Source: Candidatus Saccharibacteria bacterium CPR2
GTDB taxonomy: Bacteria > Patescibacteriota > Saccharimonadia > Saccharimonadales > QWHN01
Reading direction: 5' to 3'
Length of the DNA stretch: 64,000 nucleotides
NCBI GenBank assembly: GCA_021404905.1
Contig: QWHN01000001.1
Location: forward strand, 2,162 to 66,161
In this document: positions 1 through 64,000 of the stretch, piece by piece
Numbering within the stretch: the first letter of the stretch is position 1
How the letters are laid out: each line of letters begins with the position of its first letter
Translations under genes and position numbers: made by a program
Notes under the pieces: generated by a model
Database searches by the model: none
What the model saw: only the letters and a program-made list of their open reading frames with translations
Told to the model about the DNA's origin: nothing

Positions 1-323
1 ACACAGTTCAAAATTTTTTCTGTTTGATCTTCGTGAACTAATGGGAGTTGAACAATAATTCCATGAACTGCTTTATTGCCATTAAGCTGCTTGACAATGC
101 TTAGAGTGGTTTCTGGTGTTGTCTTGTAAATTTCCACCTCCACGCCGATATCTTCGCCATAGCTTTGCTTGAGCTTTACATAGGTGTTGATTACCGGATC
201 GTCTTTTTCCTGCACAATCGCAAGTTTTGGTGTGATTTTTAAAGATTGCCTTAAAAAACGCGCCTGTTTTGCTTGGCGCTCTTTGATAAATCCGGCTAGT
301 TCGTTGCCGTTCAACAACTTCAT
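1..323 (-). CDS. folD: Bifunctional methylenetetrahydrofolate dehydrogenase/cyclohydrolase FolD, N-terminal part (runs off window edge)
   Basis: Own translation of the minus strand from ATG at 323: MKLLNGNELAGFIKERQAKQARFLRQSLKITPKLAIVQEKDDPVINTYVKLKQSYGEDIGVEVEIYK...AVHGIIVQLPLVHED. The HGIIVQLPL motif is typical of FolD. Not in the supplied ORF track; the listed 82..342 ORF is a different frame. Confidence 0.75.
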   Translation of the reverse strand, partial: MKLLNGNELAGFIKERQAKQARFLRQSLKITPKLAIVQEKDDPVINTYVKLKQSYGEDIGVEVEIYKTTPETTLSIVKQLNGNKAVHGIIVQLPLVHEDQTEKILNC

Positions 324-366
324 AACAGTAGTAGCATAGCATAAGATTGCCGAGTATTGTTAAAAC

Positions 367-1113
367 TCATTTTTTGTTTTTTGATAATAATTGCTTGATT
401 TCATCTAATGATTCATTCATTTCTTTGATCTGTTTTTCATATTTTTCTATTTGTTTGCCCTTGGGCACAAATTTATTAGCCAAAAAACCCGTCAATACAC
501 CAAAGAGCCCAACGCCAGTTGACATCACCAAGACTCCAACAACTCTGCCACCGAGAGTTATTGGGTATTTATCTCCATATCCCACTGTTGTAATGGTCAC
601 ATATACCCACCATATCGCGTCACTGGCCGTATCAATATTCGCTTGAGGGTTTTTCATTTCCACATATAAAATTGCGATGCTTGCAAATTCAAGCAGTAAA
701 ATTATTAGAAAAATAATAGTAAATAGCGCGCTACTGGCTTGATTTTTTATTAATTCCCTCGCAACGTTCCTCAAACCTGTATCTTGAAAAGTTCTATATG
801 CTTTGATTATCCTGAAAATTCTAAAAATTTTAAATTGAGGCATAGGAAAGCTAGCAAGTAAATCCGCCCAACCGTATTCTCTTGCGAAATATTGTGGTTT
901 TGATTTTGCCCTAATCCATTTCCTTAAAAAATCAATAAAAAAGAAAATGCTCAGTAACAGATCAATGATGCCGATAACGTACAAAACGGCTTTGTCAGAG
1001 AAAGCAACATAAAGCACAATGTTTATGATGGAAAGTATTGACAGCAACGCAATAAATAGATCATATGGTTCAACCAGATTCTTATTAATCTGTTTTCTTT
1101 TTAACTCACTCAT
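367..1113 (-). CDS. Voltage-gated-type potassium channel (6TM, Ion_trans family)
   Basis: K+ selectivity filter TITTVGYGD. S4-like segment KIFRIFRIIKAYR with a basic residue every third position. Multiple hydrophobic helices. Confidence 0.85.
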   Translation of the reverse strand: MSELKRKQINKNLVEPYDLFIALLSILSIINIVLYVAFSDKAVLYVIGIIDLLLSIFFFIDFLRKWIRAKSKPQYFAREYGWADLLASFPMPQFKIFRIFRIIKAYRTFQDTGLRNVARELIKNQASSALFTIIFLIILLLEFASIAILYVEMKNPQANIDTASDAIWWVYVTITTVGYGDKYPITLGGRVVGVLVMSTGVGLFGVLTGFLANKFVPKGKQIEKYEKQIKEMNESLDEIKQLLSKNKK

Positions 1114-1563
1114 CTAAAGTATGCCGAGTTTAGTCAATACTACTCTGGAGGGTGAAGAGAGGGTTAGTTTATTTAGATCTGTGACTAAATGCCACTTTGC
1201 GTCAACAAAATCATCATCGCATTTTATAACAAGCTCATCTGCTGGCTGACCAACATGAACTAAGAAGTTATAGAACGTCATTTTAACCAGAACCTGTTCA
1301 TTTGTGCTCCTTAAGACCTTATTGCTCTCGCCCGTTAAAACTGTATCGAGAAGTTTCACATCAAAATTGGAAATATCAATTCCAACCTCTTCCAAAACCT
1401 CTCTTTGAACAGCTTCAAGTTTAGTTTCGCCCTTTTCAATTCCGCCACCCGGCACGAGCCAGGCACCTTTATAAACACCGCCTTCCCTGCTTTTTCCAAG
1501 CAAAAGATGGTTATCATTTGAAAATATAAATGCTCCAACTACTTTTCGATAAATTGTTCTCAT
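1114..1563 (-). CDS. NUDIX hydrolase
   Basis: Nudix box GGGIEKGETKLEAVQREVLEEVGI (GX5EX7REUXEEXGU). Confidence 0.85.
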   Translation of the reverse strand: MRTIYRKVVGAFIFSNDNHLLLGKSREGGVYKGAWLVPGGGIEKGETKLEAVQREVLEEVGIDISNFDVKLLDTVLTGESNKVLRSTNEQVLVKMTFYNFLVHVGQPADELVIKCDDDFVDAKWHLVTDLNKLTLSSPSRVVLTKLGIL

Positions 1564-2190
1564 CTATTTTTTAACTGGATGCCTTAGGATTGTGCGGAGT
1601 TTTTCGGGTGCAGTTCGCCGAGGGTCCCCAAAATATAATTCATGATGCTTGCCAACTGCCTCATAGCCCTGCTCCTTAGCATAGGCATGCATGCGCTCTA
1701 TATTAGGCTGCTCCTGATCGTAAGGGCCTATGTGCATTATTTGCACACAAGTTCCTTCGGTAAATTCTTGTAGTCTGGCCTTTTTGTAAACCTGGCTTTG
1801 TTTTTTAGCTATAAGTTCGTCTACAACCTCTTTAAAATATTTCGGAGTAACAAATTCTGGCAAGCGGATCATTACTGTCCATTTCCAGTCATCTGGATTT
1901 TTAGAGTCAAACATTTTGCCGCTTTTTGTCCACCACAGACCTTCTAGTGGTGCCATTGTAAATTTGGCATATCCTGGGGGTGTGGAGTGTTTTTTATCCC
2001 AAAATTTTATTGTATACACTACACCAAACAACGCTTGCATGGCCTGTTGAAACTCAGTTTCGCCTTTACCGGTAGTTTCTGGAGCTCCTTCGCCGTCTAC
2101 CATTACAAAAAGCATTTTGGGAACATCAATAATTTCTGGCGAGGGTTTGGCTTTATAGGTAGCGTCCTTTTTGAAATCTATAACTCGCAT
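1564..2190 (-). CDS. GyrI-like small-molecule-binding domain protein
   Basis: 208 aa. Overall resemblance to the GyrI-like/YdhF family (VMVDGEGAP...FQQAMQALFGVVYTIKF...HHELYFGDPRR). Abuts the upstream gene with no gap. Confidence 0.6.
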   Translation of the reverse strand: MRVIDFKKDATYKAKPSPEIIDVPKMLFVMVDGEGAPETTGKGETEFQQAMQALFGVVYTIKFWDKKHSTPPGYAKFTMAPLEGLWWTKSGKMFDSKNPDDWKWTVMIRLPEFVTPKYFKEVVDELIAKKQSQVYKKARLQEFTEGTCVQIMHIGPYDQEQPNIERMHAYAKEQGYEAVGKHHELYFGDPRRTAPEKLRTILRHPVKK

Positions 2191-2330
2191 ACTCTAAACT
2201 ATATTCCTTCCCTCTAATTTTTTCTATATAAGTTGTGGCAAAATTTTATATATTCGCGGTGGTATAGGTGCTCGATCGGTGGCGTGAAGGGCCACCGTGT
2301 ATGTTGTTGCAACTATCATCAGGCAAATGT

Positions 2331-2765
2331 CTAACGATTTGGTTTGATGAACTCTTCCCAAGATTTCATTTTCGACTTTGCAATGCTCTTTGGCTTAAAT
2401 CGAGCTTTTTTGTTATCAAAAATAAAGCGAAGTCGTTGATAGCTAATATAGCTCAAAATAATACCTGTGCTCGTACCAAGATTTAGACTTTCAACAATGC
2501 CACCCATAGGAATTTGAATGCATATATCAGCTTCTTCTGCTGCTTCTTTGGAAATGCCTCGTGATTCATTACCAAACCAGACCGCTAAACGCTTTTGAGT
2601 AAACGATTGTTCATAAAGATTTACATTGTTTTTGCTTTTAAAATGGGACGAGGTTACAGCAATCGTATAGCGATTCTCTCTGAGATGGGCTATACATTTT
2701 GAAGCAGTGTCGAATTGTTTTACAAAAACCCACTTATTAGCACCAACGCTGACACCAGTTTTCAA
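2331..2765 (-). CDS. SpoU/TrmH-family RNA 2'-O-methyltransferase, C-terminal two thirds (N-terminal motif 1 lies upstream of an in-frame TGA; possible pseudogene)
   Basis: SpoU motifs 2/3: VWFGNESRGISKEA and IQIPMGGIVESLNLGTSTGIILSYI. The ORF starts at a TTG and lacks motif 1. See the finding on the TGA at 2787-2789. Confidence 0.7.
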   Translation of the reverse strand: MKTGVSVGANKWVFVKQFDTASKCIAHLRENRYTIAVTSSHFKSKNNVNLYEQSFTQKRLAVWFGNESRGISKEAAEEADICIQIPMGGIVESLNLGTSTGIILSYISYQRLRFIFDNKKARFKPKSIAKSKMKSWEEFIKPNR

Positions 2766-2838
2766 TTTACTAATGATGGTGTATTGTCAACAATTTGGAG
2801 GAGCATGCTGCAAATTGTTGCAACTAAAATCCAGACGA

Positions 2839-3135
2839 CTACCTATATAGCAACAATCCAGTAACAATTAAGAAATCTATAACGAACCAAATTATCTGAG
2901 TGATAATAAATGGTTTAATTTTATGCAGGATTCCATATGCCAAAAATATTAGACCAAGCATCATAAAACCAAACCATGTCCACAATGAGACGCCACTTAC
3001 GTCATGAGTGGTGTAGATTGAATAGACCTGCGGCAGAGCCGTGAGGGGATGAATAATCGCAGCTCCACTCATTAAGTGGTCTACAATTGTAATTTCTTGT
3101 TTTCTTGTTAAGTGTTTGTATAGATGTAAAGACAT
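2839..3135 (-). CDS. SemiSWEET/PQ-loop family 3-TM sugar transporter-like protein
   Basis: 98 aa with three hydrophobic helices. PQ motif in TM1 followed by the conserved pattern (LTALPQVYSIYTTHDVSGVSLWTW). Confidence 0.7.
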   Translation of the reverse strand: MSLHLYKHLTRKQEITIVDHLMSGAAIIHPLTALPQVYSIYTTHDVSGVSLWTWFGFMMLGLIFLAYGILHKIKPFIITQIIWFVIDFLIVTGLLLYR

Positions 3136-3162
3136 TAAAGTAATTATATCAAACGCTTATGC

Positions 3163-3181
3163 TTGGAGGGCCATGTGGGAT
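3163..3181. repeat. Second copy of the tRNA-Lys(CTT) 3' end (19-bp perfect direct repeat of 3334-3352)
   Basis: TTGGAGGGCCATGTGGGAT occurs at 3163-3181 and again at 3334-3352, which is inside and just past the tRNA gene. Confidence 0.9.
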
Positions 3182-3299
3182 GACGCGCCTTCGCGCTATT
3201 CCGTCGATCCAGTGCTCGAAATAAATTTCTGCGCGCTTCACTCCTTACGAACCCATCGCTATGCGATATTGGGTTAGAATATACTCAACAAATACTCCA

Positions 3300-3327
3300 A
3301 TTTCAAAATCCCTCCTTCAGAGGGATT
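3300..3327 (-). terminator. Intrinsic terminator-like hairpin after tRNA-Lys(CTT)
   Basis: Minus-strand sense AATCCCTC-tgaag-GAGGGATT followed by a T-run, 7 nt after the tRNA CCA end. Confidence 0.5.
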
Positions 3328-3334
3328 CAGAAAT

Positions 3335-3411
3335 TGGAGGGCCATGTGGGATTCGAACCCACGACACGCGGCTTAAGAGGCCGCTGCTCTAACCAACTGA
3401 GCTAATGGCCC
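3335..3411 (-). tRNA. tRNA-Lys (anticodon CTT), CCA encoded
   Basis: Reverse complement GGGCCATTAGCTCAGTTGGTTAGAGCAGCGGCCTCTTAAGCCGCGTGTCGTGGGTTCGAATCCCACATGGCCCTCCA. It has a 7-bp acceptor stem, anticodon loop CTCTTAA and T-loop TTCGAAT. Confidence 0.9.
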
Positions 3412-3516
3412 ACACTTCGCTCCGGTTTTACACCGGAGCTACGAGGGGCTATTTGTGCGAGGTTGGTTCTACCAACTGCTAAGCCCATCGAAGCTCGAGC
3501 GCAAGCGAGTGCGAAG
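3412..3516 (-). repeat. tRNA-Lys-associated 'U' element, copy 1 (directly upstream of tRNA-Lys(CTT))
   Basis: It shares ordered blocks CTTCGCA, AGCTTCG, GCCCCTCGTAG and CGAAGTG with 48148-48234. It contains the hairpin CTCCGG-tgtaaaa-CCGGAG. Confidence 0.6.
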
Positions 3517-3534
3517 TTGGGAGCTAATGGCCCT

Positions 3535-3648
3535 CGTCGGAATTCACTATCAGCCTCCGTTTGATCGAATATACTCACAAACTTCAGCTTCTCGTTATTC
3601 CTCCTCTCAATTAATCAAACAGCTTTGCTTGGTTTGATTAATTGTTTT
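3535..3648 (+). repeat. Modular ~110-nt tRNA-trailer element, copy 1 (homologous to 21576-21686, minus strand)
   Basis: Perfect 20-mer CGTCGGAATTCACTATCAGC (3535-3554), then a 30-nt variable block. Next comes a perfect 21-mer CAGCTTCTCGTTATTCCTCCT (3585-3605). A 13-bp hairpin CAATTAATCAAAC/GTTTGATTAATTG (3608-3644) plus TTTT follows. Confidence 0.8.
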
Positions 3649-3951
3649 AAAACTACCAGACCTCTTCCACTTATTTAAGAATCTGGTATTCCGGGAAGGG
3701 TAGCGGACTCTGTCATTTTCCGCTCTGAAACTTTATCACGTTACCCCTGTTTACGCAATAATTTCAGACTGGCTTATTTATGCAAAATTACGACCAATAA
3801 CAAGGAATTCAATGCTAGCCTCCACCCCTCTCATAACTATGTTCTAATGCGACATTATTACAAAAAATAGAAAATACCCGAGAATATTTAAGCATTATCT
3901 ACTTGCCTAATATTATAATTTTGTTATAATTTTGCAGAGAAAGGCACTAAT

Positions 3952-4164
3952 ATGGCACAAAAAGTAATTAAGATTGGTAGCTCTTTGGGCGTTACTATAC
4001 CCAAAAAGGAAGTCAGCGATCTTAATATTATAGCTGGCGATGAAGTGGAAGTAATAATTCGAAAAAAATTTAGCCGAGTTGCAAAACACGAAAAGCTACT
4101 TAAACAGCTGGAAGATTTTATGCACGTATACGATAAAGACTTAAAGAACTTGGCTAAAAGATAG
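3952..4164 (+). CDS. AbrB/MazE/SpoVT-type antitoxin (Phd-like partner of Doc)
   Basis: 70 aa with the swapped-hairpin motif IKIGSSLGVTIPKKEV. The stop overlaps the toxin GTG start (TAGTG). Confidence 0.8.
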   Translation: MAQKVIKIGSSLGVTIPKKEVSDLNIIAGDEVEVIIRKKFSRVAKHEKLLKQLEDFMHVYDKDLKNLAKR

Positions 4165-4547
4165 TGAAATATCTTGATGCAGAAGAAATTTTACTCATCC
4201 ATCATCAGCTAATTAAGCGCTTTGGTGGTTTACACGGCACGCGAAATTTAGAACAAATAAGATCTGTAGCTATAGCCCCAGCGCAACATGTTTTTGACAA
4301 TAAACAATATAAAAGTATTTTTGACAAAGCGTCGGTGTATGCTCGAAATATTATTCTAGATCACCCATTTTATGATGGGAATAAGCGAACCGGCATTACA
4401 ACCGCCATCATGTTTCTTATGAAAAATGACTACAAATTTAGCGCCCAACCCGGGGAAATTGAAGAATTCGCATTCAAAATTGCAGTCAACAAACTGGGTA
4501 TTAAAGAAATATCAACTTGGCTTGAGAAACACGTGTCCTCAGTTTAG
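4164..4547 (+). CDS. doc: Doc (death-on-curing) / Fic-family toxin
   Basis: Doc/Fic motif HPFYDGNKRTG. Size of 127 aa and position downstream of a small AbrB-type antitoxin fit the family. Confidence 0.9.
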   Translation: MKYLDAEEILLIHHQLIKRFGGLHGTRNLEQIRSVAIAPAQHVFDNKQYKSIFDKASVYARNIILDHPFYDGNKRTGITTAIMFLMKNDYKFSAQPGEIEEFAFKIAVNKLGIKEISTWLEKHVSSV

Positions 4548-4669
4548 GATATAAACAATTTTGATACCCGGAGATGACCAGGCTTTATCTTCTTCCGCTC
4601 GACGTGAGTTCTTCAGCAAGCGCCAGCATATTCTACATCTGTACACTAGAGGTAGCCGCCTGAGTTTTA

Positions 4670-6211
4670 TTATGGCGTGTTAGCTGTAGATTTCGAAAAT
4701 CGCTTCAAAAACCACAGCTTTATATCATTGCGCCATTCCCAAATTCCGTATCCAGTTGCCACTAATGCGGCGATTCCAACAATCCACCACGCGCTGTTGC
4801 TTCCGCTCGGAACTGACTCAACATCGTTTGTACTAGCGGCATTTGCGACATTGGCACCGGCAACTTTTCGACACCTGTTTGTTTCCGGATTGCGTTCCTG
4901 TCCCGCCGGGCATGATTTTTGAGACGAACTTGCAGAAGCTACCGATTTACATCTGTTTGTCTCGGGGTTTCTCTCCTGGCCAGGTTTACACGGCTTTAGA
5001 GAATCGTCACTTTCAGAAGATTTTTTGCGGCAACGATTTGTTTCCGGATTGCGTTCTTGGTCGGGTTTGCAGGGGGTTAATCCGTCCTCTTCAGTACTAG
5101 AGCTGCTGCTGACAGATTGGCAATAACCAGTTTCTTCATTTCTTACTTGATCGGGCGAAGAACAAGGCTTGGTAGTTTGAGCTATATTTGCACTAGCAGG
5201 CGTAGGAGAATAAGTTTTTTGCCAATCATTCCCACCAAACCACGCCCAGGACACATCATCTTCAAGATCGCCGGGATAAGTAACTTCGCTAAGTTCATCA
5301 TCCTGCGCGCTCAATAAATAAACTGTTCCTCCAGAGGAATTCGGTAAAACAATTCCGGTTTGGGCGTCTGAGAAAGCACTATAGCCACCAGGGTTTACGG
5401 TGATATCTCCAAAACGGTAAATGTTGGTTTTGCCGGAAAGTTGCAAGCCACAGCTCGTTAGACTTATGTAGTCGCCTGTTGGGTTGTGGAGTTCTATAAA
5501 CTCATTGCCTGTATCAGAGCCTGCTGAGTTGGGCAGAATTTCGGAAATAACAATGCCCTCGCATGAAAAGCTGTTTATATTGTCGTTGTTAACCTGCTCA
5601 GTTTCATTAGAACATTCAGCCAAACTTCCCGGATTAATTTCATCATAAAGTTTAAAATCCGAAGAATTATTGTTACTGTCTGTTATCACACCGTCCTGAG
5701 AACAACGCTGTAATGATTTTCCTCTTGCTAAAGGTTCTGCTGGACTTTCCTCTGGACTATTAGCATTACCCCACCCTACTAAATCAACCGTCACCCCATC
5801 ATCACAATTACTTTCCACTGGTTGAGTTAAACGAACATGGCCACCTGAATCAGCCAGCCCGCTCGTCAAAACGCCATCTGAATTTTCCAGATATCCGGAT
5901 GTCGAGACTACAAAAAATTCATCGGCTTTTATGGTACCGGATAGCTGCGATTTTACCGTCCAGTTCGTGCCGGTCGCGGATTTATAAGACAAACACCAGT
6001 TATTAAACTCGACGTCCTCGCCCGAATTATTATAAAGCTCTACGAATTCCTGGCCTGAACTTTCGACACTTCCAGATTGGACTTCGCTAATCAAGATTTC
6101 TGGAACAGCGTCTGCATTTTCTTTTTCAATAGTTTGAGCCGCTATGCTCGCTGGAAAAACAAAAGCCACCACCACGGAAATTATTACCGATCTAAGCAGG
6201 CTCAACCCCAT
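4670..6211 (-). CDS. Secreted, C-terminally membrane-anchored protein with two lamin-tail domains and four Cys-bounded loop repeats
   Basis: Signal peptide MGLSLLRSVIISVVVAFVFPASIAAQ. Two LTD signatures (ISEVQSG...EFVELYNNSG and ISEILPNSAGSDTGNEFIELHNPTG). Repeats of the form C-x3-(Q/D)Q-x-RN-x-ET-x2-C, e.g. CKPGQERNPETNRC. C-terminal TM WWIVGIAALVATGYGIW. Confidence 0.8.
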   Translation of the reverse strand: MGLSLLRSVIISVVVAFVFPASIAAQTIEKENADAVPEILISEVQSGSVESSGQEFVELYNNSGEDVEFNNWCLSYKSATGTNWTVKSQLSGTIKADEFFVVSTSGYLENSDGVLTSGLADSGGHVRLTQPVESNCDDGVTVDLVGWGNANSPEESPAEPLARGKSLQRCSQDGVITDSNNNSSDFKLYDEINPGSLAECSNETEQVNNDNINSFSCEGIVISEILPNSAGSDTGNEFIELHNPTGDYISLTSCGLQLSGKTNIYRFGDITVNPGGYSAFSDAQTGIVLPNSSGGTVYLLSAQDDELSEVTYPGDLEDDVSWAWFGGNDWQKTYSPTPASANIAQTTKPCSSPDQVRNEETGYCQSVSSSSSTEEDGLTPCKPDQERNPETNRCRKKSSESDDSLKPCKPGQERNPETNRCKSVASASSSQKSCPAGQERNPETNRCRKVAGANVANAASTNDVESVPSGSNSAWWIVGIAALVATGYGIWEWRNDIKLWFLKRFSKSTANTP

Positions 6212-6283
6212 ATTGATTTAAATACTAAGATTATTTTGACGATTGGTCAATATTATTTTATTTGGCTTATGCTTAGCTATAGA

Positions 6284-7738
6284 TTAATCTAAGACATTCT
6301 CTCTTTTAAAACCAAGTTTGGTCTTTTTCCATAAAAATACATTTAAACTCAAGATTACAACGCAGCTTAAAATTAGGTACGAAGCATTGAATTTTAATTC
6401 TCCCTCTGCCCAAGGCAAACCAGCTAGCCAATCGGCAACTCGAATCATATATGTTAGCAACGCGTTAGCTGGCCAGCCAGCAAAATGTGCTAGCGGCGGA
6501 AAGATAGCCGCCACAATTCCGCCAATGAAGGTTAAAAGCATAGCCAAGGGAACAAAGGGTTGAATCAAAATATTTGAAATTAACGCCAGTGGCGAGTACT
6601 CACCGAATGTAAACGCGATAATCGGTAAAGTTAAAATTTGGGCTGAAATTGTTCCGATAAGCAAATGCCTTAGGAAGCCCGGTTCTTTTTCACCCCAAAA
6701 ATAATTATGGATTAAAGGCGCTAGAATTATAACGCCTCCGAAGGCCGCGAATGACAGATACCAACCAACATCGCCCCACACATAAGCCGGACTTAATAAA
6801 ACCGTCATAGCAGCTACAAAAACAATTAACACAACAGGGTTAATTTTTCGGCCGTAATACCAGGCAAGTAAACTTAAAACTGTCATGATTGAAGCGCGAA
6901 TCATGGATGTTCCAAAACCGCTAATTGATAAAAACGCGCCAATAAAGAATAGACTGGCAATAAGCGCTAAATATTTTGACACTTTCGACAGTGGACGCTT
7001 AATGTAACTAACTATCAATGACAGATGATAACCACTAGCAACAACCAAATGAATAAGCCCCAGCATTTTCAGCTCGTTACTAAAATCTTCAGATAAAAGT
7101 TGCTGCTGACCAACCAGATAACTCAGGCCCAATCCTGCTTGCTCTTTGGGTATAATCATTAATACTTTTCGCGAGAACCAATCTCTGATTTCTCTGCCAA
7201 TGTCACCATGCTTTATGTTTTCAACTTTGAGTAACTTAGCTCTGGAAATTGTCGCTGGAAAATTACCGAAACCGTTCCGAATTTCGCCTTCAATTTGCAA
7301 ATTATCACCACGCTTTATCTGATCTCGGGTGGACAAACTAACCCAGACATTGCCGCTCATTGGCATGTTATTAATTTTAATTTTGCTTAGATTAACACCT
7401 GTGGTTCCATTATTTTTCTCAGTGACATCGCTTGCTACTCGCCCCGTAAGGATTACCGTTTGGCCATAATATTGCCCGTACTGAGAAAAGGCGATTTGCG
7501 CGTTCGCGCCCCGCCAAAGACCAAGTAATATTCCACAGATTAATGCGACAGTCAACATCCATTTGTAACGCCAGATGGCAACTAAAATAAATAAAATGGC
7601 GGCAAGCAACAACCAAGGCAATGCGGCGAAATAAGTGGTTTTTGGATTTAGCGCTAGTGCCGTGCCAGTCAAAACTCCAGCCGATGTAACTGAGATGAAA
7701 TAAACTATATGTAAGCGCTGCTTCATGCTACGCGCCAC
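6284..7738 (-). CDS. comEC: ComEC/Rec2 DNA internalisation channel (competence domain; no beta-lactamase domain)
   Basis: 484-aa polytopic membrane protein with an N-terminal OB-like region (VILTGRVASDV...GDNLQIEGEI). Competence-domain pattern LSYLVGQQ...GLIHLVVASGYHLSLI. Confidence 0.85.
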   Translation of the reverse strand: MARSMKQRLHIVYFISVTSAGVLTGTALALNPKTTYFAALPWLLLAAILFILVAIWRYKWMLTVALICGILLGLWRGANAQIAFSQYGQYYGQTVILTGRVASDVTEKNNGTTGVNLSKIKINNMPMSGNVWVSLSTRDQIKRGDNLQIEGEIRNGFGNFPATISRAKLLKVENIKHGDIGREIRDWFSRKVLMIIPKEQAGLGLSYLVGQQQLLSEDFSNELKMLGLIHLVVASGYHLSLIVSYIKRPLSKVSKYLALIASLFFIGAFLSISGFGTSMIRASIMTVLSLLAWYYGRKINPVVLIVFVAAMTVLLSPAYVWGDVGWYLSFAAFGGVIILAPLIHNYFWGEKEPGFLRHLLIGTISAQILTLPIIAFTFGEYSPLALISNILIQPFVPLAMLLTFIGGIVAAIFPPLAHFAGWPANALLTYMIRVADWLAGLPWAEGELKFNASYLILSCVVILSLNVFLWKKTKLGFKRENVLD

Positions 7739-8462
7739 TTTCTTGTTTAGGCAGCTCTTGGTTCGGACAAGAGTAAAGAACCCGCTTCATCGCGTTAAAC
7801 TCCGAGCGCGTTACCCAAAGATAATATTTAACTTTCACGGCGATCTGCCGAGCGACATAACGGCAACGGTAGCTTTCCTCTGGCAACCATTCGGACGCGT
7901 CCGCGTCGCTCTTGTCCATATTTGTCGGTCCGTCAACTGCAAGCAAATTTAGAGGATCGTTAGCTAAATCAAACCTTTCATCAGGACTTAGGGCCTGAGC
8001 GCCTTTTTGCCAAGCGTCAGATAGCGCGACCACGTGATCTATTTGAATGTCATCGCTCGTATCTTTTCCTCTTGTGAAGAAAATTGTTTTGTTGGTGTAT
8101 GGGTCTTTTTGTAAAGTTCCAGATAGAACTACGCATAGATCTTCACCTAAAACTTTATCGCTTAAGTCTCTTTGTAAAATCCTGTTTCTGGTGTCGCAGC
8201 CATCAACCATTGCCCAACCATCACTGAAATTTGATCTTTTATAACCTTCTCGGCTGCCTCTTTCTTTTATTTCCAACTTATTCAACGCGTTGAGCGCGAG
8301 ATTTTCCGGATTAATTTGCGCCGATTGATTTTGATCCAGAGATTGCGAGGAAGATTTTTGCGTTTGATACTGCGCGTAAAATGCAAAGCCGACAATTACA
8401 CAAAGGGTTAGTATGACAAGTATGAATCGGCGCCGACGATATGTAATTATCTGATTATTCAT
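7728..8462 (-). CDS. Membrane-anchored DUF1524/HNH-type extracellular nuclease
   Basis: N-terminal TM segment (FILVILTLCVIVGFAFYA). C-terminal motif IQIDHVVALSDAWQKGA...NLLAVDGPTNMDKSD typical of DUF1524 (GmrSD C-terminal His-Me finger). Overlaps comEC by 11 nt. Confidence 0.7.
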   Translation of the reverse strand: MNNQIITYRRRRFILVILTLCVIVGFAFYAQYQTQKSSSQSLDQNQSAQINPENLALNALNKLEIKERGSREGYKRSNFSDGWAMVDGCDTRNRILQRDLSDKVLGEDLCVVLSGTLQKDPYTNKTIFFTRGKDTSDDIQIDHVVALSDAWQKGAQALSPDERFDLANDPLNLLAVDGPTNMDKSDADASEWLPEESYRCRYVARQIAVKVKYYLWVTRSEFNAMKRVLYSCPNQELPKQESGA

Positions 8463-8581
8463 TTCGATTCTTTATAATGGAATTTAGCCCAATGTTACTA
8501 CATACATCCCTCAGGAATCACAAGCAGAATCCTGGGAAAATGTCATGTTATACTGGCTTGGCGAAGTTGCGTAGGGTAAAA

Positions 8582-9316
8582 ATGGGGGTATTGAGCATGT
8601 CAGAGTTATCGGCGAATGAACGCATTATTTTAGCAATTGACACTTCGGGCATAGAAGAGGCTGAAAGATTGATGAGTTTGGCCAAAGATATCGGATCAAA
8701 ATTTGTCAAATGTGGCCTCGAGCTCTCAAGTACTATTGGTTGGCAGGGTTGTTCTGAATTGGCAGCTGAGAAAAACTTAGAATGGGTTGCTGATGCAAAG
8801 TTGGATGATATCCCAAACACGGTAGCTAAAACGGTGAGAAATATTGGATCTCTCGACCATGCGCCATTTGGAATCACCATACACACAACGTCAGGCATAG
8901 AGGCAATGAGAGTTGCTCAGGAAGAAGCAGATTCTATCAAAATGCTTGGTGTTACCGTTTTGACGTCTATCACGGATGAAGAGGCGCGCAGGCTGTATCG
9001 AGTGCCGGTAAGACAAAAGGTGATAGAGCTGGCTTATGATGCTGTAGATGCTGGGATTAAAGGTATAGTTTCGTCCCCGCTTGAGGTGGGCTTGATCAAG
9101 AACAAACCAAAAACCTCAAACCTGTTTGCTATGATCCCTGGAACACGTTCGAGCAGTGCTGACGTTCAAGATCAGGCGCGGGTTGGTACGCCAAGCGCGG
9201 CAATTAGAGATGGTGCAGATCTTTTAGTGGTCGGGCGGCAAATTACGCAAGCAGAAAATCCCACTGAGGCTTTTGAGGAGCTAATAGAAGAAATTAAAAG
9301 CTCCATCCATGAATAA
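8582..9316 (+). CDS. pyrF: Orotidine 5'-phosphate decarboxylase
   Basis: IILAIDT...KCGLEL...DAKLDDIPNTV and C-terminal LVVGRQIT motifs. The start is moved to the internal ATG at 8582, which follows a TGTTATACT -10-like box and an AGGG; the track ORF begins at 8477. Confidence 0.85.
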   Translation: MGVLSMSELSANERIILAIDTSGIEEAERLMSLAKDIGSKFVKCGLELSSTIGWQGCSELAAEKNLEWVADAKLDDIPNTVAKTVRNIGSLDHAPFGITIHTTSGIEAMRVAQEEADSIKMLGVTVLTSITDEEARRLYRVPVRQKVIELAYDAVDAGIKGIVSSPLEVGLIKNKPKTSNLFAMIPGTRSSSADVQDQARVGTPSAAIRDGADLLVVGRQITQAENPTEAFEELIEEIKSSIHE

Positions 9317-9944
9317 TAGAGACGCAAATCATGAGAATTTAATTCGAGAAATGCTCGATAATGACATTGTTAAATTTGGCAATTTTACTTTAAAAAATGG
9401 TAGACAGTCCGTGGCTTACGTAAACTTGCGAGACATGATTTCTATCCCGAGTTTATTTAGGCAAGCAACTTCTGCCTATGCAGACACTTTGGGGAAATCT
9501 GGCTTAATGAATAAACCCGATGGATCGATGAGATTCCTTGCCGGTATCCCTGAAGCTGTTGTTTATTATGCAGGTGCTGTGGCTGAAAAAATTAATGCGC
9601 CCCTGCTGCAACGTAGAGTAAAAGCAAAGGAACACGGTCAACCAAGAGCCGTTGAGGGTCGTTTCAAAAGAGGCGATGAAGTAGTGCTCCTTGACGATGT
9701 AATAACAACTGCGAGCTCTAAATTGGAAGAAGTGTCTGCTCTTGGCGAATTTGGGCTTAGAGTAACGGGAGTTACCGTTTTAGTGGATCGCCAGCAAGGC
9801 GGCAGCAAAGAATTGAAAGCGCATGACCTGGATTTCGCGACAGTTTTAACTCTTGGAGAGATCGCAAGCTACGCGTATGAAAATAATTTGGCTAACATGA
9901 CTCAAACTTTGTACGATGATCTGCTCGGTGAACTTAATACTTAA
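9309..9944 (+). CDS. pyrE: Orotate phosphoribosyltransferase
   Basis: PRPP-binding loop VVLLDDVITTASS. Overlaps pyrF by 8 nt. Confidence 0.85.
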   Translation: MNNRDANHENLIREMLDNDIVKFGNFTLKNGRQSVAYVNLRDMISIPSLFRQATSAYADTLGKSGLMNKPDGSMRFLAGIPEAVVYYAGAVAEKINAPLLQRRVKAKEHGQPRAVEGRFKRGDEVVLLDDVITTASSKLEEVSALGEFGLRVTGVTVLVDRQQGGSKELKAHDLDFATVLTLGEIASYAYENNLANMTQTLYDDLLGELNT

Positions 9945-9954
9945 CTAAGTTCAT

Positions 9955-10443
9955 CTATAAATTAAAGTTACGTGCATGATCTAATGCTTCTTGGCAATAG
10001 AATTTTATCGATTCTGTTAATCCGTATTCTGGTTTATTGAAATCCGATGCACTAAGCCAGTGGATATCGGAATGCTCATTTGAGATTATGTGTTTGTTAT
10101 TTTTTGAACGAGCAAAATATATTAATGCAATATGCTTGTGTGGCGGATTAGCAAAATGTACGTCTACAAAATTTGGTGTGTACATAAATTTTGTGTCATC
10201 GATTTTCAATTTTGGCTTGTCGCTTAAAATTTCAACGTCGAGGCCAGTTTCCTCTTGAATTTCTCTAAATAACGCGGAATCTGTATCTTCATTTAACTCA
10301 ATATGTCCACCCATTGGAATCCATTTATTGTATTTTGGATGATTAACCAACAAAACTTTGTCATTATGAACAATAAAAACACTAACAACAAAATCATACA
10401 GTTCATGGATATGTGGCATAAATGTATAATAACATGCTCTCAC
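9955..10443 (-). CDS. NUDIX hydrolase
   Basis: Nudix box GGHIELNEDTDSALFREIQEETGL. Confidence 0.8.
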   Translation of the reverse strand: MRACYYTFMPHIHELYDFVVSVFIVHNDKVLLVNHPKYNKWIPMGGHIELNEDTDSALFREIQEETGLDVEILSDKPKLKIDDTKFMYTPNFVDVHFANPPHKHIALIYFARSKNNKHIISNEHSDIHWLSASDFNKPEYGLTESIKFYCQEALDHARNFNL

Positions 10444-10493
10444 GAACCATAATCTACTCTCTACAGCTCGTCAAAAAGGTGAACGATGGAGGA

Positions 10494-10570
10494 TGGCGCC
10501 CGAGGAGGGATTCGAACCCCCGACACCTGGTTCCGAAGACCAGTGCTCTAATCCGCTGAGCTACTCGGGC
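10494..10570 (-). tRNA. tRNA-Arg (anticodon TCG), CCA encoded
   Basis: Reverse complement GCCCGAGTAGCTCAGCGGATTAGAGCACTGGTCTTCGGAACCAGGTGTCGGGGGTTCGAATCCCTCCTCGGGCGCCA. Anticodon loop CTTCGGA. Confidence 0.9.
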
Positions 10571-10639
10571 ATATGCTGAAAACTCTAGTAGTGTAGCATA
10601 AACATTCCATAGACTACAGGGGTGAAAAATTTTTTGATA

Positions 10640-11065
10640 TTAATTATCGCTATGTTTTTCTTCTTTTGCGGCTGAAGATGATTCGTGTTCAGTTGAGCCA
10701 ACGCTTTGCACGACATCTAGTGGTGAGGTTGGGACTTCAGCGGCTTCCGTGCCATCCTGAGGTTTCGCTTCAAATTTAACCGGCACGGAGATTTCCTTTT
10801 CCACTTTTTTAATCAAAAAGTAATAAACTATGCCGCCAATTCCAAAACTCACGGCAATTATTATCATCCACAGCTTTCTGTCTGGATTGTCACTTTTAAG
10901 CGCGTGTAAAAACATCAATACCGAAAAGCCAATAGCGGCAATCATCAACAATAGTAAAACACCAAATAAAATTTGCATTGGCAAACCAAGCGGCTGATTA
11001 ATTTCATCGCACGGCACGACTTTGCCGTCTAACTTACAGTTTGTCTGTGCTATAACATCGAGCAT
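10640..11065 (-). CDS. Small membrane protein (PLDc_N-like motif), function unknown
   Basis: Two TM helices; acidic, serine-rich tail. Confidence 0.5.
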   Translation of the reverse strand: MLDVIAQTNCKLDGKVVPCDEINQPLGLPMQILFGVLLLLMIAAIGFSVLMFLHALKSDNPDRKLWMIIIAVSFGIGGIVYYFLIKKVEKEISVPVKFEAKPQDGTEAAEVPTSPLDVVQSVGSTEHESSSAAKEEKHSDN

Positions 11066-11157
11066 TGTGGCAATTTATTGCTTATGGTTGATTCAATATT
11101 AACAAGATAAGCATCAAACAACAAACCATTCTTTTGGCGTTGATATATACTTACAAT

Positions 11158-12225
11158 ATGGAAATTATTAGAAATCAACCGCTCGCGCCGCTTACAACTT
11201 TTGGCACAGGGGGACAGGCACAGTTTTTTTATAACCCAAACTCTAAAGAAGAACTTGTAGATAAAATCTCTGAACTTAAGAAGCCGTTATGGTTTCTTGG
11301 GTATGGGTCCAATGTATTAATTTCTGACAAAGGTCTGCCAGGCACAGTCTTAAAGTTAGCGTTTAATAAAATAGAAATGACCGAGGAAAATGACAGTTGG
11401 ATATTTACAGCCGATGCTGGCGCATCCTGGGATAGTCTGGTACGCCAAAGCCTGAACCACAATGCCTGGGGTATTGAATTAATGAGCGGCATACCTGGAG
11501 GAATTGGCGGAGCTGTCGCGGGCAATATCGCTGCTTATGGACAAGCTGTGTCAGATACCTTGCTTTGGGTGGAAGTCATAGATACCAATGCTGCTCCTGC
11601 TAAAATTATACGCTTGAATAAAGAGCAACTAGGTTTAACTTACCGAAATTCAGATTTTCAAAACAATAAACTCGCGGGATGTGTAATTTTAAACGCATGT
11701 TTTAAGCTCAGTAAATCAAACAAGAAAAATTTGGAATATTCTTCCGCTCTTAAAGTTGCCGATGAACTGTGTCTAGATCCGCAAAGTCTGCACGACAGGC
11801 GCAAGATAATAATGGAATCAAGAAGGCGCGCAGGATCATTACTTGAAGATAATGGAAAAATCATCAAGACTGCTGGTTCGTTCTTTAAAAATCCGATCGT
11901 TGAAGAAGCAGTTGCCAAAGAGATCATCAAGCAAGAGGAAAACAACAAAGATTTAGCTAAAGTTATCGCTCAAAACAAAATCCACGGCGGGAATAGCACC
12001 AGAGTATCTGCGGCTCACGTGCTTTTAGCAGCCGGGTTTAAGCGTGGTCAATCCTGGGGACCGGTTCGACTCCATCCGGAGCATGTACTAAAAATAGAAA
12101 ATACCGGCGGCGCTTCATCTCAACAAATCTACGACGTAGCTCAGGAAATAATGCAAAGAGTTAAAGAAATATTGAATATTTCTCTAGAGCCTGAGGTGAA
12201 GTTCTTAGGTGAATTTATAAAATAA
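11158..12225 (+). CDS. murB: UDP-N-acetylenolpyruvoylglucosamine reductase
   Basis: N-terminal FAD-binding pattern LAPLTTFGTGGQAQFF...GYGSNVLISDKG. Start set at the ATG at 11158; the track uses an upstream alternative start. Confidence 0.85.
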   Translation: MEIIRNQPLAPLTTFGTGGQAQFFYNPNSKEELVDKISELKKPLWFLGYGSNVLISDKGLPGTVLKLAFNKIEMTEENDSWIFTADAGASWDSLVRQSLNHNAWGIELMSGIPGGIGGAVAGNIAAYGQAVSDTLLWVEVIDTNAAPAKIIRLNKEQLGLTYRNSDFQNNKLAGCVILNACFKLSKSNKKNLEYSSALKVADELCLDPQSLHDRRKIIMESRRRAGSLLEDNGKIIKTAGSFFKNPIVEEAVAKEIIKQEENNKDLAKVIAQNKIHGGNSTRVSAAHVLLAAGFKRGQSWGPVRLHPEHVLKIENTGGASSQQIYDVAQEIMQRVKEILNISLEPEVKFLGEFIK

Positions 12226-12261
12226 TTTGTAATATAACTAGTTTTATTGTATTGTATTTTG

Positions 12262-12807
12262 ATGGAAAAAGGTGGCAACCCTGAACAATCTCAATATTAT
12301 GAGGAAATTAAATCTGCAAGAGAAAAATATATTCGTGCAGTAATCACTCCTAGAGTATCAAGGGCTCATGAAATTGAACCCAAGTTTGTTGAACGTATTG
12401 AGGAAAATTATGCTCGAATAATACTAGGTGGAATTCCAAAAAACTTAACTGATTTTCCAAAAGAAGAACGTAATAAAATGCTAGAAGATCTTGCAAAAAT
12501 AATTGTATCTGAAAAAGTTGAGAGGTTTTCTGCGTATGATTATGAGTTAGTGCATAATGGATTTGAGCCAGAATTTTTGGAACCCACCGACGAAGATTTG
12601 CCCGACGATTTATATGAAGCATTGGGATTTGCTTCAGACAATCCGTTGAGTGTAGACGTGTATTTTAAAACTTTAAAGAAACTTTGCAATCAATCTATAG
12701 CTCAATATTTAAGCTTTTCAGAACTTGCTACTGAACGAATAGTCGCGGAATTAAAAGATGAAGTAACTCAAATAGATGAAGCCATTGGATTCCAAATCAA
12801 TGAATAG
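12262..12807 (+). CDS. Hypothetical acidic protein
   Basis: Long ORF with no family recognised. Start set at the first ATG. Confidence 0.5.
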   Translation: MEKGGNPEQSQYYEEIKSAREKYIRAVITPRVSRAHEIEPKFVERIEENYARIILGGIPKNLTDFPKEERNKMLEDLAKIIVSEKVERFSAYDYELVHNGFEPEFLEPTDEDLPDDLYEALGFASDNPLSVDVYFKTLKKLCNQSIAQYLSFSELATERIVAELKDEVTQIDEAIGFQINE

Positions 12808-12810
12808 CTT

Positions 12811-14088
12811 TTATTGATCTGAAGGCAAAGGGTAATTAACGCAAAACTGTTTTACTTCTTCACTTAAAGTTTTGATCACAGATTCATCGTTTCTATTCAG
12901 CACAGCTTTATGTATCCACTCGGCAACTTGAACCATTTCTTTTTCTTTCATGCCTCGGGTAGTAACCGCCGGAGTACCAAGCCGAATACCGCTGGGTGAA
13001 AATGGCGGCAATGTGTCATCAGGAATAGCATTTTTATTAACGGTTAAACCTATCTTGTCTAGTACTTCCTCGGCTTGCTTACCGTTGATGCCAAAAGATT
13101 TATTAACATCAATAAGCATTAAGTGGTTATCCGTGCCGTTGGTTATAAGCTTAAAACCTTTTTTCATGAGTTCATCAGCGAGACATTTCGCGTTATCGAC
13201 GACTTGTTTTGCGTAAACTCTAAACTCCGGAGTCATTGCTTCACCTAACGCTACAGCTTTCGCGGCGACATTATTCATGTGAGGTCCGCCCTGAAAACCC
13301 GGAAAGACTTCTCTGTCTATTAAAGTTGCTAGGTTATCTTTTGTTTTCTGAGGTTTTTTAAGAGGATTACCGGCAGCAGCACTCGACATAATCATGCCGC
13401 CCCGCGGCCCCCTCAAAGTTTTATGAGTTGTGGTGGTAACTACATCAAAGCCAAATTCAAATGGATTTTTTAAGATACCGCCAGCGATCAGCCCGGCAAT
13501 ATGAGCGATATCCGCCATCAGCACTGCATCAACAGCATCAGCAATTTCTCGGAATTTGCTGTAGTCTAATTCTCTTGGATAGGCAGAGAACCCAGCTAAA
13601 ATTATTTTTGGTTTTTCCTTCTTTGCAACTTCAAGCATTTTGTCATAATCAATTTCTCCGGTCTCAATATCTTTCATACCGTATCTTACAAACCTATAAA
13701 GTTTTGCCATGGTCGTCACTGGGTGGCCATGCGTAAGATGGCCGCCGTGCGATAAATCCATACCCAATACCGTATCGCCCGGCTCAAGCCATGCATGGTA
13801 AACCGCGATATTTGCCGGTGCGCCGGAATGAGGTTGAACATTAGCATGCTTACAGCCAAATATCTGTTTGGCTCTATCGATAGCCAACTGTTCTAGGGGG
13901 TCGGTAAAATCTTGACCACCATAATATCTTTTCCCGGGATACCCTTCGGAATACTTATTCGTAAATACTGATCCAAGAGCAGTTAAAACGTCACGGCTGA
14001 CGTAATTTTCTGATGGAATAAGTTCCATCCCTTCACGTTGGCGCTTGGTCTCTGCAACTATAAGTTGGTGGACTTTTTTATCTCTCAT
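12811..14088 (-). CDS. glyA: Serine hydroxymethyltransferase
   Basis: ELIPSENY, and the PLP-lysine region TTTTHKTLRGPRGG. Confidence 0.95.
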   Translation of the reverse strand: MRDKKVHQLIVAETKRQREGMELIPSENYVSRDVLTALGSVFTNKYSEGYPGKRYYGGQDFTDPLEQLAIDRAKQIFGCKHANVQPHSGAPANIAVYHAWLEPGDTVLGMDLSHGGHLTHGHPVTTMAKLYRFVRYGMKDIETGEIDYDKMLEVAKKEKPKIILAGFSAYPRELDYSKFREIADAVDAVLMADIAHIAGLIAGGILKNPFEFGFDVVTTTTHKTLRGPRGGMIMSSAAAGNPLKKPQKTKDNLATLIDREVFPGFQGGPHMNNVAAKAVALGEAMTPEFRVYAKQVVDNAKCLADELMKKGFKLITNGTDNHLMLIDVNKSFGINGKQAEEVLDKIGLTVNKNAIPDDTLPPFSPSGIRLGTPAVTTRGMKEKEMVQVAEWIHKAVLNRNDESVIKTLSEEVKQFCVNYPLPSDQ

Positions 14089-14162
14089 TTAGACTCAAGT
14101 ATAGCAAAACTTAATTAACAGTATCACTAGTATTGTTGTATTTAATCTTATATTATTCAAAT

Positions 14163-14669
14163 ATGGCTGAGATTATTAATCCAGATTCTGTCGATGCCAG
14201 CAAAATTATGGACACGCAACCTACGTCCATAGATATAATAACTACCCATCTTTCCGACCCAAGAAAAGAATTATTAGAAGATTATGATTATTTAGTTAAA
14301 TCAAGGGCTTTGCCGCCTGAACATTGCTTCGAAATGTCGGGTAATTTAACAATTAATACAAGTGAAAATCGATTCGATATAGAAAAAGGATGTTCTCTTT
14401 TGGTGGCTCTTTCCAGACGATTTTTTAGAGGATATTATCTTAGAGTGGATGATGACAGCTATTTTCTTCGCAAAAGAGAGCCTTCTAAGTATAACTCCGA
14501 GAAGGTTGTTGCCATCCACGATGGGATAGACAGTACACCTCACATAGAGGTTCTTAAACAATGTAGTGATGATTCATCAAAGCTTGTTGATCAAGGTAGT
14601 TATGAATACTTAAAAGTCGCAACGGTTTTTCATGTACTTTCAGATGCCCTTAGAAACATTGAACAATAA
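14163..14669 (+). CDS. Hypothetical protein
   Basis: ORF with no recognisable family. Start set at the ATG at 14163. Confidence 0.45.
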   Translation: MAEIINPDSVDASKIMDTQPTSIDIITTHLSDPRKELLEDYDYLVKSRALPPEHCFEMSGNLTINTSENRFDIEKGCSLLVALSRRFFRGYYLRVDDDSYFLRKREPSKYNSEKVVAIHDGIDSTPHIEVLKQCSDDSSKLVDQGSYEYLKVATVFHVLSDALRNIEQ

Positions 14670-14704
14670 TTTATTTATTACAATCATGATATACTATCCA
14701 AATC

Positions 14705-16219
14705 ATGACACTGGAAAAGCAAAAGATTGGCAATTTTATACGTCGTATACGTAATGAAAGAGGTTTGACACAACAGCAACTTGCCAGCAAATTAAATACC
14801 AGCCAAAGCGCCATAAATCGAATCGAAAAAGGCCGGCAAAATTTAAGTATGGAGATGCTGGCACGGTTAAGCGACGTTTTGGACGCCTCGATAATTACTT
14901 TTTCCGGAGGCAGCACTAATTACAAAATCGAAGGAGGGCACTCTCTTAGCGGCGAGATTGAAACAAAAGTTTCAAAAAACGCATCGGTTGGGCTGCTTTG
15001 CGCATCACTATTAAATCAGGGGACAACCGTCTTAAGAAAAATCCCAAAAATTGAGGAAGTTTTTCGCATAATTGAAGTGCTGGAGAGTATTGGTGTAAAT
15101 GTTAAGTGGCTAAAAAATAATGATCTTGAGCTTAAACCGCCTAAAAAACTTAGGCTGGACAAAATGAATTTGGAAGCCGGTAGAAGAACGCGCTCGGTTA
15201 TTATGCTTATGGGGCCGCTGGTGCACCTATTTAACAATTTTAAAATTCCGTATGCCGGCGGGTGTAGGCTGGGCAAACGTTCAGTTGCTCCCCATCTATA
15301 TGCCTTGGAAGAATTTGGCGTTAACGTAAAAACCACTGGAGGATATTACCATACTAGCGTGAGGAAAAAACAACCAGAACGATTGGTTTTATACGAAAGC
15401 GGCGACACTGTTACAGAAAATGTGTTGATGACAGCCGCAAAAATGACAGGCACCACAGAAATCCGCATGGCATCAGCAAATTATATGGTACAGGAAATGT
15501 GCCTTTTTCTTCGCAAACTTGGAGTAAAGATAGAAGGACTGGGGACAACCACTCTTAAGATAACAGGCGCACCGGTAATTAATAAGCGAGTCGTATACTC
15601 GCCTAGCGAAGACCCTATTGAATCAATGCTTTTTCTTAGCATCGCTGCCATAACTAATTCGCGCCTGACAATCAAGAGATGTCCATTTGAATTCCTAGAG
15701 CTTGAGCTATTAAAGCTAAAACATATGGGTTACAACTTTAAAATAATTAAAAAATACAAAGCTGATAACGGCTACACTGATTTAGTCGACATAAAAACCG
15801 AGCCAAGCGTGCTTGTGGCGTTAACGGAAAAAATAGAAGCTCGCCCATTTCCTGGGCTTAACATAGACAATCTTCCATTTTTTGTACCGATCTCAGCAAT
15901 AGCTAAAGGCAGAACTCTAATTCATGACTGGGTTTATGAAGATAGGGCAATTTATTACACAGAATTAAATAAGCTTGGAGCAAGTATTTCGCTAGTAGAT
16001 CCGCATCGAGTTTATATAGATGGCCCGAGTAAATTTCGCCCAGCTGAAATAGTTGCGCCCCCAGCTCTAAGACCCGCTGTAATAATTTTAATCGCAATGC
16101 TTGGCGCGAATGGGGTGTCAGTACTTAGAAATGTTTATTCTATTTCAAGAGGATATGAGAATTTACCGCAAAGACTAAACTCCATCGGCGCAAAAATTGA
16201 AGTCATGCGCGATATTTAA
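14705..16219 (+). CDS. murA: XRE-family HTH domain fused to UDP-N-acetylglucosamine 1-carboxyvinyltransferase
   Basis: Residues ~1-65 form an HTH_3 domain (IRRIRNERGLTQQQLASKLNTSQSAINRIEKGRQNLSMEML). The remainder is MurA/EPSP-synthase fold (KIEGGHSLSGEIETKVSKNASVGLLCASLL) with the catalytic-loop Cys in PYAGGCRLGKRSV. Confidence 0.85.
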   Translation: MTLEKQKIGNFIRRIRNERGLTQQQLASKLNTSQSAINRIEKGRQNLSMEMLARLSDVLDASIITFSGGSTNYKIEGGHSLSGEIETKVSKNASVGLLCASLLNQGTTVLRKIPKIEEVFRIIEVLESIGVNVKWLKNNDLELKPPKKLRLDKMNLEAGRRTRSVIMLMGPLVHLFNNFKIPYAGGCRLGKRSVAPHLYALEEFGVNVKTTGGYYHTSVRKKQPERLVLYESGDTVTENVLMTAAKMTGTTEIRMASANYMVQEMCLFLRKLGVKIEGLGTTTLKITGAPVINKRVVYSPSEDPIESMLFLSIAAITNSRLTIKRCPFEFLELELLKLKHMGYNFKIIKKYKADNGYTDLVDIKTEPSVLVALTEKIEARPFPGLNIDNLPFFVPISAIAKGRTLIHDWVYEDRAIYYTELNKLGASISLVDPHRVYIDGPSKFRPAEIVAPPALRPAVIILIAMLGANGVSVLRNVYSISRGYENLPQRLNSIGAKIEVMRDI

Positions 16220-16231
16220 TTTAGTAGACTA

Positions 16232-16609
16232 TCAGGACAACCTAAGCCTAACGTTATCAACAAGACTTTCGAGCGGGGTGTCGCTTTTTATCAAATAATC
16301 TATGGCCTCAAGCGAGAGCGCTTTGTTTATTACATCTTGATTGTCGATATTTGTCAGAAATATAACTGGCAGTCCTTTTCCCCATTTTTTCTTACGGATT
16401 TCTTCGAGTACTTCAATGCCGCCCTTTTTGGGCATTCGCTCGTCCAGAAGAATTAAATCAGGAGATAAATCCTCAGCTTGTTTTAACGCTTCCTCGCCAT
16501 TAGCAGCCAGTGCTACAGCGAACCCTGCCTCGCGAAGAGCCAATGCAGCAGCATGGCTAAAACCAGGGTCATCATCAGCTAAAAGAATTGTTAATTGTTG
16601 TTCGTCCAT
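16232..16609 (-). CDS. Stand-alone response-regulator receiver domain (CheY-like)
   Basis: ILLADDDP...DLILLDERMPKKGG...PVIFLT. No output domain. Confidence 0.85.
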   Translation of the reverse strand: MDEQQLTILLADDDPGFSHAAALALREAGFAVALAANGEEALKQAEDLSPDLILLDERMPKKGGIEVLEEIRKKKWGKGLPVIFLTNIDNQDVINKALSLEAIDYLIKSDTPLESLVDNVRLRLS

Positions 16610-16664
16610 ATTCTGCCTGCTAGCATATCACTGGGTTACTTTGCAACGCAACTTAATCCAAACC

Positions 16665-17132
16665 TCACTCAGTATCGATCTTGTCATGATAAATAAAGTG
16701 AAATTCCAACCTGCCGATAATTCTACTTATCACAACTATTAGTAATGCCAGCATAATAGCTAGCTTAATGAGTCCAAGCGCAACCACTATGCCAACGCCG
16801 GCAGAAAATAGAATAGAAGCCGCGGTTGTTAAAAAATATACCCTATGAGTCTCAGAACTTTTCAGTACCGTACCCGCTCCGATAAAGCTAACACCCACAA
16901 TAACAGCCTCTAAAATACGGGTTGGGTCCGCGGATACTATAGAACTAACTTGGCTAAATTGCTCTATCAACACCTTGCTAACGGACACAACCAAAGCGGC
17001 TGAACCGGAAACAAACATATTAGTACGGATCCCAGCAGGTTTGCCAATTGTTCCTCGTTCAAATCCGATCAAACCGCCTAGTGCCATGCTTATCAGTACA
17101 TAAGAAAATATTTCCCACTCGTTGGAACCCAT
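16665..17132 (-). CDS. MgtC/SapB-family membrane protein
   Basis: LGGLIGFERGTIGKPAGIRTNMFV motif and 4-5 TM helices. Confidence 0.8.
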   Translation of the reverse strand: MGSNEWEIFSYVLISMALGGLIGFERGTIGKPAGIRTNMFVSGSAALVVSVSKVLIEQFSQVSSIVSADPTRILEAVIVGVSFIGAGTVLKSSETHRVYFLTTAASILFSAGVGIVVALGLIKLAIMLALLIVVISRIIGRLEFHFIYHDKIDTE

Positions 17133-17187
17133 AAGCAGGAGTATATCAAAATGCTAACGTTAATGTAAGGACTGCTTAGCGAAAGAG

Positions 17188-17430
17188 TTATCTTATCTCT
17201 CTCCAAATACTGTCTCCAGATCTTTCAAATTTTTGCTTTACGGCCGACCATGCCTTAACATGAGCAAACTTGTACCGGCTATAGCCACAGTCGTCAGCTT
17301 CTTTTTTAGAACAATTTTCCCAAGTATCGTTAAAAACGCCCATGTATAACTTTTGAGCTTTCTTTGGTAAATTAGCCTTAATTCCTTCCGGAAGATCTTT
17401 AAATGAGCTATACATAAATCCACTTTTCAC
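17188..17430 (-). CDS. ChaB-like small protein
   Basis: LPEGIKANLPKKAQKLYMGVFNDTWE...AHVKAWSAVKQKF resembles the ChaB domain pattern. Confidence 0.6.
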   Translation of the reverse strand: MKSGFMYSSFKDLPEGIKANLPKKAQKLYMGVFNDTWENCSKKEADDCGYSRYKFAHVKAWSAVKQKFERSGDSIWREIR

Positions 17431-17585
17431 ATATATTAATTAACAACATTAATTTAAGAATAAAAAAACTCTAACATCAATCGAGATCGTTGATCGTATA
17501 TTGTTTAATAACATAAAAACCGAGCAACGATCTCGTAGTCGTCAAGCTTGTCATCAATAGTGATGTTGGTGAGATTTACTTTATA

Positions 17586-17849
17586 TTAAGGAGGCAACAT
17601 CCTATAGTAAGTGCTAAACCAGCGATCACTATTCTTAGCCCACGCCAGCCTAGCACTTTGTTCACCGAACTCGATCCCATTGCATATATGTCGCATGGAT
17701 TGTTGACCGGCGTGGTATGTGCCCCTATTAAATAATTTATTGGCACACCACGACGCGGTACCTCGCAATACCCACACAACTTTTTGCAATGTGTCGCCCG
17801 CTATCCTTTGAACCGCGTACTTTGTTTCGACTAACAACTCTTTTTTCAT
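17586..17849 (-). CDS. Hypothetical small basic Trp/Cys-containing protein
   Basis: 87-aa ORF from the ATG at 17849 (MKKELLVETKYAVQRIAGDTLQKVVWVLRG...). No family recognised. Locally GC-richer than its flanks. Coding status uncertain. Confidence 0.35.
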   Translation of the reverse strand: MKKELLVETKYAVQRIAGDTLQKVVWVLRGTASWCANKLFNRGTYHAGQQSMRHICNGIEFGEQSARLAWAKNSDRWFSTYYRMLPP

Positions 17850-17968
17850 TATTGTTGCCCCCAAATTACGGCAAAGGTAGTGTCTCATAGTTATAATTTT
17901 TTTTCCGTTTCAATAATTACTTAACACCTGTTATAATGTAGGCGTGAAGTTAGTAAGATTCCTTACAA

Positions 17969-18619
17969 ATGAAGAAGGAATATCCAGTTTTTTTTAGAGA
18001 GGGTCAAGTCAGACGATATGGCAAAGGTCAAATCTTACTTTATCAAGGCGAAAAAACAAACGATATATTTTTGATCAAAAAAGGCTACGTAAAAGTATAT
18101 GACATTACCAAAAGTGGTAATGAAAAGCTGTTGATGTTACTCGGAGAATGCGATATCCTCCCTCAAATAATGACCTTTGGCAAAAATGAACCGCTGCTTT
18201 ATTTCTACGAAAGTCATAGTGACGTTGAATTACTGGCATTAAAACAAAGTGCTTTAATAGACGAAATTAACAAAAATCACGAGACGGCTAAAATTTATCT
18301 GAGGTACTACATCAATCAAGCACGAATACTCATGTCACGCATAGAATGCCTGGAAGCTTCGGTTACGAAAGTTAAAATTGGATTAGTTCTTATGTATTTG
18401 GTGAAGGCCCACGGCAAAAAAAAGCTTATGGCAAAAAGTAATATTTCTACAATCTTGCCCCAAATCACCCATCAAACAATAGCCAACATGGCTGGCGTAA
18501 CAAGAGAGACCGCTAGTTTGCAGATGAAAAAACTCGAAAAAGAAAAAATTATCAGAAACAATAAAAACAAAAACTTAGAAGTAAATTGCTCAAAGTTAAA
18601 GAAATTGCTAAACAAGTAA
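17969..18619 (+). CDS. Crp/Fnr-family transcriptional regulator
   Basis: N-terminal cNMP-binding beta-barrel pattern (LYQGEKTNDIFLIKKGYVKVY). C-terminal HTH THQTIANMAGVTRETASLQMKKLEKEKII. Confidence 0.85.
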   Translation: MKKEYPVFFREGQVRRYGKGQILLYQGEKTNDIFLIKKGYVKVYDITKSGNEKLLMLLGECDILPQIMTFGKNEPLLYFYESHSDVELLALKQSALIDEINKNHETAKIYLRYYINQARILMSRIECLEASVTKVKIGLVLMYLVKAHGKKKLMAKSNISTILPQITHQTIANMAGVTRETASLQMKKLEKEKIIRNNKNKNLEVNCSKLKKLLNK

Positions 18620-18629
18620 ACTCGAATTT

Positions 18630-18707
18630 TGGGGCGAACGATGGGGATCGAACCCACGACCTCCGGGACCACAACCCGGCGCTCTAACCGACTGAGCTAC
18701 GTTCGCC
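18630..18707 (-). tRNA. tRNA-His (anticodon GTG) with encoded G-1 and CCA
   Basis: Reverse complement GGCGAACGTAGCTCAGTCGGTTAGAGCGCCGGGTTGTGGTCCCGGAGGTCGTGGGTTCGATCCCCATCGTTCGCCCCA. The extra 5' G pairs with C73. Confidence 0.9.
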
Positions 18708-18771
18708 ACAAATGTTTAACAGAGAAACAGTAGCACATTTTTATCCATCGAGCCAGAGAGTAGGTGTATGT

Positions 18772-19869
18772 TTATAACGCTGCAAATTGCTTGAAATATT
18801 TATAAGCGCCGATCGACCAAAGCTGAGGATTGTTTCCTACAGGCATGTGGTCATCCGCTCCGACAAGTTCAGCAAAACTATTTTTAAGAAATCCTGCGAC
18901 CTGTAAAGCTCTTTCCTCAACACGTTCAAGCCCATAATTTAACGCTCCCATGTGAATAAACGCTTGTTCAAAAACCCACACATAATCAGTATGATAACGA
19001 TCAACAGTGTGTCCATTAGGCAACCCAGCTCTGTATCCAAATGCGGTTTCAAGATTTTGGCTATATAGCCCAATGGCCTCTGCTTTCTCTTCGGGCATAA
19101 TTTCAGGGGGAATATAAGCCAGGCAATGAAGCGAGTCAGAGCTGGGAGGATCACAAACGTAACCTTCCCCATCAATAGAGCTCACGAAATGATCATCTTT
19201 CCAAAACGCATCAATCCCGCGTTGAAACATTTTATTACCTTGCGATATAACCCCACTATCGCCTATTGCTTCACCGACTCCCAACAGCGCGGCAGCATTT
19301 TGAAAGTGCGGCAAGGCATATGCCACGGGATATGTCGCTTCCGGCTTAAATCCATTTTGCGCCGAATCTTTCCAGTAAGTCACTTTCAACGCAAAATTTT
19401 TACCGCCGCACCACCTGGGAGTTTCAAAAAATATACCATCGATTACGTGTTTATTGATGTACTCACAGGCTCTGTCTATATTAGTAATGTACGCGGCTAG
19501 TAGCTCGGGTTTGGTTTCGCTTAGTTTTGATAACCCCAACAGAAATAATGCAGTAGTGTCACAGGCATTATACGTAGTAAGTTTCCCATTTATCCTCACA
19601 CCTGGTAATTCGTGATGAATTTTCCCTCGTTCTTCTCCCGTAAAAGAGTCTACTTTACTGCCTTGATGATAAGCGCTAAATTTTATTTGATTCTCTAAAG
19701 CTGTTAAATCTTGGGCAAGCAACGCATAAATAATGCTATCTCGAGAAAAATTTGACTCGTAGTCAGGTTTTCCAGCACAGTACAATCCATCGCCAATCTC
19801 CAGTTCTCTGAGCGAATCTTCAACTAACGACACTTCGACTTCTGGATTCATTCTATAACCATCATACAC
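18772..19869 (-). CDS. Amylo-alpha-1,6-glucosidase/glycogen-debranching-like (alpha/alpha)6-barrel glycosidase
   Basis: Resembles the GDE_C family: FSRDSIIYALL, GKIHHELPG, NACDTTALFLLGL. Confidence 0.7.
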   Translation of the reverse strand: MYDGYRMNPEVEVSLVEDSLRELEIGDGLYCAGKPDYESNFSRDSIIYALLAQDLTALENQIKFSAYHQGSKVDSFTGEERGKIHHELPGVRINGKLTTYNACDTTALFLLGLSKLSETKPELLAAYITNIDRACEYINKHVIDGIFFETPRWCGGKNFALKVTYWKDSAQNGFKPEATYPVAYALPHFQNAAALLGVGEAIGDSGVISQGNKMFQRGIDAFWKDDHFVSSIDGEGYVCDPPSSDSLHCLAYIPPEIMPEEKAEAIGLYSQNLETAFGYRAGLPNGHTVDRYHTDYVWVFEQAFIHMGALNYGLERVEERALQVAGFLKNSFAELVGADDHMPVGNNPQLWSIGAYKYFKQFAAL

Positions 19870-19897
19870 CAGTATTTACTGTCATGGTTGAGTAAAA

Positions 19898-19973
19898 TGG
19901 CACCCCGGGAGGGACTCGAACCCCCAACCTTGACGTTAGAACCGTCTTGCTCTATCCATTGAGCTACCGGGGC
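19898..19973 (-). tRNA. tRNA-Arg (anticodon TCT), CCA encoded
   Basis: Reverse complement GCCCCGGTAGCTCAATGGATAGAGCAAGACGGTTCTAACGTCAAGGTTGGGGGTTCGAGTCCCTCCCGGGGTGCCA. Anticodon loop GTTCTAA. Confidence 0.85.
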
Positions 19974-20092
19974 ATGACAAATACACTATATCATCTGTTA
20001 CTATAAATCAATAAACGGTCGATTGGATGCTTTTTGGCTGAACATTAGCAAATGTGCTACACTTTCGAGTATAAAACATAAGAATTTTGCTT

Positions 20093-21562
20093 ATGGAAAA
20101 AGAAGAAAATAGCAACAACGGCGGTTCTAAAATTACAGTAAAAAGCTCCAGTGATGAGAAAACTGCGTCCAGTGACAATAATAAACCAACGCCCGTAGAT
20201 GACGAGTTGCTTGGTACTATAAATCTGAAAGATTTACCCCAAGACGAAAAAACTGATAGCGAAAATACTCCTGAAAACGAACCGATAAAAATCACTAATA
20301 GTAATAGTAAGCCTCCAAAATCCAAATCCGGCAAGGGTAAAAAATTTTTAATTTTGTTTTTAATTTTGTTGCTACTGGGGGGCGGGGCAGCTGCGGCGTG
20401 GTGGTTCTATTTTAAGAAACAAAATACAGGCCAAAACGCTCAAACATCAACAGACACTACAAGCCAGCAACAACAGGCTGAAAATGCCTACAAAATGCAA
20501 AAAGCGGTTCAAATTATCTACGCTCATGGCGGTGAAATTGACGCGCCTGGCTTAATTTATTCACGACCTGCAACTGGAGGCGAGCGCAAAGAAATCGCTT
20601 CTGTTGAGAAGCTCGGTGGTGTTGCCGCGCAATATCGAACGGGGTCTTCTTATGTTTATTTAGACGGCAAGAATAGTGAGCCAACCCAAATATGGCTTTC
20701 TAAAGGAGAAGAGGTCCCCAAAAAAGTGCATGAACTTTCAGGGTCTTCATCAATAATTTTGAGTGTGGTTTTAAGTAAAAACGAAAAAACCATTTACTAT
20801 TCAAAAATTCCAAACCCCTATTCAACTGGTGTAGGAGGAGTTGGAACAAGTAAACTCTACAAGCTCGGCGTTGATGGCGGCAAGGAAGAAGAACTTGGCA
20901 CAGTTGAATCTAGCGCAGCATTTCTTTATGCGGTGTCAAAAGACGAATCAAAATTGCTGGTGGCTAAAGGCTGTTATGCATGTGATGGCGCTCCAGGTGC
21001 TCCCGAAATTTTTACAATCGCGGATAAAAAGCTTAGCAAAACATTTGAAATGGAAGCCAATAGTTTTGGGGCATTTTCAATTAAGCCGGATTTTTCTAAA
21101 ATCGTTTATGTTGAAAATACCGTAGACAAAAGCAAAACCGAAGACGGTTTGCTGGGATATTACGCTGGTCCGCCCCACAAAATTCATCTGCTGGATTTAG
21201 GCAACAAGGAAGATAAAGTCATCGCAACTGTTGGTGAAAAGTTAGGCAGTAGTTTGGATAGCACCTTTACGCCACAAGTGGGCTGGGGGCAAACCGAATC
21301 AAGTTTTGAACCATATTTCACTAGTGAGAAAAAGGTCTCACTTTATGACACCAGCTCACAAAAAGAATCTGTCTTATTCGAGTCAACTACAAAAGCCGTT
21401 GAGAAAGTTTATTGGGTAAGCACAAAAGAAGTGATTGTTGGCATAAAGGCTGATGAAGTTGGCGGAATGACGATAGATCACTATGACGTCAGTGCCAAAA
21501 AAGCCGATAACATAATGGAAACAACAGACTTGACCAAAATCCTTGGGTTGATAGTTGAATAG
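20093..21562 (+). CDS. Membrane-anchored extracytoplasmic protein, function unknown
   Basis: Disordered S/N/K/E-rich N-terminus, one TM (FLILFLILLLLGGGAAAAWWFYF), then a ~370-aa beta-rich ectodomain. No family recognised. Confidence 0.6.
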   Translation: MEKEENSNNGGSKITVKSSSDEKTASSDNNKPTPVDDELLGTINLKDLPQDEKTDSENTPENEPIKITNSNSKPPKSKSGKGKKFLILFLILLLLGGGAAAAWWFYFKKQNTGQNAQTSTDTTSQQQQAENAYKMQKAVQIIYAHGGEIDAPGLIYSRPATGGERKEIASVEKLGGVAAQYRTGSSYVYLDGKNSEPTQIWLSKGEEVPKKVHELSGSSSIILSVVLSKNEKTIYYSKIPNPYSTGVGGVGTSKLYKLGVDGGKEEELGTVESSAAFLYAVSKDESKLLVAKGCYACDGAPGAPEIFTIADKKLSKTFEMEANSFGAFSIKPDFSKIVYVENTVDKSKTEDGLLGYYAGPPHKIHLLDLGNKEDKVIATVGEKLGSSLDSTFTPQVGWGQTESSFEPYFTSEKKVSLYDTSSQKESVLFESTTKAVEKVYWVSTKEVIVGIKADEVGGMTIDHYDVSAKKADNIMETTDLTKILGLIVE

Positions 21563-21575
21563 CTAATATTTCTAA

Positions 21576-21686
21576 CAAAGTTACAAACCAAGCGTTAGCT
21601 GTTTGTAACTTTGAAAGGAGGAATAACGAGAAGCTGGAGCAATAAAAAACATTTTTTATTGCAAAAGCTGATAGTGAATTCCGACG
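21576..21686 (-). repeat. Modular ~110-nt tRNA-trailer element, copy 2 (directly abuts the CCA end of tRNA-Gly)
   Basis: In minus-strand sense: CGTCGGAATTCACTATCAGC, then a 30-nt perfect hairpin GCAATAAAAAA/TTTTTTATTGC. CAGCTTCTCGTTATTCCTCCT follows, then the 13-bp hairpin CAAAGTTACAAAC/GTTTGTAACTTTG. Confidence 0.8.
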
Positions 21687-21761
21687 TGGTGCGAGTGGCG
21701 GGAATCGAACCCGCATCTCTTGCTTGGAAGGCAAGTATAATAGCCTTTATACAACACTCGC
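21687..21761 (-). tRNA. tRNA-Gly (anticodon TCC), CCA encoded
   Basis: Reverse complement GCGAGTGTTGTATAAAGGCTATTATACTTGCCTTCCAAGCAAGAGATGCGGGTTCGATTCCCGCCACTCGCACCA. Confidence 0.9.
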
Positions 21762-21800
21762 TTTTAGCTATGCGGTATTATATCAAAGGGGTAATTAATT

Positions 21801-22250
21801 ATGAAACTAGCAAGCCCAATATTTAACCATAACGAGACAATACCGGCTAAATATACGTGTAAGGGAGAGGACATAAATCCGGAACTTCATATAGAAGATA
21901 TACCGGAAAATACGCAGAGCCTTGTTTTAATCGTTGACGATCCGGATGCTCCAGCCGGCACTGCTAATCCAGGGTGGGTGCATTGGGTCGTATTTAATAT
22001 TTTGCCAGATACGAAAATAATTCAAGAAAATTCATTACCGCCGTCCTCGACTCAAGGGCAAAATGATTTTGGTAGAACTGCGTGGGGCGGGCCCTGTCCT
22101 CCATCAGGAACGCATCGATACTTATTTAAAATTTACGCACTTGATTCAAAGCTAAATTTAAATAAAAATGCTACAAAATCCGACGTTGAAATGGCAATGC
22201 AGAATCACATTATAGATTCAACTCATTTAGTGGGGTTGTTTTCTCGTTGA
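21801..22250 (+). CDS. YbhB/YbcL (PEBP/Raf-kinase-inhibitor-like) family protein
   Basis: DDPDAPAG...WVHWVVFNI...GPCPPSGTHRYLFKIYALD. Confidence 0.85.
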   Translation: MKLASPIFNHNETIPAKYTCKGEDINPELHIEDIPENTQSLVLIVDDPDAPAGTANPGWVHWVVFNILPDTKIIQENSLPPSSTQGQNDFGRTAWGGPCPPSGTHRYLFKIYALDSKLNLNKNATKSDVEMAMQNHIIDSTHLVGLFSR

Positions 22251-24658
22251 ACGGATTCGGCTGATATATCCTGAACATCTAAATGCAGCATCGCACCGGC
22301 TTGAGCTTCGCCGCTTAAAATTCTTTTGGCAACAACATTTTCTACGGAACGTTGAACCATCCGGCGCATCGGCCTGGCACCAAGCCGCGCATCATAACCG
22401 TTATCAACCAGCCATTGCTTAGCAGCCTGAGTTACGTCCACTTTTATTTTTTGCTTATCGAGAACTTTATTTACCTCTGTGATTAGCAAATCAACCACCT
22501 GTAAAAGTTCATTTTTATTAAGTGGGCGAAACAATACTATTTCATCAAAGCGGTTTAGAAATTCGGGCTTAAACTGACCGCTGCTAATAAGTTGGTCAAT
22601 AAAAGATTGCTCGAAAGACTCCAGGTCCTCACCTGCCTCAATATGTTTACGAACCTCATCCGCGCCGGCGTTCGACGTGGCAATAACAATAGCATCTTTA
22701 AACGAAACTGATCTGTTACTAGTGTCTTTTATTTGGCCTTCATCAAGAAGTTGAAGTAACACGTTCACGACATCCGGATGAGCTTTTTCAATTTCATCAA
22801 ATAGCACGACACTAAAAGGTTGGCGGCGGACTTGGCTTAAAAAACTCATACCGGTTTCGCTTGATGAAGCCGAGAGCAAACGTTCTACATCCTTGCTTTG
22901 AACGTATTCATTCATATCAACCCTGATCATGCGATCGCTTCCCCCAAAATATACATCAGCAAGAGCTTTGGTTAATTCCGTTTTTCCCACTCCAGTAGGC
23001 CCAAGAAACATAAACGTACCTACGGGTTTATTAGGGCTACCTACACCGCTGCGAGAACGTCGCAGAGCATCAGAAACTACTTTGACTGCTCGCGTTTGAT
23101 TTATCATACGGTTATGAATCTGGTCTTCAAGATTCAAAAGTTGTTGTTTTTCGGTTTGCGAGGCTACTTGAACTTTAACGCCAAGAGTTGCCTCAATGCT
23201 TTGTTGCACAGATTCTGGAGTCACAAGTCCGTTTTGCGCATTTGAAACTGCCATTTCTAAAACTTTGATCGCTTTGCCCGGAAACGCCTGATCTTGCAAA
23301 TATCTATCAGCCAAACGATATGCTTCTCTTAAAGCCTGGTACATAAAAGTTACGTGATTTTTATATTCTATTAACAAAACCTGGTCTTCCATAATACGCA
23401 TGGTGCCAAACTCATCCGGTTCTGGAACCGCTAGATAATTCATTACGCCAGCAAGTGAGGGATTGTTTGCCGAGAGTTCCTGCCATTGCTTAGGGGTTGT
23501 AGCTAAGATAATTCTTACTTTGCCGGCTTGGAGAATTGGTAATAAAACATTACTCAGATCAACCGATCCGGTACCTTCATGTAAAAATACCTGTGCTTCA
23601 TCAAAAAACAATATTATATTTTTTGCATGATAAGCTTCATTGATTATTCTTAAAACCAGATTTTCTAAAGAACCTCTGTCTTGAACTTGAGAGAGTATGG
23701 TTGATGCATCCAAAGAAAATATTTGACTGTATCGCAAGCCTGAAGGAACAGAATTGTCCATTAAAAGTCTCTCAGCAAATGAAAGAACAGATGTAGTTTT
23801 GCCAGCTCCAACGTCTCCGACTAAAATCACGTTGTTGCGTGTTCCGTTTTTCATGATGTTGATCATTTGATCTACAGTTTTTACGTGAATTTCAACGTCT
23901 CGGGTCAATAAACCACCCGTTGCCTGAATGTCGTTGCTTATGTTATAACCAAGGCGACTCAGCAAAGGTGTATAACCCGCCGTCCAGTCTCTGGCAATGC
24001 CACCAAAACTGCGGCGTTGTTTCAGTCTCTCCGCTACGATTTCTATCCTGTGCTGCCACGTAATACCTGCTATTAAATCAGCTGGCTCAAGTTGAAGCTG
24101 TTTTAAATAGGCGTCGTGCCCGGGAATCGTAAATAATAGAGCCGTGGTAAGGGTAGCACTCGTGATACTGGTTTGATGTTCAACTTTTGCGAGTTCGGCA
24201 GCTGCAGCTAACACTATAGGGGTGTGCCCGGGGTCTTTGCTGAGTGATTGCTCAAATATGGCTGTACCGATTCCATATCTCACAGTAAAAAATCTTTGAC
24301 GCCATAAGCCATTTACAGCTTGCCATAGGTCATAAGGAGAAGGATTTTTGGCTCGAAGACGCCCCAGAACTCTAGAATCCAGAGCTAAATGCAAGGCAAT
24401 TGTACCTGAGTTTGGATTAAATTCACCTTGAGAATTTCCAAGATCTCCTAGATACCATAAATATATTATTAAATCTGCTAGAGCAAGTGCGCCCACCAAA
24501 TAACCTACCCTTAGCCCAACATACACCATAAGAGCTGCAACAATTACTAACAAAAATGCGAATATTCTCAGTAGAGTTCTTTGATATCTTCGGCTTAACA
24601 AACGTGCAAATCTAGCTTTTCGTGCCCTAATATGATTGAAGTCAAAATTTAAATTCAT
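22223..24658 (-). CDS. Membrane-anchored two-ring Clp/Hsp100-family AAA+ ATPase
   Basis: D1 Walker A GDVGAGKTT and Walker B ILFFDEAQ. D2 Walker A GPTGVGKTEL and Walker B VVLFDEIEKAH; sensor ARPMRR. N-terminal TM helices (LLRIFAFLLVIVAALMVYVGL...). Start set at the ATG at 24658, which forms an ATGA overlap with the upstream ORF. Confidence 0.85.
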   Translation of the reverse strand: MNLNFDFNHIRARKARFARLLSRRYQRTLLRIFAFLLVIVAALMVYVGLRVGYLVGALALADLIIYLWYLGDLGNSQGEFNPNSGTIALHLALDSRVLGRLRAKNPSPYDLWQAVNGLWRQRFFTVRYGIGTAIFEQSLSKDPGHTPIVLAAAAELAKVEHQTSITSATLTTALLFTIPGHDAYLKQLQLEPADLIAGITWQHRIEIVAERLKQRRSFGGIARDWTAGYTPLLSRLGYNISNDIQATGGLLTRDVEIHVKTVDQMINIMKNGTRNNVILVGDVGAGKTTSVLSFAERLLMDNSVPSGLRYSQIFSLDASTILSQVQDRGSLENLVLRIINEAYHAKNIILFFDEAQVFLHEGTGSVDLSNVLLPILQAGKVRIILATTPKQWQELSANNPSLAGVMNYLAVPEPDEFGTMRIMEDQVLLIEYKNHVTFMYQALREAYRLADRYLQDQAFPGKAIKVLEMAVSNAQNGLVTPESVQQSIEATLGVKVQVASQTEKQQLLNLEDQIHNRMINQTRAVKVVSDALRRSRSGVGSPNKPVGTFMFLGPTGVGKTELTKALADVYFGGSDRMIRVDMNEYVQSKDVERLLSASSSETGMSFLSQVRRQPFSVVLFDEIEKAHPDVVNVLLQLLDEGQIKDTSNRSVSFKDAIVIATSNAGADEVRKHIEAGEDLESFEQSFIDQLISSGQFKPEFLNRFDEIVLFRPLNKNELLQVVDLLITEVNKVLDKQKIKVDVTQAAKQWLVDNGYDARLGARPMRRMVQRSVENVVAKRILSGEAQAGAMLHLDVQDISAESVQRENNPTK

Positions 24659-25032
24659 AAGCCCGCTACCCCAACACCCGCCAGCGCTAAAACAATAACC
24701 AATATCGGTAATAGTGGCCACAGTACTACGATCAAGATACCGGCTACAGTAGCCAATACCAGACTGAAACCAGCTGCGATTAGTACAAACGTACGCACCA
24801 TGAACCCAACAAGCCGAGAAACCATATTATCAACAAGAGCCCTGAGTTTTATACCAATCGCGGATTGCGTGCCAGTATAAAAAACGATCTGCTTCCAAGG
24901 TGCAAATAGGGTGCGAAGCAGAATGCCAACAGAGAAATTGTCAGCAAGATTTTGAATCTTATTTATTGATCTCTTTGCAATCCAAACCCATCCCTGGCCA
25001 TACCACCAGTTAAAAAATGCAATCAAAAGCAT
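24655..25032 (-). CDS. Small polytopic membrane protein, translationally coupled to the Clp-like ATPase
   Basis: 125 aa with 3-4 TM helices. Its stop overlaps the downstream ATG (ATGA). Confidence 0.55.
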   Translation of the reverse strand: MLLIAFFNWWYGQGWVWIAKRSINKIQNLADNFSVGILLRTLFAPWKQIVFYTGTQSAIGIKLRALVDNMVSRLVGFMVRTFVLIAAGFSLVLATVAGILIVVLWPLLPILVIVLALAGVGVAGL

Positions 25033-25072
25033 GATGCTATTGTAACTCGACTCGGTTAGTTTTTCACTCTGT

Positions 25073-25438
25073 TTATGTTGACCTTAGAGTGTAGCTAATC
25101 ACAGAAATCGCAACCATTGAAATTGTCCAGCCCCAATCTATCATCCAGGCAGTCTTTTTTTCTATTTCTATATTTAAAAACCGCTTAAAAACTGTTTGCC
25201 AAAACCCCTTATCTTTATCAATTCCACCGGTAGCTTTATTAATATTTGTTAAAACACAACCTCTAAAAATTTTTAAATGGGTTTTTTGCAAGATACCGAT
25301 AAGTAAAATAACAAAGGGATGCAAAAACCAACTTAGGATCAAACCTCCAATAATTACGACAAAGTGAAGCAGCATTTGAGCGTCATTAACAATACGTTTA
25401 CTAAATGATGGTTTAGCTGACACAACGCTTTGGCTCAT
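25073..25438 (-). CDS. Small membrane protein (possibly DUF2784-like)
   Basis: 121 aa with 3 TM segments. Weak resemblance around FRGCVLTNIN. Confidence 0.5.
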   Translation of the reverse strand: MSQSVVSAKPSFSKRIVNDAQMLLHFVVIIGGLILSWFLHPFVILLIGILQKTHLKIFRGCVLTNINKATGGIDKDKGFWQTVFKRFLNIEIEKKTAWMIDWGWTISMVAISVISYTLRST

Positions 25439-25445
25439 AAATAAA

Positions 25446-26117
25446 CTAAAAAATAAACTGCTGAAGGATTAAACCGGTTGCAACCGGCACAACTATATTA
25501 TCCCAACCCTTATTCATGGCACCTTCTGTAACTGTCAGAAAAGTTGCAATTACCAGTGCAGTTATTGCTGTAGATGAATTTATTAAACCAATTGCCTGGA
25601 AGAAACCAAACAACAAAATCATGGCAACAACAAAGAAAGTTGCGCTGCCAAATATTGTTTTTTCCGCACCGAATATTTTATAGTGAGCGCTTTTCACCCA
25701 GGTACCCGCAATGCTGGCAAGACCGTCCGCCAATGCAAGCATGAGAACCGCAACGGAGTAAACCAGCGGGTTTTTGAACATAAGCGCCGAAACTGCTACA
25801 CCAAGAGGAAATAAGAACTCGCCAAATGTTGATCTCTTTATTTTTCTATCTTTAACGGAGGAAAATACATCCAAAGATCTGGAGAGTACGACAATTACAA
25901 AAAACAATACATTTAAGACTACTATTTCACGCCAAGACATAAAATGGGGCAAAGTTGCTAAAATCAACCCGGCGCCAATGTGAATTGATTTTCTGGCATA
26001 CTCACCGTGCATAAAACCATTTCGACTTAAGATTTCGACTATGACAAGTATTGTTGCGATGGAGAGGAGTGTGACAATAACTGCTAGCATATGCGTTTTG
26101 ATGAGCAAAACTGCCAA
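25446..26117 (-). CDS. Polyprenol/dolichol-kinase or CDP-alcohol cytidylyltransferase-family membrane protein
   Basis: 7 TM helices. The RKSIHIGAGLI motif resembles the CTP_transf_1/DolK family. Confidence 0.55.
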   Translation of the reverse strand: MAVLLIKTHMLAVIVTLLSIATILVIVEILSRNGFMHGEYARKSIHIGAGLILATLPHFMSWREIVVLNVLFFVIVVLSRSLDVFSSVKDRKIKRSTFGEFLFPLGVAVSALMFKNPLVYSVAVLMLALADGLASIAGTWVKSAHYKIFGAEKTIFGSATFFVVAMILLFGFFQAIGLINSSTAITALVIATFLTVTEGAMNKGWDNIVVPVATGLILQQFIF

Positions 26118-26156
26118 TTATTATAACGCACTATGCAAGACATTTGCAGGCTTAGA

Positions 26157-26429
26157 TTAATTTTTATTAAAAAGAGTGCGCAGTTCTATTTTGGCTTGTT
26201 CTAAAATTTTCTTTTGTTGTTCTGGTAAAGATTTACCAGCTCTGTTTATATAAAAACTTAGCATAGACATTGATGACTGATAGGACCCTGCTTTTCGCCG
26301 TTTACTATTCTCGGCCGATTTCTTCAAAGATAATGCGATTTTTTTAGGGTCTTTCCGGGTAAAAACGCCTTTTTCTAGATCAAGAGCATTACTTTTTTCA
26401 GTAACCTCTTGTGCCCATTTTTTTGCCAT
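26157..26429 (-). CDS. DUF3175-like small basic protein
   Basis: 90 aa; pattern ALDLEKGVFT...KKIALSLKKSAE...SMLSFYINRAGK. Confidence 0.6.
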   Translation of the reverse strand: MAKKWAQEVTEKSNALDLEKGVFTRKDPKKIALSLKKSAENSKRRKAGSYQSSMSMLSFYINRAGKSLPEQQKKILEQAKIELRTLFNKN

Positions 26430-26439
26430 GACTTAAGGT

Positions 26440-26661
26440 TTAATCAACTGGTACTTGAGAATGCTCTTTTTGAGACTGCTTTGAAAAATAAAAAATATAG
26501 AAAACTTCTAGTATTCCAATGGTATTTACAATTAGTAAAGCGATAAACCAAACTTTATCTTTTTGCCCTGCTGCCCGCCAAAGCGCCCAACCCTTCCAAG
26601 TTAAAGACCACAAGTAAATCACAAGCATCCACGTCCAATTATTTTCAATGAATGATTCCAT
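26440..26661 (-). CDS. DUF5652-like two-TM protein
   Basis: WKGWALWRAAGQKDKVWFIALLIVNTIGILEVFYIFYF. Confidence 0.55.
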   Translation of the reverse strand: MESFIENNWTWMLVIYLWSLTWKGWALWRAAGQKDKVWFIALLIVNTIGILEVFYIFYFSKQSQKEHSQVPVD

Positions 26662-26877
26662 TTATTTTTCCTTTTGATTATTAGATTCTTCTTTAGAAGG
26701 AATAATTATGGCAACTATTATATAGGCAATTACTCCGGGAAAAATTCCGGTAAATAAGGTAGCAAGCACCCAGGCAACTCTTATTAAAGTCGAATCAACT
26801 TCAAAATACTGGGCAATTCCACCACAAACCCCTGCGATTTTCTTGTCTTTATCTGATAGGTATAACTTTTTCATCAT
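26662..26877 (-). CDS. PspC-domain membrane protein
   Basis: [34 protein letters not shown]. Confidence 0.75.
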
Positions 26878-26923
26878 TTAAATTATAACTCAGATGTAGA
26901 ATATTTATAAAACTCGTCTAACT

Positions 26924-27000
26924 TGGTCGGGGTGCCGGGACTTGAACCCGGGACCTCCGGCTCCCAAAGCCGGCGCGCTAGCCAACTGCGCCACACCCCG
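26924..27000 (-). tRNA. tRNA-Pro (anticodon TGG), CCA encoded
   Basis: Reverse complement CGGGGTGTGGCGCAGTTGGCTAGCGCGCCGGCTTTGGGAGCCGGAGGTCCCGGGTTCAAGTCCCGGCACCCCGACCA. Confidence 0.9.
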
Positions 27001-27023
27001 TAACGCATTAATTATCAGACATT

Positions 27024-27058
27024 AATTGGCAATTGGCAATTGGAAATTAGGATTAGAC
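27024..27058. repeat. Degenerating 7-bp tandem repeat (AATTGGC x2, AATTGGA, AATTAGG, ATTAGAC)
   Basis: Read directly from the sequence between tRNA-Pro and the ORF at 27133. Confidence 0.6.
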
Positions 27059-27132
27059 AAAAGTTCATAAAGTTGAAAGTAGGCATTTGAAATAGCATTT
27101 AACAAAAAGTGGCGAGCATAGAAGATGCTTTG

Positions 27133-27774
27133 CTAGATTGGATAGTCTTCATCAAAAAGCATTGCAACTTGCTGGAGATTATTTATCTCAACTTCTGATA
27201 AATTTATGATATCCGGAAATGTAGCTAGATCTTGTTCAGCCAACTTATTGAAAACACCGTATTTGTTGGTGATACTAATATCCCCTGTTTCCATATCTTG
27301 ATCAATCCAAACACTATCGGGGCTGAATTTAAGTCTTGATATATGGGCGTTATTAAAATTACTTAACTTATGCATTAATTTACCTTCATTATTGAGCTGG
27401 GCTAAAAGAAACGTATAATTTACTTTGTTGAATTCTTCTGTGCTAGACATCTGAGTTTTTATTGCCATAACATAATCTTTACCAGTCTCAAAAAAACATA
27501 GCTTTTCAATATATACACTAGGCCATTGATTTGTATCTGGTGAAATATATCGCCTTTGATGTTCTTCAAAATAAGCAACTTGGGTAGACACCATACTTGC
27601 TCCATTTTTCCCCACATATGTTAGTCTGCAATCTAAACCCTCTTGTTGGATGCACTCTGTAATAGAGTCAAATAGATCACTTGCATAGCCTAAATAATTC
27701 AAATGAGCGCCAATTTCTTTCTCATACCCCGCTAGTATTTGCATGCTTCTTTTGTCTAAACCATCCTGCTCCAT
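27133..27774 (-). CDS. Hypothetical protein
   Basis: 213-aa ORF, 4 nt from the ymdB-like gene. No family recognised. Confidence 0.5.
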   Translation of the reverse strand: MEQDGLDKRSMQILAGYEKEIGAHLNYLGYASDLFDSITECIQQEGLDCRLTYVGKNGASMVSTQVAYFEEHQRRYISPDTNQWPSVYIEKLCFFETGKDYVMAIKTQMSSTEEFNKVNYTFLLAQLNNEGKLMHKLSNFNNAHISRLKFSPDSVWIDQDMETGDISITNKYGVFNKLAEQDLATFPDIINLSEVEINNLQQVAMLFDEDYPI

Positions 27775-27778
27775 AAAT

Positions 27779-28570
27779 CTATATAAATCTCCTAATAGTC
27801 GAGATTGACTTAGCCAGATGAGTTGTATTGTCTGTTTCTACCAATACTGCATTAAATTGCAAGCTTCCATCCTCTTCTAATTCATTTTTTGATTGAATCT
27901 GATTTTGCCAGCGTTTTATAGTAATGTCTAGCTTTACCCCTAAAGAAGAATGAATTGTTCCACACATGCCCACATCTGTTATATGAGCAGTTCGCTTGGG
28001 TAAAATCATTTCATCAGCTGTGGGTACATGCCAATGGTCGCCGATTACGGCGGTAACTCGACCATCCAAATAATAACCAATCATGCGCTTTTCGCTAGAA
28101 TAGTCTCCATGAAAATTAACTATAGTCGCTGATAGATGCCTACCTTCATGTTCTTCCAAAATTTTATCAACACAATCTAGCGGGTGGTCGACACTTAAAC
28201 CACCAGGAACTGTTGAGCCAAGTAAACTAATTACTAGCACCTCACCGTGAGCTGTATTTATAATTTTATGCCCTCTGCCAGGTGAAGATTTTGGAAAGTT
28301 TGCTGGGCGAATTATTGGTTGATTATTATCATCTAGATATTTGTGAATAGATGGGCGATGTAAGCTGTGGTTACCACCTGTAAAAAAATCTACGCCTAAA
28401 TTTTGCAACTCATGCATGTGCTTGGGCTCAATCCCCTTTCCATGCGTAATATTCTCAGACTGTGCGATTATCACATCTGGTATAAGCTCATTTTTTATTT
28501 CGGGCAGTACACGAGCAACAACCTCTCTACCCGGTTTACCCATAATATCGCCAATGTAGAGAATGTTCAT
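27779..28570 (-). CDS. ymdB: YmdB-family metallophosphoesterase (2',3'-cyclic-nucleotide phosphodiesterase)
   Basis: MNILYIGDIMGKPGR...GNH...HGD motifs. Located downstream of rny, as in Firmicutes. Confidence 0.85.
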   Translation of the reverse strand: MNILYIGDIMGKPGREVVARVLPEIKNELIPDVIIAQSENITHGKGIEPKHMHELQNLGVDFFTGGNHSLHRPSIHKYLDDNNQPIIRPANFPKSSPGRGHKIINTAHGEVLVISLLGSTVPGGLSVDHPLDCVDKILEEHEGRHLSATIVNFHGDYSSEKRMIGYYLDGRVTAVIGDHWHVPTADEMILPKRTAHITDVGMCGTIHSSLGVKLDITIKRWQNQIQSKNELEEDGSLQFNAVLVETDNTTHLAKSISTIRRFI

Positions 28571-29178
28571 AGTATTATTTTATTCTTTATTTCTAATATT
28601 TTCTTAACATCTGCGGAAATTTGTTCTGCATTAACAGCTAAAATAAAATGGATACCAAGTTTGGTTGCAGGTAATTGATTCTTTTCCTGATCATCAATCA
28701 AAACAACTTGAGTCGGTTTACAATTTAATTTTTTCAATAAAATTTTAAAGAAATCAGAATCGGGCTTTTCTAAACCCTCTTCGTGAGAAAGAACCACAGG
28801 ATCAAAACCATGATAATACCCTTTTTCACGAAGTAACTTTGAACTGGGTTGAAAAACATTTGAAAATATTGCGGTTTTTATGCCCAATTTCCTTAATAAT
28901 TTTGCAAGCTTATACACTTTTTCGTTGCGGTTAAAAATGTTTTGGTTCCTCCAAAAATGTTCATGATCTACATCTTTTTGTATATCGTGCCGAGATTTAA
29001 CAAATTCTAGAAATTTTTTCGAAGATATTTTACCTTTTCTAAGTTCAGCATATAAATCATCGGTATTGAGTTTCTCAAATGGAATATCAAAATATTCGCT
29101 AATATATTTCTTACCAGAGCCTAGCGTACCTCCAGTAGATAAAACTCCACCAAAGTCAAAAACTACCGCTTTTATCAT
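28567..29178 (-). CDS. HAD-superfamily hydrolase
   Basis: Motif I VVFDFGGVL; motif IV LIDDQEKN. Confidence 0.8.
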   Translation of the reverse strand: MIKAVVFDFGGVLSTGGTLGSGKKYISEYFDIPFEKLNTDDLYAELRKGKISSKKFLEFVKSRHDIQKDVDHEHFWRNQNIFNRNEKVYKLAKLLRKLGIKTAIFSNVFQPSSKLLREKGYYHGFDPVVLSHEEGLEKPDSDFFKILLKKLNCKPTQVVLIDDQEKNQLPATKLGIHFILAVNAEQISADVKKILEIKNKIIL

Positions 29179-29204
29179 AATTTTATACTTAAATTTTAAA
29201 CATA

Positions 29205-30719
29205 TTATTTAGCATATTCGACTGCGCGAGTCTCGCGAATCACGTTTATCTTAATGGTGCCAGGATATTGCATAGTTGATTCGATCTTATTGGCGATATC
29301 ACGAGCCAGTTTTATGGCAGAAAGATCATCTATTTGTTTTGGCTCTACAATCACGCGAACTTCACGGCCGGCAGAAATTGCATAAGCTTTGTCTATTCCA
29401 TCAAAACCAGTAGCAATGTTCTCGAGTTCTTTCATGCGTTCTGCAAAGTTCTCGGCACTGATATTTCTCGCGCCGGGTCGAGCAGCACTAATGGCATCCA
29501 CGACTCTAACTACCAACGCTTCTGGCGTGGTTGCTTCTACGTCATCATGATGAGCTTCTATAGCGTGAGCGATTTCTTCAGGAACTCCATATTTCCGAGC
29601 TAGATCACCGCCGATATGATGATGCTTTCCTTCAATTTTATGTGTGACGGCCTTGCCCATGTCATGAAGCAAGGCGGCATATTTACATGTTCGGACGTCA
29701 GCTCCAATTTCTTCGGCAATATTGCCGGCAATATGAGCCATCTCAACCGAATGTTTCAACACGTTTTGTCCGTATGAAGTTCTAAACTTTAGCTCGCCCA
29801 AATAGCGCATAAGTTCTTTTGGAATGCCGACAATGCCGACTTCACGAGCAGCATCTTCGGCTGCGCGGTCAATTTCTTTATCGACCTGTTTTCTGGCTTT
29901 TTCAACGACTTCTTCAATGCGGCCAGGATGCACGCGCCCATCCTTAAGCAATGTTTCCATAGCAACGCGTGCAACTTCGCGCCTGACTGGATCAAAGCTG
30001 GAAAGTATTACCATTCCCGGCGTGTCATCAACCAATATGTCCACACCCGTCTCGCGCTGCAAAGCCTGAATATTGCGGCCTTCTTTGCCGATAATGCGCC
30101 CTTTCATTTCTTCATCTTCAAGCTTGATTGCTGTAATGGTTCTTTCAGCAGTAACTTCTGACGCCATTCTTTCCATGGCTGTCAAAATAACGGTTTGAGC
30201 CTTTTCTTCAGCATCTTCCTTAGCAGAATTTTGCAGTTTTGATACAAGGCCTTTTAGATCTTCCTTGATATCACGCTCCGTCATTTGCATAAGTTTTTCA
30301 GCGGCTTCTTTCTTGGTAAGCTTTGCGATTTTCTCTAACTTTTCCTGTTGTTTCTCACGAATTTTTCTAATCTCGCCTTTTAGATCTTCGATTTCATCTT
30401 CATCCTTGCGGATTTTTTCTCCACGCTTATCAAGCTCATCGAGTTTTTTATCCAAAGTTTCCTCGCGATTTAAAACGCGCTTTTCAGCGTCGCTAATTTC
30501 TTTGCGACGATTTCTCTCTTCTTTTTTGGCTTCTTCGGCTATGCGAACAGCTTCTTCTTTTGCTTCAAGAATAATTTCTTTGGCTTTTTCTTCTGCTCTC
30601 TTTGATTCTTTTTTAGCCTTTTCTTGAATGTTGCCCAAGCGCTTTTGTGTCGCTATGGTACTGGCGCCAAATCCGGCAACTAAAGCAATAGCACCAATAA
30701 CTATTGTAATTGGATCCAT
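29205..30719 (-). CDS. rny: Ribonuclease Y
   Basis: N-terminal TM, long K/E-rich coiled coil, KH domain (GRIIGKEGRNI) and HD domain (LLHDMGKA). Confidence 0.95.
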   Translation of the reverse strand: MDPITIVIGAIALVAGFGASTIATQKRLGNIQEKAKKESKRAEEKAKEIILEAKEEAVRIAEEAKKEERNRRKEISDAEKRVLNREETLDKKLDELDKRGEKIRKDEDEIEDLKGEIRKIREKQQEKLEKIAKLTKKEAAEKLMQMTERDIKEDLKGLVSKLQNSAKEDAEEKAQTVILTAMERMASEVTAERTITAIKLEDEEMKGRIIGKEGRNIQALQRETGVDILVDDTPGMVILSSFDPVRREVARVAMETLLKDGRVHPGRIEEVVEKARKQVDKEIDRAAEDAAREVGIVGIPKELMRYLGELKFRTSYGQNVLKHSVEMAHIAGNIAEEIGADVRTCKYAALLHDMGKAVTHKIEGKHHHIGGDLARKYGVPEEIAHAIEAHHDDVEATTPEALVVRVVDAISAARPGARNISAENFAERMKELENIATGFDGIDKAYAISAGREVRVIVEPKQIDDLSAIKLARDIANKIESTMQYPGTIKINVIRETRAVEYAK

Positions 30720-30954
30720 AGGTTTTCCTTTCTTCTATTCCAGGTTTGGGTCAATACATTCAAAAGCCGCAGATAACGGTTAGAGGGATTATTTTAATTA
30801 TAAAATTGTTATTTTTGACATTAAAAATCCTGAAAAATTGAACTCAATAAACCCGGAATGAAATATTATTAACTTATAACTTTTTTTCAATCATGGATGC
30901 TACCATCCAACGCGCATATTCTACTGAAAAACAGTAGAAATTACAATCGCATTT

Positions 30955-31350
30955 TTACTTACGAGGCTTGGTAATATTTGCTTCACCGCCATAAAAAGGG
31001 ACAACGATTTTGTCGTCTTGGCTACTACGTAATTTTTCCATTCCAGAGAGCTGCCAATCCTCACCAGTTTCGCCTATTATCGGAATATTTAATGAGTACG
31101 CAAAGGTATTAGCAACTGTTATGCCTATTCTCAATCCCGTAAAAGAACCCGGACCTTTGTAAACTACAATACCGCTCAAATCCTGAAGTTTGTTGCCCGA
31201 TTTTGTGATGATATTTGATATTTCTCTAAGAATATCAACCGAAAGTTGCTTATGCGCATACCAGATTTTCTCAGCGATTAATTTGTCCCTTTGCCACAAT
31301 CTTATTTCAGCTTTCGGTTTATCCGTTCTTATTGTTAAAACTAAACTCAT
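30955..31350 (-). CDS. tsaB: tRNA t6A37 biosynthesis protein TsaB (short form)
   Basis: KGPGSFTGLRIGITVANTFAYSLNIPIIG. 131 aa, lacking the C-terminal half of canonical TsaB. Confidence 0.75.
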   Translation of the reverse strand: MSLVLTIRTDKPKAEIRLWQRDKLIAEKIWYAHKQLSVDILREISNIITKSGNKLQDLSGIVVYKGPGSFTGLRIGITVANTFAYSLNIPIIGETGEDWQLSGMEKLRSSQDDKIVVPFYGGEANITKPRK

Positions 31351-31802
31351 AGATTTTCGATTAATTTTTTATGTTTTTCATCATGTGCTTCCATTACAAA
31401 AGTACGCGAATTTTCACCTGTCGAACGTATAGTAATTTTTAGCCGGTGCGCAGGAAGAACGCCTTGCACAATTTTTCCCCATTCCACTGCGACAACCACG
31501 TGATTTTCGTTGACCGATTCCGCAAGCTGAGCCGCTACGACTCCTGCATGATGAAGACGATAAAAGTCATAGTGATGCAACTCTAAATTTCCAGCCTTAT
31601 AAACTCTGGATATAGTAAAAGTTGGACTTGAGACTTCATCATCTGAACCCATACCTTTTGCTAAGCCTTTAACAAATGCGGTTTTGCCTCCGCCGAGGTC
31701 ACTGATAAGCTCAATGATTTCTCCGCCTTTTAAAAGCTTGCCGATGTTAAATGCAAGGTTTGTCGTTTCAACTAAAGAATTAACTTTAATTATTTTTCGC
31801 AT
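31347..31802 (-). CDS. tsaE: tRNA t6A37 biosynthesis ATPase TsaE
   Basis: P-loop SDLGGGKTAFVKG; SPTFTI and HHYDFYRL motifs. Start set at the internal ATG (MRKIIKV); overlaps tsaB by 4 nt. Confidence 0.8.
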   Translation of the reverse strand: MRKIIKVNSLVETTNLAFNIGKLLKGGEIIELISDLGGGKTAFVKGLAKGMGSDDEVSSPTFTISRVYKAGNLELHHYDFYRLHHAGVVAAQLAESVNENHVVVAVEWGKIVQGVLPAHRLKITIRSTGENSRTFVMEAHDEKHKKLIENL

Positions 31803-31993
31803 AATATTAACCAGTATAGGGTTAACTACCTCTGTTTGCAAAGAAGCGTAAGCAAACATTATTTTGATTTTGACCTATGGTTATTTGACTCTGCCAACAC
31901 ACACCCCCTGGATAACGTAGAGTTATTGTACCTTTCAAGCCAGGATCTACAAAGCATTAGACTAAAGTATTTACCTGTTTAGCCAATTCGGTT

Positions 31994-32608
31994 ATGCTTA
32001 AACTGATGAAACTGCGAAGTAAAAATACCGGGTTTACTATCATTGAAATGCTTGTCGTCATAGTAGTCATCGGGATACTGGCTGCTATAGTTATGGTGCG
32101 CTACGTGCCAGACTATAAAGACAGAACTTACAAAAACAGAGGATTCGCGGAACTACAAACGTTTGCTAACGCTACCCGCTTATATGTTCAGAAATACAAT
32201 GAATATCCCGACGATGTAAACAGAGACGTGCCAGCAGAAATAAAAGAATTTATTGCTGGAGACGAGGAAAATGATGATTGGCCTAATGCCCCTTGGCCCG
32301 GCAGCGTGTTTGACTACGACAATTGGCAAAAAGATGACAATAACAACGGCCAAATAGAAGAAGATCTAGGGGAGCACATTGTTCAGCTTAGTATAAGATT
32401 TTGCCCTCTCGGAGGAGAGATTGAGACTTGCCAGTTTCCAAACGAAGTATGGGCAGAAAATTTCGACCAGTATAGCTCAGTCTATTACTGCCTTAAAGGA
32501 AAATGCAGGGCACATGTTAGCAAACCCATCGACCACCCCGGATACTGCGTTAATTGTGGCGTTCAACCTTCAGGCATGACGAATCAAACTTTCTTTACAA
32601 AACTGTAG
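31994..32608 (+). CDS. Type IV pilin-like protein (orphan, Cys-rich C-terminal domain)
   Basis: Class III signal peptide and processing site KNTG/FTIIEMLVVIVVIGILAAI with Glu5. Six Cys in the globular part. Confidence 0.75.
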   Translation: MLKLMKLRSKNTGFTIIEMLVVIVVIGILAAIVMVRYVPDYKDRTYKNRGFAELQTFANATRLYVQKYNEYPDDVNRDVPAEIKEFIAGDEENDDWPNAPWPGSVFDYDNWQKDDNNNGQIEEDLGEHIVQLSIRFCPLGGEIETCQFPNEVWAENFDQYSSVYYCLKGKCRAHVSKPIDHPGYCVNCGVQPSGMTNQTFFTKL

Positions 32609-32623
32609 TACAATACAGTTATT

Positions 32624-33205
32624 ATGCTTTTCTTGAGTAACAAATTTTTAAACGTAGCAGTTGTTAGCATAAATGCCGGTGCTAAAGTTGGCACTGTAAC
32701 TGAAATGATAATTAACCCCCACAAGCTGCGTGTTGATGCTTTTTATGTAATCTCAAGAGCCACAGGCAAATCGGTGTTGCACGTCGAAGATATACGCGGC
32801 TATGGGCCCCGAGGGTTACTTATAGATCACGAAGAGCAATTAATGGATCTTGCAGACTTAGTCAGGCTACAGGAAATCGCGAAAATACGTTATACGCCAA
32901 TTGATAAAAAAGTTGTTACAGAAGACAAACAAAAGCTTGGAAAAGTAACCGATTTTGTTATAGATTCTGAAACTTTTAAGATAATGAAAATTCATGTTAG
33001 ACAATCGGTTTTAAAAAATCTTCAAAGCTCAGCGCTTGTAATCGACAGAAGCCAGATAGTCGAGCTTACTAATGACAAAATAATCGTAAAAAGTACAGCC
33101 ATAAAAGAGCAGGAAGGAAGTGTTTTGAAAGCAAACATGCCACTTCCGTCAATCAAACCTCAGCTTAATCCTGATCCAGCGCCTTCAAAATTGTCTCGTA
33201 GTTAA
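32624..33205 (+). CDS. PRC-barrel domain protein (two repeats)
   Basis: Two similar ~80-aa segments (VVSINAGAKVGTVTEMIINPHKLRVDAFYV and VVTEDKQKLGKVTDFVIDSETFKIMKIHV), resembling YlmC/YmxH-type PRC barrels. Confidence 0.55.
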   Translation: MLFLSNKFLNVAVVSINAGAKVGTVTEMIINPHKLRVDAFYVISRATGKSVLHVEDIRGYGPRGLLIDHEEQLMDLADLVRLQEIAKIRYTPIDKKVVTEDKQKLGKVTDFVIDSETFKIMKIHVRQSVLKNLQSSALVIDRSQIVELTNDKIIVKSTAIKEQEGSVLKANMPLPSIKPQLNPDPAPSKLSRS

Positions 33206-33764
33206 AACCTTTTCTGGCAAGATATTGTTTTAGTTTTAATTCGTCTTGATAACGAGAGTTTTTTCTTTTTTTAATTATCAGTTCACGAATTGCACCCAAA
33301 TCAGACTGTAAGCAATTATTAATCGCTTCAATGATAATCTCATTTTCTATACTTTTGCGTTTTAGTTCGAATTCTATTTGCCTTTGGCTGGCATTTTTTA
33401 GTTCCCTGCGATTTTTGACCCACATTTTGGCAAACTCAAGATCGTTTAGATAATTTTGTTTGGTTAATTTTTTAATAATTTCTTCTGTTTGATCTTGATC
33501 CGCTCCAATTCGATCCAAATAATCTAAAATTTCTTTTTTTGAACGCAGGCGCAGTGATAAGTATTTCAAAACTCTATCGTAGTATTTGCCAATAGATGAT
33601 GCTTTTTTAAACCGCTCAAGTTCCGCGCCTGTAATATCCTGATTAATTTTGAGCTGCAAATCTATCACTTGAATTTGACTTAAAGAAAACTCGTATTTTT
33701 CATCAACAAAAATAGAGTAGCGGTCTTTCCGCTTTTGCTGTTTCTCAATAGCGGTAATTTTCAT
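33165..33764 (-). CDS. recX: RecA regulator RecX
   Basis: Three-repeat helical pattern. Located immediately downstream of recA. Confidence 0.8.
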   Translation of the reverse strand: MKITAIEKQQKRKDRYSIFVDEKYEFSLSQIQVIDLQLKINQDITGAELERFKKASSIGKYYDRVLKYLSLRLRSKKEILDYLDRIGADQDQTEEIIKKLTKQNYLNDLEFAKMWVKNRRELKNASQRQIEFELKRKSIENEIIIEAINNCLQSDLGAIRELIIKKRKNSRYQDELKLKQYLARKGFNYETILKALDQD

Positions 33765-33773
33765 GTAACCAAT

Positions 33774-34820
33774 TTAAACTTCTTTAGCAGCAGCTTCCCG
33801 GACTTTTTTATCTATTTCTTTAGTAACTTTAGCGTTTTCTGCCAAATATTTTTTGGCGGATTCACGACCCTGACCAATTTTTTGCCCATTATACTCAAAC
33901 CACGCGCCCGACTTGCCGACTATTTCGTATTTTACGCCGAGATCAAGTACATCGCCTTCATAGGAAATTCCTTGGTTGTACATAATGTCAAACTCCGCGT
34001 TTCTAAATGGCGGAGCGATTTTGTTTTTTACCACTTTTACTCGATGTCTACCCCCAATAATTTCTTCCCCGCTTTTGAGCTGACCGATTCGGCGAATGTC
34101 CATTCGAACCGAAGCGTAAAATTTCAAAGCATTTCCACCGGTGGTGGTTTCGGGATTCCCAAACATAACTCCGATTTTCATGCGAATTTGGTTAATAAAA
34201 ATAACCGTTGCTTTTGATTTATGGACTATTCCGGCAAGTTTACGTAACGCCTGGCTCATCAAACGAGCCTGAAGGCCAACGTGAGCATCACCCATATCAC
34301 CTTCGATCTCTGCTTGCGGCACCAAAGCCGCAACCGAGTCAACCACGACCAGATCAACTGCATTTGAGCGAACCAGAGTTTCAGTTATTTCAAGTGCTTG
34401 CTCTCCGTTATCCGGCTGAGAAATTAGCAATTCCTCAATGTTAACTCCGAGCCTTTTAGCATATTGAGGATCAAGCGCATGTTCGGCATCCACAAACGCC
34501 GCGGTACCGCCATTTTTTTGAATCGAAGCGATAGCGTGCAATGTAAGCGTAGTTTTTCCGCTCGACTCCGGCCCATAGATTTCAATGATTCTGCCCTTTG
34601 GCAAACCTCCACCAAGTGCAATATCAAGCGACAAACTGCCGATTGAAAAGGTTTCGACATCTATTTTATGAGCGTCTCCCAAGCGCATAATTGACCCGCT
34701 GCCAAACTGTTTTTCAATTTGCTCAACCGCCAAGCCCAATGCCCTTGATTTGCCATTATCTGGTTTTTCTTTTAGTTCAGTTTTTTTTACTGACACAACT
34801 CCTCCTTTACTCCAACCCAT
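33774..34820 (-). CDS. recA: Recombinase RecA
   Basis: [10 protein letters not shown] Walker A, and the [14 protein letters not shown] signature. Confidence 0.97.
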
Positions 34821-34894
34821 AATTTCAATAGATAGTATAGCTGGCTTTGAGTCATTCCAAAAGCGTAAGCGATTATATATAATAGCTAGTTGAG

Positions 34895-36643
34895 ATGATG
34901 ATTCCCGATTCCATGGTCCAGCAAATGTTGCTGGAGGCTGGCAAAATCAAAGAAGATCAAGCTAAAGAACTGCTGGAACAGGTCAAACAAGCAAAAAGGC
35001 CGCTCCAGGAAGTTGTAGTTAAGAATAACATTATTTCCGAAAAGGAACTTACTCAACTTTACTCTAAAGAAATTGAAGTTCCCTTTATAGAAATCGACAC
35101 AAAGGAAATTGATAAAGAGACTTTAAAGCTCGTTCCCGAAAGAGTTGCCAGAAAATATAACGTCGCCCTCATAGGTGTCAAGAAAGACGGATCCAATATG
35201 CTTGCCATGGAGGATCCTGACGATGTTCAGGCGCTCGATTTCTTAAAGAAATTGCTCGGCAAAAAGCTGGAAGTCTACATCGCGCCAAAGCAGGATATTT
35301 TGGCTGCTTTAGACCAATACCGAGGCAACATCAGCAGCGAGATAACCAAAGTCATTACAGAAGACGATGAAGAAGTTGATGAAGAAGTTGATGAATCGGA
35401 TTTGGCTGAGGACTCCCCTATTGCTCAAACAGTGAATTTGCTAATTGAGTATGCTGTTAAATCTGAAGCTTCCGACATACACATAGAGCCAAGAGATAAA
35501 TTCGTACAAGTACGTTATAGGATTGATGGAGTTCTAAAAGAAGCCAATAAACTTCCAAAGAAAATACTTGCCTCACTAGTTTCGCGCATCAAAATTTTGT
35601 CAAATTTAAAAATCGATGAACGCCGTGTACCCCAAGATGGTAGATTTAAAATTAACTTAAATGGCAGAATTTTTGCTTTCCGTGTTTCAACTTTACCGGT
35701 TGTCGATGGCGAAAAAGTAGTGATGAGAGTGCTTGATGAATCAAGCGATGCCCTGTCTCTAGAAAAACTGGGTTTTTGGGGCAAGTCTCTAGATGTTATC
35801 AATAACGCCATAGTTCAGCCTCATGGCATGATCTTAGTCACCGGACCAACCGGTTCGGGCAAGTCTACTACTCTACATAGCGTTCTAAACATACTTAATA
35901 AGCCTAATATTAATATTTCAACTATAGAAGATCCCGTTGAATATAAATTAGAGGGAACCAATCAAACCCAAGTAAACCCAAAAGCCGGAATGACCTTCGC
36001 CAACGGACTTAGAGCACTCCTGAGACAAGACCCGAATGTAATAATGGTCGGAGAAATTCGAGACAAAGAAACCGCTGGACTGGCAGTTCAGGCAGCTTTA
36101 ACCGGCCACTTGGTGTTTTCAACTCTGCATACAAACAATGCCGCTACTTGCCTGCCGCGTTTACTGGACATGGGCATCGAGCCTTTTCTGATTGCTTCTA
36201 CCGTCCGTGCGGTAGTTGGCCAGAGATTGGTGCGTAAGATCAATCAAGAAGGTTGCGAACAATACCAGCTAACAGAAAATGAAAAAAATCAAATAGAAAA
36301 TATATTTAACATTAAAACCAAACAGGACTGGGATAGAGTATATACCTTGGCGAACCAATACCGCGAGGCTATGGGAGAGAAAAAAAGCGATACCTTTACA
36401 CTTTGGCGCCCTAAGCAGGGTGATAGCTCAAAAGCTCCCGGATATAAAGGGCGGATGGGGATTTATGAAGTATTGGGCATCTCACCTGCAATTCAACAGC
36501 TAATTGTCAGCAATGCCACAAGCAGCCAAATTCAAGATCAGGCTGTTAAAGAAGGTATGAACGTTATGCAGCTAGACGGCCTGATAAAAGCTATGGTTGG
36601 GCTAACTTCTATAGAAGAGATTCTAAGAGTCACGAGAGAATAA
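34895..36643 (+). CDS. pilB: Type IV pilus assembly ATPase PilB (GspE family)
   Basis: Walker [10 protein letters not shown], Asp box, Walker [10 protein letters not shown] and His box [12 protein letters not shown]. Confidence 0.93.
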
Positions 36644-36645
36644 TC

Positions 36646-37875
36646 ATGCCCAAATTTACTTATAATGCTGTTAATAAAAAAGGTGAAAACGTAAACGGTA
36701 CTATTGAGGCATCAACAAAAGAAGCCGTGGCGGATACTTTGACGAAGCAGGGATTAAAACCATTACTTATAAAATTACAGAAAACCGGATTTGATCCGAA
36801 TAATATAAACATTAATCTCAGCTTTTTGGACCGCGTTAGGACCAAAGATCTAGTAATTTTTACGCGACAACTGTCGACTATGGTCAACGCTGGCGTCCCA
36901 TTGGTGAGGTCTTTGGCTACCCTTCAAAATCAAACGCAGAGTAAAAAATTGAAGACTGTTTTAGCAGCTGTTACTAAAGACGTTGAAGCGGGCATTCAAC
37001 TGGCAGATGCTCTCGAAAAACACCCTTCAGTATTTTCAGAGGTTTACGTAAATATGGTTAGAGCTGGTGAGGCCGGGGGAATACTTGACGATATCCTTAA
37101 AAAGCTGGCTTTCCAACAGGAAAAAGACGCAAGTATTAAGAAAAAACTGAAGGGAGCGATGACTTACCCTGCGGTACTAATGTTTATTACTATAATCGCG
37201 TTTTTTGCCTTAACGATATTTGTGGTGCCAAAAATTGGCGCCATGGTGAAATCGTTAGCCGGCGAAGACGCCACGTTACCTATTCAAACCACAATCATGC
37301 TCGGAATCAGTGACTTCTTAAGAGGCTATTGGTTCATATGGATACCCGCTATAGTGGGAACGATTATCGCCCTTAGAGCCTATATAAAAACTAAGAGCGG
37401 TAAGCGTAATTTTCATTTGTTTTTACTTAAGGCACCGATAGTTAAAACTATTGTTACTAAAGTAGCTGTAGCACGATTTTCACGCACATTTGCTTCATTA
37501 ATGTCCGCGGGCGTGACAGTTCTTGAAGCAATTCATACTACCAGTGGAGCAATAGGAAATATAATTATCGCAGAAGAACTTAACAAAGCGGCGGAGGCTG
37601 TAAAAAACGGCAAGCAGCTTTCCGAGCCACTATCAGAGAGTAAGATTTTTCCTGCCATAGTCAGCCAGATGCTGGCAGTAGGCGAAGAAACTGGCCAGAC
37701 TGATACCATTCTTATTAAAGTAGCTGATTTTTACGAAGAGGAAGTTGATACATTAGTTGATAGTATGAGCTCCATCATAGAACCGATCATGATAGTTATT
37801 ATGGGAGCTATGGTCGGGTTGATTGCGGCCAGTGTCATAGGGCCAATTAGTAGCCTCACTAAACAGATTAAATAA
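36646..37875 (+). CDS. pilC: Type IV pilus platform protein PilC (GspF family)
   Basis: Two T2SSF repeats (FTRQLSTMVNAGVPL and FSRTFASLMSAGVTVLEA) and 3 TM segments. Confidence 0.93.
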   Translation: MPKFTYNAVNKKGENVNGTIEASTKEAVADTLTKQGLKPLLIKLQKTGFDPNNININLSFLDRVRTKDLVIFTRQLSTMVNAGVPLVRSLATLQNQTQSKKLKTVLAAVTKDVEAGIQLADALEKHPSVFSEVYVNMVRAGEAGGILDDILKKLAFQQEKDASIKKKLKGAMTYPAVLMFITIIAFFALTIFVVPKIGAMVKSLAGEDATLPIQTTIMLGISDFLRGYWFIWIPAIVGTIIALRAYIKTKSGKRNFHLFLLKAPIVKTIVTKVAVARFSRTFASLMSAGVTVLEAIHTTSGAIGNIIIAEELNKAAEAVKNGKQLSEPLSESKIFPAIVSQMLAVGEETGQTDTILIKVADFYEEEVDTLVDSMSSIIEPIMIVIMGAMVGLIAASVIGPISSLTKQIK

Positions 37876-37898
37876 TTTATATCGCTACTTATTAAGTG

Positions 37899-37926
37899 TT
37901 GACACAGATATGCTAATGCTTATAAT
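37899..37926 (+). promoter_or_regulatory. Sigma-70-type promoter upstream of the major pilin
   Basis: TTGACA (37899-37904), a 16-nt spacer, then TATAAT (37921-37926). A strong AGGAGG Shine-Dalgarno lies 8-9 nt before the pilA ATG. Confidence 0.45.
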
Positions 37927-38005
37927 AGTTCTCAGATGCTTGACTCTGCATTAGATGCAGGGTAAGTAGAATAAAAAGAACATAATTAAAGGAGGGTGGG
38001 CTAAA

Positions 38006-38422
38006 ATGTTCACGAAACTAAAAAAATCTCAAGAGGGTTTCACAATTGTTGAACTCTTAATCGTAATTGTCGTTATAGGTATCTTGGCGGCACTAGTATT
38101 AACAACATTCCAGGGAGTTCAGGCACGGGCTAGAGACACTGAACGCAAAACTGACGTAAACGCTTTGCACACGCATTTGGAAGTTTACTACAACGATAAT
38201 GGAAGGTATCCTACATTAGCTCAGGTTACCACAGCAAACCTTCCAGGTCTTGATCCTGAAGCATTGAATGATCCAAATGGGAACGCGCTAAGCGCAAACG
38301 CTCCTTTCGCATATGTACCTGCGCCAACAAACTGTGACAACACCAACAACGACTGTACCAGCTATACTCTTACAGCTACCATGGAAGAGGAAGCAAACTA
38401 TGTCAAGGGCAGCTTGAATTAA
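38006..38422 (+). CDS. pilA: Major type IV pilin (PilA-like)
   Basis: Prepilin leader MFTKLKKSQEG/FTIVELLIVIVVIGILAAL. 138 aa with a C-terminal Cys pair. Has its own promoter, SD and terminator. Confidence 0.85.
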   Translation: MFTKLKKSQEGFTIVELLIVIVVIGILAALVLTTFQGVQARARDTERKTDVNALHTHLEVYYNDNGRYPTLAQVTTANLPGLDPEALNDPNGNALSANAPFAYVPAPTNCDNTNNDCTSYTLTATMEEEANYVKGSLN

Positions 38423-38444
38423 AACAGCAAGTTGAATTTAGAAC

Positions 38445-38476
38445 AAGGCGCTTTTCATGTGAGCGCCTTTTTCTTT
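38445..38476 (+). terminator. Rho-independent terminator after pilA
   Basis: AAGGCGCT-tttcatgtg-AGCGCCTT followed by TTTTCTTT. Confidence 0.6.
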
Positions 38477-38545
38477 GCCTATTTTTATCATAAGCATTTA
38501 CGCCGCCTTAATTATTAAGTAGGATATAAGATAGATGAGTATGCC

Positions 38546-38968
38546 ATGAGGTATAAAGAGTTTGGATTTACCATACCCGAGTTATTAGTGACATTATTTG
38601 TTCTGGTCACTGCTTTTATTAGTTTTACTACGTTATTCGTAGCCATTGATAGTGTTAGTACCAAAAATAAATTACTGCTTGACGCGAACGGGGCGGCTTA
38701 TGCCAAAATTCAGGAATACGAGAATATGGAATTTACAAATATTCCCACTGGCAGTACATGTGATGACGGTTCAAAAACAAACGAAGTCGAAGATTTTTCC
38801 GGTAGCCTTCCTTCCTCTTTATTCGCGCCTAAAACAGGAAAGGTATATGTAGTATCTGTAACTCAAAGCCTGAAATTAATTTGCGTAGAAGTGTCCTATA
38901 GAGATAACAATGGCAATAAACTCATAGAATATGCCGACTTTATTCATGAAAGCGGGTACGGTAGATGA
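38546..38968 (+). CDS. Minor (pseudo)pilin
   Basis: Leader MRYKEFG/FTIPELLVTLFVLV with Glu5. Confidence 0.7.
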   Translation: MRYKEFGFTIPELLVTLFVLVTAFISFTTLFVAIDSVSTKNKLLLDANGAAYAKIQEYENMEFTNIPTGSTCDDGSKTNEVEDFSGSLPSSLFAPKTGKVYVVSVTQSLKLICVEVSYRDNNGNKLIEYADFIHESGYGR

Positions 38969-39699
38969 AAATATTCAACCAAAAAGGCTTTACACTCGTA
39001 GAAATACTGGTTGTCGCGCCGATTTTCATATTAGTAGCAATGGGTATGCTTGGATATTTAATAGAAAGATATGGTCAAACTCTTATTAAGTCAGCCGAGG
39101 TTAATTTAATGGTTGACGCGCAAACAATTACTTTAAATCTAGAAGACGAACTTGCGTTCGCCACAAACTTTGGCGATACGCTTGGGGCAAATTTAAGCGA
39201 TCCAAACGAACCAAATGGAGGCTGGACCTTCAACACAACTCCAAATACGTTAATAATCTACGAACAGTCAAGAACGGGAGACATACGCGACCCTAATAGC
39301 GATGTAATTTTTGCTCAGCCATGCGATGGAACGTCTATAGCACTAAATAATCTTATCTATTTTTCTGAAGATAACAATAATAACGATTATAAAAGCCTTT
39401 ATAAAAGAACTGTCGTGCCAGATAGCGCGGATATCTGTGCCACAAATTTCCGGCAATTAACTTGCCCAAGCGAAACCGTGGGTACAAATGGTTGCAATCA
39501 AGCAGACGCGTTGGTAACAGATAAATTAATTGACTTTCAGGTTACTTATTATGACGAAGATAATGCCGTAATCGACATGGGCAACGGAGGGAACCCGCTT
39601 GACGCGGAAAAAGTAGCAATAGCAATTACTTTGGGAGATATTGCCTATGGAGAAGAAGTCCAGGCGTCGTCATCATTAACAGTAAAGAAGTTTAATTAA
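38965..39699 (+). CDS. Minor (pseudo)pilin, PilW-like
   Basis: Leader MKIFNQKG/FTLVEILVVAPIFIL. Start overlaps the upstream stop (ATGA). Confidence 0.7.
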   Translation: MKIFNQKGFTLVEILVVAPIFILVAMGMLGYLIERYGQTLIKSAEVNLMVDAQTITLNLEDELAFATNFGDTLGANLSDPNEPNGGWTFNTTPNTLIIYEQSRTGDIRDPNSDVIFAQPCDGTSIALNNLIYFSEDNNNNDYKSLYKRTVVPDSADICATNFRQLTCPSETVGTNGCNQADALVTDKLIDFQVTYYDEDNAVIDMGNGGNPLDAEKVAIAITLGDIAYGEEVQASSSLTVKKFN

Positions 39700-39700
39700 T

Positions 39701-41584
39701 ATGAAATTGATTAGTCGACACAGCAATAAAGGATTCCTGATACCGTCAATCATGATAATTATTGCTCTTATTGGCATTGTGGCAATCTCTACTCTTAGTA
39801 TGGTCAACACAAGCCAATATGCCGCTTCAAAACAAAGTTACCAGCAAATGGCTCATATAGCCTCAAAGGCGGCGCTTGATTTCGCAAAAGAACAGTTTGA
39901 AGATAATCAAAATTTCGGGGGCATTAACGCAGCTAATCCCTATATAGATCCTGATGACGGTCAAAGTTATACAGAAATTGAGATTATTAAAAATGATAAA
40001 TATCGCGTAACTTTTCAAATTGATGTGCTCTCCACTGCTATATGCACAAGCCAGGGCCAAAATTACCTTTGCAAGGAAATGCGAGGCACCGGATATGTAT
40101 ACTTGCCTGAAACTTCAGTAACAGCCCATTATGTGCGCGATATCAAAAATACTATCATTCGAGAATCAGTTGAGCTGGGAAATCCAGCAGATTATGGCCC
40201 AATTTTGTGGCTTGATGCAAGCGTAGCTGGCTCCATGATAACAGGATCACTAGCTGGCAACGAGCAATACATTACCGCCCAATACGGTTCTTCAAATGGC
40301 AGTATTGTTGAGGAAAGAGGCTCTGATGCAGGAAGTAACCCGGGAAGACTCATTTGGACTAATGACGATTTGGAAATGTCGTGGGACGGAGTCACAAACG
40401 GCCATCAGATTACAGGACTAAGGTTCACGGGCCTTAACATCCCACAAGGCAAGACAATCGAACAAGCCTATATACAATTTCAAACTGATGAAACAAAAGC
40501 CGCTGGTAATGTAAGCTTGCGTGTAAAGGGAATTTTAAGTCCAAACGCACCGGCATGGAATGGTAATGGCGCTGTTTCTAGTGCTGTAAAGACTGCAGCA
40601 AATGTAAATTGGAACCCGGTGGATTGGAATGTAGTAGGTGCTAATGGCCAAAACGAACGAACTGCTGATTTGGCACCAATTGTGCAAGAAATTATCAACC
40701 AAGGATCCTGGAACAGTGGCAATGCGATCGCGTTTTCAGTAGAATACGTTTCTGGCTCCGGAATCAGAACCGCAGAAAAAGGAATGGATGATATTGGTAA
40801 CCCGATACTTTATATCAAATGGCAGGATGCGGGTATTAGTGTTGCGGGGAACAACGACCCCATAAGCCAATGGCAGGATATATCAGGCAACGGTAATCAT
40901 GCCAATCTAGCATACGGGGCTGCGCCTGTAAAACAAGACGGTTTATTTAACAATGGCTCGATGCCATCCGTTGTATTTAGTGGAAATGGCGTACTTGGAT
41001 CTAATCTGACTTCTACTTTTATAAATCAGGAATCCACAGCATTTATTGTTATGAGAGCTAGAAGCAGTAGCAGTAGTGAGGCACGATATGTAACCATGAT
41101 GAGAAGTAATTTTGCATCCGACGACCCCGTTGGTTGGAGCGGAAGCCCGTCGCTGCAGCATTTTAGAAGACAAGGGTCAACATCCACAATAAAAAATAAA
41201 GCCTTTTTACTTGGCTTCCTGGAAGTAAGTTCCAGCTTTACCCCGGCCATAGATAACCAGCAACGAGTATACTCAAGTCGAATGGGATCGGGATTATGCA
41301 TCTTTGGTTGGTGTTGGGGTAATAAAGTTTACATGCGCGGGAATGGAGCGATGGGAACAGAAAATTCCTGGAATCTTGCGACTCACATGGCTGATCAAAT
41401 CTATGTTGGCGGCAGAAGAAACGGCACGGGTGGCTCAGCACAAGGAGCAGATTATGCTGATGCGGACATTGCAGAAGTGCTGGTCTATGCTGGCGCCTTA
41501 AATTGCTCTCAGGTTCAGGAAGTTGAAACATATCTGTCAGCTAAATGGGGAATTTCATTCACTCCAAGTTCCTGCCCCAATTAA
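39701..41584 (+). CDS. Large pilin-like protein with C-terminal LamG/concanavalin-A-like lectin domain (candidate pilus tip adhesin)
   Basis: N-terminus SNKG/FLIPSIMIIIALIGIVAIS is pilin-like but lacks Glu5, as in PilX/GspK-type pilins. The C-terminal ~230 aa resemble LamG_3 (WQDISGNGNHA...FIVMRARSS...IYVGGRRNG...IAEVLVYAGALN...ETYLSAKWGI). Confidence 0.7.
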   Translation: MKLISRHSNKGFLIPSIMIIIALIGIVAISTLSMVNTSQYAASKQSYQQMAHIASKAALDFAKEQFEDNQNFGGINAANPYIDPDDGQSYTEIEIIKNDKYRVTFQIDVLSTAICTSQGQNYLCKEMRGTGYVYLPETSVTAHYVRDIKNTIIRESVELGNPADYGPILWLDASVAGSMITGSLAGNEQYITAQYGSSNGSIVEERGSDAGSNPGRLIWTNDDLEMSWDGVTNGHQITGLRFTGLNIPQGKTIEQAYIQFQTDETKAAGNVSLRVKGILSPNAPAWNGNGAVSSAVKTAANVNWNPVDWNVVGANGQNERTADLAPIVQEIINQGSWNSGNAIAFSVEYVSGSGIRTAEKGMDDIGNPILYIKWQDAGISVAGNNDPISQWQDISGNGNHANLAYGAAPVKQDGLFNNGSMPSVVFSGNGVLGSNLTSTFINQESTAFIVMRARSSSSSEARYVTMMRSNFASDDPVGWSGSPSLQHFRRQGSTSTIKNKAFLLGFLEVSSSFTPAIDNQQRVYSSRMGSGLCIFGWCWGNKVYMRGNGAMGTENSWNLATHMADQIYVGGRRNGTGGSAQGADYADADIAEVLVYAGALNCSQVQEVETYLSAKWGISFTPSSCPN

Positions 41585-41653
41585 ATTAAGCTATATGTCA
41601 AAATGTTAAACTGTTATACTTATGAATAGCGCTAATGTTTTAAAAATAAATTT

Positions 41654-42718
41654 ATGAATAACACTCCGCTATTTTTTGTTGATAAGCCGGTTTTTGGAAT
41701 CGACATATCCCAGACATCCGTAAAAGTAATGCAAATAGATACTGCGTCAAAAATGCATACCGTAAGAGGATACGGCCATATAAATTTTGACGATAGAGCT
41801 ATTAAACAAGGTGTTGTGGTTGACCCTGAAACAATTGCTAAAGCAGTATACACGTTATTTTCCAAGCATTTAGTAGGAGCAATTGACACAAAAAGAGTTA
41901 TTAGTTCAGTTCCATCAGCCAGCACGTTTAATCGCATTCTCTCCCTGCCGCATATGGAAAAGAAAGATCTTGATGAGGCAGTTAGGTTGGAAGCTGAGCA
42001 ATATATACCTGTTCCCTTGGAAGATTTATATCTAGATTACGAAATTGTAAAAAAAGATGACAATAACATCAGTGTTTTAATGGTAGGGGCTCCAAAAAAA
42101 GTTATAGATTCTTTTATGGTGCTCTTGGACTTGCTTGGGCTGGAGGTCGTTGGATTACAACCAAGTATAGATGCTGTGACAAAAATCATCATGCATGCTG
42201 AAGGGACATCAGTTCCCACGCTCATTATTGATTTTGGTTCATATAATTCAAACATGGCAATATATGACAGTACGGTTAGTGTTGCGGGAAGTATATCAAG
42301 CGGCGGCGAGAATATTTCAGAACTAATCTCAAAATCTCTTAATGTAACATCCCGCCAAGCATATACCATCAAAACAAGATATGGTTTAGATCCAAGTAAA
42401 CGCCAAAAAGAAATTATTGGGGCCTTAAGCCCATACTTGAAAAAACTAATATCCGAGATTAAAAAAATAATTAGATTTTACGAAGAAAGATCCGTTAAGG
42501 GAGAAAAGGTTGGCCAGGTTATAACCGTAGGCGGAGGAGCAAATCTTCCTGGTTTAAGCACATATTTAACGGACCAGCTTAGGCTTCCGGCGCGCCGATG
42601 CGATCCTTGGCAAAATTTAAATTTTGGCACTATTCAACCTCCCCACCCGCTTGAGACCACACTTTATACGACAGCAGCGGGTTTAAGTTTGGCGGGTCCG
42701 CGAGGAATATTATCATGA
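41654..42718 (+). CDS. pilM: Type IV pilus assembly protein PilM (actin-like ATPase fold)
   Basis: FGIDISQTSVKVMQID...QYIPVPLEDLYLDYEI...GGGANLPGLSTYL. Confidence 0.9.
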   Translation: MNNTPLFFVDKPVFGIDISQTSVKVMQIDTASKMHTVRGYGHINFDDRAIKQGVVVDPETIAKAVYTLFSKHLVGAIDTKRVISSVPSASTFNRILSLPHMEKKDLDEAVRLEAEQYIPVPLEDLYLDYEIVKKDDNNISVLMVGAPKKVIDSFMVLLDLLGLEVVGLQPSIDAVTKIIMHAEGTSVPTLIIDFGSYNSNMAIYDSTVSVAGSISSGGENISELISKSLNVTSRQAYTIKTRYGLDPSKRQKEIIGALSPYLKKLISEIKKIIRFYEERSVKGEKVGQVITVGGGANLPGLSTYLTDQLRLPARRCDPWQNLNFGTIQPPHPLETTLYTTAAGLSLAGPRGILS

Positions 42719-43290
42719 TAAATCTAATGCCCCCAAATCTTAAAAAAGATATTCTTTACGCCAGAAGGAATGTCACGCTCGCGCAGTATTGTGTTTTAGT
42801 TGCCATTACGGCGGTTGCACTGACAGGTGTAATGGTCTACGGAATAATGTTAATTAATTCAGATCAAAATGCGCTTGAAGAATCAATATCATCAAAAAAA
42901 TCAACTCTCGAGCTGTTGAAAAAAGATGAAACGGAGGCAAATAATTTGTCTAAAACCATAGACACCATCAACGCTTTGCTTAACAGAGAAGTATCATTTT
43001 CTAAGCTTCTGCAAGATATTGGTGCCCTCATGCCAGAGGGCACGAAACTCACAGGGCTTTCACTCGCATCATCTAAAGACCAGCCTCTCACGATTACAGC
43101 AGCCCTAAACGAACAGAAAAAGGCCGCTATTTTACAACAGAATTTATTAAAATCCGGACTTTTCTCAGCTGTTGATATCCAGGCGGTTAATACCTCCGCA
43201 ACAGCTGAGGATGGCACTCCGACCGAATTCAGCGCTCAGCTTTCGGCCAAATTTGCAGACGAATCTAGCAAGACGGAGAAAAAACAATGA
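42715..43290 (+). CDS. pilN: PilN-like fimbrial assembly protein
   Basis: INLMPPN start, single TM, coiled coil. ATGA overlap with pilM. Confidence 0.75.
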   Translation: MINLMPPNLKKDILYARRNVTLAQYCVLVAITAVALTGVMVYGIMLINSDQNALEESISSKKSTLELLKKDETEANNLSKTIDTINALLNREVSFSKLLQDIGALMPEGTKLTGLSLASSKDQPLTITAALNEQKKAAILQQNLLKSGLFSAVDIQAVNTSATAEDGTPTEFSAQLSAKFADESSKTEKKQ

Positions 43291-43865
43291 CCCCGAAAAA
43301 AGCATATATTCTCATGCTAATTGTTTTGCTGGCAACAATAGCTGGCAGCTTTGGGGTTCTTTATATATCAGATAAGCTGCTAGCAGGCAGAGCCAGTGAC
43401 ATATCGCGGCTCAAAGCTGAAGATCAAGCATTGGATACAAACATCTTAACGGCTAACAAAAATCAACAGACTTTGCAGGAGCTCGCTTATGTCAACGAAC
43501 TGGCAAAAGAGGTATTGCCGCCCGAAAAAATACAATCAAACTTACTTGGAGAAGTCCTTGCCAACGCGGAAGATGCCGGAATATTTTTAAGCAGTATTGC
43601 TTTTTCTGGAAGCATCGATGAAAAAAATCCGCAGTTATCCCAAACTGTCGAGCTTAAAGACGTGCCAGGCGTAAGAGCATTGCAATTTACGGTTGATATG
43701 AGTTCAATTTCATACTCCCAGCTCTTGGATTTTTTGGAAAACCTAGAAAAAAACCGCAGGAAAATGCAAGTTGAAAGCCTAACGATTACGCCAGAATTAG
43801 AGGACGATCAACAATCAGATAAAGTAAGTGCTAATATAACTGTAAACGTTTACATAAAACCATGA
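43287..43865 (+). CDS. pilO: PilO-like pilus assembly protein
   Basis: N-terminal TM plus coiled coil. Position after pilN, with an ATGA overlap. Confidence 0.65.
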   Translation: MTPKKAYILMLIVLLATIAGSFGVLYISDKLLAGRASDISRLKAEDQALDTNILTANKNQQTLQELAYVNELAKEVLPPEKIQSNLLGEVLANAEDAGIFLSSIAFSGSIDEKNPQLSQTVELKDVPGVRALQFTVDMSSISYSQLLDFLENLEKNRRKMQVESLTITPELEDDQQSDKVSANITVNVYIKP

Positions 43866-44161
43866 ATAAACTAAAAGAGAAATTATTCAATAATCTACAG
43901 ATAGTTATAAGAAATTTGAGCCGATGGCGGCTTGTGATATTGGCGCTTAGTGTTATTGGCCTATTCGCATTTTCTGTATTTAGGATCGAGCAATCATCAT
44001 CCGCTAAAGCTGATGAAAATGTGTATAACGAAAAAATAGGCGAGGTTAAAAAAGTAAAGTTTAATTTAGACGCAGTGGAACGAATAAAACAATTGCGTGA
44101 TCGAGAGATAAATATTCAGCCTGAGTACGAAGAATCTAGGAACAATCCATTCGCCGACTAA
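43862..44161 (+). CDS. Small single-TM protein, last gene of the pilus operon
   Basis: 99 aa, one TM. ATGA overlap with the pilO-like gene. No family recognised. Confidence 0.45.
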   Translation: MNKLKEKLFNNLQIVIRNLSRWRLVILALSVIGLFAFSVFRIEQSSSAKADENVYNEKIGEVKKVKFNLDAVERIKQLRDREINIQPEYEESRNNPFAD

Positions 44162-44724
44162 CTTGAATCGTGTCCAGAACCAGTTGCGCTTGTTCCTGAA
44201 TTACGAATAAATTGCTCGTTGGCTTCAATAATTTGTTTAGCCGTAATGTTTGGGCTTGGAGCGTAGGGAAAAACAAAGTTCGACATTTCTCCCGCGGTTT
44301 CAATCGTTATCGTTCCATAATTAAACATGTGAGGCAAAATGCCAGTTTGTTGAGACGTAACATCCTCTATTTTTTCGAGTCCGAGCTGAGATATTTTTCG
44401 ATTAAACAACCCTGCTTGGTAGATCAAAATAATACTTTCGTTAGTTACAATTAGCTCATTTACTTTGTAGATCATAGCCGCGATGGTTGTTGCAAGAACA
44501 GTCAAAATAGCAAAGATCGACGCGATAACAACAATAATTGCGGAACTGTTTTCTAAATTAAGCCCAATTGCCTCCTGATTTCTCGCCATTAGAAACAGCA
44601 CGATCAGATCAAATAAGAATATAAAAGCGCCAGCAAAATATATTCCAAGTAGGCCTATAGGATGTCTCTTGACATCATGTAGCACAATTTCATTTGGATC
44701 AAGATCTAGAAGCCGTTGTCTCAT
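44158..44724 (-). CDS. Bacterial PH-domain (bPH_2/YdbT-like) membrane protein
   Basis: E-x-(V/I)-L pattern NEIVLHDVKRHPIGL, two TM helices, then a PH-like domain. Confidence 0.7.
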   Translation of the reverse strand: MRQRLLDLDPNEIVLHDVKRHPIGLLGIYFAGAFIFLFDLIVLFLMARNQEAIGLNLENSSAIIVVIASIFAILTVLATTIAAMIYKVNELIVTNESIILIYQAGLFNRKISQLGLEKIEDVTSQQTGILPHMFNYGTITIETAGEMSNFVFPYAPSPNITAKQIIEANEQFIRNSGTSATGSGHDSS

Positions 44725-44764
44725 GTATTTTTTAGCGCCTCCGAAACAATTAATACTCTGGTAA

Positions 44765-45805
44765 TTATAACAGATTTGATTGCGGAGAACTTATTTTTAA
44801 CTGCTTGTTTGGATCGTGCTTTAGGTGTTTATATGCCTTATGAGTAACTTTTCTTCCTCTCGGAGTACGCTCTAAAAACCCAATTTGCATAAGATACGGC
44901 TCATAAAAATCTTCAATTGTTGACCTCTCCTCCGCCATTAATGCTGCCAATGTCTCAACGCCAACCGGCCCGCCTTTATGATTAACTATTATTGCCTCAA
45001 TTAATTGTCTATCGGCAGGATCAAGACCCAAGTTATCAATTTCGAGCAATTCAAGTGCTTTTTCGGAGATATTCATGTCTATAATACCGTCGCCATTTAC
45101 ATCAGCATAATCTCTTACTCTTTTGAGTAAGCGATTAGCAACTCTAGGCGTAAGACGTGCTCGTTTGGCAATATTTTCTGTTGCACCAGAATCTATGCTT
45201 ATTCCTAGAATCTTAGCGGAACGATTAATAATTTTTTCGATTTCACTTAAATTATAAAACTCCAGTCGATGCATTATGCCAAATCTATCCCGTAACGGCG
45301 CCGCTAGGGCGCCAGTTCTGGTAGTAGCGCCGATTATTGTAAATTTCGGTAAATCAAGCCGCAGGCTTTTTGCGCTTGGCCCCTTGCCAAGTATGATGTC
45401 GAGTTTATAGTCTTCCATCGCACTGTAAAGCACTTCTTCAACACTTCTGCTTAATCGGTGGATTTCATCAATAAAAAGGATGTCCCCGTCTTGTAAATTT
45501 GTTAGCAGACTCGCTAAATCCGCGGCACGACCCACTGCCGGACCACTTGTTATTCTAATATTTGCTCCCATTTCATGCGCGATTACACTGGCCATCGTAG
45601 TCTTGCCCAATCCTGGCGGGCCGTAAAGCAATACGTGATCTACTGGCTCTTTTCTTTTTTTTGCTGCCTCTATAGCAAGTTTTATATTTTTCTTTAATCT
45701 TTCCTGGCCAATATAGTTTGTAAAATCTTTAGGTCGAAGGCTGTTTTCCAGTCTTTGCTCCTCTTGGTCCTCGTTTGTAGTATTTACAATTCTTTCTACC
45801 GCCAT
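44765..45805 (-). CDS. ruvB: Holliday junction helicase RuvB
   Basis: [21 protein letters not shown], and the arginine-finger region. Confidence 0.97.
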
Positions 45806-46383
45806 TATTTACCGCCTTTTAAAGCTACCCGTACGCGTTCCTCGGTTGATAAAGATTTGTCCACGCTTTGCAAAGCAAGATGCGCGTCAGACTCGCTAAA
45901 CCCGAGCGCGATCAATGCTTGCATTGCTTCGTCATTTTGATCAATTCCTCCTCTAAAGACAATCTCCTCGGCCCCTTCAGTTGAAAACGCGCCAATTTTA
46001 TCGCGAAGCTCAACAATCATTTGCTCAGCCGCTCGTTTTCCTACGCCCTTGGCGGTTTGCAATATCTTTACTTCACCGCCAGCAATAGCAGCTTTGACTC
46101 TACCGGCGCCAATATCCATTACGGCTAAAGCCACTTTTGGGCCAATATTCTTCACACTAAGCAGTTGTTCAAACAGATATTTGTTCTCTTTTTTAGCAAA
46201 GCCATATAAATCATGAGTGTTTTCCCTGAGATAATCATATATATAAAGAGCGATTTCTTGGCCTAGTGTCGCCAGCTCAATTTCCGACGCGCTCACGAAA
46301 ACCTCATACCCGACTCCGCCAACATCGACAACGAGCGAGTTATTAAATTTTTCCAACACCTCTCCCCTAATCATCGCTATCAT
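45805..46383 (-). CDS. ruvA: Holliday junction DNA-binding protein RuvA
   Basis: [12 protein letters not shown]...[12 protein letters not shown] aligns with canonical RuvA N-termini. Start set at the ATG at 46383; the stop overlaps the ruvB ATG. Confidence 0.9.
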
Positions 46384-46432
46384 ACCAAGAAGTATATCGT
46401 ATAGAGTATGGAGTATGAAGCGCACCCCTGGC

Positions 46433-46466
46433 TAGAAACTGGAAATTAGAAACTGGAAATTAGAAC
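46433..46466. repeat. 14-bp tandem repeat TAGAAACTGGAAAT x2.4 between ruvC and ruvA
   Basis: Read directly from the sequence. Confidence 0.7.
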
Positions 46467-46474
46467 ATTTTTAA

Positions 46475-46969
46475 CTAATTCCTATTTTCTATTTTCCGAT
46501 TGCTATTCATGGTGTGGCAAATCGCAGCAGCCAAGGCATCGGCGCAATCATCTGGTTTTGGCACATCTTTAAGGCCCAATATAACTCTTACCATTTCTTG
46601 GATTTGCTTTTTGTCAGCATGCCCATATCCCGTCAACGCTTGCTTTATTTGCAAAGGAGTGTATTCATATAACTTTAGTTTGTGCTGTTTACCGCAAAGC
46701 AATACTACGCCCCTTGCTTGAGAGACGCTCATGGCAGTAGTAACATTTTGAGAGAAAAACAACTTCTCTACTACCATAATTTGTGGTTTTTGAAATTTAA
46801 TAATTTCGTGCAGTTCGTCGTATATTGTAGCAAGTCTGTCGCTATCACTTTTATCGGAATCCGTGCGAATCACTCCGCCATCTATAAGTTTTAATTTTCC
46901 GGAATTAATTGCATCAATAACGCCAAATCCAAGAATGCCAACTCCTGGATCAATGCCTAAAATTCGCAT
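46475..46969 (-). CDS. ruvC: Crossover junction endodeoxyribonuclease RuvC
   Basis: MRILGIDPG...VEKLFF...DCADALAAAICH. Confidence 0.93.
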   Translation of the reverse strand: MRILGIDPGVGILGFGVIDAINSGKLKLIDGGVIRTDSDKSDSDRLATIYDELHEIIKFQKPQIMVVEKLFFSQNVTTAMSVSQARGVVLLCGKQHKLKLYEYTPLQIKQALTGYGHADKKQIQEMVRVILGLKDVPKPDDCADALAAAICHTMNSNRKIENRN

Positions 46970-46974
46970 ATAAA

Positions 46975-47700
46975 TTAGCCGTCAATAATATCAAAATTAC
47001 TATATACCTCTGTTACATCATCCAGGTCATCAAGGGCATTCATTAGCCTCATAACTTTCTCGGCAATCCCCTTATCGTTAATTGTAACAATATTTTTTGG
47101 CACATACGACAGTGATGCTTCCAAAACTTCAAGCCCAGTTGCTTTAAGACCATCCCGAACTTTAGCAAGTGCTTTGCCTTCTGTATAGACTATTAATTCT
47201 CCATCTTCTTCGTTTGCATCATCAGCACCAGAATCAAGCGCGCTTAAAATAGCTTCGTCCATACCATTCGTCACCTTTATGCGCACAACTCCCTTGCGTT
47301 CAAATTGGAAAGCCACCGCGCCAGTTTCTGCGATATTACCTCCGTTTTTACTAAACACGGTACGCACATCGGAATATGTTCTATTCTTGTTGTCGCTGGC
47401 ACACTGAACAATTACGGCTATACCGCCCGGCCCATAACCTTCATATGTCATTTCCTGAATCTGGGCGCCACCTAACTCTCCAGTTCCGCGCTTTATTGAC
47501 CGCTCAATATTGACATTTGGCATATTAGCCGTTTTTGCTTTTTCTATTGCCAACGCGAGGGTAGGGTTAAGATCTGGGTTGCCACCGCTCTTTGCGGCAA
47601 TTGCAATCGCATTGCCAAGCTTAGTGAAAAGCTGCCCACGCTTGGCGTCTGTAACGCCTTTTTTACGCTTGATTGTTGCCCATTTTGAATGCCCTGACAT
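46975..47700 (-). CDS. yebC: YebC/PmpR-family transcriptional regulator
   Basis: MSGHSKWATIKRKKG...NMPNVNIERSIKRG. Confidence 0.93.
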   Translation of the reverse strand: MSGHSKWATIKRKKGVTDAKRGQLFTKLGNAIAIAAKSGGNPDLNPTLALAIEKAKTANMPNVNIERSIKRGTGELGGAQIQEMTYEGYGPGGIAVIVQCASDNKNRTYSDVRTVFSKNGGNIAETGAVAFQFERKGVVRIKVTNGMDEAILSALDSGADDANEEDGELIVYTEGKALAKVRDGLKATGLEVLEASLSYVPKNIVTINDKGIAEKVMRLMNALDDLDDVTEVYSNFDIIDG

Positions 47701-47890
47701 AGAAACTCTCCTCGTAACTTCTGTTCTTATAACTGAAGTTTAGTATAGCAAAATATAAATAACTTCAATTGAAGCAATTAACAATAATCGGATTGACTTA
47801 TCTGTTAAACTAGTGTTAATTTATACAAGCAAATGCCTCTCAAAGACATAATGCCCATGGAGGCCTCAACGTAAACCAAAACCTGTTTAC

Positions 47891-47967
47891 GGGCCTGTAG
47901 CTCAGTTGGTTAGAGCAGCGGCCTTTTAAGCCGCGTGTCGTGGGTTCGAATCCCACCAGGCCCTCCA
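47891..47967 (+). tRNA. tRNA-Lys (anticodon TTT), CCA encoded
   Basis: GGGCCTGTAGCTCAGTTGGTTAGAGCAGCGGCCTTTTAAGCCGCGTGTCGTGGGTTCGAATCCCACCAGGCCCTCCA. Confidence 0.9.
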
Positions 47968-47975
47968 CGCCAAGA

Positions 47976-47999
47976 CCCGACCCTTGTGGTCGGGTTTTT
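47976..47999 (+). terminator. Rho-independent terminator after tRNA-Lys(TTT)
   Basis: CCCGACC-cttgt-GGTCGGG followed by TTTTT. Confidence 0.6.
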
Positions 48000-48127
48000 G
48001 CGTGGTATGTTTTGCGTGATTTGGTTCCACGACGCAGATTTTCCGCGAGAAAAATATGCAAGTCGTGGGTCGGTCATGACGAACTCTCGCAGGAGTTCAC
48101 TCCGAGAAAGTGAGGAAATGTGCGTTT

Positions 48128-48148
48128 ATCCCACCAGGCCCTCCACGC
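48128..48148. repeat. Second copy of the tRNA-Lys(TTT) 3' end (21-bp perfect direct repeat of 47950-47970)
   Basis: ATCCCACCAGGCCCTCCACGC is present at both positions. Confidence 0.9.
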
Positions 48149-48234
48149 TTCGCATAAAGCTTCGTGTGGCAGGCCATTTGGTCTGTCACATTTTTTATCG
48201 AAGTGTGCCCCTCGTAGTTTTAACGAAGTGGGGC
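48148..48234 (+). repeat. tRNA-Lys-associated 'U' element, copy 2
   Basis: Ordered blocks CTTCGCA, AGCTTCG, GCCCCTCGTAG and CGAAGTG are shared with 3412-3516 (minus strand). Confidence 0.6.
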
Positions 48235-48303
48235 TAAAATGATTGAATGTATTATGTATATCTTTTGAAACTTTGTGATAATACTATAGGTTACCCCTAT
48301 AAT

Positions 48304-48816
48304 TCACCCTCTGCCACGTTTTTTGGAATGCTTGTCTAACTTTCGTTGACGTTCGTGTTCATGCATTAAAATATCAAATACCGCGATTGTGATGGTAATA
48401 GCGATTATCAAGACCTCAAAATATCTCAGTTGGCCATAAACATAAGATTGGGATTTGATATTTTCCGTAATATTAAGAGGTAAGTTTTGCAAAACAAGCA
48501 ATCCTGAAAGCAAGGCAAAGGCTATTGAAGGCACTATATGTTGCAAAAATCTTGAAGACTGATACCCTCTAAATCTTATTAAAATCACCAGAGCAGGCAG
48601 CAGAATAATTGCTATTGTCACTATAGTTGTAAGTGGAACGCTGGAGTCATCCAAACCCCTTGCTCTTAGAAAGTTAACGACTTCGTCCGTTAATAGATCG
48701 CTCAATACATAACCGGCTGTGAGTCCCAATATAGCCAAGGATATGTTCGTTCTCAGTAATAGACAAAGCAGAGCAATGCCGCCTAGTGAAATTGCCATTA
48801 TGACATCAGCATTCAT
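48304..48816 (-). CDS. Polytopic membrane protein, function unknown
   Basis: 170 aa, 5 TM helices, basic C-terminal tail. Confidence 0.5.
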   Translation of the reverse strand: MNADVIMAISLGGIALLCLLLRTNISLAILGLTAGYVLSDLLTDEVVNFLRARGLDDSSVPLTTIVTIAIILLPALVILIRFRGYQSSRFLQHIVPSIAFALLSGLLVLQNLPLNITENIKSQSYVYGQLRYFEVLIIAITITIAVFDILMHEHERQRKLDKHSKKRGRG

Positions 48817-48837
48817 AGTGCTTATGATAGCGCTAAT

Positions 48838-49335
48838 TTATAGAGAGTCCAATACAATTTGAGCTGTTTGGCCATTTTGCAAACCATATTTATCACTCAG
48901 CCCGGAATTAATCTCTAGAACGTACTTGCCACTATTACAAAACGTAACGGGATAAGTCCCAGGGGTAACATTTTTTTGTATGTGTGTAATCTTCTGATCT
49001 TCACCAATCCAAATCATATCGATCGCGAAATTCATGTCTTTCATCCAAAAACAATATTCATCGACAGATTCAAAAGTAAATAACATTCCCGAATCACTAG
49101 ACAAAGAATTTCTGTTTGAAAGCCCTCTGATCCGTTCCTCGCCACTGTCGGCAACTTCAATATTGAGTTCTAACGCATCGATTTTAATCACGTTATTTTG
49201 GCTTTCAGCCTTGTGGTTTTTGCTGAAAAAAAGATAAAGAGTAACTACTATAAATACTGCGGCTACACATGCGACCTTAGGCGCCAATGCGGTCTTTTTT
49301 CTTTTGTCTTTTTGCATGAAGCTCAACGTATTCAA
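48838..49335 (-). CDS. DUF192-family protein with N-terminal membrane anchor
   Basis: GLSNRNSL...GMLFTFE...FWMKDMNFAIDMIWI pattern. Confidence 0.7.
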   Translation of the reverse strand: MNTLSFMQKDKRKKTALAPKVACVAAVFIVVTLYLFFSKNHKAESQNNVIKIDALELNIEVADSGEERIRGLSNRNSLSSDSGMLFTFESVDEYCFWMKDMNFAIDMIWIGEDQKITHIQKNVTPGTYPVTFCNSGKYVLEINSGLSDKYGLQNGQTAQIVLDSL

Positions 49336-50179
49336 TTATTTTTGAAGCGATATCCTTGCCTGTAGCTTTTTCTATGCCCTCTAGGCCGGGAGAAGAATTT
49401 ACCTCAATCACAAGTGGGCCCCTTTTTGAACGCAACATATCAACTCCACACATAGACAGTCCTAAAGCTTTGGCAGCTTTAATAGCAGTTCGACGTTCTT
49501 CTTGAGTAAGTTTTATTGCAGCCCCAACTCCACCTTGATGAATATTTGATCGAAAATCATCGTCTAAGCTCTGACGCTCCATACTCGCAACCACTCTACC
49601 TCCAATAATAAACACACGCACGTCTTTACCTTCTGATTCGGCAATATATTCCTGCAATAAAATGTTTACTCCCTCCACGTAAAATGCTTGTATTACGGAT
49701 TTTGCCGCTTTTTGAGTCTCCGCAAGTACAACTCCGTTGCCGTGAGTACCTCGAGCTACTTTAATAATCATTGGAACTCCAATTTGGCCCACGAGATCAT
49801 TAACCGAACGCGTTTCTCTAGAAAAAATTGTTCTTGGGATACCTACGCCAGCTTTTGAAAGTACCTGAAGCGATCTTAGTTTATCACGCGTACGGACAAT
49901 GGCAATTGATTTTGCGGTTGTAAATACATCCATCATTTCAAATTGCCGAACTATAGCCGAACCATATTTAGTAATGTTTGATCCTATCCTCGGAATCACA
50001 GCATCAAGATTACTAATATCTTCACCCTCGTATCTCACAGTCGGGTTGTCTTGCTCTATTTCAACGTAACATCTAGCGTGATTTACTAAAATTGCGTTAT
50101 GCCCACGATTGTGAGCAACCTCCATAAGCCTTTTTGTAGAATAATTCGACGGTTCTCGCGATAATATTGCGATTTTCAT
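49277..50179 (-). CDS. rimK: RimK-family ATP-grasp alpha-L-glutamate ligase
   Basis: MKIAILSREPSNYSTKRL...EVNSSPGLEGIE. Confidence 0.9.
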   Translation of the reverse strand: MKIAILSREPSNYSTKRLMEVAHNRGHNAILVNHARCYVEIEQDNPTVRYEGEDISNLDAVIPRIGSNITKYGSAIVRQFEMMDVFTTAKSIAIVRTRDKLRSLQVLSKAGVGIPRTIFSRETRSVNDLVGQIGVPMIIKVARGTHGNGVVLAETQKAAKSVIQAFYVEGVNILLQEYIAESEGKDVRVFIIGGRVVASMERQSLDDDFRSNIHQGGVGAAIKLTQEERRTAIKAAKALGLSMCGVDMLRSKRGPLVIEVNSSPGLEGIEKATGKDIASKIIEYVELHAKRQKKKDRIGA

Positions 50180-50204
50180 ACTAGGCCCCTTATTTATGCT
50201 TAAA

Positions 50205-50615
50205 TTACCCGTTTTCTATAGAAACATCAACAAGAAAGTTGTTCTCTTTTAAAAATTCTTTACCGATTAATACTTCAAATTTCATTTCGGTTCTATCGGT
50301 TAAACTCAAAATTATAGGATAAATTTTGTCTCCAACTTTTATATTCGTATTAAAGAAAAACCTGTTTTCAGTCTGTCCGTTAGAGCTTTTTACGATTTTT
50401 GTGAAAAAATTGTGTGTTTTTACTCTTTTCTGAGAATGATCAAAGGGAGTAAACGACAATACACCCTGCCCTTTGGAATCTCGAACGACTCTAACTCTAG
50501 TGCAATGAATCGCGCCAGTACTTGCGCCAGTATCAATTTTAGCTACAGCCGATAGCCCGAAATCAGGAAAAGTTATTTTTTCAACCGCGCCGATTATATT
50601 TTTTGGAGTTGTCAT
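50205..50615 (-). CDS. RimK-associated retropepsin-like 'ATP-dependent zinc protease' (PF05618-like)
   Basis: AKIDTGASTGAIHC...LIGKEFL. Located directly upstream of rimK. Confidence 0.75.
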   Translation of the reverse strand: MTTPKNIIGAVEKITFPDFGLSAVAKIDTGASTGAIHCTRVRVVRDSKGQGVLSFTPFDHSQKRVKTHNFFTKIVKSSNGQTENRFFFNTNIKVGDKIYPIILSLTDRTEMKFEVLIGKEFLKENNFLVDVSIENG

Positions 50616-50658
50616 ACCCTGTCTCTTAATTATAACATATTATTAGTTATCGAGCAAT

Positions 50659-51789
50659 TCATAAATTCCAAAATTTCTTGCCTTTCTCATCCGCGAATTC
50701 TTCAATTAGCTCTTTTTGCTTTTTTGATAGTCGCTTTGGTATTTCAACCTGCACCTGGATGATGTGATCTCCTCTTTTTGTGTTATTTATATGCGGCACG
50801 CCCAAACCTCTTAGTCTAAAATCTGTCCCTGGCTGGGTACCGGCAGGAATTTTAAGAGTTCTCACCCCATCAACTGTGTCAACTTTAACTTCAGCGCCTA
50901 AAATCGCGTCAATCATTGATATGGATTCTTTAGAAAGGATCAAATCCCCCTCGCGAGTAAACTTCTTGTGAGGTTTTACTTTAATATTTACAAACAGATC
51001 ACCTTTTGAGCCTTGTCCCCCATCTGTTGGAGCTTCGCCCATATTACGCAACCTTATCGCCACACCATCATCAATTCCACTTGGAATTTTGATTTTGATC
51101 TCTTTTTGTTTACGAACCGCTCCGCTGCCACGACATACAGTGCAAACCTTTTCCGGCTCCTTGCCTCTTCCTTTGCAAGTAGGACAGATGCTTGCCTGAC
51201 GAATTTGCCCAAACATTGTATTGTGAGTTTGAGTCACTTGGCCGCTGCCATGGCACGTTTTGCACGTAACCAGTTCATAGCCCGGCTCGACGGTTTTGCC
51301 TTTACAATGGTCACAAATATCTTTTAGTTCAAGATTAAGTTTTTTCTCAGTACCAAAAATTGCTTCCTCGAATTCAAGAGTTATATTGATTTCTAAATCA
51401 TTACCTCTAGCAGCACGTCTTGTGCGGCTACTAGCCCCAAAGGCATCACCAAAGAAGCTGGAAAATATATCACCAAAACCCATATCGCCAAAGTCAAAAT
51501 TAACTCTTTGGCCTCCTGCTTGGCCAAAATCAAATCCTTCAAATCCGCTAAATCCCCCGCCGGCCGAGGCTCCGCCAACACCGGCATGTCCAAATTGATC
51601 ATACCTTTGACGTTTTGAAGGATCTTTAAGCACCTCGTATGCTTCGTTAATCTCCTTAAATTTAGCCTCGTCACCACCTTCTTTGTCGGGGTGATATTTT
51701 ACAGCCAGCCGTCTAAAAGCTTTTTTGATTTCATCATCAGAGGCGCTTTTGGAGACTCCCAATACTTCATAGTAGTCGCGTTTAGTCAT
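50659..51789 (-). CDS. dnaJ: Chaperone DnaJ
   Basis: J domain with HPD (KYHPDKE), G/F region and four CxxCxGxG zinc motifs. Confidence 0.97.
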
Positions 51790-51918
51790 AATCTAATTAG
51801 AAATAATAGTCCTTAAATCTCAATAAATACATCGTAATCATCAGCACATAAATAACCACAAGAGTATTTAAATAGTACCTCGCAAGAAAGCTTTTGTTTT
51901 ATTGTTTGGGCATTTGCT

Positions 51919-53838
51919 TTACTTTTTGTCGCCATCCACCACCTCGCCCTCTATTGGTTCGTCTTTATCTTTTTTATCGGATTTTTCATCTTCCTTTCCT
52001 GAAGCCTCGGAGGATTTCGCGTCTTCTTTTGAAGCTGCTTCATACAGCTTTGCTCCGACTGGCTGAACTTTGTCGCCAAGATCTTTAACGGCTTTTTCTA
52101 TTGCATCCTTGTCTTCAGATTCTTCAGCCTTCTTTGCTTCTTTGAGGGCTTCTTCAATTGTTTTTTGGTCTTCTTCAGAGATTTTATCTTTATTATCGCT
52201 TAACATTTTTTCCGCAGAATAAATTGTGCTGGAAAGGACATTTTTAGACTCTGCTACCTCTCGCTTTTTCTTATCTTCCTCGGCATGAGCTTCGGCTTCT
52301 TTTTGGGCTTTTTCGATATCGTCTTTACTCAAATTGCCGCTGTTTTGGATGGTGATCGACTGTTCTTTGCTTGTGCCTTTATCTTTAGCGGTAACATTCA
52401 AAATCCCGTTTGCATCAAGGTTAAATGTAACTTCAATTTGAGGAATACCGCGTGGAGCTGGAGCTATTCCATCAAGAACAAAACGCCCTAAAGACTTATT
52501 GTCTGCTGACATTTCACGCTCACCTTGCAAAACATGAATCTCCACTTGAGGCTGATTATCCGCAGCGGTTGAGAATACTTCACTTTTACTTGTTGGGATT
52601 GTGGTATTTCGTTCTATAAGTTTGGTTGTGACTCCTCCCAGGGTTTCTATACCTAACGAAAGAGGGGTAACATCAAGAAGTAGAACATCCTTTACGTCAC
52701 CAGCAAGCACGCCGCCTTGGATAGCCGCACCAACCGCGACAACTTCATCCGGGTTCACGCCCTTTTTAGGCTCTTTGCCGAAAAGCTCTTTAACTTTTTC
52801 CTGGACCGCAGGCATTCGAGTCATGCCACCAACCAAGATGACTTCATCAATGTCTTTAGCCGTAAGCTTGGCATCTTTTAATGCGGACTTTACAGGGCCT
52901 TCAACTTTTGCCACGAGGTCAGCAACTAGAGACTCAAGCCTAGCTTTGGTAAGTTTATATTCAAAGTGCTTCGGACCTTCGGCATCAGCCGTCAAAAATG
53001 GCAAGTTAATGTCTGTTTCCTGCGCGGTTGAAAGTTCTTTCTTGGCTTTTTCGGCCTCATCTTTTAGGCGCTGCATCGCGGCTTTGTCGCTGTGAAGATC
53101 TACCCCATGTTCTTTTTTAAATTCATCCAGAAAATGGTTGACTATTACCATATCGAAGTCTTCACCGCCAAGATGGGTGTCGCCGTTGGTTGATTTGACT
53201 TCAAATACGCCATCACCAAGTTCCAGAATAGAAACGTCAAACGTACCGCCGCCAAGGTCAAATACAGCAATTTTCTCGTCTTTTTTACCCTCTTTATCTA
53301 TACCATATGCAAGAGCTGCCGCAGTTGGTTCGTTAATGATTCGCTTGACCTCAAGACCCGCAATTTTTCCCGCGTCTTTAGTGGCTTGGCGCTGGGAATC
53401 ATCAAAATAAGCAGGCACGGTGATAACAGCCTCCGTTACCGGCTGGCCCAAGTAGCTTTCCGCATCGGCTTTGAGTTTTGAGAGAATCATAGCCGAAATT
53501 TCCTCAGGGCTGTATTCTTTTTCAGCCATTTTAACCTTTACGCCTCCGTCGCTTTTAACGATTTCATATGGCATAAGCTTAAGGTCTTTCTGCACTTCCT
53601 TGTCTTCAAATCTGCGCCCAATTAACCGTTTAACGCCAAAGATCGTATTTTTTGGGTTTGTAACACGTTGGCGATTAGCAACTTGCCCCACCAACCGCTG
53701 ATTGTTTTTGCCCATAGCAACTACACTTGGCGTGGTTCTGTTGCCTTCAGTATTGGCAATAATTTCCGGCTTTCCGCCCTCCATTACAGCCATGGCGCTG
53801 TTAGTTGTCCCAAGATCTATTCCTATAACTTTTCCCAT
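51919..53838 (-). CDS. dnaK: Chaperone DnaK (Hsp70)
   Basis: [18 protein letters not shown], and the canonical Hsp70 sequence throughout. Confidence 0.98.
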
Positions 53839-53864
53839 TATTGTCTCCTCTTGTTTTAATTAAA

Positions 53865-54371
53865 TTAACGTTCTTTCTTGCTTAGATTATTCGCTCTTCC
53901 TACTTTTACCATTGCATGCCTAATAACTTCGTCATCTAATTTATAACCAGATTGAAGTTCTTCCGTTACTATCTCGTGTTTTCCATCTCCACCTTCTACG
54001 TGAACGGCTTCGTGCAAATTAGGGTCAAATACTTTGCCGACTGACTCAATTTTCTGGACGCCGAGTTCATGCAATGCCCTGTCCAACTGCTTAGCCACGC
54101 CTGTAATGCCCTGTGCCCATTTATCGTTTATCAGTTCTTTAGGTTGATGATTGAGCGCAAGACGCAAATTGTCGATGGTCGGCAACAACTTCAAAATAAC
54201 ACCTCTCCTGCCTTGCTGCTTGATATTCGCTGCTTGCTCCTCTGCTCTTCTCCGAAAGTTAATAAAGTCTGCTTGCACACGCTTTAAATCAGCAATTAAT
54301 TCTTGAACCATAACTTCAGGTTCATGAACATGTTTTGCATCCTTATCTTTTTGCTGCTTTTTCACACCCAC
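53865..54371 (-). CDS. grpE: Nucleotide exchange factor GrpE
   Basis: DFINFRRR...FDPNLHEAV pattern. Position between hrcA and dnaK. Confidence 0.93.
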   Translation of the reverse strand: MGVKKQQKDKDAKHVHEPEVMVQELIADLKRVQADFINFRRRAEEQAANIKQQGRRGVILKLLPTIDNLRLALNHQPKELINDKWAQGITGVAKQLDRALHELGVQKIESVGKVFDPNLHEAVHVEGGDGKHEIVTEELQSGYKLDDEVIRHAMVKVGRANNLSKKER

Positions 54372-55069
54372 AATTCCTCCTCCAAAATTTTACCCGCATG
54401 TCTAACAAGGTTCATGACAGAGCGATAACTTTGTCTTGTTGGCCCAAGTACGCCTACATAACTTCTGCTGCTAAAAGGCGATTGAAACCTGGAAATTATC
54501 AGACTACACCCGCTGCTTTTACCAATCGGGTTTTCCCGGCCAATATACACGCTTAGAGGTTTATTTGGCGCGGTTTCTCTTAACCAAGGTTCTAGGTTAT
54601 CCAACAATGCCGCAACTGCTTTAACGGAACTCGTTCTGTTAAACTCCGGCTGAGTAAATAAATAGGCAAGCCCGCTCATATAAAGCTGGGAACCAATGGT
54701 TGCAAAACCCAAATTTCTAGTAATTTCTGAGAGTGAACTCACTGCGGATTGGATTGCCTGCCTTGGCTCACCGGCACTTGTGATGCGAACATCAATCGCC
54801 CTAGCACCGCGATCGATAGTTGCATCTTCCTCATTTGCTGATTGCAATTGATTCACGTAATATCTATAGCCTTTGTCTGTAGGGATACGGCCAGCAGATG
54901 TGTGGGGGTGGGTAACATAGCCCATAGCCTCAAGTTGCGCCATTTCAGCCCGAATAGTTGCCGAGGATACGTTAAAGAGCTTAGCCAGAGTCACCGACCC
55001 TACAGGGCTTGCGACTTCAGCATACTGCTCCACAATTGCAGCCAGTATTTTTGCCTGTCTTTCAGTCAT
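54362..55069 (-). CDS. hrcA: Heat-inducible repressor HrcA (short form)
   Basis: N-terminal winged helix RQAKILAAIVEQYAEVASPVGS...SSATIRAEMAQLEAMGY. 235 aa, with a 10-nt overlap with grpE. Confidence 0.85.
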   Translation of the reverse strand: MTERQAKILAAIVEQYAEVASPVGSVTLAKLFNVSSATIRAEMAQLEAMGYVTHPHTSAGRIPTDKGYRYYVNQLQSANEEDATIDRGARAIDVRITSAGEPRQAIQSAVSSLSEITRNLGFATIGSQLYMSGLAYLFTQPEFNRTSSVKAVAALLDNLEPWLRETAPNKPLSVYIGRENPIGKSSGCSLIISRFQSPFSSRSYVGVLGPTRQSYRSVMNLVRHAGKILEEELWV

Positions 55070-55081
55070 ATATATTGCATC

Positions 55082-55108
55082 TTAGCAGTCTGGTTGACTT
55101 CGTGCTAA
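55082..55108. promoter_or_regulatory. Degenerate CIRCE-like inverted repeat
   Basis: TTAGCAGTC-N9-TCGTGCTAA, compared with the consensus TTAGCACTC-N9-GAGTGCTAA. Confidence 0.45.
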
Positions 55109-55127
55109 TGAAATAATTTTATCTAAT

Positions 55128-55154
55128 TTGGCACTCGTACGTCAAGAGTGCTAG
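55128..55154. promoter_or_regulatory. CIRCE operator (HrcA binding site) upstream of hrcA
   Basis: TTGGCACTC-gtacgtcaa-GAGTGCTAG matches 16 of 18 consensus positions with the exact N9 spacing. Confidence 0.75.
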
Positions 55155-55186
55155 TGCATTGTGTTAGTTGAACTTGCTGGAGTGGT

Positions 55187-55981
55187 TTAGCTTGGCGATT
55201 CTCTTTGAAGATCTGAACGATGCGTATCCGTAGTAATGATTTTTTCTTTTATTTTACCGACAAGACGTGACGCTGCTTCCTCGCCATCGATAAAATCAAG
55301 GCTTTCCCAGTCACTGTCAACCAATTCGTTAATATCTTCGATAGTTTTATCGATATCATCATTAACGACAAATGCAAAATTTTTCTTATCTTTTAGAGCG
55401 GTTTCTATTTCCCATACAGCTGTGCGCATCCGATTATTTATTTCAAGTACAGTATGGTCGCCGCTACCTTGATATCTTGTTACCAACCTACTGTGCCACA
55501 AGTCAAAATCCGCTGGCACGAGAAAAATAGTTTTTATATTACCCTTATTAAATTTCACAAATTCTTGGGCTCCCTGTATGTCTATATCTGTTACAGCTAC
55601 CATATTATTGTTTTTTGCAATTTGAAAATCCAGGTAACCTGTAGCGTATAAATTATTTTCATGAACAATCTTTGCCTCGACAAATTCCTGCCCGTCAATC
55701 ATTGCTTCTGCTTGCTCCCAGGAAATAAAGTTGTAATGTTCTTTGTTTTTTTCCATAACTCCATGGTTCATTCGCGGCTCGCGAGTAGTGTAGGAAATAG
55801 CATAGTGATATTTGCCACTCTCAAGTAATTTTTGAATAACATAATTCTTGCCCGCACCTGAGATGCCCACAACTAACAATACCCTCGCGCTACCGAGCAA
55901 TTTATAGACAAATTCCGAAGGGCTGTATTGTGAAATCTTTTTTATAACTCTTAACCTAGTAACTTCTTGTGATTGACTCAT
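55187..55981 (-). CDS. Guanylate-kinase-like P-loop kinase with extended C-terminus
   Basis: P-loop GISGAGKN and SYTTREPR, followed by ...YNFISWEQ...IDIQGA. Start set at the ATG at 55981 to avoid overlapping lepA. Confidence 0.7.
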   Translation of the reverse strand: MSQSQEVTRLRVIKKISQYSPSEFVYKLLGSARVLLVVGISGAGKNYVIQKLLESGKYHYAISYTTREPRMNHGVMEKNKEHYNFISWEQAEAMIDGQEFVEAKIVHENNLYATGYLDFQIAKNNNMVAVTDIDIQGAQEFVKFNKGNIKTIFLVPADFDLWHSRLVTRYQGSGDHTVLEINNRMRTAVWEIETALKDKKNFAFVVNDDIDKTIEDINELVDSDWESLDFIDGEEAASRLVGKIKEKIITTDTHRSDLQRESPS

Positions 55982-56003
55982 ATTTTTAGAACTATAACAC
56001 AAT

Positions 56004-57791
56004 TTACTTGTCGCGATTAAGAAGCACCGTGAAAGCTTCGTTTGGAATTTCGACTTTACCAAATTTTTTCATGCGCGCTTTGCCTCTTTTTTGCTTTGCC
56101 CAAAGTTTTTTCTTTCTACTAACATCACCGCCATATAAATGCCCTGTGACATTCTTTTTTAATGCTTGGATGTTTTCTCGCGCGATTATTTTTCCGTTGA
56201 TTGCGGCTTGCAAACTGACCTGGAATAATTGCTTGGGGATGACTTCTCTTAGTTTTTCAACCGTTTCACGGCCCATACGCATAGACTGGTTCCGGTGCGT
56301 TATTATGCTTAAAGCGTCAACTCGCTCTCCGGCAACGAGAAAATCCAACCTCACTAAATCACCGGCACGATAATCGTCCAGATCATAATTAAATGATCCA
56401 TAACCGCTGGTAATGCTTTTTAATTGATCATAAAAATCAGTCAAAACATTGGCAAGCGGCGCTTCAAATTCAATTAATGACAAATGATTATCAACATAAT
56501 CAATATGTTTTTGGTGACCACGAGAGTTGATTATGTGTTGTAAAACGCCGCCCAAATATTCTTTTGGAGAAACTATTTCTCCTTTTATCCAAGGCTCCCG
56601 TATTTCAAGCACTTTACTGGCATCGGGTAAATCAGCAGCGTTTTTTATAGTAATCTCTGATTGATTCTGCAAGACAATTTCATATTCCGTCGATGGATTA
56701 GTAATAATAAGTTCAAGATTGTATTCCCGCTCTAACCGTTCTTTGACAATGTCCATATGCAACAAACCCAGGAACCCAATTCTAAAACCAAACCCTAAAA
56801 CCTGTGAGTTCTCAGGTTCATAGACAAGCGCGCAGTCATTTAGCGCGAGCTTTTCCAAAGCATCTTTAAGTTCATGATAATCTTCATTGGAACTTGGAAA
56901 TATACCGGCATATACAAATGGCTGGACTTCCTTATAGCCCGGCAGTGCTTGATTTGGGAGGTTGTCTACGCTGGCTATGGTATCGCCAACTTTAGCTTCA
57001 TGGACAGATTTAAGGTTGGTCACGATATAACCTATTTCACCAGTATCTAGCAAGGGGCGCTCTGACATATCAGGAGTTAACGCGCCAATCTCGAGCGCAA
57101 TGCCATTACTATTTGCTGCCATGAGTTTTATTTTTTGATTTTTATTAATGGACCCGTCCACAACACGTACAAATAGGATCACTCCCCGATAATCATCATA
57201 CATCGAATCAAACACAAGAGCCCTTAAGGGTTTTTGTTTGTCGCCCTTTGGCTCAGGTATATCTAAAACAATACGCTCTAAGACCTTTTCAACACCCTCG
57301 CCAGTTTTGGCGGAAATTTGTAAAATATCTGATTCTTTGCAGCCAAGAAGAGATATTATCTCCTTGCTAACCTTGCCGATATCCGCCGCCGGCAAATCTA
57401 TTTTGTTAAGAACGGGAACTATATGTAAATCCGCCGCCATAGCCAGATAGACGTTCGCCAGAGTTTGCGCCTGAATTCCCTGAGTCGCATCAACTACAAG
57501 CAAAGCCCCCTCGCAAGCCTCTAGGCTTCGGGATACTTCATAACTAAAATCAACATGCCCAGGAGTATCAATAAGATTTAATTCATATTTTTGATAATTC
57601 ATTCTTACCGGTTGCAGTTTTATGGTAATGCCTTTTTCACGCTCCAGGTCCATACGATCAAGCAGTTGCTCGCGCATTTGGCGTTTTTCAACAGTGCCAG
57701 TTAACTCAAGCAAACGGTCGGCCAAAGTTGACTTGCCGTGATCAATATGAGCAATGATGCAGAAATTTCGAATGTTAGATTGGCTAGACAT
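56004..57791 (-). CDS. lepA: Translation elongation factor 4 (LepA)
   Basis: IRNFCIIAHIDHGKSTLADR, DTPGHVDF, and the LepA C-terminal domain. Confidence 0.97.
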   Translation of the reverse strand: MSSQSNIRNFCIIAHIDHGKSTLADRLLELTGTVEKRQMREQLLDRMDLEREKGITIKLQPVRMNYQKYELNLIDTPGHVDFSYEVSRSLEACEGALLVVDATQGIQAQTLANVYLAMAADLHIVPVLNKIDLPAADIGKVSKEIISLLGCKESDILQISAKTGEGVEKVLERIVLDIPEPKGDKQKPLRALVFDSMYDDYRGVILFVRVVDGSINKNQKIKLMAANSNGIALEIGALTPDMSERPLLDTGEIGYIVTNLKSVHEAKVGDTIASVDNLPNQALPGYKEVQPFVYAGIFPSSNEDYHELKDALEKLALNDCALVYEPENSQVLGFGFRIGFLGLLHMDIVKERLEREYNLELIITNPSTEYEIVLQNQSEITIKNAADLPDASKVLEIREPWIKGEIVSPKEYLGGVLQHIINSRGHQKHIDYVDNHLSLIEFEAPLANVLTDFYDQLKSITSGYGSFNYDLDDYRAGDLVRLDFLVAGERVDALSIITHRNQSMRMGRETVEKLREVIPKQLFQVSLQAAINGKIIARENIQALKKNVTGHLYGGDVSRKKKLWAKQKRGKARMKKFGKVEIPNEAFTVLLNRDK

Positions 57792-57861
57792 AAGCTATTG
57801 ACATTAATGACACTTAAAAATCCTTATAACACTAATTAAATCAGATTATTCTGCCACAAAC

Positions 57862-59448
57862 CTAGCTTAGTTTCAATGTTTTGAACATTGTTTGCTTTAG
57901 CTGATTAACTATAGGTTTGGCTTCTTCCAGTTTAAACAAAGAGCTAACAAACACATATGTCATAAGACTCAAAACAATAATGAGTAAAAACTTCGGGGCA
58001 AGCGCGAAAAATCCAACATCAGTGGCTTGAAGCGGGAAAATGTATGCAATCAGCATATAAATCACAAATGACGTTATGCCCGTTGCCGAGACCATTTTAA
58101 CCAGTGCGTTTATATAGGATTTAGTGAATAGTCCGCCGAGCTGTCTGGAGAGGATTGAAAGTAACATAGTAACTTCAAACACCGCTACCGCGCTTTGAGC
58201 TATAGCTAAACCGTAAACTCCATATCTTTCAGGAGATGATAGATAGGCAGCTACAAAAATTATTACCGGAATCCCAATAGCAGAAACATAAAGCGGTGTT
58301 AAAGTATTTTGCTGTGCATAAAATGCGCGTGTAACTAAGTGAAATATCGCTCTAAAAAATATTGCTACAGATAATAATCCAAGTAATGTCGCGATGGTCG
58401 GGTTGCCTTCGGCTACCAGCAAACGAACAAGATATCCTCTGGCAAAATACGCTATGACAACGGTTGGCAGCGCCAGCCAGATTATAGCTCTGAGCATTTT
58501 TAAGAAATCTTTTTTAAACAAATCCGGTCTGTTATTACTGATTCGTTCAGATAATTTTGGAAAACTCGCAGTTGAGATCGCAACTCCAATTAAAGTAATT
58601 GGCACCCAGTGTAATGTAAATGCGGTTTGATAAGCAGTTACCATGCCAGCTGATAGTCTGGATGCTAAGTTGACTTCCACTAAAGTATGGAAATAATCTA
58701 TGCCTTGATCAAACGATCTTGGAGGTAAAAGTTCCAGCACTTTGCGAAAGCCTTTATGTTTCCAAAAAATTTTACCGGTATATTTAAAACCGATCCCCGA
58801 CATACCAACAATACTTGCGATAAGCTGCACCACTGAGCCAATCGCAACCCCGTAGGCAACTCCCTGAATTCCAAAATGTGGAGACAAAAACAAAATACCA
58901 AATATAATTCCTATGCTATAAAGAGATGGCGCCAATGAATAGAAAAAAAATCTACCATAAGCTTGCTGGATACTGGTTAGAACGCTGGAAATAGCAAAGA
59001 GAAACGGGTTTATCGCGATAATTCTCATCATGTCGACAGCCAATTGGGTTGTATATTGATCAAATCCGGGAGCGATTAGATATTTTATTAATGGTTCCGC
59101 GAATATAACTATAAGGATGCTCGCAATAGCAGTAACAATTGCTAAAAAATTCAGAACGCTTGACGTAAGTTTCCATGCTGATTTTTTATTTCCCGCTACG
59201 ATTCTCTGAGTAAACACCGGAATAAATGTAACGCTAAATGCTCCCGAGACAAGGATAAAAAACATAAAATCCGGCACCGTGAAAGCTGCTTTATACGCGT
59301 CAACTTCAGAACCCACACCGAAATTTGCCAGTATCAAACGTTCGCGAAAAAGCCCCAAAAGACTTGAGATAAGTCCCGCCCCCGCAAGTAAACCGGCCGC
59401 CCATGCGACAGTAACTCTGGAGTTTGCTTTTGTTAGAATATTTTTCAT
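57862..59448 (-). CDS. murJ: Lipid II flippase MurJ (MviN)
   Basis: 528 aa, 14 TM helices. N-terminal pattern SRVLGLFRERLILANFG-like (SSLLGLFRERLILANFGVG). Confidence 0.9.
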   Translation of the reverse strand: MKNILTKANSRVTVAWAAGLLAGAGLISSLLGLFRERLILANFGVGSEVDAYKAAFTVPDFMFFILVSGAFSVTFIPVFTQRIVAGNKKSAWKLTSSVLNFLAIVTAIASILIVIFAEPLIKYLIAPGFDQYTTQLAVDMMRIIAINPFLFAISSVLTSIQQAYGRFFFYSLAPSLYSIGIIFGILFLSPHFGIQGVAYGVAIGSVVQLIASIVGMSGIGFKYTGKIFWKHKGFRKVLELLPPRSFDQGIDYFHTLVEVNLASRLSAGMVTAYQTAFTLHWVPITLIGVAISTASFPKLSERISNNRPDLFKKDFLKMLRAIIWLALPTVVIAYFARGYLVRLLVAEGNPTIATLLGLLSVAIFFRAIFHLVTRAFYAQQNTLTPLYVSAIGIPVIIFVAAYLSSPERYGVYGLAIAQSAVAVFEVTMLLSILSRQLGGLFTKSYINALVKMVSATGITSFVIYMLIAYIFPLQATDVGFFALAPKFLLIIVLSLMTYVFVSSLFKLEEAKPIVNQLKQTMFKTLKLS

Positions 59449-59504
59449 TTGTTTTATGAATTATCTAAATCTAGTATACGTGAGCAACCATGCTCAGAGA
59501 AGAT

Positions 59505-60722
59505 CTATTGTTCGTAATCTTTGATTAGCCGATATGTAACAGCGTTAGTCCAGGCAAACCCGGATTGATGCGGATAAACTCCTTCTGCCGCATCAATATC
59601 AGAATTCAAAAGATTATATTTTTCATAAATTTTTCCGGTAGTCTCAAATTTCGTTGATACGGTTTTCACCCAACCTCGAGCAATTTCTTTAGCTTTGCTA
59701 TGATAACCATATTTCTCCAAACCTTTAACAACAATGTATTGAAGAGGAGCCCACCCGTTTGGTGTCGCCCACTGGAACAAAGGGCTGGGGTGTAAATGGT
59801 GCGGTGTGGCAGTTAATCCGTTTCCAGTTTGAAATAATTTCAGTTTTTTAACCATGCTCGCACTCTGATCTTCCGACGCCAACCCCGCAAACATAGCATA
59901 ATACGCGGCAAGCGAGTAATGCGCGCTCAACGCGTTCTTTTTATAGTTGTACTCAAAATAAAAGCCTTCTTCTTCATTCCAAAGATATTCATGAACATTT
60001 CGTCGACGCTGGTTGGCACATTCTTCCCAGAAGGTTTTAGTATTTGGCTTTTCCAAAATTGAAGCTATATGGCTAAAATCAACTTCATATTTATAGAGCA
60101 GGGAATTTAGGTCGATTGGGATATAGTCCAAAGAGCGATGGTTAAATCTTGTCGTATAATCCCAACCGCTTTCTGCTTCAGCCAAACTGTGCAAAACATT
60201 GACATCATAATATCTAGACAAGCCTTTGAAGACCTGTCTTACGTGTGGTTGTTGCTGGCCCATCCACACCTTATGATATTCTTTCTGAGCGCTATTAAAC
60301 GCGTTTTCCAACCAGGATTTGTCTTTTGTTATAGAATACACGTCTAAAATCATTGATGATAGCAGTGGAGGTTGAGAACGACTCAGCATATAAAATCTGT
60401 TCGCGTTCGGTATCATACCGAATCTATCCAACATGTGAAGCAGATTATTAACCATACCAATAGCAAGATCCTGATATTGCGTGCCGATTAAGCCTTGAAT
60501 AACAAAGTAAGTGTCCCAGTAATATTGCTCGCGAAAGACAAATCCATCTACTGGTTCCGTAGAGGGTACTATGTAAGGATGGGGAAGACCTATTAAAGTT
60601 TCGTGATCCTCAGGATTGCTAACAACTAATCCTCCCCAATAAGCGTCGATATAATCAACTAACTTTTGCAAGCGTTCTTTTTTACCAGTACCTAGTGCTA
60701 AACTTATGCCTTTCACCATCAC
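59505..60722 (-). CDS. GH37-family alpha,alpha-trehalase
   Basis: Trehalase signatures FREQYYWDTYF and QWATPNGWAPLQ. Confidence 0.85.
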   Translation of the reverse strand: MMVKGISLALGTGKKERLQKLVDYIDAYWGGLVVSNPEDHETLIGLPHPYIVPSTEPVDGFVFREQYYWDTYFVIQGLIGTQYQDLAIGMVNNLLHMLDRFGMIPNANRFYMLSRSQPPLLSSMILDVYSITKDKSWLENAFNSAQKEYHKVWMGQQQPHVRQVFKGLSRYYDVNVLHSLAEAESGWDYTTRFNHRSLDYIPIDLNSLLYKYEVDFSHIASILEKPNTKTFWEECANQRRRNVHEYLWNEEEGFYFEYNYKKNALSAHYSLAAYYAMFAGLASEDQSASMVKKLKLFQTGNGLTATPHHLHPSPLFQWATPNGWAPLQYIVVKGLEKYGYHSKAKEIARGWVKTVSTKFETTGKIYEKYNLLNSDIDAAEGVYPHQSGFAWTNAVTYRLIKDYEQ

Positions 60723-60848
60723 GTATTACATATGATGGTAACAAAATGCTTATTCTAATTCTATAGATTAGAACTTATTTACCAGTTCTCTTATGATTTC
60801 AAGAGACAGATACACGGGTAATTTTAGGATTAGTGTGTAAGTTCTAAG

Positions 60849-62711
60849 TTAGTAAAGAGATGCTGATTTCGGCATCTTACAACCAACCAGAATTTTTTTC
60901 ACTTCCTCTGCTTCCAGAGTCTCTTTTTTAAGTAATGCGTCTTTTAATTTATTAAGAAAAGTCTTATTTGCCCTAAGAACCTCTTCAGCACGATGGGCTG
61001 CTTCATCAATAAGCTCTCTGACTTCTTGGTCGATCTCTTGAGCAGTTGATTCAGAATAAGGCCTTTCATGCACGATTTTGTCAAAAACAAGTCCACCTGG
61101 TTGGGTTTCGTGAAATACCTGATTTCGAAGTTTTTTACCCATTCCTTGCTCTATTATCATTTCCCGAGCTAGCTCAGTGGCTTTTTGCAGATCACTGCCA
61201 GCCCCGGTGGTGACACTTTCAGAACCATAAATCAATTTTTCAGCGATGCGCCCGCCCAACATTCGCGCCAAAACATCTTTAAACTCAATTATTGAGTGGT
61301 AGCTCTTGTCCTCGGGTGGGATAAACCAGGTTACCCCGCCAGTCCCCCCGCGGGGAATTATGGTAACTTTATGAACTAAATCAGAATCGGGAAGAACATG
61401 CCCGACAATCGCATGTCCAGCTTCATGATACGCGGTAATTTCTTTTTCTTTGTCGTTCATAATTTTACTTTTTCTTTCCGGACCAATCGCAACACGTTCA
61501 AATGCTTCTGTTACATCTTTATTGGTAATAGTTTTTCTGTTATTGCGTGCTGCTATTATGGCTGACTCATTGGTAATATTTGCCAAATCTGCGCCTGAGG
61601 AACCAGCGGTCTTAGCTGCGAGGGCATCTATGTTAACGTCATTTGCAACTGGTTTTTGTTCAAAATGGACTTTCAAAATCGCCTCGCGTTCTTTTCTGTC
61701 CGGTAAGTTTAAGCTAACGCGGCGGTCAAAGCGACCCGGTCTGAGCAAAGCTGGATCCAAAACATCAGCACGGTTTGTCGCTGCAAGCACGATTACGTTT
61801 GTGCCTTGCTCAAATCCATCCATTTCAACCAGGATTTGATTTAGAGTTTGTTCTCTTTCGTCGTGACCCCCACCCATACCACTACCGCGGCGTCTTCCAA
61901 CCGCGTCAATTTCATCTATAAAGATTATGCATGGAGCATTTTTCTTGGCTTTGGCAAACAAATCTCGAACTCTACTCGCGCCGACACCAACGAACATCTC
62001 AACAAACTCAGAGCCAGATATGCTAAAAAAAGGCACCCCCGCTTCGCCCGCTACAGCACGCGCCATCATAGTTTTACCCGTACCCGGAGGGCCAACCAGC
62101 AAAGCTCCCTTTGGAATTTTTGCTCCAAGGGATCGGAATTTTTTAGGGAATTTCAAAAATTCAACTACTTCTTGCAAATCTTCTTTTGCTTCTTCGGAGC
62201 CAGCAACTTCTTTAAAGCTCATTTTTTGCTTGTCGCCGCCAAATAACCGAGCCCGAGATTTACCAAAACTAAGAGCTTGATTCCCTTGGCCTTGCGCCTG
62301 GCGCATCATAAAGTAAAAGAACCCGATTATTAATAGAACCGGCAAAAAGGCTGTACCAATTTGCCACCATATCTCGCTACTGGATGATGCTTCTTCAACC
62401 TTATACTCAACCCTGGACAAGTCCAAACCTTGCTCTACCAGGCTTGCGCCTTGACTCTTTCGCGATTTCTCAGTTGGTTCGTCTTTACCTGCTGGAGTAA
62501 CAAGCAGCTCATCACCCTTCTCAACAATTCGAGTAATTTCCCCTTTGTTTGCTCGCTCGATTACACTTGATAATGGAACCTCTTGCAGATTTTGTGTCGG
62601 CCGCGACAGGGCGACAACAATAAGGACCAAAACTAAAACAATAGCAATAAAGCCAAAGTTCTTGAAACTCCGCCTGCCATCTCCAGGTACCTGTGCTTTT
62701 TTATTGTCCAT
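60849..62711 (-). CDS. ftsH: ATP-dependent zinc metalloprotease FtsH
   Basis: [20 protein letters not shown], and the zinc site HEAGHA. Confidence 0.97.
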
Positions 62712-62754
62712 ACTTTTACCTATTATATCCTAAACAATGCCCCATTTTAGAACA

Positions 62755-63690
62755 TTAATCTACCTTTGCCAAACATACTTTATCTTTGTTGATCGTTACG
62801 TAAGTATTTTTACTGGCAATCATTCTTTTGCCTGACTTTGCAGTCTTTGCAAAATTAACGGTTCTTTCTATTTGCTTTTCATCAAAATGTAGATTCCCGG
62901 ACAGTTCTTTTAAATACAAATAAACCAATTCTTTGGCCACAGAAACAGGCAACATGACAAGAGAATAGCGACTTAATATTACTTGATTATTCTTAACACT
63001 ACCTAATTGCTTTGCAATTTCATCTAGTTCCATGTCTATTTTTTTATTTACCTCTATCATATTTTTGTGAATAAGAAACAGCTTATTTACAACATCTTTA
63101 TCTCGGTTTACCATTTTCGGAATTAATTCATGCCGTATGTAATTCCGAAGGATTTTTGTATTTTCATTTGTAGGATCTTCACGCCACTCTAAATTATTCA
63201 TTTGTGCGTAAGAAACAAGTTGTTTTTTTGAGATATCTAGAAATGGACGCAAAATACTTTTCGTGTCTTTTAGGCTGGTTAAGCCTCGCCTGCCCGTGCC
63301 GCGAAGTATATTTATAATCATGGTTTCAATGACGTCGTCCTTATGGTGAGCAGTAATAATTTTCGCGGAATATTTTTTACTCAAATTATGTAAAAACTCA
63401 TAGCGTTTTGCGCGCGCGGTTTCCTCGCTCGCATAGGCTCCTAATTTTCCTTCTTTATGCTCAAATTTAAGTTCGTAGTATTCAGCTAACTTTTGAACAA
63501 ATTCCCTATCTAAATGAGAATCTTTTCTAATTCCGTGGTCAAAATGGGCCACTATTAAATCCAAGTTTTTATTTTTAGCCAGTAAATTCAGTAACACGAC
63601 AGAGTCTACGCCACCAGACACAGCCACAATATATCTGCCTTTTGCAATATTTGGTACATATTTCATCAAATTATTCATTAGTATTATCAT
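62755..63690 (-). CDS. tilS: tRNA(Ile)-lysidine synthase TilS
   Basis: PP-loop VAVSGGVDSVVL. Upstream of ftsH, as in many bacteria. Confidence 0.9.
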   Translation of the reverse strand: MIILMNNLMKYVPNIAKGRYIVAVSGGVDSVVLLNLLAKNKNLDLIVAHFDHGIRKDSHLDREFVQKLAEYYELKFEHKEGKLGAYASEETARAKRYEFLHNLSKKYSAKIITAHHKDDVIETMIINILRGTGRRGLTSLKDTKSILRPFLDISKKQLVSYAQMNNLEWREDPTNENTKILRNYIRHELIPKMVNRDKDVVNKLFLIHKNMIEVNKKIDMELDEIAKQLGSVKNNQVILSRYSLVMLPVSVAKELVYLYLKELSGNLHFDEKQIERTVNFAKTAKSGKRMIASKNTYVTINKDKVCLAKVD

Positions 63691-63744
63691 TTCAATAAGC
63701 GTTGAGATTGTACACCTCTACAAAACAATTTATTGTCATTAAAA

Positions 63745-64000
63745 TTATTTTTTTCTAGGAGTGAGTGATGTCAAGCTTATCCTTGCTAGTGATTTTTCCA
63801 GCCCTTCTCGCTGTTTTTTAAGGTAAGTTTCGTTAATTTCAATTTTTACAACGTAGTCATCACAAACTCTTGGGATATTTACAACTCTATCTATTGTTTT
63901 AGGTATTTCATCCGGGTTACTAAGTCGTTGAAGTTCATCGTCAATATCTTTAATGCTGTCTAAAGTTCGTTGTCTGCTGGCAAATGCTTTGTTGATATCA
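63745..64000 (-). CDS. C-terminal end of an unidentified protein (runs off window edge)
   Basis: Own translation: ...DINKAFASRQRTLDSIKDIDDELQRLSNPDEIPKTIDRVVNIPRVCDDYVVKIEINETYLKKQREGLEKSLARISLTSLTPRKK*. Open to the window edge. No family recognised. Confidence 0.4.
   Translation of the reverse strand, partial: DINKAFASRQRTLDSIKDIDDELQRLSNPDEIPKTIDRVVNIPRVCDDYVVKIEINETYLKKQREGLEKSLARISLTSLTPRKK

Follow-up and report, generated by a model that had tools for sequence, protein, structure and literature searches.

The window analysed here is a 64,000-nucleotide (64-kb) stretch of DNA from a member of the Saccharibacteria (TM7, CPR), and it codes for housekeeping functions—RecA, RuvABC, DnaK/DnaJ, type IV pilus genes and ComEC. 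On its reverse strand, an intact tRNA-Lys(CTT) gene is followed by a short ORF-less segment, a second copy of the tRNA 3' end and a small gene cassette. This arrangement, designated locus 1, comprises the following features, given in the direction of tRNA transcription.

3412-3533, reverse strand: segment inserted 5' of the tRNA, consisting of a copy of tRNA positions 1-13, CCA and a 106-nt structured 'F' element
3335-3411, reverse strand: intact tRNA-Lys(CTT) gene, the anchor of the array (ARAGORN; Rfam tRNA model, 72.9 bits)
3334-3352, reverse strand: proximal copy of the 19-mer, i.e., the functional tRNA 3' end plus one base (exact match)
3297-3337, reverse strand: terminator hairpin, part of the inserted unit, with a stem that takes in the CCA of the tRNA (read from the sequence)
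3182-3296, reverse strand: ORF-less structured body of family 1 (alignments; covariance model R1, 71.3 bits)
3163-3181, reverse strand: distal copy of the 19-mer (exact match), the counterparts of which are mutated in other genomes and have lost CCA
3155-3163, reverse strand: junction motif AGCATAAGC right after the distal CCA, with CCAAGCATAAGC at the equivalent junctions in relatives
2285-3162, reverse strand: next cassette of the array, with a 98-aa membrane ORF (2839-3135) and a 5'-truncated trmH/SpoU gene (2331-2765)

An exact-match search of the window returned exactly two copies of the 19-mer TTGGAGGGCCATGTGGGAT, at 3163-3181 and 3334-3352, against 0.01 matches expected from dinucleotide-preserving shuffles—the observed count was reached in 0 of 100. 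In tRNA sense the repeat reads ATCCCACATGGCCCTCCA plus one A, and it spans the last two bases of the T-loop, the 3' strand of the T-stem, the 3' strand of the acceptor stem, the discriminator, CCA and one further base, as a preliminary description of this DNA had proposed. The two copies are separated by 152 nt, and the size of the unit is 171 bp. The copy of the 5' side of the T-arm pointed out in the same description, the 8-mer CGAACCCA, is present at 3248-3255 and 3354-3361. That description had also seen a terminator hairpin in the segment and neither an ORF nor an integrase; the hairpin indeed occupies 3297-3337, and ORF analysis of the segment between the copies gave no ORF with any support. 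In the extended stem of this terminator CCAATTTC pairs with GAAATTGG, with the CCA of the tRNA inside the stem. Since Logan contigs from three other samples (L055, L059 and L060) span positions 2701-4294 at 100% identity, the arrangement is not an assembly mis-join, an artefact that had been named beforehand as an alternative source of the repeat.

Read from the anchor, the order of the array at locus 1 is tRNA-Lys(CTT), the ORF-less unit (3182-3334) with an 18-mer, and the cassette carrying the 98-aa ORF and the truncated trmH, which ends at 2285. Homologues of TrmH are 210 aa long, and the copy in the window is without the first ~67 residues. Right after the SpoU/trmH ORF, the cassette end at 2285-2316 combines the short conserved sequence TAGTTGCAACAACATACACGGT with a degenerate core, GGCCCTTCA, in which CCA has become TCA. 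On the other side of the anchor, the first 13 nt of tRNA-Lys(CTT) recur 122 nt upstream, at 3521-3533, with the 'F' element at 3412-3517.

The same search revealed a second example within the window, designated locus 2: the 3' end of tRNA-Lys(TTT), ATCCCACCAGGCCCTCCACGC (21 nt), recurs 160 nt downstream and differs from the repeat of locus 1 at three positions. Its features, all on the forward strand, are as follows.

47891-47967, forward strand: tRNA-Lys(TTT), the anchor of locus 2 (ARAGORN; Rfam)
47950-47970, forward strand: proximal copy of the repeat ATCCCACCAGGCCCTCCACGC (exact match)
47971-48127, forward strand: second ORF-less unit, family 1 type B, with the terminator followed by the body (R1, 81 bits; 76% identity with the L024 and L008 units)
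48128-48148, forward strand: distal copy of the repeat (exact match)
48149-48235, forward strand: F-like element with a terminator-like hairpin at 48164-48191

In the terminator of this second unit, CCACGC (47965-47970) pairs with GCGTGG (48000-48005), and two contigs, L132 and L138, reproduce the locus at 100% identity. None of the five remaining tRNAs of the window is followed by a copy of its own 3' end. The repeat at locus 2, the 13-nt copy on the 5' side at locus 1, the degenerate core at 2285-2316 and the lack of copies behind the other five tRNAs are all observations additional to the preliminary description. A further contig, L133, represents a strain that is 99.9% identical to positions 49223-47963 of the window across locus 2, and it departs from the window exactly inside the proximal repeat (after CTCCA), continuing into DNA with a methyltransferase ORF. 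This junction, read from a single short-read contig, may be a hint of current activity; apart from L133, Logan look-ups with exact proteins of the window yielded identical strains only.

We scanned one genome per species with the tRNA-Lys body, which gave 45 loci, nearly all of them from Candidatus Saccharibacteria or Saccharimonadales. About a dozen loci repeat the last 18 nt of their own tRNA 116-179 nt downstream, L008 and L043 doing so twice; in most loci the copy is absent. Counted per tRNA over the 60 tRNAs of these loci, the feature is found at Lys(CTT) in 3 of 7 cases, at Lys(TTT) in 10 of 40 and at Arg(TCG) in 1 of 6, and at other tRNAs in none. The targets would be genes for tRNA-Lys and, in at least one case, for tRNA-Arg. 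A count of the 9-mer core GGCCCTCCA in 47 tRNA-Lys loci, with one mismatch allowed, gave 36 copies downstream and 3 upstream on the tRNA strand, and 9 downstream and 12 upstream on the opposite strand (binomial p = 9.7e-9); at least one downstream copy on the tRNA strand is present in ~21 of the 47 loci and none in the rest. The repeats consist of 9-22 nt of one specific sequence, occur only behind tRNAs and vary in length with the type of unit (9-11, 17-19 or 21-22 nt). Over the whole window the core has 9 matches against 6.6 expected; as it is not over-represented, we rejected a DNA uptake sequence as its explanation.

Occupied and unoccupied sites are both present among the relatives—an insertion polymorphism. 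At L120, trmH directly follows tRNA-Lys(CTT), with an ORF-less unit in between at L119 and in the window; L120 is an unoccupied counterpart of the site in the window, a comparison that, like all such comparisons of empty sites here, is made across species, the closest relatives differing by 11-18% in the TrmH protein. Neither an excised circle nor an empty site inside one population was seen. The flanks of the units add to this picture. The motif AGCATAAGC stands directly after the CCA of the distal copy at locus 1, at the tRNA-Arg of L033 and in L041, and directly after the tRNA itself in L001 and L011, while CCAAGCATAAGC also occurs at internal array junctions in L009, L033 (Arg) and L041. 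Likewise, the distal flank in L009, with CGCTTATGTTTAAAC shortly after CCA, equals the flank of the tRNA in the unoccupied L003 (CGCTTATGGTTAA). The terminator goes with the type of unit: that of locus 2 in the window is 87% identical to that of L045 over 39 nt, and the same terminator is common to locus 2, L045 and the second unit of L008. From the match between the distal flank and the flank of unoccupied tRNAs, and from the way in which the terminator keeps to the type of unit, it follows that the unit consists of the terminator plus the body. We infer which of the two repeat copies arrived with the unit, the distal 19-mer (3163-3181) probably being either the displaced original 3' end of the tRNA or an attR-side scar.

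In about half of the genomes the distal copy is mutated, as for instance in L009 and L024, and CCA is lost as well, being replaced by CCC in L039, CTA in L045, CAA in L022 and in the second copy of L009, and TCA in several of the short ends. As the distal copies decay and lose CCA in other genomes, they appear to be recombination scars rather than tRNA mimics. The same decay, in many genomes, together with the lack of a 5' acceptor partner, argues against the functional tRNA-3'-end mimic that had been put forward as one reading of the locus. Two scans of viral contigs for an attP returned only unrelated phage tRNAs or chance 15-mers, and a metagenome scan with the double-repeat pattern gave 2 loci only.

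All inserts follow one architecture, realized in several sequence families: a terminator with a stem from CCA to TGG, a structured body and a copy of the tRNA 3' end. The CCA...TGG layout opens every unit in the relatives, and units of 136-179 nt with the same architecture are found in many genomes. Three kinds of unit can be told apart. In two of them, a structured body of ~110 nt without an ORF precedes a 17-22-mer, and the third is a gene cassette closed by AGTTGCGATAGCGTCTACGAT+GGCCCTCCA, an unstructured end. Family 1, from the core of which the covariance model R1 was built, includes both units of the window and those of L024, L008b, L016, L054, L033, L042, L026 and L031. The second unit of the window is 76% identical to the L024 and L008 units, and the first is 76.5% identical to the L054 unit. 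Members of the family share an invariant GGGTTCG, which corresponds to the 8-mer of the preliminary description, and a C.CAG-stem-CGAG.A hairpin, on either side of which lies a strand of a 5-6-bp helix. At locus 1 the conserved hairpin P2/P3 lies at 3211-3237, and in helix P1 of the body AACCCA (3270-3275) pairs with TGGGTT (3250-3255), which overlaps the invariant GGGTTCG. In the RNAalifold prediction, six of the nine pairs of P2/P3 show compensatory changes; the covariation score is 0.622, whereas shuffles give 0.208 (none of 500 scores as high) and slid controls at most 0.204. The unit of locus 1 folds no better than shuffled sequence (z = -0.17). The ORF-less units constitute a set of covarying structured elements.

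The bodies are reused across tRNAs and array positions. At the tRNA-Arg(TCG) of L033, a family 1 body that includes CGCAGAAATTTATTTCGAG, as in the window, and retains the Lys-like GTGGG closes in an Arg 17-mer. Since this body belongs to family 1 and its repeat is the 17-mer of the Arg gene, the body is portable and the repeat derives from the target. Such recurrence bears on another conceivable origin of the repeat, in which slippage during replication, or a template switch, duplicated the tRNA 3' end locally, with neither mobility nor function. The units do contain inverted as well as direct partial copies of the 3' third of the tRNA, and the R1 model matches every tRNA T-arm at ~18 bits, which would fit such an origin; however, the same bodies recur in distant genomes, at different tRNAs and in different array positions, which makes a purely local event exceedingly improbable.

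The covarying hairpins, together with the terminator that follows the distal copy at locus 2, would also fit a small-RNA gene, the transcript of which carries a tRNA-Lys-like 3' end and is processed or CCA-tagged, acting as a mimic or decoy of the acceptor end. A promoter-like site after the tRNA terminator (3306-3278) points in the same direction, as does a family-2 hairpin that has five G-U pairs and no A-C pair in the tRNA-sense strand. However, promoter-like sites of this kind number 3 versus 3.2 in shuffled sequence—the chance rate—and no unit contains a 5' acceptor strand anywhere, the partner strand in an acceptor helix that would be expected of a tRNA-like small RNA of the tmRNA, YrlA or mascRNA type. 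Moreover, about half of the genomes have decayed copies of the 18-mer and its CCA, Rfam gave only chance-level matches in the units beyond the tRNAs, and the gene cassettes use the core without any structured body. Finally, the best-conserved hairpin of family 1 fits the antisense strand, with 107 of 109 canonical cells in P2/P3 versus 93 of 109 in tRNA sense. On balance, we regard a small-RNA gene as unlikely. Two further RNA-based candidates were rejected: a split or intron-containing tRNA (the tRNA is intact and the genome bacterial, with YebC, ComEC and rho-independent terminators), and a tmRNA-like or two-piece tmRNA gene suggested by GGATTCGAAC motifs (no ARAGORN or Rfam support and an acceptor that is not of the Ala type). 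An omega-RNA-like or crRNA-like scaffold with a guide would be speculative (no nuclease partner seen, and gene cassettes that use the core without the scaffold).

The strand preference of P2/P3 raises the reading that the antisense strand is the functional one, as an RNA or a folded single-stranded DNA that opens with an 18-nt complement of the tRNA-Lys 3' end and runs on into hairpins—a layout that we compared to a retroviral primer-binding site or a tRNA-sensing leader. The repeat corresponds to tRNA positions 59-76, which is what a retroviral primer-binding site covers in length and position, and P2/P3 holds 14 cells that would be G-U in the antisense strand and none in the sense strand. 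Ten of these 14 cells, however, stem from a single C·A position that is conserved; judged by the folding energy of the whole body, 8 of 11 units favour the sense strand, and the G-U pairs of helix P1a and of the family-2 hairpin are in the sense strand. In addition, the scanned ORFs of the window include no reverse transcriptase, and other types of unit have repeats of 9-11 or 21-22 nt. A functional antisense strand is therefore very unlikely. The G-U evidence on strand is, as such, split—antisense for P2/P3, and sense for the family-2 hairpin and P1a.

Beyond the ORF-less units, larger insertions and arrays are found behind tRNA-Lys. Units are in tandem in L008, L043 and L054, and two near-identical units in L009 flank 3 kb with a C39 peptidase, PhD/YoeB and a DDE transposase. 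Bodies matching R1 also lie 0.8-1.2 kb downstream of tRNA-Lys, past cargo consisting of APH (L039), three small genes (L001) or two genes (L028). At ~28 sites, directly after stop codons, we found the cassette end (T)AGTTGCGATAGCGTCTACGAT followed by GGCCCTCCA. Three loci (L115, L116 and L120) have six or seven such sites each at a spacing of 0.3-2.7 kb, including six within 7 kb in L115. In L116 the order is tRNA 3' end, NUDIX, trmH, DUF5373 plus a 147-aa ORF, a 308-aa ORF and RelB/YafQ, with the short conserved end and the core closing each cassette; in L120, tRNA-Lys(CTT) and the adjacent trmH are followed by six more sites. Overall, the cargo seen in cassettes comprises toxin-antitoxin pairs, NUDIX, GyrI-like, APH and trmH.

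The trmH cassette can be followed across relatives, where it occupies four different array positions. It is present in full length, with the same flanking ends, in L116, L120 and L122-L125; in the last group, TrmH is 89% identical to that of the window, and trmH lies in the middle of the array with sites on both sides. In L119 the order is tRNA-Lys(CTT), a shikimate-kinase cassette, an ORF-less unit and trmH, and the 19-mer of the ORF-less unit matches the tRNA 700 nt away. This order, with the shikimate-kinase cassette proximal to the tRNA, suggests that new cassettes enter at the tRNA-proximal junction.

No recombinase gene was found near the units; the search took in the whole 64-kb window, the 47 tRNA-Lys loci and 12 more loci. 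A tblastn search with XerD and lambda Int, using approximate query sequences, gave no hit with E < 0.3 in the window or in any of the loci; the Pfam families of the 92 ORFs within 4.5 kb downstream of tRNA-Lys contain no recombinase among the 25 that are most frequent; and a scan of ten unassigned ORFs of the window gave no recombinase family and no reverse transcriptase. Among the called genes of L115-L126, the only recombinase is an rve fragment in L117 and L118, both of which are without sites. In the window and the loci examined, then, no recombinase, transposase or reverse transcriptase is linked to the units, and the distal junction is without the inverted T-stem half-site expected of a core site in the T-loop. 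The preliminary description had read the repeat as an att-like footprint of a tyrosine integrase around an inserted segment. The inserted segment stands, being consistent with the unoccupied sites, the tandem arrays, the bodies at Lys and Arg genes with their own repeats and the larger insertions that bear cargo; a tyrosine integrase finds no support in the window and the loci examined, given the missing enzyme and half-site.

These data also bear on a further reading, i.e., that the unit is the stump of a larger prophage or integrative island that entered through a tyrosine integrase and was then reduced by internal deletions to its att ends. Such islands and prophages reportedly reside at tRNA 3' ends (Reiter 1989; Williams 2002; summarised in PMC9897764), and a repeat from the T-loop to CCA is reportedly a classic sublocation of tRNA-integrating elements (Williams 2002), as would be expected for a stump. 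However, independent deletions would not yield units of 136-179 nt with one architecture in many genomes, neither the 47 tRNA-Lys loci nor the further loci inspected revealed an integrase or phage gene, and the genes neighbouring and upstream of the tRNAs are housekeeping genes. Sequence and structure are also conserved beyond neutral decay: the host proteins YebC, RimK and RuvC are 59-73% identical between hosts with bodies that are ~76% identical (in nucleotides). The uniform size, the conserved covarying hairpin and this ~76% identity versus ~60% in proteins likewise speak against the heavily decayed element considered in the preliminary description, and we judge a decayed stump quite unlikely. 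The other option offered there, a miniature, non-autonomous element, fits the unoccupied sites, the arrays and the occurrence of the body types at different tRNAs.

Compared with known systems, the units come close to several and coincide with none. The composite SCC and pseudo-SCC islands of staphylococci, which sit at the rlmH 3' end, are likewise in tandem, in some cases without a recombinase, flanked by direct repeats of a gene 3' end and mobilised in trans; in contrast to the units described here, they are kilobases long and have a protein-coding target, and their enzymes are known—the Ccr serine recombinases, usually encoded in one element of the array. CIMEs and the Xer-dependent IMEX and pdif modules, as non-autonomous or Xer-dependent elements, share flanking att sites and the lack of a recombinase of their own. 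A 10-mer at the junction, GCTTATGCTT, recalls in either orientation the inner ends of dif arms and is half-site-like, but a dif-like site has 11 + 6 + 11 bp, and no complete 28-bp site of this kind could be read here. Terminal inverted repeats with a fixed short target-site duplication at many sites, as in MITEs or non-autonomous transposons, were not found. With tRNA-integrating islands and prophages that depend on a tyrosine integrase, the units share the direct repeat of the 3' part of a tRNA, the tRNA itself being kept whole on one side. Such tRNA integration is the general source of partial tRNA copies (PMC9897764), and the presence or absence among relatives and the tandem accretion are likewise common to both (PMC9897764). 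However, the units measure 0.15-1.5 kb versus 5-100 kb for islands, have no integrase in or next to them and no symmetric core half-site at the distal junction, and occur by the dozen as tiny units in ordered, co-oriented arrays. In unit size, lack of an integrase and ordered co-oriented arrays, these departures resemble integron cassette arrays or SCC-like elements that have no recombinase.

The likeness to integrons extends to a fixed anchor site, small and mostly co-oriented cassettes of 0.3-1.5 kb, a common end resembling a recombination site, a short shared core, the presence of ORF-less and toxin-antitoxin cassettes, and an order that varies among relatives, with co-oriented arrays of varying content and order in L115, L116, L120 and L122-L125. 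In contrast to an integron, the anchor is a tRNA 3' end and the core is GGCCCTCCA rather than GTTRRRY. The common end is simple and ~30 nt long, without R''/L''/L'/R' symmetry—the 28 short ends, with the consensus AGTTGCGATAGCGTCTACGAT-GGCCCTCCA, show neither attC symmetry nor a GTTRRRY core—and there is no intI next to the anchor in the window, the tRNA-Lys loci or the 12 further loci.

Taken together, we consider it probable, at roughly 0.65, that 3163-3352 belongs, as a member without cargo, to a family of small cassettes of Saccharibacteria that target tRNA 3' ends and are moved in trans. The loci show discrete modules placed at or inside the final 9-22 nt of the tRNA, piled up in arrays and shuffled among relatives, and the units would move as such modules. 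Each unit comprises three parts: a replacement or duplicate of the last 9-22 nt of the tRNA; a terminator hairpin of its own, with CCA in the stem; and a third part that is either the structured body (~110 nt) or a set of one to three co-oriented genes with a conserved ~22-nt end to close it. Insertion would take place within or beside the core GGCCCTCCA, keeping the tRNA whole and duplicating its 3' end beyond the unit, and repeated insertion at the tRNA-proximal junction would build head-to-tail arrays. Movement could be brought about by a site-specific recombinase that is encoded elsewhere and acts in trans. Alternatively, the repeated ends of 30-45 nt could undergo RecA-dependent exchange once DNA has been taken up by natural transformation; the window contains competence genes, and Saccharibacteria are competent for natural transformation. 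The body hairpin may serve as a cis-acting site for the reaction or represent small-RNA cargo. Given the different repeat lengths, one enzyme need not explain all types of unit.

A bolder and clearly more tentative extension of this proposal is that Saccharibacteria possess an integron-like gene-capture platform anchored at tRNA-Lys, with cassettes inserted beside the tRNA and shuffled. The place of attI would be taken by the tRNA-Lys 3' end, and that of attC by the ~30-nt ends (...ACGAT-GGCCCTCCA) or the ~110-nt folded bodies, with small co-oriented cassettes among which ORF-less structured-RNA ones, such as 3163-3352, would be included. The agent could be a recombinase that acts in trans; alternatively, DNA acquired through natural competence could recombine under the guidance of the repeats.

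A search of the literature on Saccharibacteria together with integrons, tRNA-like RNA or genomic islands returned nothing relevant. Cultivated, transformable strains of Saccharibacteria exist. On a practical note, the repeated tRNA ends break short-read assemblies, and they may be mis-called as tRNA fragments. The Saccharibacteria and other CPR bacteria are epibiotic, with tiny genomes in which few mobile elements have been recognised, and little is understood of the ways in which they acquire and exchange genes. If the proposal is true, the tRNA-anchored array of mini-cassettes would be a compact hotspot of gene exchange in small CPR genomes.

The arrangement at tRNA-Lys(CTT) is not confined to that gene. 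At the tRNA-Lys(TTT) locus (window 47950-48148, + strand), the tRNA's own 21-mer 3' end recurs 160 nt downstream, and the ORF-less unit enclosed by the two copies is related to the unit behind tRNA-Lys(CTT). This locus is a second, independent example of the tRNA-Lys 3'-end repeat arrangement. A strain variant was found here in a Logan contig (L133, SRR28563254; positions 1262-2365) that is 99.9% identical to window 49223-47963 and departs from it within the proximal repeat, the copy at the 3' end of the intact tRNA; where the tRNA body would be expected, the contig has a methyltransferase ORF along with a KMSKS-motif fragment. In several samples, short-read contigs (L127-L131 and L056-L058) terminate within both tRNA-Lys genes (window 3375 and 47955), probably owing to long identical stretches shared by the two genes, which likely render both loci prone to fragmented assembly.

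Three further sequence features recur in the window or at other loci:

Window 3155-3163 (-) and 6265-6273 (-): 10-mer GCTTATGCTT, also present at many further loci
Window 3412-3533 (-) and 48149-48235 (+): 'F' element, also downstream of tRNA-Lys(CTT) in L013
Window 3534-3660 (-): conserved structured leader of ~120-150 nt, also upstream of tRNA-Lys in L008, L009, L039, L043, L053 and L054

The 10-mer, which is reminiscent of inner Xer/dif arm ends, follows the core (the short tRNA-Lys 3'-end sequence recurring at cassette ends) in one orientation or the other, as CCA|AGCATAAGC or CCA|nnnnCGCTTATGCTTAAAC, and a copy is also present past the ComEC stop codon. In L013, a small GIY-YIG ORF sits 130-400 nt downstream of tRNA-Lys(CTT) between tRNA-Lys-like gene fragments (5', GTGGCCAT; 3', GTCCCACTGGGCCCTCCA). 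In L009 (3848-7115), two near-identical 177-bp units bracket 3 kb containing a C39-like peptidase, PhD/YoeB, a DDE transposase and a DUF4258/DUF2283-like pair. Within the window, the trmH/SpoU methyltransferase ORF (2331-2765, -) encodes 144 aa, as compared with ~210 aa in homologues; its N-terminal ~67 residues are missing from the window and a 98-aa membrane ORF stands in their stead.

The leader, for which no Rfam match was found, proceeds from a hairpin through TTGAGAGGAG...GAAGC...CGACGA directly into the tRNA-Lys 5' end. Directly upstream of the tRNA-Lys(CTT) leader, a MazE/AbrB-type antitoxin is paired with a Fic/Doc toxin (window 3952-4547, +). The 'F' element features a long-range stem, CACTTCGC/GCGAAGTG. 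At the tRNA-Lys(CTT) locus, it is flanked on one side by a duplicate of tRNA positions 1-13 followed by CCA, and on the other by the intact tRNA. At its other sites, it is preceded by CCA and terminates in a tRNA-5'-end-like sequence. The 'F' element may represent the spacer from an ancestral tandem tRNA-Lys pair.

What the first reader, a model, noticed from the sequence alone, without database searches (positions are those of the whole stretch)
3412..3516. Second repeat family ('U' element) links the two tRNA-Lys loci in different positions
The ~105 nt directly upstream of tRNA-Lys(CTT) (3412-3516, minus-strand sense) are collinear with the ~87 nt that follow the distal 3'-end copy at the tRNA-Lys(TTT) locus (48148-48234). 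The shared blocks occur in the same order: CTTCGCA, AGCTTCG, TTGGT, the 11-mer GCCCCTCGTAG, and CGAAGTG(T)GGG. Indels fall within hairpin-forming inserts (CTCCGG-tgtaaaa-CCGGAG is present only in copy 1). In copy 1 the element runs straight into the tRNA 5' end and is preceded by a 13-nt copy of that 5' end (GGGCCATTAGCTC; plus-strand 3521-3533). In copy 2 it is preceded by the tRNA 3'-end copy and followed by GGGGCTA, possibly a vestigial tRNA 5' end. In both copies the 5' CTTCG-containing segment can pair with the 3' CGAAG segment. Candidate explanations are decayed tandem tRNA-Lys units, a conserved tRNA leader, or recombination scars.
Basis: seen in the sequence. Interest (0 to 1): 0.55.

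Follow-up and report, generated by a model that had tools for sequence, protein, structure and literature searches.

The report
Hairpin spacer duplicated beside two tRNA-Lys genes
Two short, hairpin-rich non-coding stretches next to the two lysine tRNA genes of this Saccharibacteria genome are probably diverged copies of one spacer left by partial duplication or recombination at tRNA genes. This is an ordinary kind of genomic scar, although it sits among conserved structured RNAs that are more interesting.

Summary
Statistical support for U1-U2 homology is moderate. nhmmer and blastn find only the 11-mer. A chain of exact blocks of at least 7 nt makes the two copies reciprocal best hits in the window (32 against 22-24). 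Looser statistics remove that margin.

U1 is best read as an insertion. In relatives, a conserved structured leader RNA runs straight into tRNA-Lys. Here the same leader runs into a 13-nt tRNA stub, then 109 nt of U1, then the intact tRNA. Two distant Saccharibacteria have the same layout (stubs of 18 and 22 nt), but their inserts are unrelated to U. About 38 loci from other taxa also carry a tRNA 5' stub upstream of an intact tRNA.

U is therefore not a conserved leader, and it shows none of the hallmarks of a mobile element. It is most likely a species-specific spacer copied between the two tRNA-Lys loci by partial duplication or recombination. U2's first hairpin is the only terminator-like site the scan reported in the tRNA-Lys(TTT) region. 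No Rfam family matches.

The interest of U itself is low to moderate. The leader and downstream 'D' RNA families seen in passing deserve separate study.

The parts
3412..3520 (-). U1. A 109-nt hairpin-rich insert between the 13-nt tRNA 5' stub and the intact tRNA-Lys(CTT). It contains a degenerate copy of the tRNA 5' end (GGGCTTAGCAGTTGGTAGA). Its 3' part is hairpin B (GCCCCTCGTAG..CGAAGTGT), which pairs with the first bases of the tRNA.
   Evidence: Sequence. Fold of 3412-3533 (the 13-nt stub plus U1): -49.4 kcal/mol, z = -3.7. Similarity to the tRNA 5' end reached by 1 of 500 shuffles.
3521..3533 (-). 'a'. An exact 13-nt copy of the tRNA-Lys(CTT) 5' end (GGGCCATTAGCTC), fused directly to the conserved leader.
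   Evidence: The leader/stub junction is compared with relatives.
3534..3663 (-). Conserved structured leader RNA (leader family). In the relatives L029 and L031 it runs directly into tRNA-Lys.
   Evidence: nhmmer E = 1.2e-20. Pairwise z = 3.5-7 against the leaders of relatives. 20 of 28 pairs show compensatory changes. No Rfam match.
3335..3411 (-). tRNA-Lys(CTT).
3182..3334 (-). Post-CCA hairpin plus the 'D' element, a conserved structured segment downstream of tRNA-Lys.
   Evidence: E = 4.4e-14.
3163..3181 (-). 'c'. A copy of the tRNA-Lys(CTT) 3' end (ATCCCACATGGCCCTCCAA).
47891..47967 (+). tRNA-Lys(TTT).
47968..48127 (+). Post-CCA hairpin plus the D' element. With the c' copy included, it is 75.8% identical to the D_B element of L029.
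48128..48148 (+). c'. A copy of the tRNA-Lys(TTT) 3' end (ATCCCACCAGGCCCTCCACGC).
48148..48234 (+). U2. The 87-nt paralogue of U1, made of hairpin A (terminator-like, 48164-48191 plus a T run) and hairpin B (48207-48234), and ending in GGGC.
   Evidence: (fold of 48146-48240: -42 kcal/mol, z = -6.3).
21566..21686 (+). Second copy of the leader RNA. It ends exactly against the 3' end of tRNA-Gly(TCC) on the opposite strand. It is context, not part of U.
   Evidence: (E = 1.3e-6).

Best explanation
U1 and U2 are two diverged copies of one non-coding, hairpin-forming spacer that lies between tRNA-Lys-derived ends. On the left is a 3'-end-like CTCC(C)A. On the right is a GGGC(C) 5' end. They are by-products of partial duplication or recombination at tRNA-Lys genes in this species. 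They are neither an autonomous element nor a conserved RNA.

Shown:
- U1 plus a 13-nt duplicate of the tRNA 5' end interrupts a junction (conserved leader RNA | tRNA-Lys) that is intact in relatives. U1 is therefore an insertion or the remnant of a duplication.
- U2 sits beyond the displaced 3'-end copy of the other tRNA-Lys locus.

Inferred:
- Either an ancestral 'tRNA-Lys - U - tRNA-Lys' pair lost one member at each locus, or microhomology-mediated copying (CTC on the left, GGGC on the right) moved the spacer between the loci.
- Today U1 is transcribed from the leader's promoter as extra 5' leader and is removed when RNase P matures tRNA-Lys(CTT). It has no T run, so it does not terminate transcription.
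- U2's hairpin A, with its T run, terminates the tRNA-Lys(TTT)-D'-c' transcript. U2 lies in the gap between that unit and the convergent ORF at 48304-48816.
For: - The blocks and their coordinates are confirmed.
- U1 and U2 are reciprocal best hits by a chain of at least 7-nt blocks, 32 against 22-24. Shuffle z = 5.4.
- The 13-nt repeat is exact and occurs only at these two places.
- The leader family is conserved and fused to tRNA-Lys in L029 and L031. In the window, L096 and L030 it is fused to stubs of 13, 18 and 22 nt, followed by inserts of 109, 103 and 228 nt.
- Those inserts are unrelated to U (z about -0.4).
- U1 contains a degenerate copy of the tRNA 5' end.
- About 38 distinct loci in other taxa show a tRNA 5' stub, roughly 60-130 nt and then an intact tRNA.
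- U2's hairpin A is the only terminator-like site the scan reports there. U1 has none.
- No integrase or transposase lies nearby.
- The Islander method accepts a 5' fragment upstream, or a 3' fragment downstream, as a real configuration (PMC4383910). tRNA gene fragments are pervasive (PMC9897764).
Against: - Standard similarity tools do not link U1 and U2.
- With looser statistics, unrelated window segments score as high.
- The 13-nt stub is exact while U1 and U2 are heavily diverged. This is awkward for one old event, unless the stub is constrained or the events are separate.
- The junction bases CCAACT are also the exact reverse complement of tRNA positions 14-19. That hints at a fold-back event rather than a simple deletion.
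- No intermediate relatives exist to date or orient the event. The nearest YebC homologues are either 99-100% or at most 70% identical.
- GC skew gives no sign of a recent inversion between the two loci.
Confidence: 0.5

Rival explanations
1. The U1-U2 resemblance is chance. U1 and U2 would then be unrelated hairpin-rich flanks, U1 being an insert in the tRNA leader and U2 a pair of terminator hairpins. CTTCG/CGAAG motifs recur simply because both sequences are palindromic.
For: nhmmer and blastn find only an 11-mer at E about 2-3. 19 of 1961 window segments match the strict score. Unrelated 140-nt segments tie under gap-tolerant scoring, and under chaining of at least 6-nt blocks.
Against: The two are reciprocal unique best hits with blocks of at least 7 nt, 32 against 22-24. 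None of 500 to 1000 shuffles reaches the observed score. The blocks are collinear and in the same orientation relative to the tRNAs. Hairpin B is rebuilt in both copies, including its pairing with GGGC.
Confidence: 0.2
2. U is a functional structured leader or processing element. Hairpin B (GCCCC-UCGUAG...CGAAGUG-GGGC) would sequester the first bases of tRNA-Lys to control RNase P processing. Alternatively, the 13-nt stub plus U1 would provide the processing site that releases the upstream leader RNA.
For: The folds are strongly stable (z = -3.7 and -6.3). Hairpin B is conserved between the copies, with an insertion confined to its loop. The stub next to the leader is exact in three species.
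Against: U2 is not followed by a tRNA. No U blocks occur in any relative. The inserts at the same position in L096 and L030 are unrelated in sequence.
Confidence: 0.13
3. U1 and U2 are scars, or miniature derivatives, of site-specific integrative elements that target tRNA-Lys. The 13-nt stub and the 3'-end copies would be att-site duplicates, and an integrase encoded elsewhere would have moved the elements.
For: The fragment configuration is the one expected for integration: a 5' fragment upstream and 3' fragments downstream. L029 has 3' units stacked in tandem. One strain variant (L046) diverges exactly at the tRNA 3' end.
Against: There is no integrase in the neighbourhood. The inserts are only 100-230 nt. 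The two viral-contig scans found no U-like sequence and no Saccharibacteria-like tRNA-Lys 3'-end copy. The breakpoints among 5' stubs in metagenomes are spread over 13-55 nt rather than falling at one site.
Confidence: 0.1
4. U is a MITE-like non-autonomous transposon with short terminal inverted repeats (CTTCGC/GCGAAG).
For: There are two copies. U1 folds as a rod-like hairpin. U1 is flanked by a 13-nt direct repeat.
Against: The inverted termini are only 5-6 bp. CCAA separates the 13-nt repeat from the terminus. U2 has no flanking duplication. There are only two diverged copies in 64 kb, and no third copy. Related loci contain none, and the viral contigs gave only chance-like pattern hits.
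Confidence: 0.05

Closest known systems
Displaced tRNA-gene fragments next to an intact tRNA gene (genomic-island or prophage att duplications; Islander principle, PMC4383910; tRNA gene fragments, PMC9897764)
   Same: There is an intact tRNA gene with an exact partial copy in the same orientation. The 5' fragment is upstream and the 3' fragments are downstream.
   Different: The DNA between fragment and gene is only 109 nt. It is non-coding and has no integrase. The same spacer recurs at the other tRNA-Lys locus in a different position.
Partial tandem duplication of tRNA genes followed by decay (tRNA pseudogenes and remnants)
   Same: There are several tRNA-derived pieces: an exact 13-mer, a degenerate 5' copy inside U1, and the 3'-end copies. 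The spacer is bounded by tRNA-like ends.
   Different: The boundary between the exact stub and the unrelated sequence is sharp, which indicates a breakpoint rather than gradual decay. No full second tRNA survives.
Rho-independent terminators and external transcribed spacers of tRNA operons
   Same: U2's hairpin A is a 12-bp stem with a T run. It lies at the end of the tRNA-Lys(TTT) unit, in a convergent intergenic gap. U1 is most simply an extra 5' external spacer.
   Different: U1 lacks the T run. The homology between a 5' spacer and a 3' spacer at different loci is unusual.
MITEs and REP-like palindromic repeats
   Same: U is short, non-coding and hairpin-forming, and it is present more than once.
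   Different: It has no convincing terminal inverted repeats, no target duplications at both copies, and no multi-copy family.

Membership tests
Integrated genomic island / prophage att-site fragment | Intact tRNA gene plus a cognate fragment in the same orientation, with the 5' fragment upstream or the 3' fragment downstream | tested here: met
   The 13-nt 5' stub lies upstream of tRNA-Lys(CTT). 3'-end copies lie downstream of both Lys tRNAs. The configuration rule comes from PMC4383910.
Integrated genomic island / prophage att-site fragment | Integrase gene and kilobase-scale element between the fragment and the intact gene | tested here: not met
   Only 109 nt separate the stub from the tRNA. 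The neighbouring genes are MazE, Fic, a lamin-tail-domain protein, a PQ-loop protein and a SpoU methylase, with no integrase.
MITE / non-autonomous transposon | Terminal inverted repeats of about 10 bp or more | tested here: not met
   The inverted termini are CTTCGC/GCGAAG (6 bp) in U1 and CTTCG/CGAAG (5 bp) in U2.
MITE / non-autonomous transposon | Target-site duplication flanking each copy | tested here: not met
   In U1 the 13-nt repeat is offset from the terminus by CCAA. U2 is flanked by CCACG and GGGCTA, with no repeat.
MITE / non-autonomous transposon | Multiple similar copies dispersed in the genome or in relatives | tested here: not met
   The 64-kb window holds no third copy. The 11 related loci contain none. 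The viral-contig scan gave only chance-like pattern hits. The rest of the genome was not available.
Conserved tRNA 5' leader / known RNA family | Sequence or structure conserved at orthologous loci of related genomes, or a match to an Rfam model | tested here: not met
   No U blocks occur at tRNA-Lys loci of relatives. The L096 and L030 inserts are unrelated to U. Rfam has no match. The conserved leader is a different segment, 3534-3663.
Rho-independent terminator (U2 hairpin A) | G+C-rich stem-loop followed by a T run | tested here: met
   At 48164-48191 there is a 12-bp stem with 6 G-C pairs and a 4-nt loop, followed by TTTTTAT. It is the only terminator-like site the scan reported in 47700-48350. 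U1 has none.
Decayed tandem tRNA gene copy | Recognisable tRNA-derived sequence in the proper order within the remnant | tested here: inconclusive
   The 13-mer is exact. Inside U1, GGGC--TTAG--CAGTTGG-TAGA resembles tRNA positions 1-24, and 1 of 500 shuffles reaches that score. In U2, GGCCATTTGGTCTGT is marginal, with 24 of 500 shuffles reaching it. No anticodon-arm or T-arm remnants lie between the stub and U1.

The most novel reading that the evidence does not exclude
U1 and its 13-nt stub may be one instance of a lineage-wide architecture at Saccharibacteria tRNA-Lys genes. The order would be: structured leader RNA, tRNA 5' stub, hairpin insert of 100-230 nt, tRNA-Lys, long hairpin pairing the CUCCA end, structured D RNA, tRNA 3' stub. 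Such an architecture could reflect miniature integrative elements that target both ends of tRNA-Lys. Alternatively, two unrecognised structured RNAs (leader and D) could use tRNA stubs as processing or end-definition signals. The second leader copy, which ends precisely against the antisense 3' end of tRNA-Gly, fits precise joining at mature tRNA termini.
Probability: 0.15. Interest if true: 0.65.

Novelty: new member of a known kind. Interest (0 to 1): 0.3.

Why it matters
U itself matters little. It documents that the two tRNA-Lys loci of this reduced genome have exchanged or duplicated flanking sequence, and that tRNA termini act as breakpoints there.

The practical value is for annotation. 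The 13-nt and 18-21-nt tRNA stubs and the U hairpins should not be mistaken for genes, for att sites of a live element, or for a conserved riboswitch-like leader.

The context is worth more than the finding:
- Two conserved, covarying RNA families flank tRNA-Lys, and neither has an Rfam model.
- The leader | 5'-stub | insert | tRNA layout recurs in three distant Saccharibacteria.
- tRNA 5' stubs lie upstream of intact tRNAs in many other taxa.

If these reflect a specific mechanism, it would be a new facet of tRNA-gene biology in candidate-phyla-radiation (CPR) bacteria.

Tried and rejected
- **Rfam.** Gathering-threshold and permissive scans of both loci and of the second leader copy returned only tRNAs and noise.
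- **Viral contigs, U pattern.** GCCCCTCGTAG..CGAAGTG gave 20 hits, all chance-like and in G+C-rich coding DNA. L016 looked similar, but it lies in a coding region with no tRNA.
- **Viral contigs, tRNA-Lys 3'-end copy.** There were four hits, none Saccharibacteria-like. L053 and L056 carry an attP-like ATCCCACAAGGCCCTCCA in a G+C-rich phage.
- **Closer relatives through neighbouring proteins.** The same-species contigs are identical or break inside the tRNA. The next relatives have at most 70% YebC identity and no tRNA next to YebC. Conservation at intermediate distance therefore could not be tested.
- **Leader and D as one family.** I suspected this by eye, but the pairwise tests reject it (z at most 2.3). 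U also matches neither profile.
- **Inversion between the two inverted tRNA-Lys genes.** This would place U1 and U2 in direct orientation around a single locus. GC skew shows no switch at 3.4 or 47.9 kb, so the result is inconclusive.
- **Promoter inside U1.** None was found. The only promoter-like site on the tRNA strand lies inside D (3306-3278).
- **Reading the CCAA after the stub as a tRNA CCA end.** This is possible. However, CCAACT is also the exact reverse complement of tRNA positions 14-19, so the junction remains ambiguous.

Full report
**Setting**

The window comes from a Saccharibacteria (TM7, candidate phyla radiation) genome. An exact-pattern scan with the core of its tRNA-Lys found 11 loci. 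Nine are titled Candidatus Saccharibacteria or Saccharimonadales, one 'Patescibacteria group bacterium' and one simply 'bacterium'. The YebC protein of the window is identical to one that NCBI names from 'Candidatus Saccharibacteria bacterium C...'.

ARAGORN and Rfam place tRNA-Lys(CTT) at 3335-3411(-) and tRNA-Lys(TTT) at 47891-47967(+). Five other tRNAs lie between them.

**Checking the observation**

- The 13-mer GGGCCATTAGCTC occurs only at 3521-3533(-) and at the tRNA 5' end.
- The exact blocks are CTTCGCA, AGCTTCG, GCCCCTCGTAG and CGAAGTG. They lie in the same order in 3412-3520(-) (U1, 109 nt) and 48148-48234(+) (U2, 87 nt), and each copy is followed by GGGC.
- U2 directly follows a 21-nt copy of the tRNA-Lys(TTT) 3' end.
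- Only the two Lys tRNAs have such end copies.

The folds differ between the copies:
- The stub-plus-U1 stretch (3412-3533) folds into one long imperfect hairpin closed by CTTCGC/GCGAAG (-49.4 kcal/mol, z = -3.7).
- The U2 stretch (48146-48240) forms two hairpins (-42 kcal/mol, z = -6.3).
- Hairpin A is a 12-bp stem followed by TTTTTAT.
- Hairpin B is GCCCCTCGTAG-TTTTAA-CGAAGTG-GGGC. It is rebuilt in U1 with an extra CTCCGG/CCGGAG hairpin inserted in its loop. There its closing GGGC is the first four bases of the tRNA.

**Is the similarity more than chance?**

The answer depends on the test, and I report every result:

| Test | Result |
|---|---|
| Strict local alignment | Only the 11-mer; 19 of 1961 window segments do as well |
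| nhmmer, blastn | U1 and U2 not connected beyond the 11-mer |
| Gap-tolerant scoring, cores | z = 5.4; 0 of 500 dinucleotide shuffles |
| Gap-tolerant scoring, with flanks | 0 of 1000 shuffles; 0 of 2928 window segments |
| Systematic scan of 140-nt segments | Unrelated segments tie with the U cores |
| Chain of exact blocks of at least 7 nt | U1-U2 = 32, reciprocal best in the window; next best 22 and 24 |
| Chain of exact blocks of at least 6 nt | Margin vanishes |

The best alignment has 65 identities in 71 aligned columns, split into 14 blocks. The hit also falls in the flank of the other tRNA-Lys, in the same orientation, with both ends on tRNA-derived sequence. Taking this together, I put the probability of true homology at about 0.7-0.8.

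**What U1 is**

In relatives, a conserved leader of about 120-150 nt runs directly into the tRNA-Lys 5' end...ACTCCGACGA|GGGCC in L029 and L031. The same leader is present in the window at 3534-3663(-), but here it runs into the 13-nt stub. U1 follows the stub, and the intact tRNA follows U1.

The leader is a real family:
- Pairwise z values against the leaders of relatives are 3-10.
- nhmmer E values are 1e-20 to 1e-26.
- 20 of 28 predicted pairs show compensatory changes.
- Rfam has no match.

U1 plus one copy of the 13-mer is therefore extra DNA relative to the ancestral leader|tRNA junction.

The same layout exists in two distant Saccharibacteria:
- L096 (tRNA-Lys CTT) has an 18-nt stub and a 103-nt insert.
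- L030 (tRNA-Lys TTT) has a 22-nt stub and a 228-nt insert.

Their inserts are unrelated to U1 or U2 (z about -0.4). U is therefore species-specific, while the architecture recurs.

After removing SAR11-type tandem tRNAs, about 38 distinct loci from other taxa remain. Each has an exact 5' stub of 13-55 nt upstream of an intact tRNA. Several inserts contain a reverse complement of at least 9 nt of the tRNA 5' region.

Partial tRNA copies beside intact genes are a known and pervasive phenomenon (PMC9897764). The Islander method accepts 5' fragments upstream and 3' fragments downstream as genuine configurations (PMC4383910).

Inside U1 there is a second, degenerate copy of tRNA positions 1-24. 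Only 1 of 500 shuffles reaches its score.

**What U2 is**

U2 lies in the convergent gap between the tRNA-Lys(TTT) unit and the ORF at 48304-48816(-). Its hairpin A is the only terminator-like site the scan reported in 47700-48350. It pairs back onto the CCACG end of the 3'-end copy, as the hairpins after each tRNA-Lys pair with CTCCA. U1 has no T run and no terminator call. That is what a segment must look like if it has to be read through to reach the tRNA.

**Best explanation**

U is a spacer bounded by tRNA-Lys-derived ends that has been copied between the two loci by partial duplication or recombination.

Two origins are possible:
- An ancestral tRNA-Lys - U - tRNA-Lys pair lost one member at each locus.
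- Microhomology-mediated copying (CTC and GGGC at the junctions) moved the spacer from one locus to the other.

Its present roles are probably incidental. U1 is extra 5' leader removed during maturation. U2 supplies the terminator.

The insertion status of U1 and the terminator-like nature of hairpin A are shown by the data. The direction and mechanism of copying, and the transcription and processing of U1, are inferred.

**Weak points**

- The stub is exact while U1 and U2 are very diverged.
- The junction CCAACT could be the tRNA CCA end, or it could be an inverted copy of positions 14-19.
- No genomes of intermediate distance exist. YebC homologues are either 99-100% or at most 70% identical. 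The nearest ones lack the tRNA at this position.

**Rivals**

- Chance similarity: about 0.2.
- A functional processing or regulatory hairpin: about 0.13. U2 lacks a tRNA, and there is no conservation in relatives.
- Scars or miniature derivatives of integrative elements: about 0.1. There is no integrase, and the two viral scans found no U-like sequence and no Saccharibacteria-like 3'-end copy.
- A MITE: about 0.05. The termini are 5-6 bp, U2 has no target duplication, and there is no third copy.

**Context noticed along the way**

- Downstream of tRNA-Lys, in the window and in L029, L033, L034 and L036, lies a conserved 'D' element that ends in a copy of the tRNA 3' end. It has E values of 1e-14 to 1e-22, and 16 of 33 pairs are compensatory.
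- The window's D' region with its c' copy is 75.8% identical to the L029 unit, although YebC is only 59% identical between the two genomes.
- A second leader copy at 21566-21686(+) ends exactly against the 3' end of tRNA-Gly on the other strand.
- One strain variant (L046) keeps D'-c'-U2 but diverges exactly at the tRNA 3' end.

These observations suggest that tRNA termini are preferred junctions in this lineage. They are the basis of the more novel reading, which I rate at 0.15.

**Verdict**

The novelty class is 'new member of a known kind', and the interest is 0.3.

Noticed in passing
window 3534-3663(-) and 21566-21686(+); L029 962-1103(-), L031 3972-4098(+), L096 8910-9038(+), L030 3607-3749(-): A conserved structured 'leader' RNA of about 120-140 nt lies upstream of tRNA-Lys. 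It has hairpin H1, the motif AGGAGGA..GCGAGAAGCUG, a variable hairpin, and ends in ..CUCCGACGA. 20 of 28 pairs show compensatory changes, and Rfam has no match. The second window copy is not next to a tRNA-Lys. It ends exactly against the 3' end of tRNA-Gly(TCC) on the opposite strand.
   Followed up: partly
window 3163-3334(-) and 47968-48148(+); L029 535-889(-), L033 518-682(-), L034 6391-6549(+) and 4282-4350(+), L036 3425-3583(-): A conserved 'D' element lies downstream of tRNA-Lys and ends in an 18-21-nt copy of the tRNA 3' end. That copy matches the resident tRNA's acceptor variant in most genomes, but not in L033. 16 of 33 pairs show compensatory changes, including a small hairpin CAG-GRAR-NNNN-YUYC-GAG. 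The window's D'-c' region is 75.8% identical to the L029 unit, although the proteins are only about 60% identical. It could be a structured RNA or a miniature integrative element. Rfam has no match.
   Followed up: partly
window 3295-3340(-), 47963-48005(+), and the same position in L029, L033, L034, L036 and L096: Every tRNA-Lys is followed by a long hairpin whose 5' arm includes the tRNA's own CTCCA end. The hairpin has many compensatory changes between genomes. Its T run is itself base-paired, so it is not a plain terminator.
   Followed up: partly
L046 1262-1400 (SRR28563254) against window 47963: This contig has the same 170-aa protein and a 99.7% identical U2-c'-D' region, but it diverges exactly at the TCCA end of tRNA-Lys(TTT) and continues into a methyltransferase gene. 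It is either a strain with something integrated at the tRNA 3' end or an assembly chimera at the repeat.
   Followed up: no
window 6284-7738 (ComEC) and 46975-47700 (YebC); L059, L060, L181-L184: In the six nearest relatives examined (YebC 67-70% identical), ComEC and YebC are adjacent with no tRNA between them. In the window they are 39 kb apart, and each sits beside one of the two inverted tRNA-Lys loci. The rearrangement breakpoints therefore coincide with the tRNA-Lys loci. GC skew gave no clear sign of a recent inversion.
   Followed up: partly
L061-L180 (metagenome contigs), e.g. L103, L138, L141, L174, L165, L085: About 38 distinct loci from other taxa have an exact tRNA 5' fragment (13-55 nt), then 57-128 nt, then the intact tRNA (Met/Ile/Lys types). 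Several inserts contain a 9-14-nt reverse complement of the tRNA 5' region, so the stub can form a long hairpin just upstream of the real tRNA. Some of the downstream tRNAs appear to carry an insertion directly after the CAT anticodon, possibly an intron.
   Followed up: partly
L053 1818-1835, L056 2078-2095 (IMG/VR): Two related G+C-rich viral contigs carry ATCCCACAAGGCCCTCCA outside any tRNA, followed by a terminator-like hairpin. This looks like an attP for a tRNA-Lys-like 3' end of some other host.
   Followed up: no
window 3278-3306(-): A promoter-like site (TTGAAA-17-TATATT, 10 of 12 matches) lies inside the post-tRNA hairpin, just upstream of the D element's first hairpin. D-c might therefore be its own transcription unit.
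   Followed up: no
window 3952-4547(+): A MazE-like antitoxin and a Fic/Doc toxin pair lies directly upstream of the tRNA-Lys(CTT) leader, transcribed divergently from it.
   Followed up: no

Follow-up and report, generated by a model that had tools for sequence, protein, structure and literature searches.

A two-hairpin element of about 110 nucleotides occurs twice in a 64,000-nucleotide stretch of the genome of Candidatus Saccharibacteria bacterium CPR2 (the window) and once, in diverged form, in a second Saccharimonadales genome. It matches no catalogued RNA family in Rfam, its structure is real and constrained, and its position is unusual in that one side lies flush with a tRNA end. As a tentative explanation, we favor a structured RNA module within longer transcripts, placed directly before a tRNA or mirror tRNA and processed as a leader or spacer RNA. 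Genomes of CPR bacteria and Saccharibacteria are tiny and conserved non-coding sequence is scarce in them; to our knowledge, almost no regulatory RNAs have been described there. Because only three copies are known, we infer rather than observe function, that is, transcription, RNase P processing and effects on stability or ribosomes. An element with three copies is a lead, not a result.

Two inverted copies with a common fold

The two copies in the window are named here after the neighboring tRNA genes. The Lys-side copy occupies positions 3535-3644 and the Gly-side copy positions 21576-21686; they are inverted relative to each other and lie 18.1 kb apart. As an initial reading of this DNA from its sequence only (the sequence-only reading) had reported, both contain the 20-mer CGTCGGAATTCACTATCAGC (3535-3554 on the plus strand, 21667-21686 on the minus strand) and the 21-mer CAGCTTCTCGTTATTCCTCCT (3585-3605 on the plus strand, 21616-21636 on the minus strand). 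Allowing up to three mismatches, we found two matches for each block in the 64-kb window, where none is expected, and neither block occurred in 100 shuffles. Identity beyond the block runs for 3 nt more (CC[T/A]CGTCGG). In the Lys-side and the Gly-side copy alike, exactly 30 nt separate the 20-mer from the 21-mer, and the sequence filling this gap (3555-3584 and 21637-21666) is indeed unrelated, with only ~9 of 30 positions identical between the Lys-side and the Gly-side copy. The block positions agree at 41 of 41 sites, whereas the stretch between them is essentially saturated with substitutions and has kept its length and register.

Next to the 21-mer lies a 13-bp hairpin (SL1/P2). It spans 3608-3644 in the Lys-side copy (arms 3608-3620 and 3632-3644, 11-nt loop) and 21576-21613 in the Gly-side copy (arms 21601-21613 and 21576-21588, 12-nt loop). 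Comparison of the two copies pair by pair bore out the claim that their stems differ at five positions, all of them compensated, and that the loops are similar.

Folding further shows that the two conserved blocks pair with each other. The 20-mer and the 21-mer join through GGAAU/AUUCC, AC/GU and AGC/GCU and form the base of a second, long hairpin (SL2/P1); the 21-mer contributes one base strand together with a purine-rich junction, and the 20-mer contributes the other. The variable 30-nt stretch forms the tip of this hairpin and folds back on itself in each window copy, giving a small hairpin of 5 bp on the Lys side (GTTTG/CAAAC) and 10 bp on the Gly side (GCAATAAAAA/TTTTTATTGC). The first five pairs of the tip are in the same register in both copies, and four of them covary. 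For the complete two-hairpin model, both window copies can form all 28 pairs, nine being compensated, none one-sided and none broken. Pairing fell to 29-50% in a control in which the 3' partners were slid by 1-3 columns, and folding z-scores ranged from -4.3 to -8.2.

Identical blocks enclosing a saturated stretch of kept length and pairing look like neither a recent copy nor neutral decay. Judged from the aligned sequences, this pattern points to constraint on the sequence itself at the hairpin base and junction, and to constraint on the structure in the remainder. The nine compensated pairs, together with a third, distant copy (see below), support the proposal that selection acts on the structure and not on the sequence alone; the covariation statistics are thin because only three copies are known. 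With R1, a covariance model derived from the two window copies, no further copy was recovered in the window and ~10 kb of flanking sequence.

A third copy, the probable strand and empty sites in relatives

Among relatives, R1 matched contig L012 (MAG JAYRIP01, Saccharimonadales) at 3837-3966 on the minus strand with 23.8 bits (E ~1e-4). This copy lies inside the tRNA-Gly/tRNA-Arg(TCT) spacer, with its SL2/P1 side flush with the tRNA-Arg 5' end. It has the same two-hairpin fold with the 13-bp hairpin in exact register, in support of the description of the element as modular. A motif scan over the non-redundant loci (the window, L011-L014, L021-L023, L025 and L027) found TCCTYTCA-N6-CAAACAG...CTTGRTTTG with identical spacing in three places only, i.e., the two window copies and L012. 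The L012 copy is likely, though not certainly, homologous to the window element.

The L012 copy also bears on the question of which strand is used. The sequence-only reading had placed the RNA on the strand of a tRNA-Gly trailer (the earlier-read strand; plus at the Lys locus, minus at the Gly locus). All pairs of the 28-pair model are Watson-Crick in both window copies and by themselves do not discriminate between the strands. The L012 copy has U.G as the first and the last pair of its 13-bp hairpin when read in the tRNA sense, and C.A at both sites on the earlier-read strand. Consequently, a 15-pair SL1 model is paired at 45 of 45 positions over the three copies on the tRNA-sense strand, including these two U.G pairs, versus 43 of 45 on the earlier-read strand. 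A third site, position 21/52 just inside the AGC/GCU helix, is U-A in the Gly copy; in the Lys copy it reads C.A on the earlier-read strand and U.G on the opposite one. The strand argument from wobble rests on these three sites. Predicted folding energies of the opposite versus the earlier-read strand are -32.9 versus -23.5 kcal/mol for the Lys-side copy, -41.3 versus -34.9 kcal/mol for the Gly-side copy and -52.4 versus -41.2 kcal/mol for the L012 copy. An RNA on the trailer strand is thus unsupported, as the three C.A sites become G.U only on the opposite strand and every copy folds better there. With three wobble sites and three energy comparisons all concordant, these models make it probable that the functional strand is the one not read earlier, i.e., the minus strand for the Lys-side copy and the plus strand for the Gly-side copy.

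Read in this direction, the layout is 5'-SL1-UGA(A/G)AG-GA-[SL2]-GA-CG-N-3'. SL1 is the 13-bp hairpin with its conserved loop flanks (CAAAY-CAAG...CU-GUUUG), and SL2 is the long irregular hairpin with 64-69 nt between its closing G and C. The closing G-C pair of SL2 and a predicted tandem GA/GA are kept between the window copies and L012, and the junction UGAAAG-GA...GA-CG is conserved across these lineages. The 21-mer reads AGGAGGAAUAACGAGAAGCUG on the proposed functional strand of both window copies, preceded by UGAA on the Gly side, and the 20-mer of the Lys-side copy reads GCUGAUAGUGAAUUCCGACG on the minus strand, including the GACG tail.

In sister lineages, the corresponding sites are empty. 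The spacer between tRNA-Gly and tRNA-Arg(TCT) measures 194 nt in L012, 24 nt in L013, 5 nt in L022 and 1 nt in both L041 and L045; in the window it holds a 491-aa ORF plus the element, compared with 1-24 nt in other Saccharimonadales. The sortase of L013 is 80% identical to that of L012, yet its Gly-Arg spacer is empty, and in L031 a different gene is inserted at this junction. In L011, the closest relative reached, the counterpart of the 491-aa ORF (71% amino acid identity) is followed by neither tRNA-Gly nor the element. The best homolog of the PEBP gene of the window (L051) is not syntenic, and the ClpB homolog of the window is 62% identical to two 'Candidatus Saccharimonadales' MAGs. Eight further Saccharimonadales lineages, reached through sortase homologs, gave no match with R1 or a second model, R2. 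The sequence-only reading had held that a restriction to two copies, with absence from relatives, would speak against it: the absence stands for the syntenic sites examined, and the restriction to two copies does not, given the diverged copy in L012. The element is absent from most sampled Saccharimonadales and therefore cannot be generally required for tRNA maturation. Its patchy distribution suggests gains and losses through insertion or recombination at the borders of tRNA genes.

Searches of larger collections returned no exact match to the 20-mer in genome, metagenome and viral contigs, none to the 21-mer in metagenome and viral contigs, and none to a degenerate SL1 motif in viral contigs. 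Within the species, both copies are invariant in ~20 Logan contigs that are 99.2-100% identical to the window. This invariance says little on constraint because the polymorphisms cluster elsewhere.

The tRNA borders and a possible processed module

At the Lys locus, the module sits upstream of tRNA-Lys(CTT) (3335-3411, minus strand) on the minus strand, in a divergent and not convergent intergenic region. One nucleotide separates it from an exact 13-nt copy of the tRNA-Lys(CTT) 5' end (3521-3533; minus strand GGGCCATTAGCTC, plus strand GAGCTAATGGCCC), the original being located at 3399-3411. The plus-strand form contains ATGGCCCT, which had been described as a fragment of the tRNA-Lys(CTT) acceptor stem. 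The match to this tRNA holds; the fragment is the antisense of the tRNA 5' end, on the opposite strand, and does not stem from the 3' side of the acceptor. Bracketed by the two 13-nt copies is a strongly folded 109-nt insert with ~55% GC (3412-3520, minus strand). It probably came later and pushed the element away from tRNA-Lys, and the simplest history is that the module once adjoined tRNA-Lys directly. Promoter candidates on the minus strand are weak at this locus. The lineage-specific DNA beside the Lys copy is a phd/doc pair, with the element at its tRNA-proximal edge. At the att sites of islands that integrate into tRNA genes, direct repeats of a tRNA end enclose the inserted DNA and its integrase gene. 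Repeats of tRNA ends comprise 17 nt at both tRNA-Lys genes and the 13 nt at the tRNA-Lys 5' end here; none of them bounds the element.

At the Gly locus, the conserved 20-mer abuts the CCA end of tRNA-Gly(TCC) (21687-21761, minus strand), exactly as first noted from the sequence. A promoter-like site for this tRNA, TTCATA-17-TG-TATAAT, lies at 21805-21777. On its other side, 13 nt separate the element from the stop codon of the 491-aa ORF (20087-21562, plus strand). This ORF is lineage-specific, belongs to no Pfam family and is hydrophobic over an N-terminal stretch. Read on the plus strand, the element continues directly into the antisense of tRNA-Gly. The Gly copy is therefore located between convergent units, tRNA-Gly and the 491-aa ORF. 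The next gene on the plus strand encodes the PEBP, with no good promoter in between. We found no tRNA-end direct repeat at tRNA-Gly, whose region is a synteny breakpoint among relatives.

The SL2/P1 side is flush with a tRNA end in all three copies, in the Lys copy with the 13-nt tRNA fragment. Two of the three copies are in tRNA sense and directly precede a tRNA 5' end. The TATAAT-type promoters that precede other tRNAs in L012 have no counterpart in the spacer, and the module is thus expected to be co-transcribed with tRNA-Gly and tRNA-Arg and to end 1 nt before tRNA-Arg. No convincing promoter was found inside the element on either strand.

From this arrangement, we propose the following working model. 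The module would be transcribed inside the tRNA-Gly/tRNA-Arg polycistron, as a leader of tRNA-Lys, or within the 3' UTR following the 491-aa ORF. Its GACG-N tail would run directly into a cloverleaf, namely the 5' end of tRNA-Arg in L012, the 5' fragment of tRNA-Lys, or the antisense (mirror) of tRNA-Gly. Cleavage by RNase P at the adjacent cloverleaf would then set the 3' end of the module, and its two stable hairpins might protect the module itself or the flanking RNA. Binding of the 30S subunit to a Shine-Dalgarno (SD)-like tract between the hairpins, as in STAB-SD, where it blocks 5'-3' decay by RNase J, could possibly add to this protection. The module may accordingly serve as a 'punctuation' for processing and stability or as the source of a stable ~115-nt RNA.

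Three features of the loci run against a leader. The Gly-side copy abuts the 3' end of its tRNA in the opposite orientation, which a leader accommodates only via the antisense cloverleaf or genome compaction. The 109-nt insert now lies between the Lys-side module and the complete tRNA-Lys. Lastly, with a structured helix just 2 nt away from the site of cleavage, RNase P could be impeded and not aided.

RNAs that are processed in linkage with tRNAs are known from other systems, e.g. the bacterial trailer sRNA 3'ETS-leuZ, the tRNA-snoRNA dicistrons of plants and archaea, and MALAT1-mascRNA, in which RNase P cuts at a tRNA-like fold and thereby creates the 3' end of the upstream RNA. The element resembles them as a small structured RNA that adjoins a cloverleaf and lacks a promoter and terminator of its own, and of which tRNA-processing enzymes would set one end. 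It differs from them in that no sequence or fold is common to both, that it lies mostly upstream of the tRNA, and that one copy faces an antisense tRNA. If the RNA reading is true, it could represent an undescribed coupling of RNA processing or stability to tRNA maturation.

Competing readings and known families

The main rival, which we regard as doubtful, takes the element for a non-autonomous mobile element or the end of inserted DNA, whose single-stranded hairpins would be recognized by a transposase or recombinase acting in trans and inserted at tRNA borders. It is not mutually exclusive with the RNA module. All three junctions are flush on the same SL2/P1 side (with the junction given as a slash, ACCA/CGTCGG, GCCC-T/CGTCGG and GGGC-A/CGTCAG), and the Gly-Arg spacer is filled in L012 and empty in L013, L022 and L041. 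Each window copy forms the tRNA-facing edge of a lineage-specific stretch (the 491-aa ORF in one case, phd/doc in the other), the duplicated tRNA ends around both tRNA-Lys genes show that these borders recombine, and G.T wobbles are tolerated in hairpins of single-stranded DNA as well. Moreover, a gene for a Y1 (HUH) transposase is present in this species a short way beyond the window (contigs L025-L027 and L030). Against mobility, blocks that are perfectly conserved beside an otherwise saturated sequence are unlike recent transposition, and only two copies, diverged outside the conserved blocks, are present in ~74 kb of genome (64 kb plus ~10 kb of flank). The annotated genes flanking either window copy include no integrase or transposase, and housekeeping genes lie between the two copies. 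Neither phage and plasmid collections, searched by BLAST with the 540-nt Lys-side intergenic region, nor viral contigs yielded a match.

The defining features of mobile families were likewise compared. As to MITEs, the ends of the element (CGTCGGAATTC... versus ...GATTAATTG or ...GTAACTTTG) are not inverted repeats, and its flanks show no target-site duplication. The 5' flanks ACCA, CCCT and GGCA share no motif, i.e., no common tetranucleotide, and the two hairpins are unrelated in sequence, whereas a PATE carries similar subterminal hairpins at its two ends and inserts 3' of a fixed tetra- or pentanucleotide. With REP/REPIN sequences and their RAYT (Y1) and with IS200/IS605 PATEs, the element shares short dispersed intergenic hairpins with compensated stems and a palindrome-flanked Y1 transposase in the same species; it differs in its dissimilar hairpins, low copy number, lack of a target tetranucleotide and the nature of the palindrome. 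The palindrome flanking the Y1_Tnp gene (L025, 17007-17639), TTTCCAAGGAC-N-GTCCTTGGAAA, is unrelated to the element and has no match in the window, and we therefore rejected this transposase as the cognate enzyme. The 491-aa ORF was also rejected as a transposase, having no Pfam or PDB relative and an N-terminal hydrophobic stretch; a tblastn search for a remnant of it at the Lys locus found none. Like an integron attC site, the element combines a conserved hairpin base of imperfect pairing with a palindromic tip that varies, and it would fold in one specific strand. Unlike attC, it has no integrase among its annotated neighbors and no attI or cassette array, its copies are isolated beside tRNAs, and its best matches to the R''/R' boxes RYYYAAC/GTTRRRY are GAATAAC and GTGAATT, with 5 of 7 positions each. 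If the mobile reading is nevertheless true, insertion specific to tRNA borders could help to explain why tRNA junctions are hotspots of rearrangement.

In the orientation read earlier, the element would be a tRNA 3'-trailer sRNA like 3'ETS-leuZ, with the linker CCUCCUUUC mimicking the anti-Shine-Dalgarno tail of 16S rRNA and pairing with ribosome-binding sites of mRNAs. We judge this improbable. At the Gly locus, the element does directly follow the CCA end, downstream of a good tRNA-Gly promoter and with no terminator between; on this strand, the linker UCCUCCU(U/C)UC is unpaired in the predicted fold, and L012 retains the pyrimidine tract in the form CUCUUCCUUUC. Yet of the three copies only the Gly copy is in tRNA sense and directly behind a tRNA; those on the Lys side and in L012 are antisense to, or upstream of, their neighboring tRNA. 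The Lys copy has no promoter-like site on this strand, and everything upstream of it is antisense to minus-strand genes, while the L012 copy is antisense to the tRNA polycistron. Furthermore, this orientation turns the three wobble sites into C.A and weakens the fold of all three copies.

It is very unlikely that the element is a duplicated intergenic stretch whose hairpins are only bidirectional terminators between convergent genes. The convergence of tRNA-Gly and the 491-aa ORF would suit such a role, as would the UUUU after the 13-bp hairpin in the Lys copy. The Lys copy, however, lies in a divergent region, and an intrinsic terminator scan called no terminator-like site at either window locus. 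Canonical terminators, as found behind other tRNAs in these genomes, have a GC-rich stem followed by a U tract, with a loop of 3-8 nt. In contrast, the 13-bp stems are AT-rich with three G-C pairs out of 13, their loops measure 11-12 nt, the tails on the earlier-read strand are UUUUAAAA (Lys copy) and UUAGAAAU (Gly copy), neither being a proper U tract and the Gly copy lacking one altogether, and no U tract is present on the opposite strand. The concern of the sequence-only reading that the hairpin is just a shared terminator can thus be set aside. Nor can termination explain 41 perfectly conserved nucleotides beside saturated sequence.

A DNA-level site for protein binding or recombination, e.g. 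for site-specific inversion of the 18-kb segment between the copies, would fit their inverted arrangement 18.1 kb apart, their perfect 20-21-nt blocks and the synteny breakpoint at tRNA-Gly, but is hardly credible, since contigs of other strains crossing either copy all have the flanks of the window and no inversion isomers, since compensated hairpin changes and a strand bias are unexpected for a duplex binding site, and since no recombinase gene is among the genes flanking either copy.

Among RNA families, comparison with Rfam 15 placed only tRNAs above the gathering threshold in the window, and scans at both window loci (E<=10) and at L012 (E<=5) returned only chance matches far below threshold. 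By function, the nearest likeness is to tRNA-linked processed RNAs and SD-like stabilizers, and by form the element has something of an attC or REP sequence. It departs from the tested defining features of the tRNA-trailer, attC, REP, terminator and MITE families. A bacterial counterpart of MALAT1-mascRNA, matured by RNase P at a tRNA or mirror tRNA, or else a new hairpin element that inserts at tRNA borders by recognizing cloverleaf ends and not sequence, would be the most far-reaching outcome, and we consider it improbable at present.

A further likeness concerns the purine-rich junction. STAB-SD is a non-initiating, SD-like stabilizer at the 5' end of mRNA, described for cry3A of Bacillus thuringiensis (PMC4113751). 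The SD-like tract of the element reads GAAAGGAGG on the Gly side, GAGAGGAGG on the Lys side and GAAAGGAAGAGG in L012, and part of it is predicted to be paired. We take GAAAGGAGG to be the STAB-SD sequence itself. No start codon lies at a usable distance from the tract, and the frames are not conserved; a coding reading was rejected, as the two window copies have no open frame in common that begins with a plausible start codon. The element hence shares with STAB-SD an untranslated purine tract (UGAAAGGAGGAA in the Gly copy) without a usable start codon, in an organism with RNase Y-type decay (RNase Y is encoded in the window). Unlike STAB-SD, the tract is partly paired in the predicted fold (GGAAU in the SL2 base plus the tandem GA) and lies between two conserved hairpins beside tRNAs, not at the 5' end of an mRNA; the SD match is weaker in the L012 copy (GAAAGGAAGAGGGAG). 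Of two shorter motifs in the element, CUGAUAG is presumably hammerhead-like, with no hammerhead match in the Rfam scans, and CUUUGAAA is one that we take to be boxA-like.

The tRNA-Gly/tRNA-Arg(TCT) junction and tRNA trailers in Saccharimonadales

Judging from the loci compared, Saccharimonadales have repeatedly acquired insertions at the tRNA-Gly/tRNA-Arg(TCT) junction, a hotspot across the order. In the window, it spans 19974-21686 and holds the two-hairpin element together with a 491-aa ORF, while the related locus L012 carries the element in a junction of 194 nt (3771-3964). The junction of another lineage, L031, contains an AAA_18 gene (8467-9450). Junction length is 1-24 nt in several Saccharimonadales lineages, and we located the junction at 4473-4495 in L013, at 5563-5567 in L022 and at position 7586 in L041.

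Several tRNA trailers in this order begin with CCA-AUGA(A/G)A, followed by a hairpin and UUUUCAUUGG, and the encoded CCA end therefore pairs with the terminator stem. Trailers of this type were observed in L012 (4042-4080), in L022 (downstream of 5369) and twice in L023, past positions 15950 and 818. L023 also harbors a partial tRNA-Arg copy a short way upstream of its tRNA-Arg(TCT).

Repeats and an insert at the tRNA-Lys genes

Both tRNA-Lys genes of the window are followed, at a distance of 154-161 nt, by an exact 17-nt duplicate of their own 3' end. For the first gene, the two matching stretches (TCCCACATGGCCCTCCA) lie at 3164-3180 and 3335-3351 on the minus strand, and for the second (TCCCACCAGGCCCTCCA) at 47951-47967 and 48129-48145 on the plus strand. 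From their sequence, the repeats look like att-type integration scars with next to nothing remaining between them.

Next to the 5' end of tRNA-Lys(CTT), a 109-nt insert (3412-3520) lies between direct repeats of 13 nt (3399-3411 and 3521-3533) that correspond to the 5' end of this tRNA. Its GC content is ~55%, compared with 40% for the genome, its predicted fold is strong (-49.6 kcal/mol, z = -3.6), and it includes a degenerate second copy of a tRNA 5' half (GGGCTTAGCAGTTGGTAGAACC).

Neighboring toxin-antitoxin and transposase genes

The Lys-side element copy is separated by ~300 nt of non-coding sequence (3645-3951) from a plus-strand gene pair at 3952-4547, which encodes a 70-aa antitoxin of the MazE/AbrB type and a 127-aa Fic/Doc toxin; a strong promoter-like site lies at 3903-3930. 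A Y1_Tnp (IS200/RAYT-like) gene of 210 aa lies ~6.2-6.9 kb past window position 1, on contig L025 of the same species (16947-17672 including flanks). The palindrome TTTCCAAGGAC-N-GTCCTTGGAAA occurs on either side of this gene, a layout resembling RAYT/REP systems, here in a CPR genome; the window contains no copy of it.

Strain variation at tRNA-Arg(TCG)

Comparison of the tRNA-Arg(TCG) alleles of the window (10494-10570) and L025 (211-287), from strains with an overall identity of 99.6-99.7%, revealed that the whole anticodon stem is exchanged for a different, fully compensated one (ACTGGTCTTCGGAACCAGG versus GTCGCGCTTCGGACGCGAA); the anticodon is identical. In general, differences among strains are tightly clustered, a pattern suggestive of recombination tracts.

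Follow-up and report, generated by a model that had tools for sequence, protein, structure and literature searches.

In the pneumococcus, EndA degrades the non-transported DNA strand and ComEC imports single-stranded DNA; no other nuclease has been identified for removal of the non-transforming strand. In Bacillus, the β-lactamase-type domain of ComEC itself does this work; efficient transformation depends there on nuclease activity outside the membrane, and in B. subtilis such activity is associated with the C-terminal metallo-β-lactamase domain of ComEC and with NucA. For bacteria whose ComEC has no nuclease domain, the way in which this strand is degraded has been called an open question. 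Among the Saccharibacteria, Southlakia epibionticum ML1 is the sole source of experimental data on the three protein families considered here, its orthologues being SEML1_0777 (ComEC), SEML1_0775 (a lamin-tail-domain, or LTD, protein), and SEML1_0519 (a DUF1524 protein, assigned to the 1oup His-Me domain). Deletion of comEC in this organism showed that ComEC is needed for natural transformation. In published Tn-seq data, ComEC and the DUF1524 nuclease are dispensable, and the LTD orthologue is needed for growth on the host. ComF and DprA are likewise dispensable for growth, and the authors concluded that nucleotide acquisition does not require the com system. The S. epibionticum annotation contains no ComEA, and its DUF1524 orthologue is not a core family.

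We analyzed a window of 64,000 nucleotides from Candidatus Saccharibacteria bacterium CPR2, in which three consecutive, co-oriented minus-strand open reading frames (8462..7728, 7738..6284, and 6211..4670) encode members of all three families. An earlier note on this DNA had located them correctly and listed them as LTD protein, ComEC, and nuclease; that order follows the coordinates, but transcription runs from the nuclease through ComEC to the LTD gene. The 11-nt overlap it gave for the nuclease and ComEC genes exists only when the first in-frame GTG (7738) is taken as the ComEC start, yielding a 484-aa product. Public gene calls begin instead at ATG 7726 (480 aa), 1 nt past the nuclease stop, which explains why the 484-aa form lacked an exact-sequence match in our look-up. 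ATG 7726 is the probable true start, and the two genes are tightly coupled whichever start holds. An AT-rich spacer of 72 nt on the same strand (6212..6283) separates ComEC from the LTD gene and contains a promoter-like TTGACC-17-TAGTAT at 6250..6222, ending 10 nt ahead of the LTD ATG. This element is a consensus match only, the scan for promoters and terminators having done no better on the region than on shuffled sequence; the spacer contains no terminator-like site. The type IV pilus (T4P) operon (PilB start 34895) lies 26.4 kb from the block, roughly the 27 kb estimated previously.

The middle gene (6284..7738) encodes a ComEC/Rec2 DNA channel of the DUF4131 plus Competence type. It matches Pfam families PF03772 (Competence; E = 1.8e-42, 146 bits, cut-off 23) and PF13567 (DUF4131, the N-terminal OB-fold; E = 2.2e-11, 44.2 bits, cut-off 31.6), passes the TIGR00360 ComEC_N-term profile (73.2 against 36.5), and has about 11 hydrophobic segments by simple hydropathy. 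Pfam detected no Lactamase_B domain, and the protein misses the full-length equivalog TIGR00361 (37.8 against a cut-off of 190), for which a C-terminal metallo-β-lactamase domain is a requirement, as it is not for the ComEC family. This bears out the earlier description of a ComEC without a β-lactamase domain, but not the special significance given to it, because about half of all ComECs lack a nuclease domain, and the DUF4131 plus Competence profile without a β-lactamase domain is found in 14 of 51 known competent strains. The best 120 homologues of the CPR2 protein are all 420–508 aa long, and all are without the metallo-β-lactamase domain. Searches for ComEA with approximate helix-hairpin-helix queries returned none in the window or in the 80 loci used for gene-order comparison, a result that carries little weight.

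The first gene of the block (7728..8462, minus strand) encodes a protein of 244 aa that is 100% identical to the NCBI entry 'HNH endonuclease [Candidatus Saccharibacteria bacterium CPR2]' and matches PF07510 (GmrSD_C/DUF1524) over profile positions 2–137 of 138 (E = 3.2e-19; 69.6 bits, cut-off 23); NCBIfam profiles and a sequence search of the PDB gave no match. Topology was read, for this protein and the LTD protein, by inspection and simple hydropathy. The nuclease starts with RRRR and then one hydrophobic segment spanning residues 13–31, and both elements are conserved in 30 homologues. Alignment of these homologues showed H143, the preceding D142, N168, N181, K184, and four cysteines to be invariant, and N172 to be kept in at least 90%. 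An AF2 model (pLDDT 89.6) begins with a long helix; in it H143 is the last residue of strand 139–143, and N181 lies within helix 178–183, after strand 173–177, as in His-Me-finger enzymes, where the catalytic His ends a β-strand and metal-binding Asn residues lie on the next strand and helix. The closest PDB folds, V. cholerae endonuclease I and Vvn (2vnd, 2g7e, and 1oup; Foldseek probability 0.96–1.0), are weak matches (TM 0.31–0.39, E about 5e-3, 14–17% identity). The protein thus keeps the His-Me catalytic residues and, judging from its sequence, is predicted to be membrane-anchored and outward-facing, in agreement with the earlier assignment.

In this predicted placement the block nuclease resembles S. 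pneumoniae EndA, a membrane-anchored, outward-facing His-Me-finger (ββα-metal) enzyme at the site of DNA uptake. EndA belongs to the Endonuclease_NS group and carries a DRGH motif, whereas the block nuclease belongs to PF07510; Pfam found neither PF01223 nor PF13930 in it, and it is a member of another His-Me group. Pneumococcal ComEC keeps a β-lactamase-type domain, which the block ComEC lacks, and the block nuclease is operon-coupled to comEC, unlike endA, which is not known to be encoded with comEC. Nuclease activity at the outer face, predicted here, would be shared with Bacillus, where the nuclease is a domain of ComEC itself; in the block it is a separate protein of unrelated fold, encoded directly upstream. 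V. cholerae Dns, for which the literature gives a role in processing extracellular DNA for natural transformation, and V. vulnificus Vvn are also exported, cysteine-rich His-Me-finger nucleases, but they are soluble members of PF04231, whereas the block protein is predicted to be anchored. GmrSD, BrxU, and SspE share PF07510, and SspE is among the weak fold matches; these, however, are cytoplasmic defense enzymes with an N-terminal DUF262/ParB-like domain, whereas the block nuclease consists of a transmembrane (TM) anchor and a nuclease domain with its four invariant cysteines. A reading as a defense nuclease of the GmrSD type (type IV restriction) was dropped given the lack of a PADLOC match and of a DUF262 domain, the N-terminal anchor, and PF07510 as the only domain found. 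Literature searches on DUF1524 as a secreted nuclease returned no earlier treatment.

The last gene (4670..6211, minus strand) encodes a predicted surface protein of 513 aa that matches PF00932 in two stretches (E = 2.3e-24, 86.3 bits, cut-off 34.3). As the earlier note had it, the protein is predicted to be secreted and C-terminally anchored: a signal peptide, whose hydrophobic segment ends PASIAA-Q, is followed by LTD1 (about 36–190), LTD2 (about 217–345), four Cys-loop repeats (350–447; C-x3-4-[DG]Q-x-R-[ND]-x-ET-[GN]-[YR]-C), and a TM anchor in which an uncharged stretch precedes basic residues. Weak Pfam matches to TNFR_nem reflect the Cys-loop repeats only. The anchor carries the motif GYG-I-WEWR; its general form, G-Y-[AG]-x-[YW]-E-W-R, was found in this protein family alone, and we therefore rejected GY-x-x-EWR as a general sorting signal. 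In an AF2 model (pLDDT 81.5; helices at 3–18 and 473–511), the LTDs are Ig-like β-sandwiches that match the Ig folds of lamin A/C, B1, and B2 (TMt 0.57–0.72), while NCBIfam profiles and a PDB sequence search gave no match. The family is enriched in Patescibacteria and comprises about 900 representative clusters at E ≤ 1e-30; literature searches on LTD proteins in CPR bacteria found no earlier treatment.

Shewanella ExeM and its Vibrio and Aeromonas relatives likewise combine an LTD with a signal peptide and a hydrophobic C-terminal region, in an envelope-associated, extracellular-DNA setting. ExeM, however, fuses its LTD to an OB-fold and an EEP nuclease, whereas the block protein has two LTDs, Cys-loop repeats, and none of the OB-fold, EEP, or β-lactamase-type hydrolase domains of ExeM/Xds-type fusions. 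Pfam and NCBIfam revealed no nuclease, other catalytic, or known nucleic-acid-binding domain in it, and the HhH domain that is the hallmark of ComEA-type receptors gave no match. Throughout the family the LTDs are strongly acidic, with a pI of about 4.1 and a net charge between −11 and −16; the stalk is basic by family median and near-neutral in this genome. The protein is thus probably not the DNA-binding tether once proposed. Most likely it is an envelope or host-interface protein on a disulfide-stapled stalk, and its role appears independent of ComEC despite the genetic linkage.

We examined gene order in 80 species-level Saccharibacteria loci, with ComEC as the anchor. In 67 of the 75 informative loci ComEC is followed, on the same strand, by a full-length LTD orthologue; the linkage is lost in the other 8, and no ComEC neighbor is more conserved (67/80), with every one of these orthologues co-oriented and full-length. 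The arrangements seen are ComEC-YebC-LTD, Nuc-ComEC-LTD, and Nuc-ComEC-LTD-YebC, with the housekeeping gene yebC between ComEC and LTD in most genomes; in many, the LTD gene sits inside a T4P-RecA-RuvABC-ComEC neighborhood. Before it was identified as YebC, we had considered this gene of roughly 250 aa as an alternative nuclease, a reading now rejected. Upstream of ComEC, the same relatives have small conserved genes for a DUF192 protein and a membrane protein, neither of which is a nuclease or ComEA-like. Because Saccharibacteria genomes are generally syntenic, such linkage signals are inflated.

The nuclease has a narrower association: it directly precedes ComEC in 28 of the 74 informative loci, all from one ComEC clade; conservation of the three-gene order, which the earlier note had set out as a check, therefore extends broadly for ComEC-LTD but only to this clade for the nuclease. 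On the ComEC tree the adjacency requires 2 Fitch changes, essentially one clade, and since it is so confined we regard it as about one evolutionary event, not repeated convergence. With the nuclease as anchor instead, 54 of the 72 informative metagenome loci had no ComEC nearby, and the gene then adjoins M1 peptidase, RNase HII, and NusA genes, as in S. epibionticum; the link does not hold generally. Where the nuclease does precede ComEC, a median of about 10 nt separates its stop from the ComEC start. In the 16 clade loci that extend 6 kb or more to each side, the nuclease and ComEC are each present in 16 and LTD in 14, no flanking family exceeds 5/16, and the window's own flanking genes occur near ComEC in just 0–4 of the 80 loci. 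The three genes form a genuine cluster, which one Saccharibacteria clade has kept together while its flanks were scrambled. Literature searches for a nuclease-ComEC-LTD cluster found no earlier treatment.

S. epibionticum has the same families and architectures, and its ComEC and LTD genes are linked with YebC between them; there, however, the nuclease lies about 245 kb from ComEC and has NUDIX and M1 peptidase genes as neighbors, while the LTD gene belongs to a yebC-ruvC-ruvA cluster. The order T4P-RecX-RecA-RuvB-RuvA-RuvC-YebC is shared between the two genomes and occupies 33–47.7 kb of our window, and relative to S. epibionticum, ComEC and LTD have been relocated jointly to a site 39 kb away. 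Because ComEC is dispensable and the LTD orthologue required in S. epibionticum, the two cannot serve one and the same function, which counts against the joint three-protein route of the earlier note. The essentiality of the LTD orthologue could itself be a polar effect on the downstream ruvC, PBP, and ruvA.

We tentatively propose, with a probability of about 0.45, that the nuclease works with ComEC as an EndA-like pair in natural transformation, and that the LTD protein, genetically linked to them, acts in the envelope independently of ComEC. Type IV pili would carry double-stranded DNA to the cell surface, where the anchored nuclease would make ends, degrade the non-transported strand, or both; ComEC would thread the remaining single strand inward, and ComFC, DprA, and RecA would take over. 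The purpose would be natural transformation, not nucleotide feeding. The predicted outward topology of the nuclease, its kept catalytic residues, its coupling within a few nucleotides of a nuclease-less ComEC, and the transformation mediated by a Saccharibacteria ComEC of the same type in S. epibionticum all argue for this pairing. A stronger version starts from Saccharibacteria being naturally transformable with a nuclease-less ComEC and no annotated ComEA; that the DUF1524 protein is then the missing non-transforming-strand enzyme for nuclease-less ComEC, and the LTD protein a surface receptor or scaffold replacing ComEA, we seriously doubt. It is rather unlikely that the nuclease is instead a general surface DNase or RNase, its place before comEC being a retained rearrangement without mechanistic coupling. 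Such an enzyme may scavenge phosphate or nucleosides, clear extracellular DNA, or limit transformation, as Dns lowers it in V. cholerae. The orthologue's position away from ComEC in most genomes, the roughly single origin of the adjacency, and best fold matches (endonuclease I/Dns and Vvn) that are bulk extracellular or periplasmic DNases all favor such an enzyme and count against the EndA-like pairing; the non-essential, non-core status of the S. epibionticum orthologue also fits a general nuclease. What speaks against it is that the coupling of about 10 nt has been kept over roughly 45–70% protein identity while the flanks were scrambled, from which we argue for selection on co-expression of the nuclease and ComEC.

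The scavenging purpose first suggested for the block, with the three proteins forming one capture-degrade-import route for nucleotides and the LTD protein tethering DNA, would accommodate the retained three-gene order, the class-wide ComEC-LTD linkage, and the occurrence of LTDs in extracellular nucleases such as ExeM, where LTD removal lowers in vitro activity; with no ComEA annotated in S. epibionticum or recovered by our approximate queries, a DNA receptor is also unaccounted for. We nevertheless consider it very unlikely, given LTDs that are acidic across the family, a protein with no nuclease or known nucleic-acid-binding domain, and an S. epibionticum com system whose ComEC serves transformation and is dispensable, like ComF and DprA, for an organism that requires the LTD orthologue. 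It is also quite improbable that the LTD protein combines a second, essential envelope role with that of a structural partner of the uptake machine, whose conserved TM/juxtamembrane motif could, for example, keep ComEC or the pilus in place through the wall. The persistence of ComEC and LTD together through several rearrangements, the family-specific C-terminal motif, and the frequent pilus-RecA-RuvABC-ComEC setting would suit that role, but the linkage has been lost in some loci and is inflated by synteny. Finally, the arrangement could be inherited gene order among three genes without shared function, as the roughly single recruitment of the nuclease and the intervening housekeeping yebC might suggest; with the block kept while every other neighbor turns over, and ComEC and LTD moved jointly, this is hardly probable.

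Under the EndA-like pairing, the block supplies a concrete candidate for the strand-degrading enzyme, from a nuclease family different from that of EndA. The candidate can be checked by one deletion, since S. epibionticum is tractable, its orthologue is non-essential, and a transformation assay is established. The comparison also flags a large, Patescibacteria-enriched, apparently essential, yet unstudied family of LTD proteins that is linked to ComEC class-wide. If the stronger version, which we doubt, is true, the DUF1524 nuclease and the LTD protein would constitute a previously unrecognized outer module of Saccharibacteria DNA uptake.

The block consists of three minus-strand genes, in order of transcription a nuclease gene (8462..7728), comEC (7738..6284) and a gene for a protein with two lamin-tail domains (LTDs; 6211..4670), and all three open reading frames agree exactly with those described in the earlier note. 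Pfam places a GmrSD_C/DUF1524 domain (PF07510) in the 244-aa nuclease, which is 100% identical to the NCBI 'HNH endonuclease' of Candidatus Saccharibacteria bacterium CPR2, and two PF00932 domains in the 513-aa LTD protein. The 484-aa ComEC carries DUF4131 and Competence domains, and its proposed lack of a beta-lactamase domain was confirmed: Pfam shows no Lactamase_B, and the protein passed the N-terminal NCBIfam ComEC model and failed the full-length ComEC_Rec2 equivalog, as expected from the missing domain. This architecture is common, not special; it is found in 14 of 51 known competent strains, and about half of all ComECs likewise lack the beta-lactamase domain. The 11-nt overlap reported between the nuclease gene and comEC depends on the start codon, holding if the first GTG is used and vanishing in the public gene calls, which begin ComEC at ATG 7726 (480 aa), 1 nt past the nuclease stop; the two genes are tightly coupled whichever start is used. 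ComEC and the LTD gene are separated by an AT-rich spacer of 72 nt, in which no terminator-like site was seen and where a promoter-like TTGACC-17-TAGTAT (6250..6222), of a kind no commoner than in shuffled sequence, lies just 5' of the LTD ATG.

Gene order was compared in one genome per GTDB species, yielding 80 ComEC-anchored Saccharibacteria loci (ComEC 39–47% identical). A full-length LTD orthologue lies downstream of ComEC on the same strand at 67 loci, 75 having enough downstream sequence; it adjoins ComEC directly in 23, follows one ~250-aa gene, YebC, in 33 and lies farther away in 11. The nuclease directly precedes ComEC in 28 of the 74 informative loci, its stop a median of ~10 nt from the ComEC start. 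Ranked over all 80 loci, the neighbors of ComEC are LTD (67), YebC (56), a small membrane protein (32), RimK (31, upstream), the nuclease (28) and RuvA (28). Genes flanking the block in the window itself, among them pyrF, pyrE, NUDIX and Phd/Doc, occur near ComEC in only 0–4 of the 80 loci, and block conservation therefore stands well above the local background. Of the proposed three-gene order, the ComEC–LTD linkage (67/75) is real and class-wide; the nuclease–ComEC part is confined to 28/74 loci and reflects roughly one rearrangement.

The limited number of origins is visible from both genes. On a neighbor-joining tree of ComEC with 29 nuclease-linked and 45 unlinked tips, nuclease adjacency marks essentially one clade and requires 2 Fitch changes, and a tree of the nuclease sets ComEC-linked and unlinked genes apart with ~5 changes; by these counts, the nuclease came to adjoin ComEC on one or a few occasions. 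When metagenome contigs were instead anchored on the nuclease, 18 of the 72 informative loci had ComEC immediately after it, and the other 54 had no ComEC within 6 kb, the neighbors there being M1 peptidase, RNase HII and NusA. The unlinked nuclease is mostly divergent from the M1 aminopeptidase gene (36/62) and lies near NusA in 32 and RNase HII in 28 loci; the neighborhood in Southlakia epibionticum likewise contains M1 peptidase and RNase HII (SEML1_0519-0521). Within the nuclease-linked clade, 16 loci extend at least 6 kb in both directions; all of them contain the nuclease and ComEC and 14 contain LTD, every other gene family being present in at most 5. Despite a roughly single origin, this retention still carries weight.

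Elsewhere in the window, positions 33165-47700 form a DNA-uptake and recombination neighborhood that also contains a bPH protein gene. It comprises RecX-RecA (33165-34820, minus strand), a plus-strand type IV pilus operon (34895-43865; PilB, PilC, three pilin-like genes, a 627-aa ORF, PilM, PilN and a PilO-like gene) and RuvB-RuvA-RuvC-YebC (44765-47700, minus strand). The 627-aa ORF (39701-41584) has no Pfam match at E ≤ 0.1, and the 140-aa ORF beside it (38546-38968) shows only a faint N-methylation motif; both may be lineage-specific pilus components. In 22 of the 80 ComEC-anchored loci, type IV pilin-like ORFs with an N-terminal GFTIVELLIVIVIIGILAA-type sequence are found no more than 8 kb from ComEC. 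S. epibionticum has the same pilus/Rec/Ruv macro-order, continuing as RuvC-LTD-YebC-ComEC, whereas in CPR2 ComEC and LTD have moved jointly out of the Ruv neighborhood and lie 39 kb off, together with the nuclease. The ComEC–LTD linkage is also kept in the variants Nuc-ComEC-LTD-YebC and YebC(-)|Nuc-ComEC-LTD, and this persistence across rearrangements is the best argument for a tie beyond chance.

A toxin-antitoxin pair, composed of a Phd/MazE-like antitoxin gene (3952-4164) and a gene for a Fic/Doc toxin (4164-4547), is convergent with the LTD gene, and tRNA-Lys(CTT) (3335-3411) lies just past the pair; a tRNA-Lys directly adjoins comEC in S. epibionticum. Divergent from the nuclease are pyrF (OMP decarboxylase) and a pyrE-like phosphoribosyltransferase gene (8477-9944), which overlap by 8 nt and whose place beside the block is not kept in relatives (0–4/80 loci). 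PyrE and PyrF catalyze the two final steps leading to UMP; the lineage is reported not to synthesize nucleotides de novo.

Thirty nuclease homologues (51–70% identity) have arginines clustered near the N-terminus and then a single hydrophobic segment, which hydropathy places at residues 13-31 as the only TM segment in the CPR2 protein; the predicted ectodomain spans about residues 45-244. Four cysteines, predicted to form two disulfides, are invariant, as are H143, N168, N181 and K184, and N172 is kept in at least 90%; the conserved residues from H143 to K184 sit within QIDHVVALSDAW...NDPLNLLAVDGPTNMDKSD. In a confident AF2 model (pLDDT 89.6), H143 ends a strand and N181 lies on the helix after the second strand, and the core is predicted to be beta-beta-alpha-metal. 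Among solved structures, Foldseek matched it best to extracellular endonuclease I of V. cholerae and to Vvn of V. vulnificus, with probabilities of 0.96–1.0 but E only ~5e-3 and TM 0.31–0.39; a published structure-based annotation places the S. epibionticum orthologue in the same fold group. Neither loss of catalytic residues nor a cytoplasmic location, which would speak against a surface nuclease, was found, the residues being invariant and a TM segment predicted. We considered a GmrSD-type defense enzyme and dropped this reading because Pfam detected no DUF262 domain and PADLOC no defense system match.

The LTD family is large (~900 representative clusters at E ≤ 1e-30), and its alignment reads as a signal peptide, LTD1, a very conserved LTD2, Cys-loop repeats and a C-terminal anchor. 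Both beta-sandwiches of the AF2 model (pLDDT 81.5) match the lamin Ig fold, and the model also has a terminal helix. The 3–6 tandem repeats are Cys-bounded and 14–15 residues long (C-x2-4-GQERNP-x-TNRC); they form a stalk adjoining the membrane anchor (in CPR2 at 4870-5164, residues 350-447). Because Pfam returns only weak TNFR_nem matches, the repeat looks undescribed. At the C-terminus, TM and juxtamembrane residues (4670-4800) include a conserved motif, G-Y-[AG]-x-[YW]-E-W-R, found by strict pattern in 33 of 67 LTD proteins and absent from all other ORFs of the 80 sampled loci; this restriction points to a particular partner in the membrane and not to a generic sorting signal.

Genetics in S. 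epibionticum separates the block genes. Saccharibacteria are naturally competent, and comEC deletion abolishes transformation, yet insertions in ComEC, ComF and DprA carry no fitness cost, from which Wang et al. 2023 (PMC10633639) conclude that nucleotide acquisition does not need the com system; the nucleotide-scavenging rationale of the earlier note is thereby contradicted. In their Tn-seq data (Table S1), three genes score as non-essential: ComEC (SEML1_0777), at each of the three time points, YebC, and the DUF1524 nuclease (SEML1_0519), whose family is not among the core ones. The LTD protein (SEML1_0775), a core, Patescibacteria-enriched family, is non-essential at T0 but essential at T1 and T2. 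This phenotype could be a polar effect, since ruvC begins within 5 nt of the LTD gene, a gene for a PBP transglycosylase and then ruvA come next, and fitness depends on all three; against this, insertions in the upstream yebC and comEC are tolerated. The proposed role of the LTD protein as a DNA tether also found no support: its phenotype differs from that of ComEC, and both LTDs are strongly acidic family-wide (median pI 4.1–4.2, net charge -11 to -16). Most family members have a basic stalk next to the membrane (median +7.5, pI 9.2), the CPR2 protein a weakly basic one (+2, pI 8.1). In the LTD protein, Pfam and NCBIfam detected neither a catalytic nor a nucleic-acid-binding domain. The S. 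epibionticum annotation lists no ComEA, and rough queries for its helix-hairpin-helix domain had no match in the window or the 80 loci.

The earlier interpretation is supported in part, in a plausible nuclease–ComEC pairing and a real ComEC–LTD linkage. The pairing is plausibly an EndA-like arrangement, after the pneumococcal membrane-anchored nuclease that degrades the non-transported strand during DNA uptake, and rests on roughly one ancestral rearrangement, retained since. On this reading the block is a variation on a known theme, in which an accessory nuclease in the membrane serves a competence channel; our literature search found no paper on the nuclease-ComEC-LTD cluster, the Saccharibacteria LTD family or a DUF1524 nuclease as a competence factor. 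According to Silale et al., how the non-transforming strand is removed when ComEC has no nuclease domain is open, EndA being the sole nuclease identified. Because a predicted surface His-Me nuclease is encoded directly before a ComEC of the type that supports transformation in this lineage, the DUF1524 protein is a reasonable and testable candidate for that activity, and the block allows this question to be tested in one experiment.
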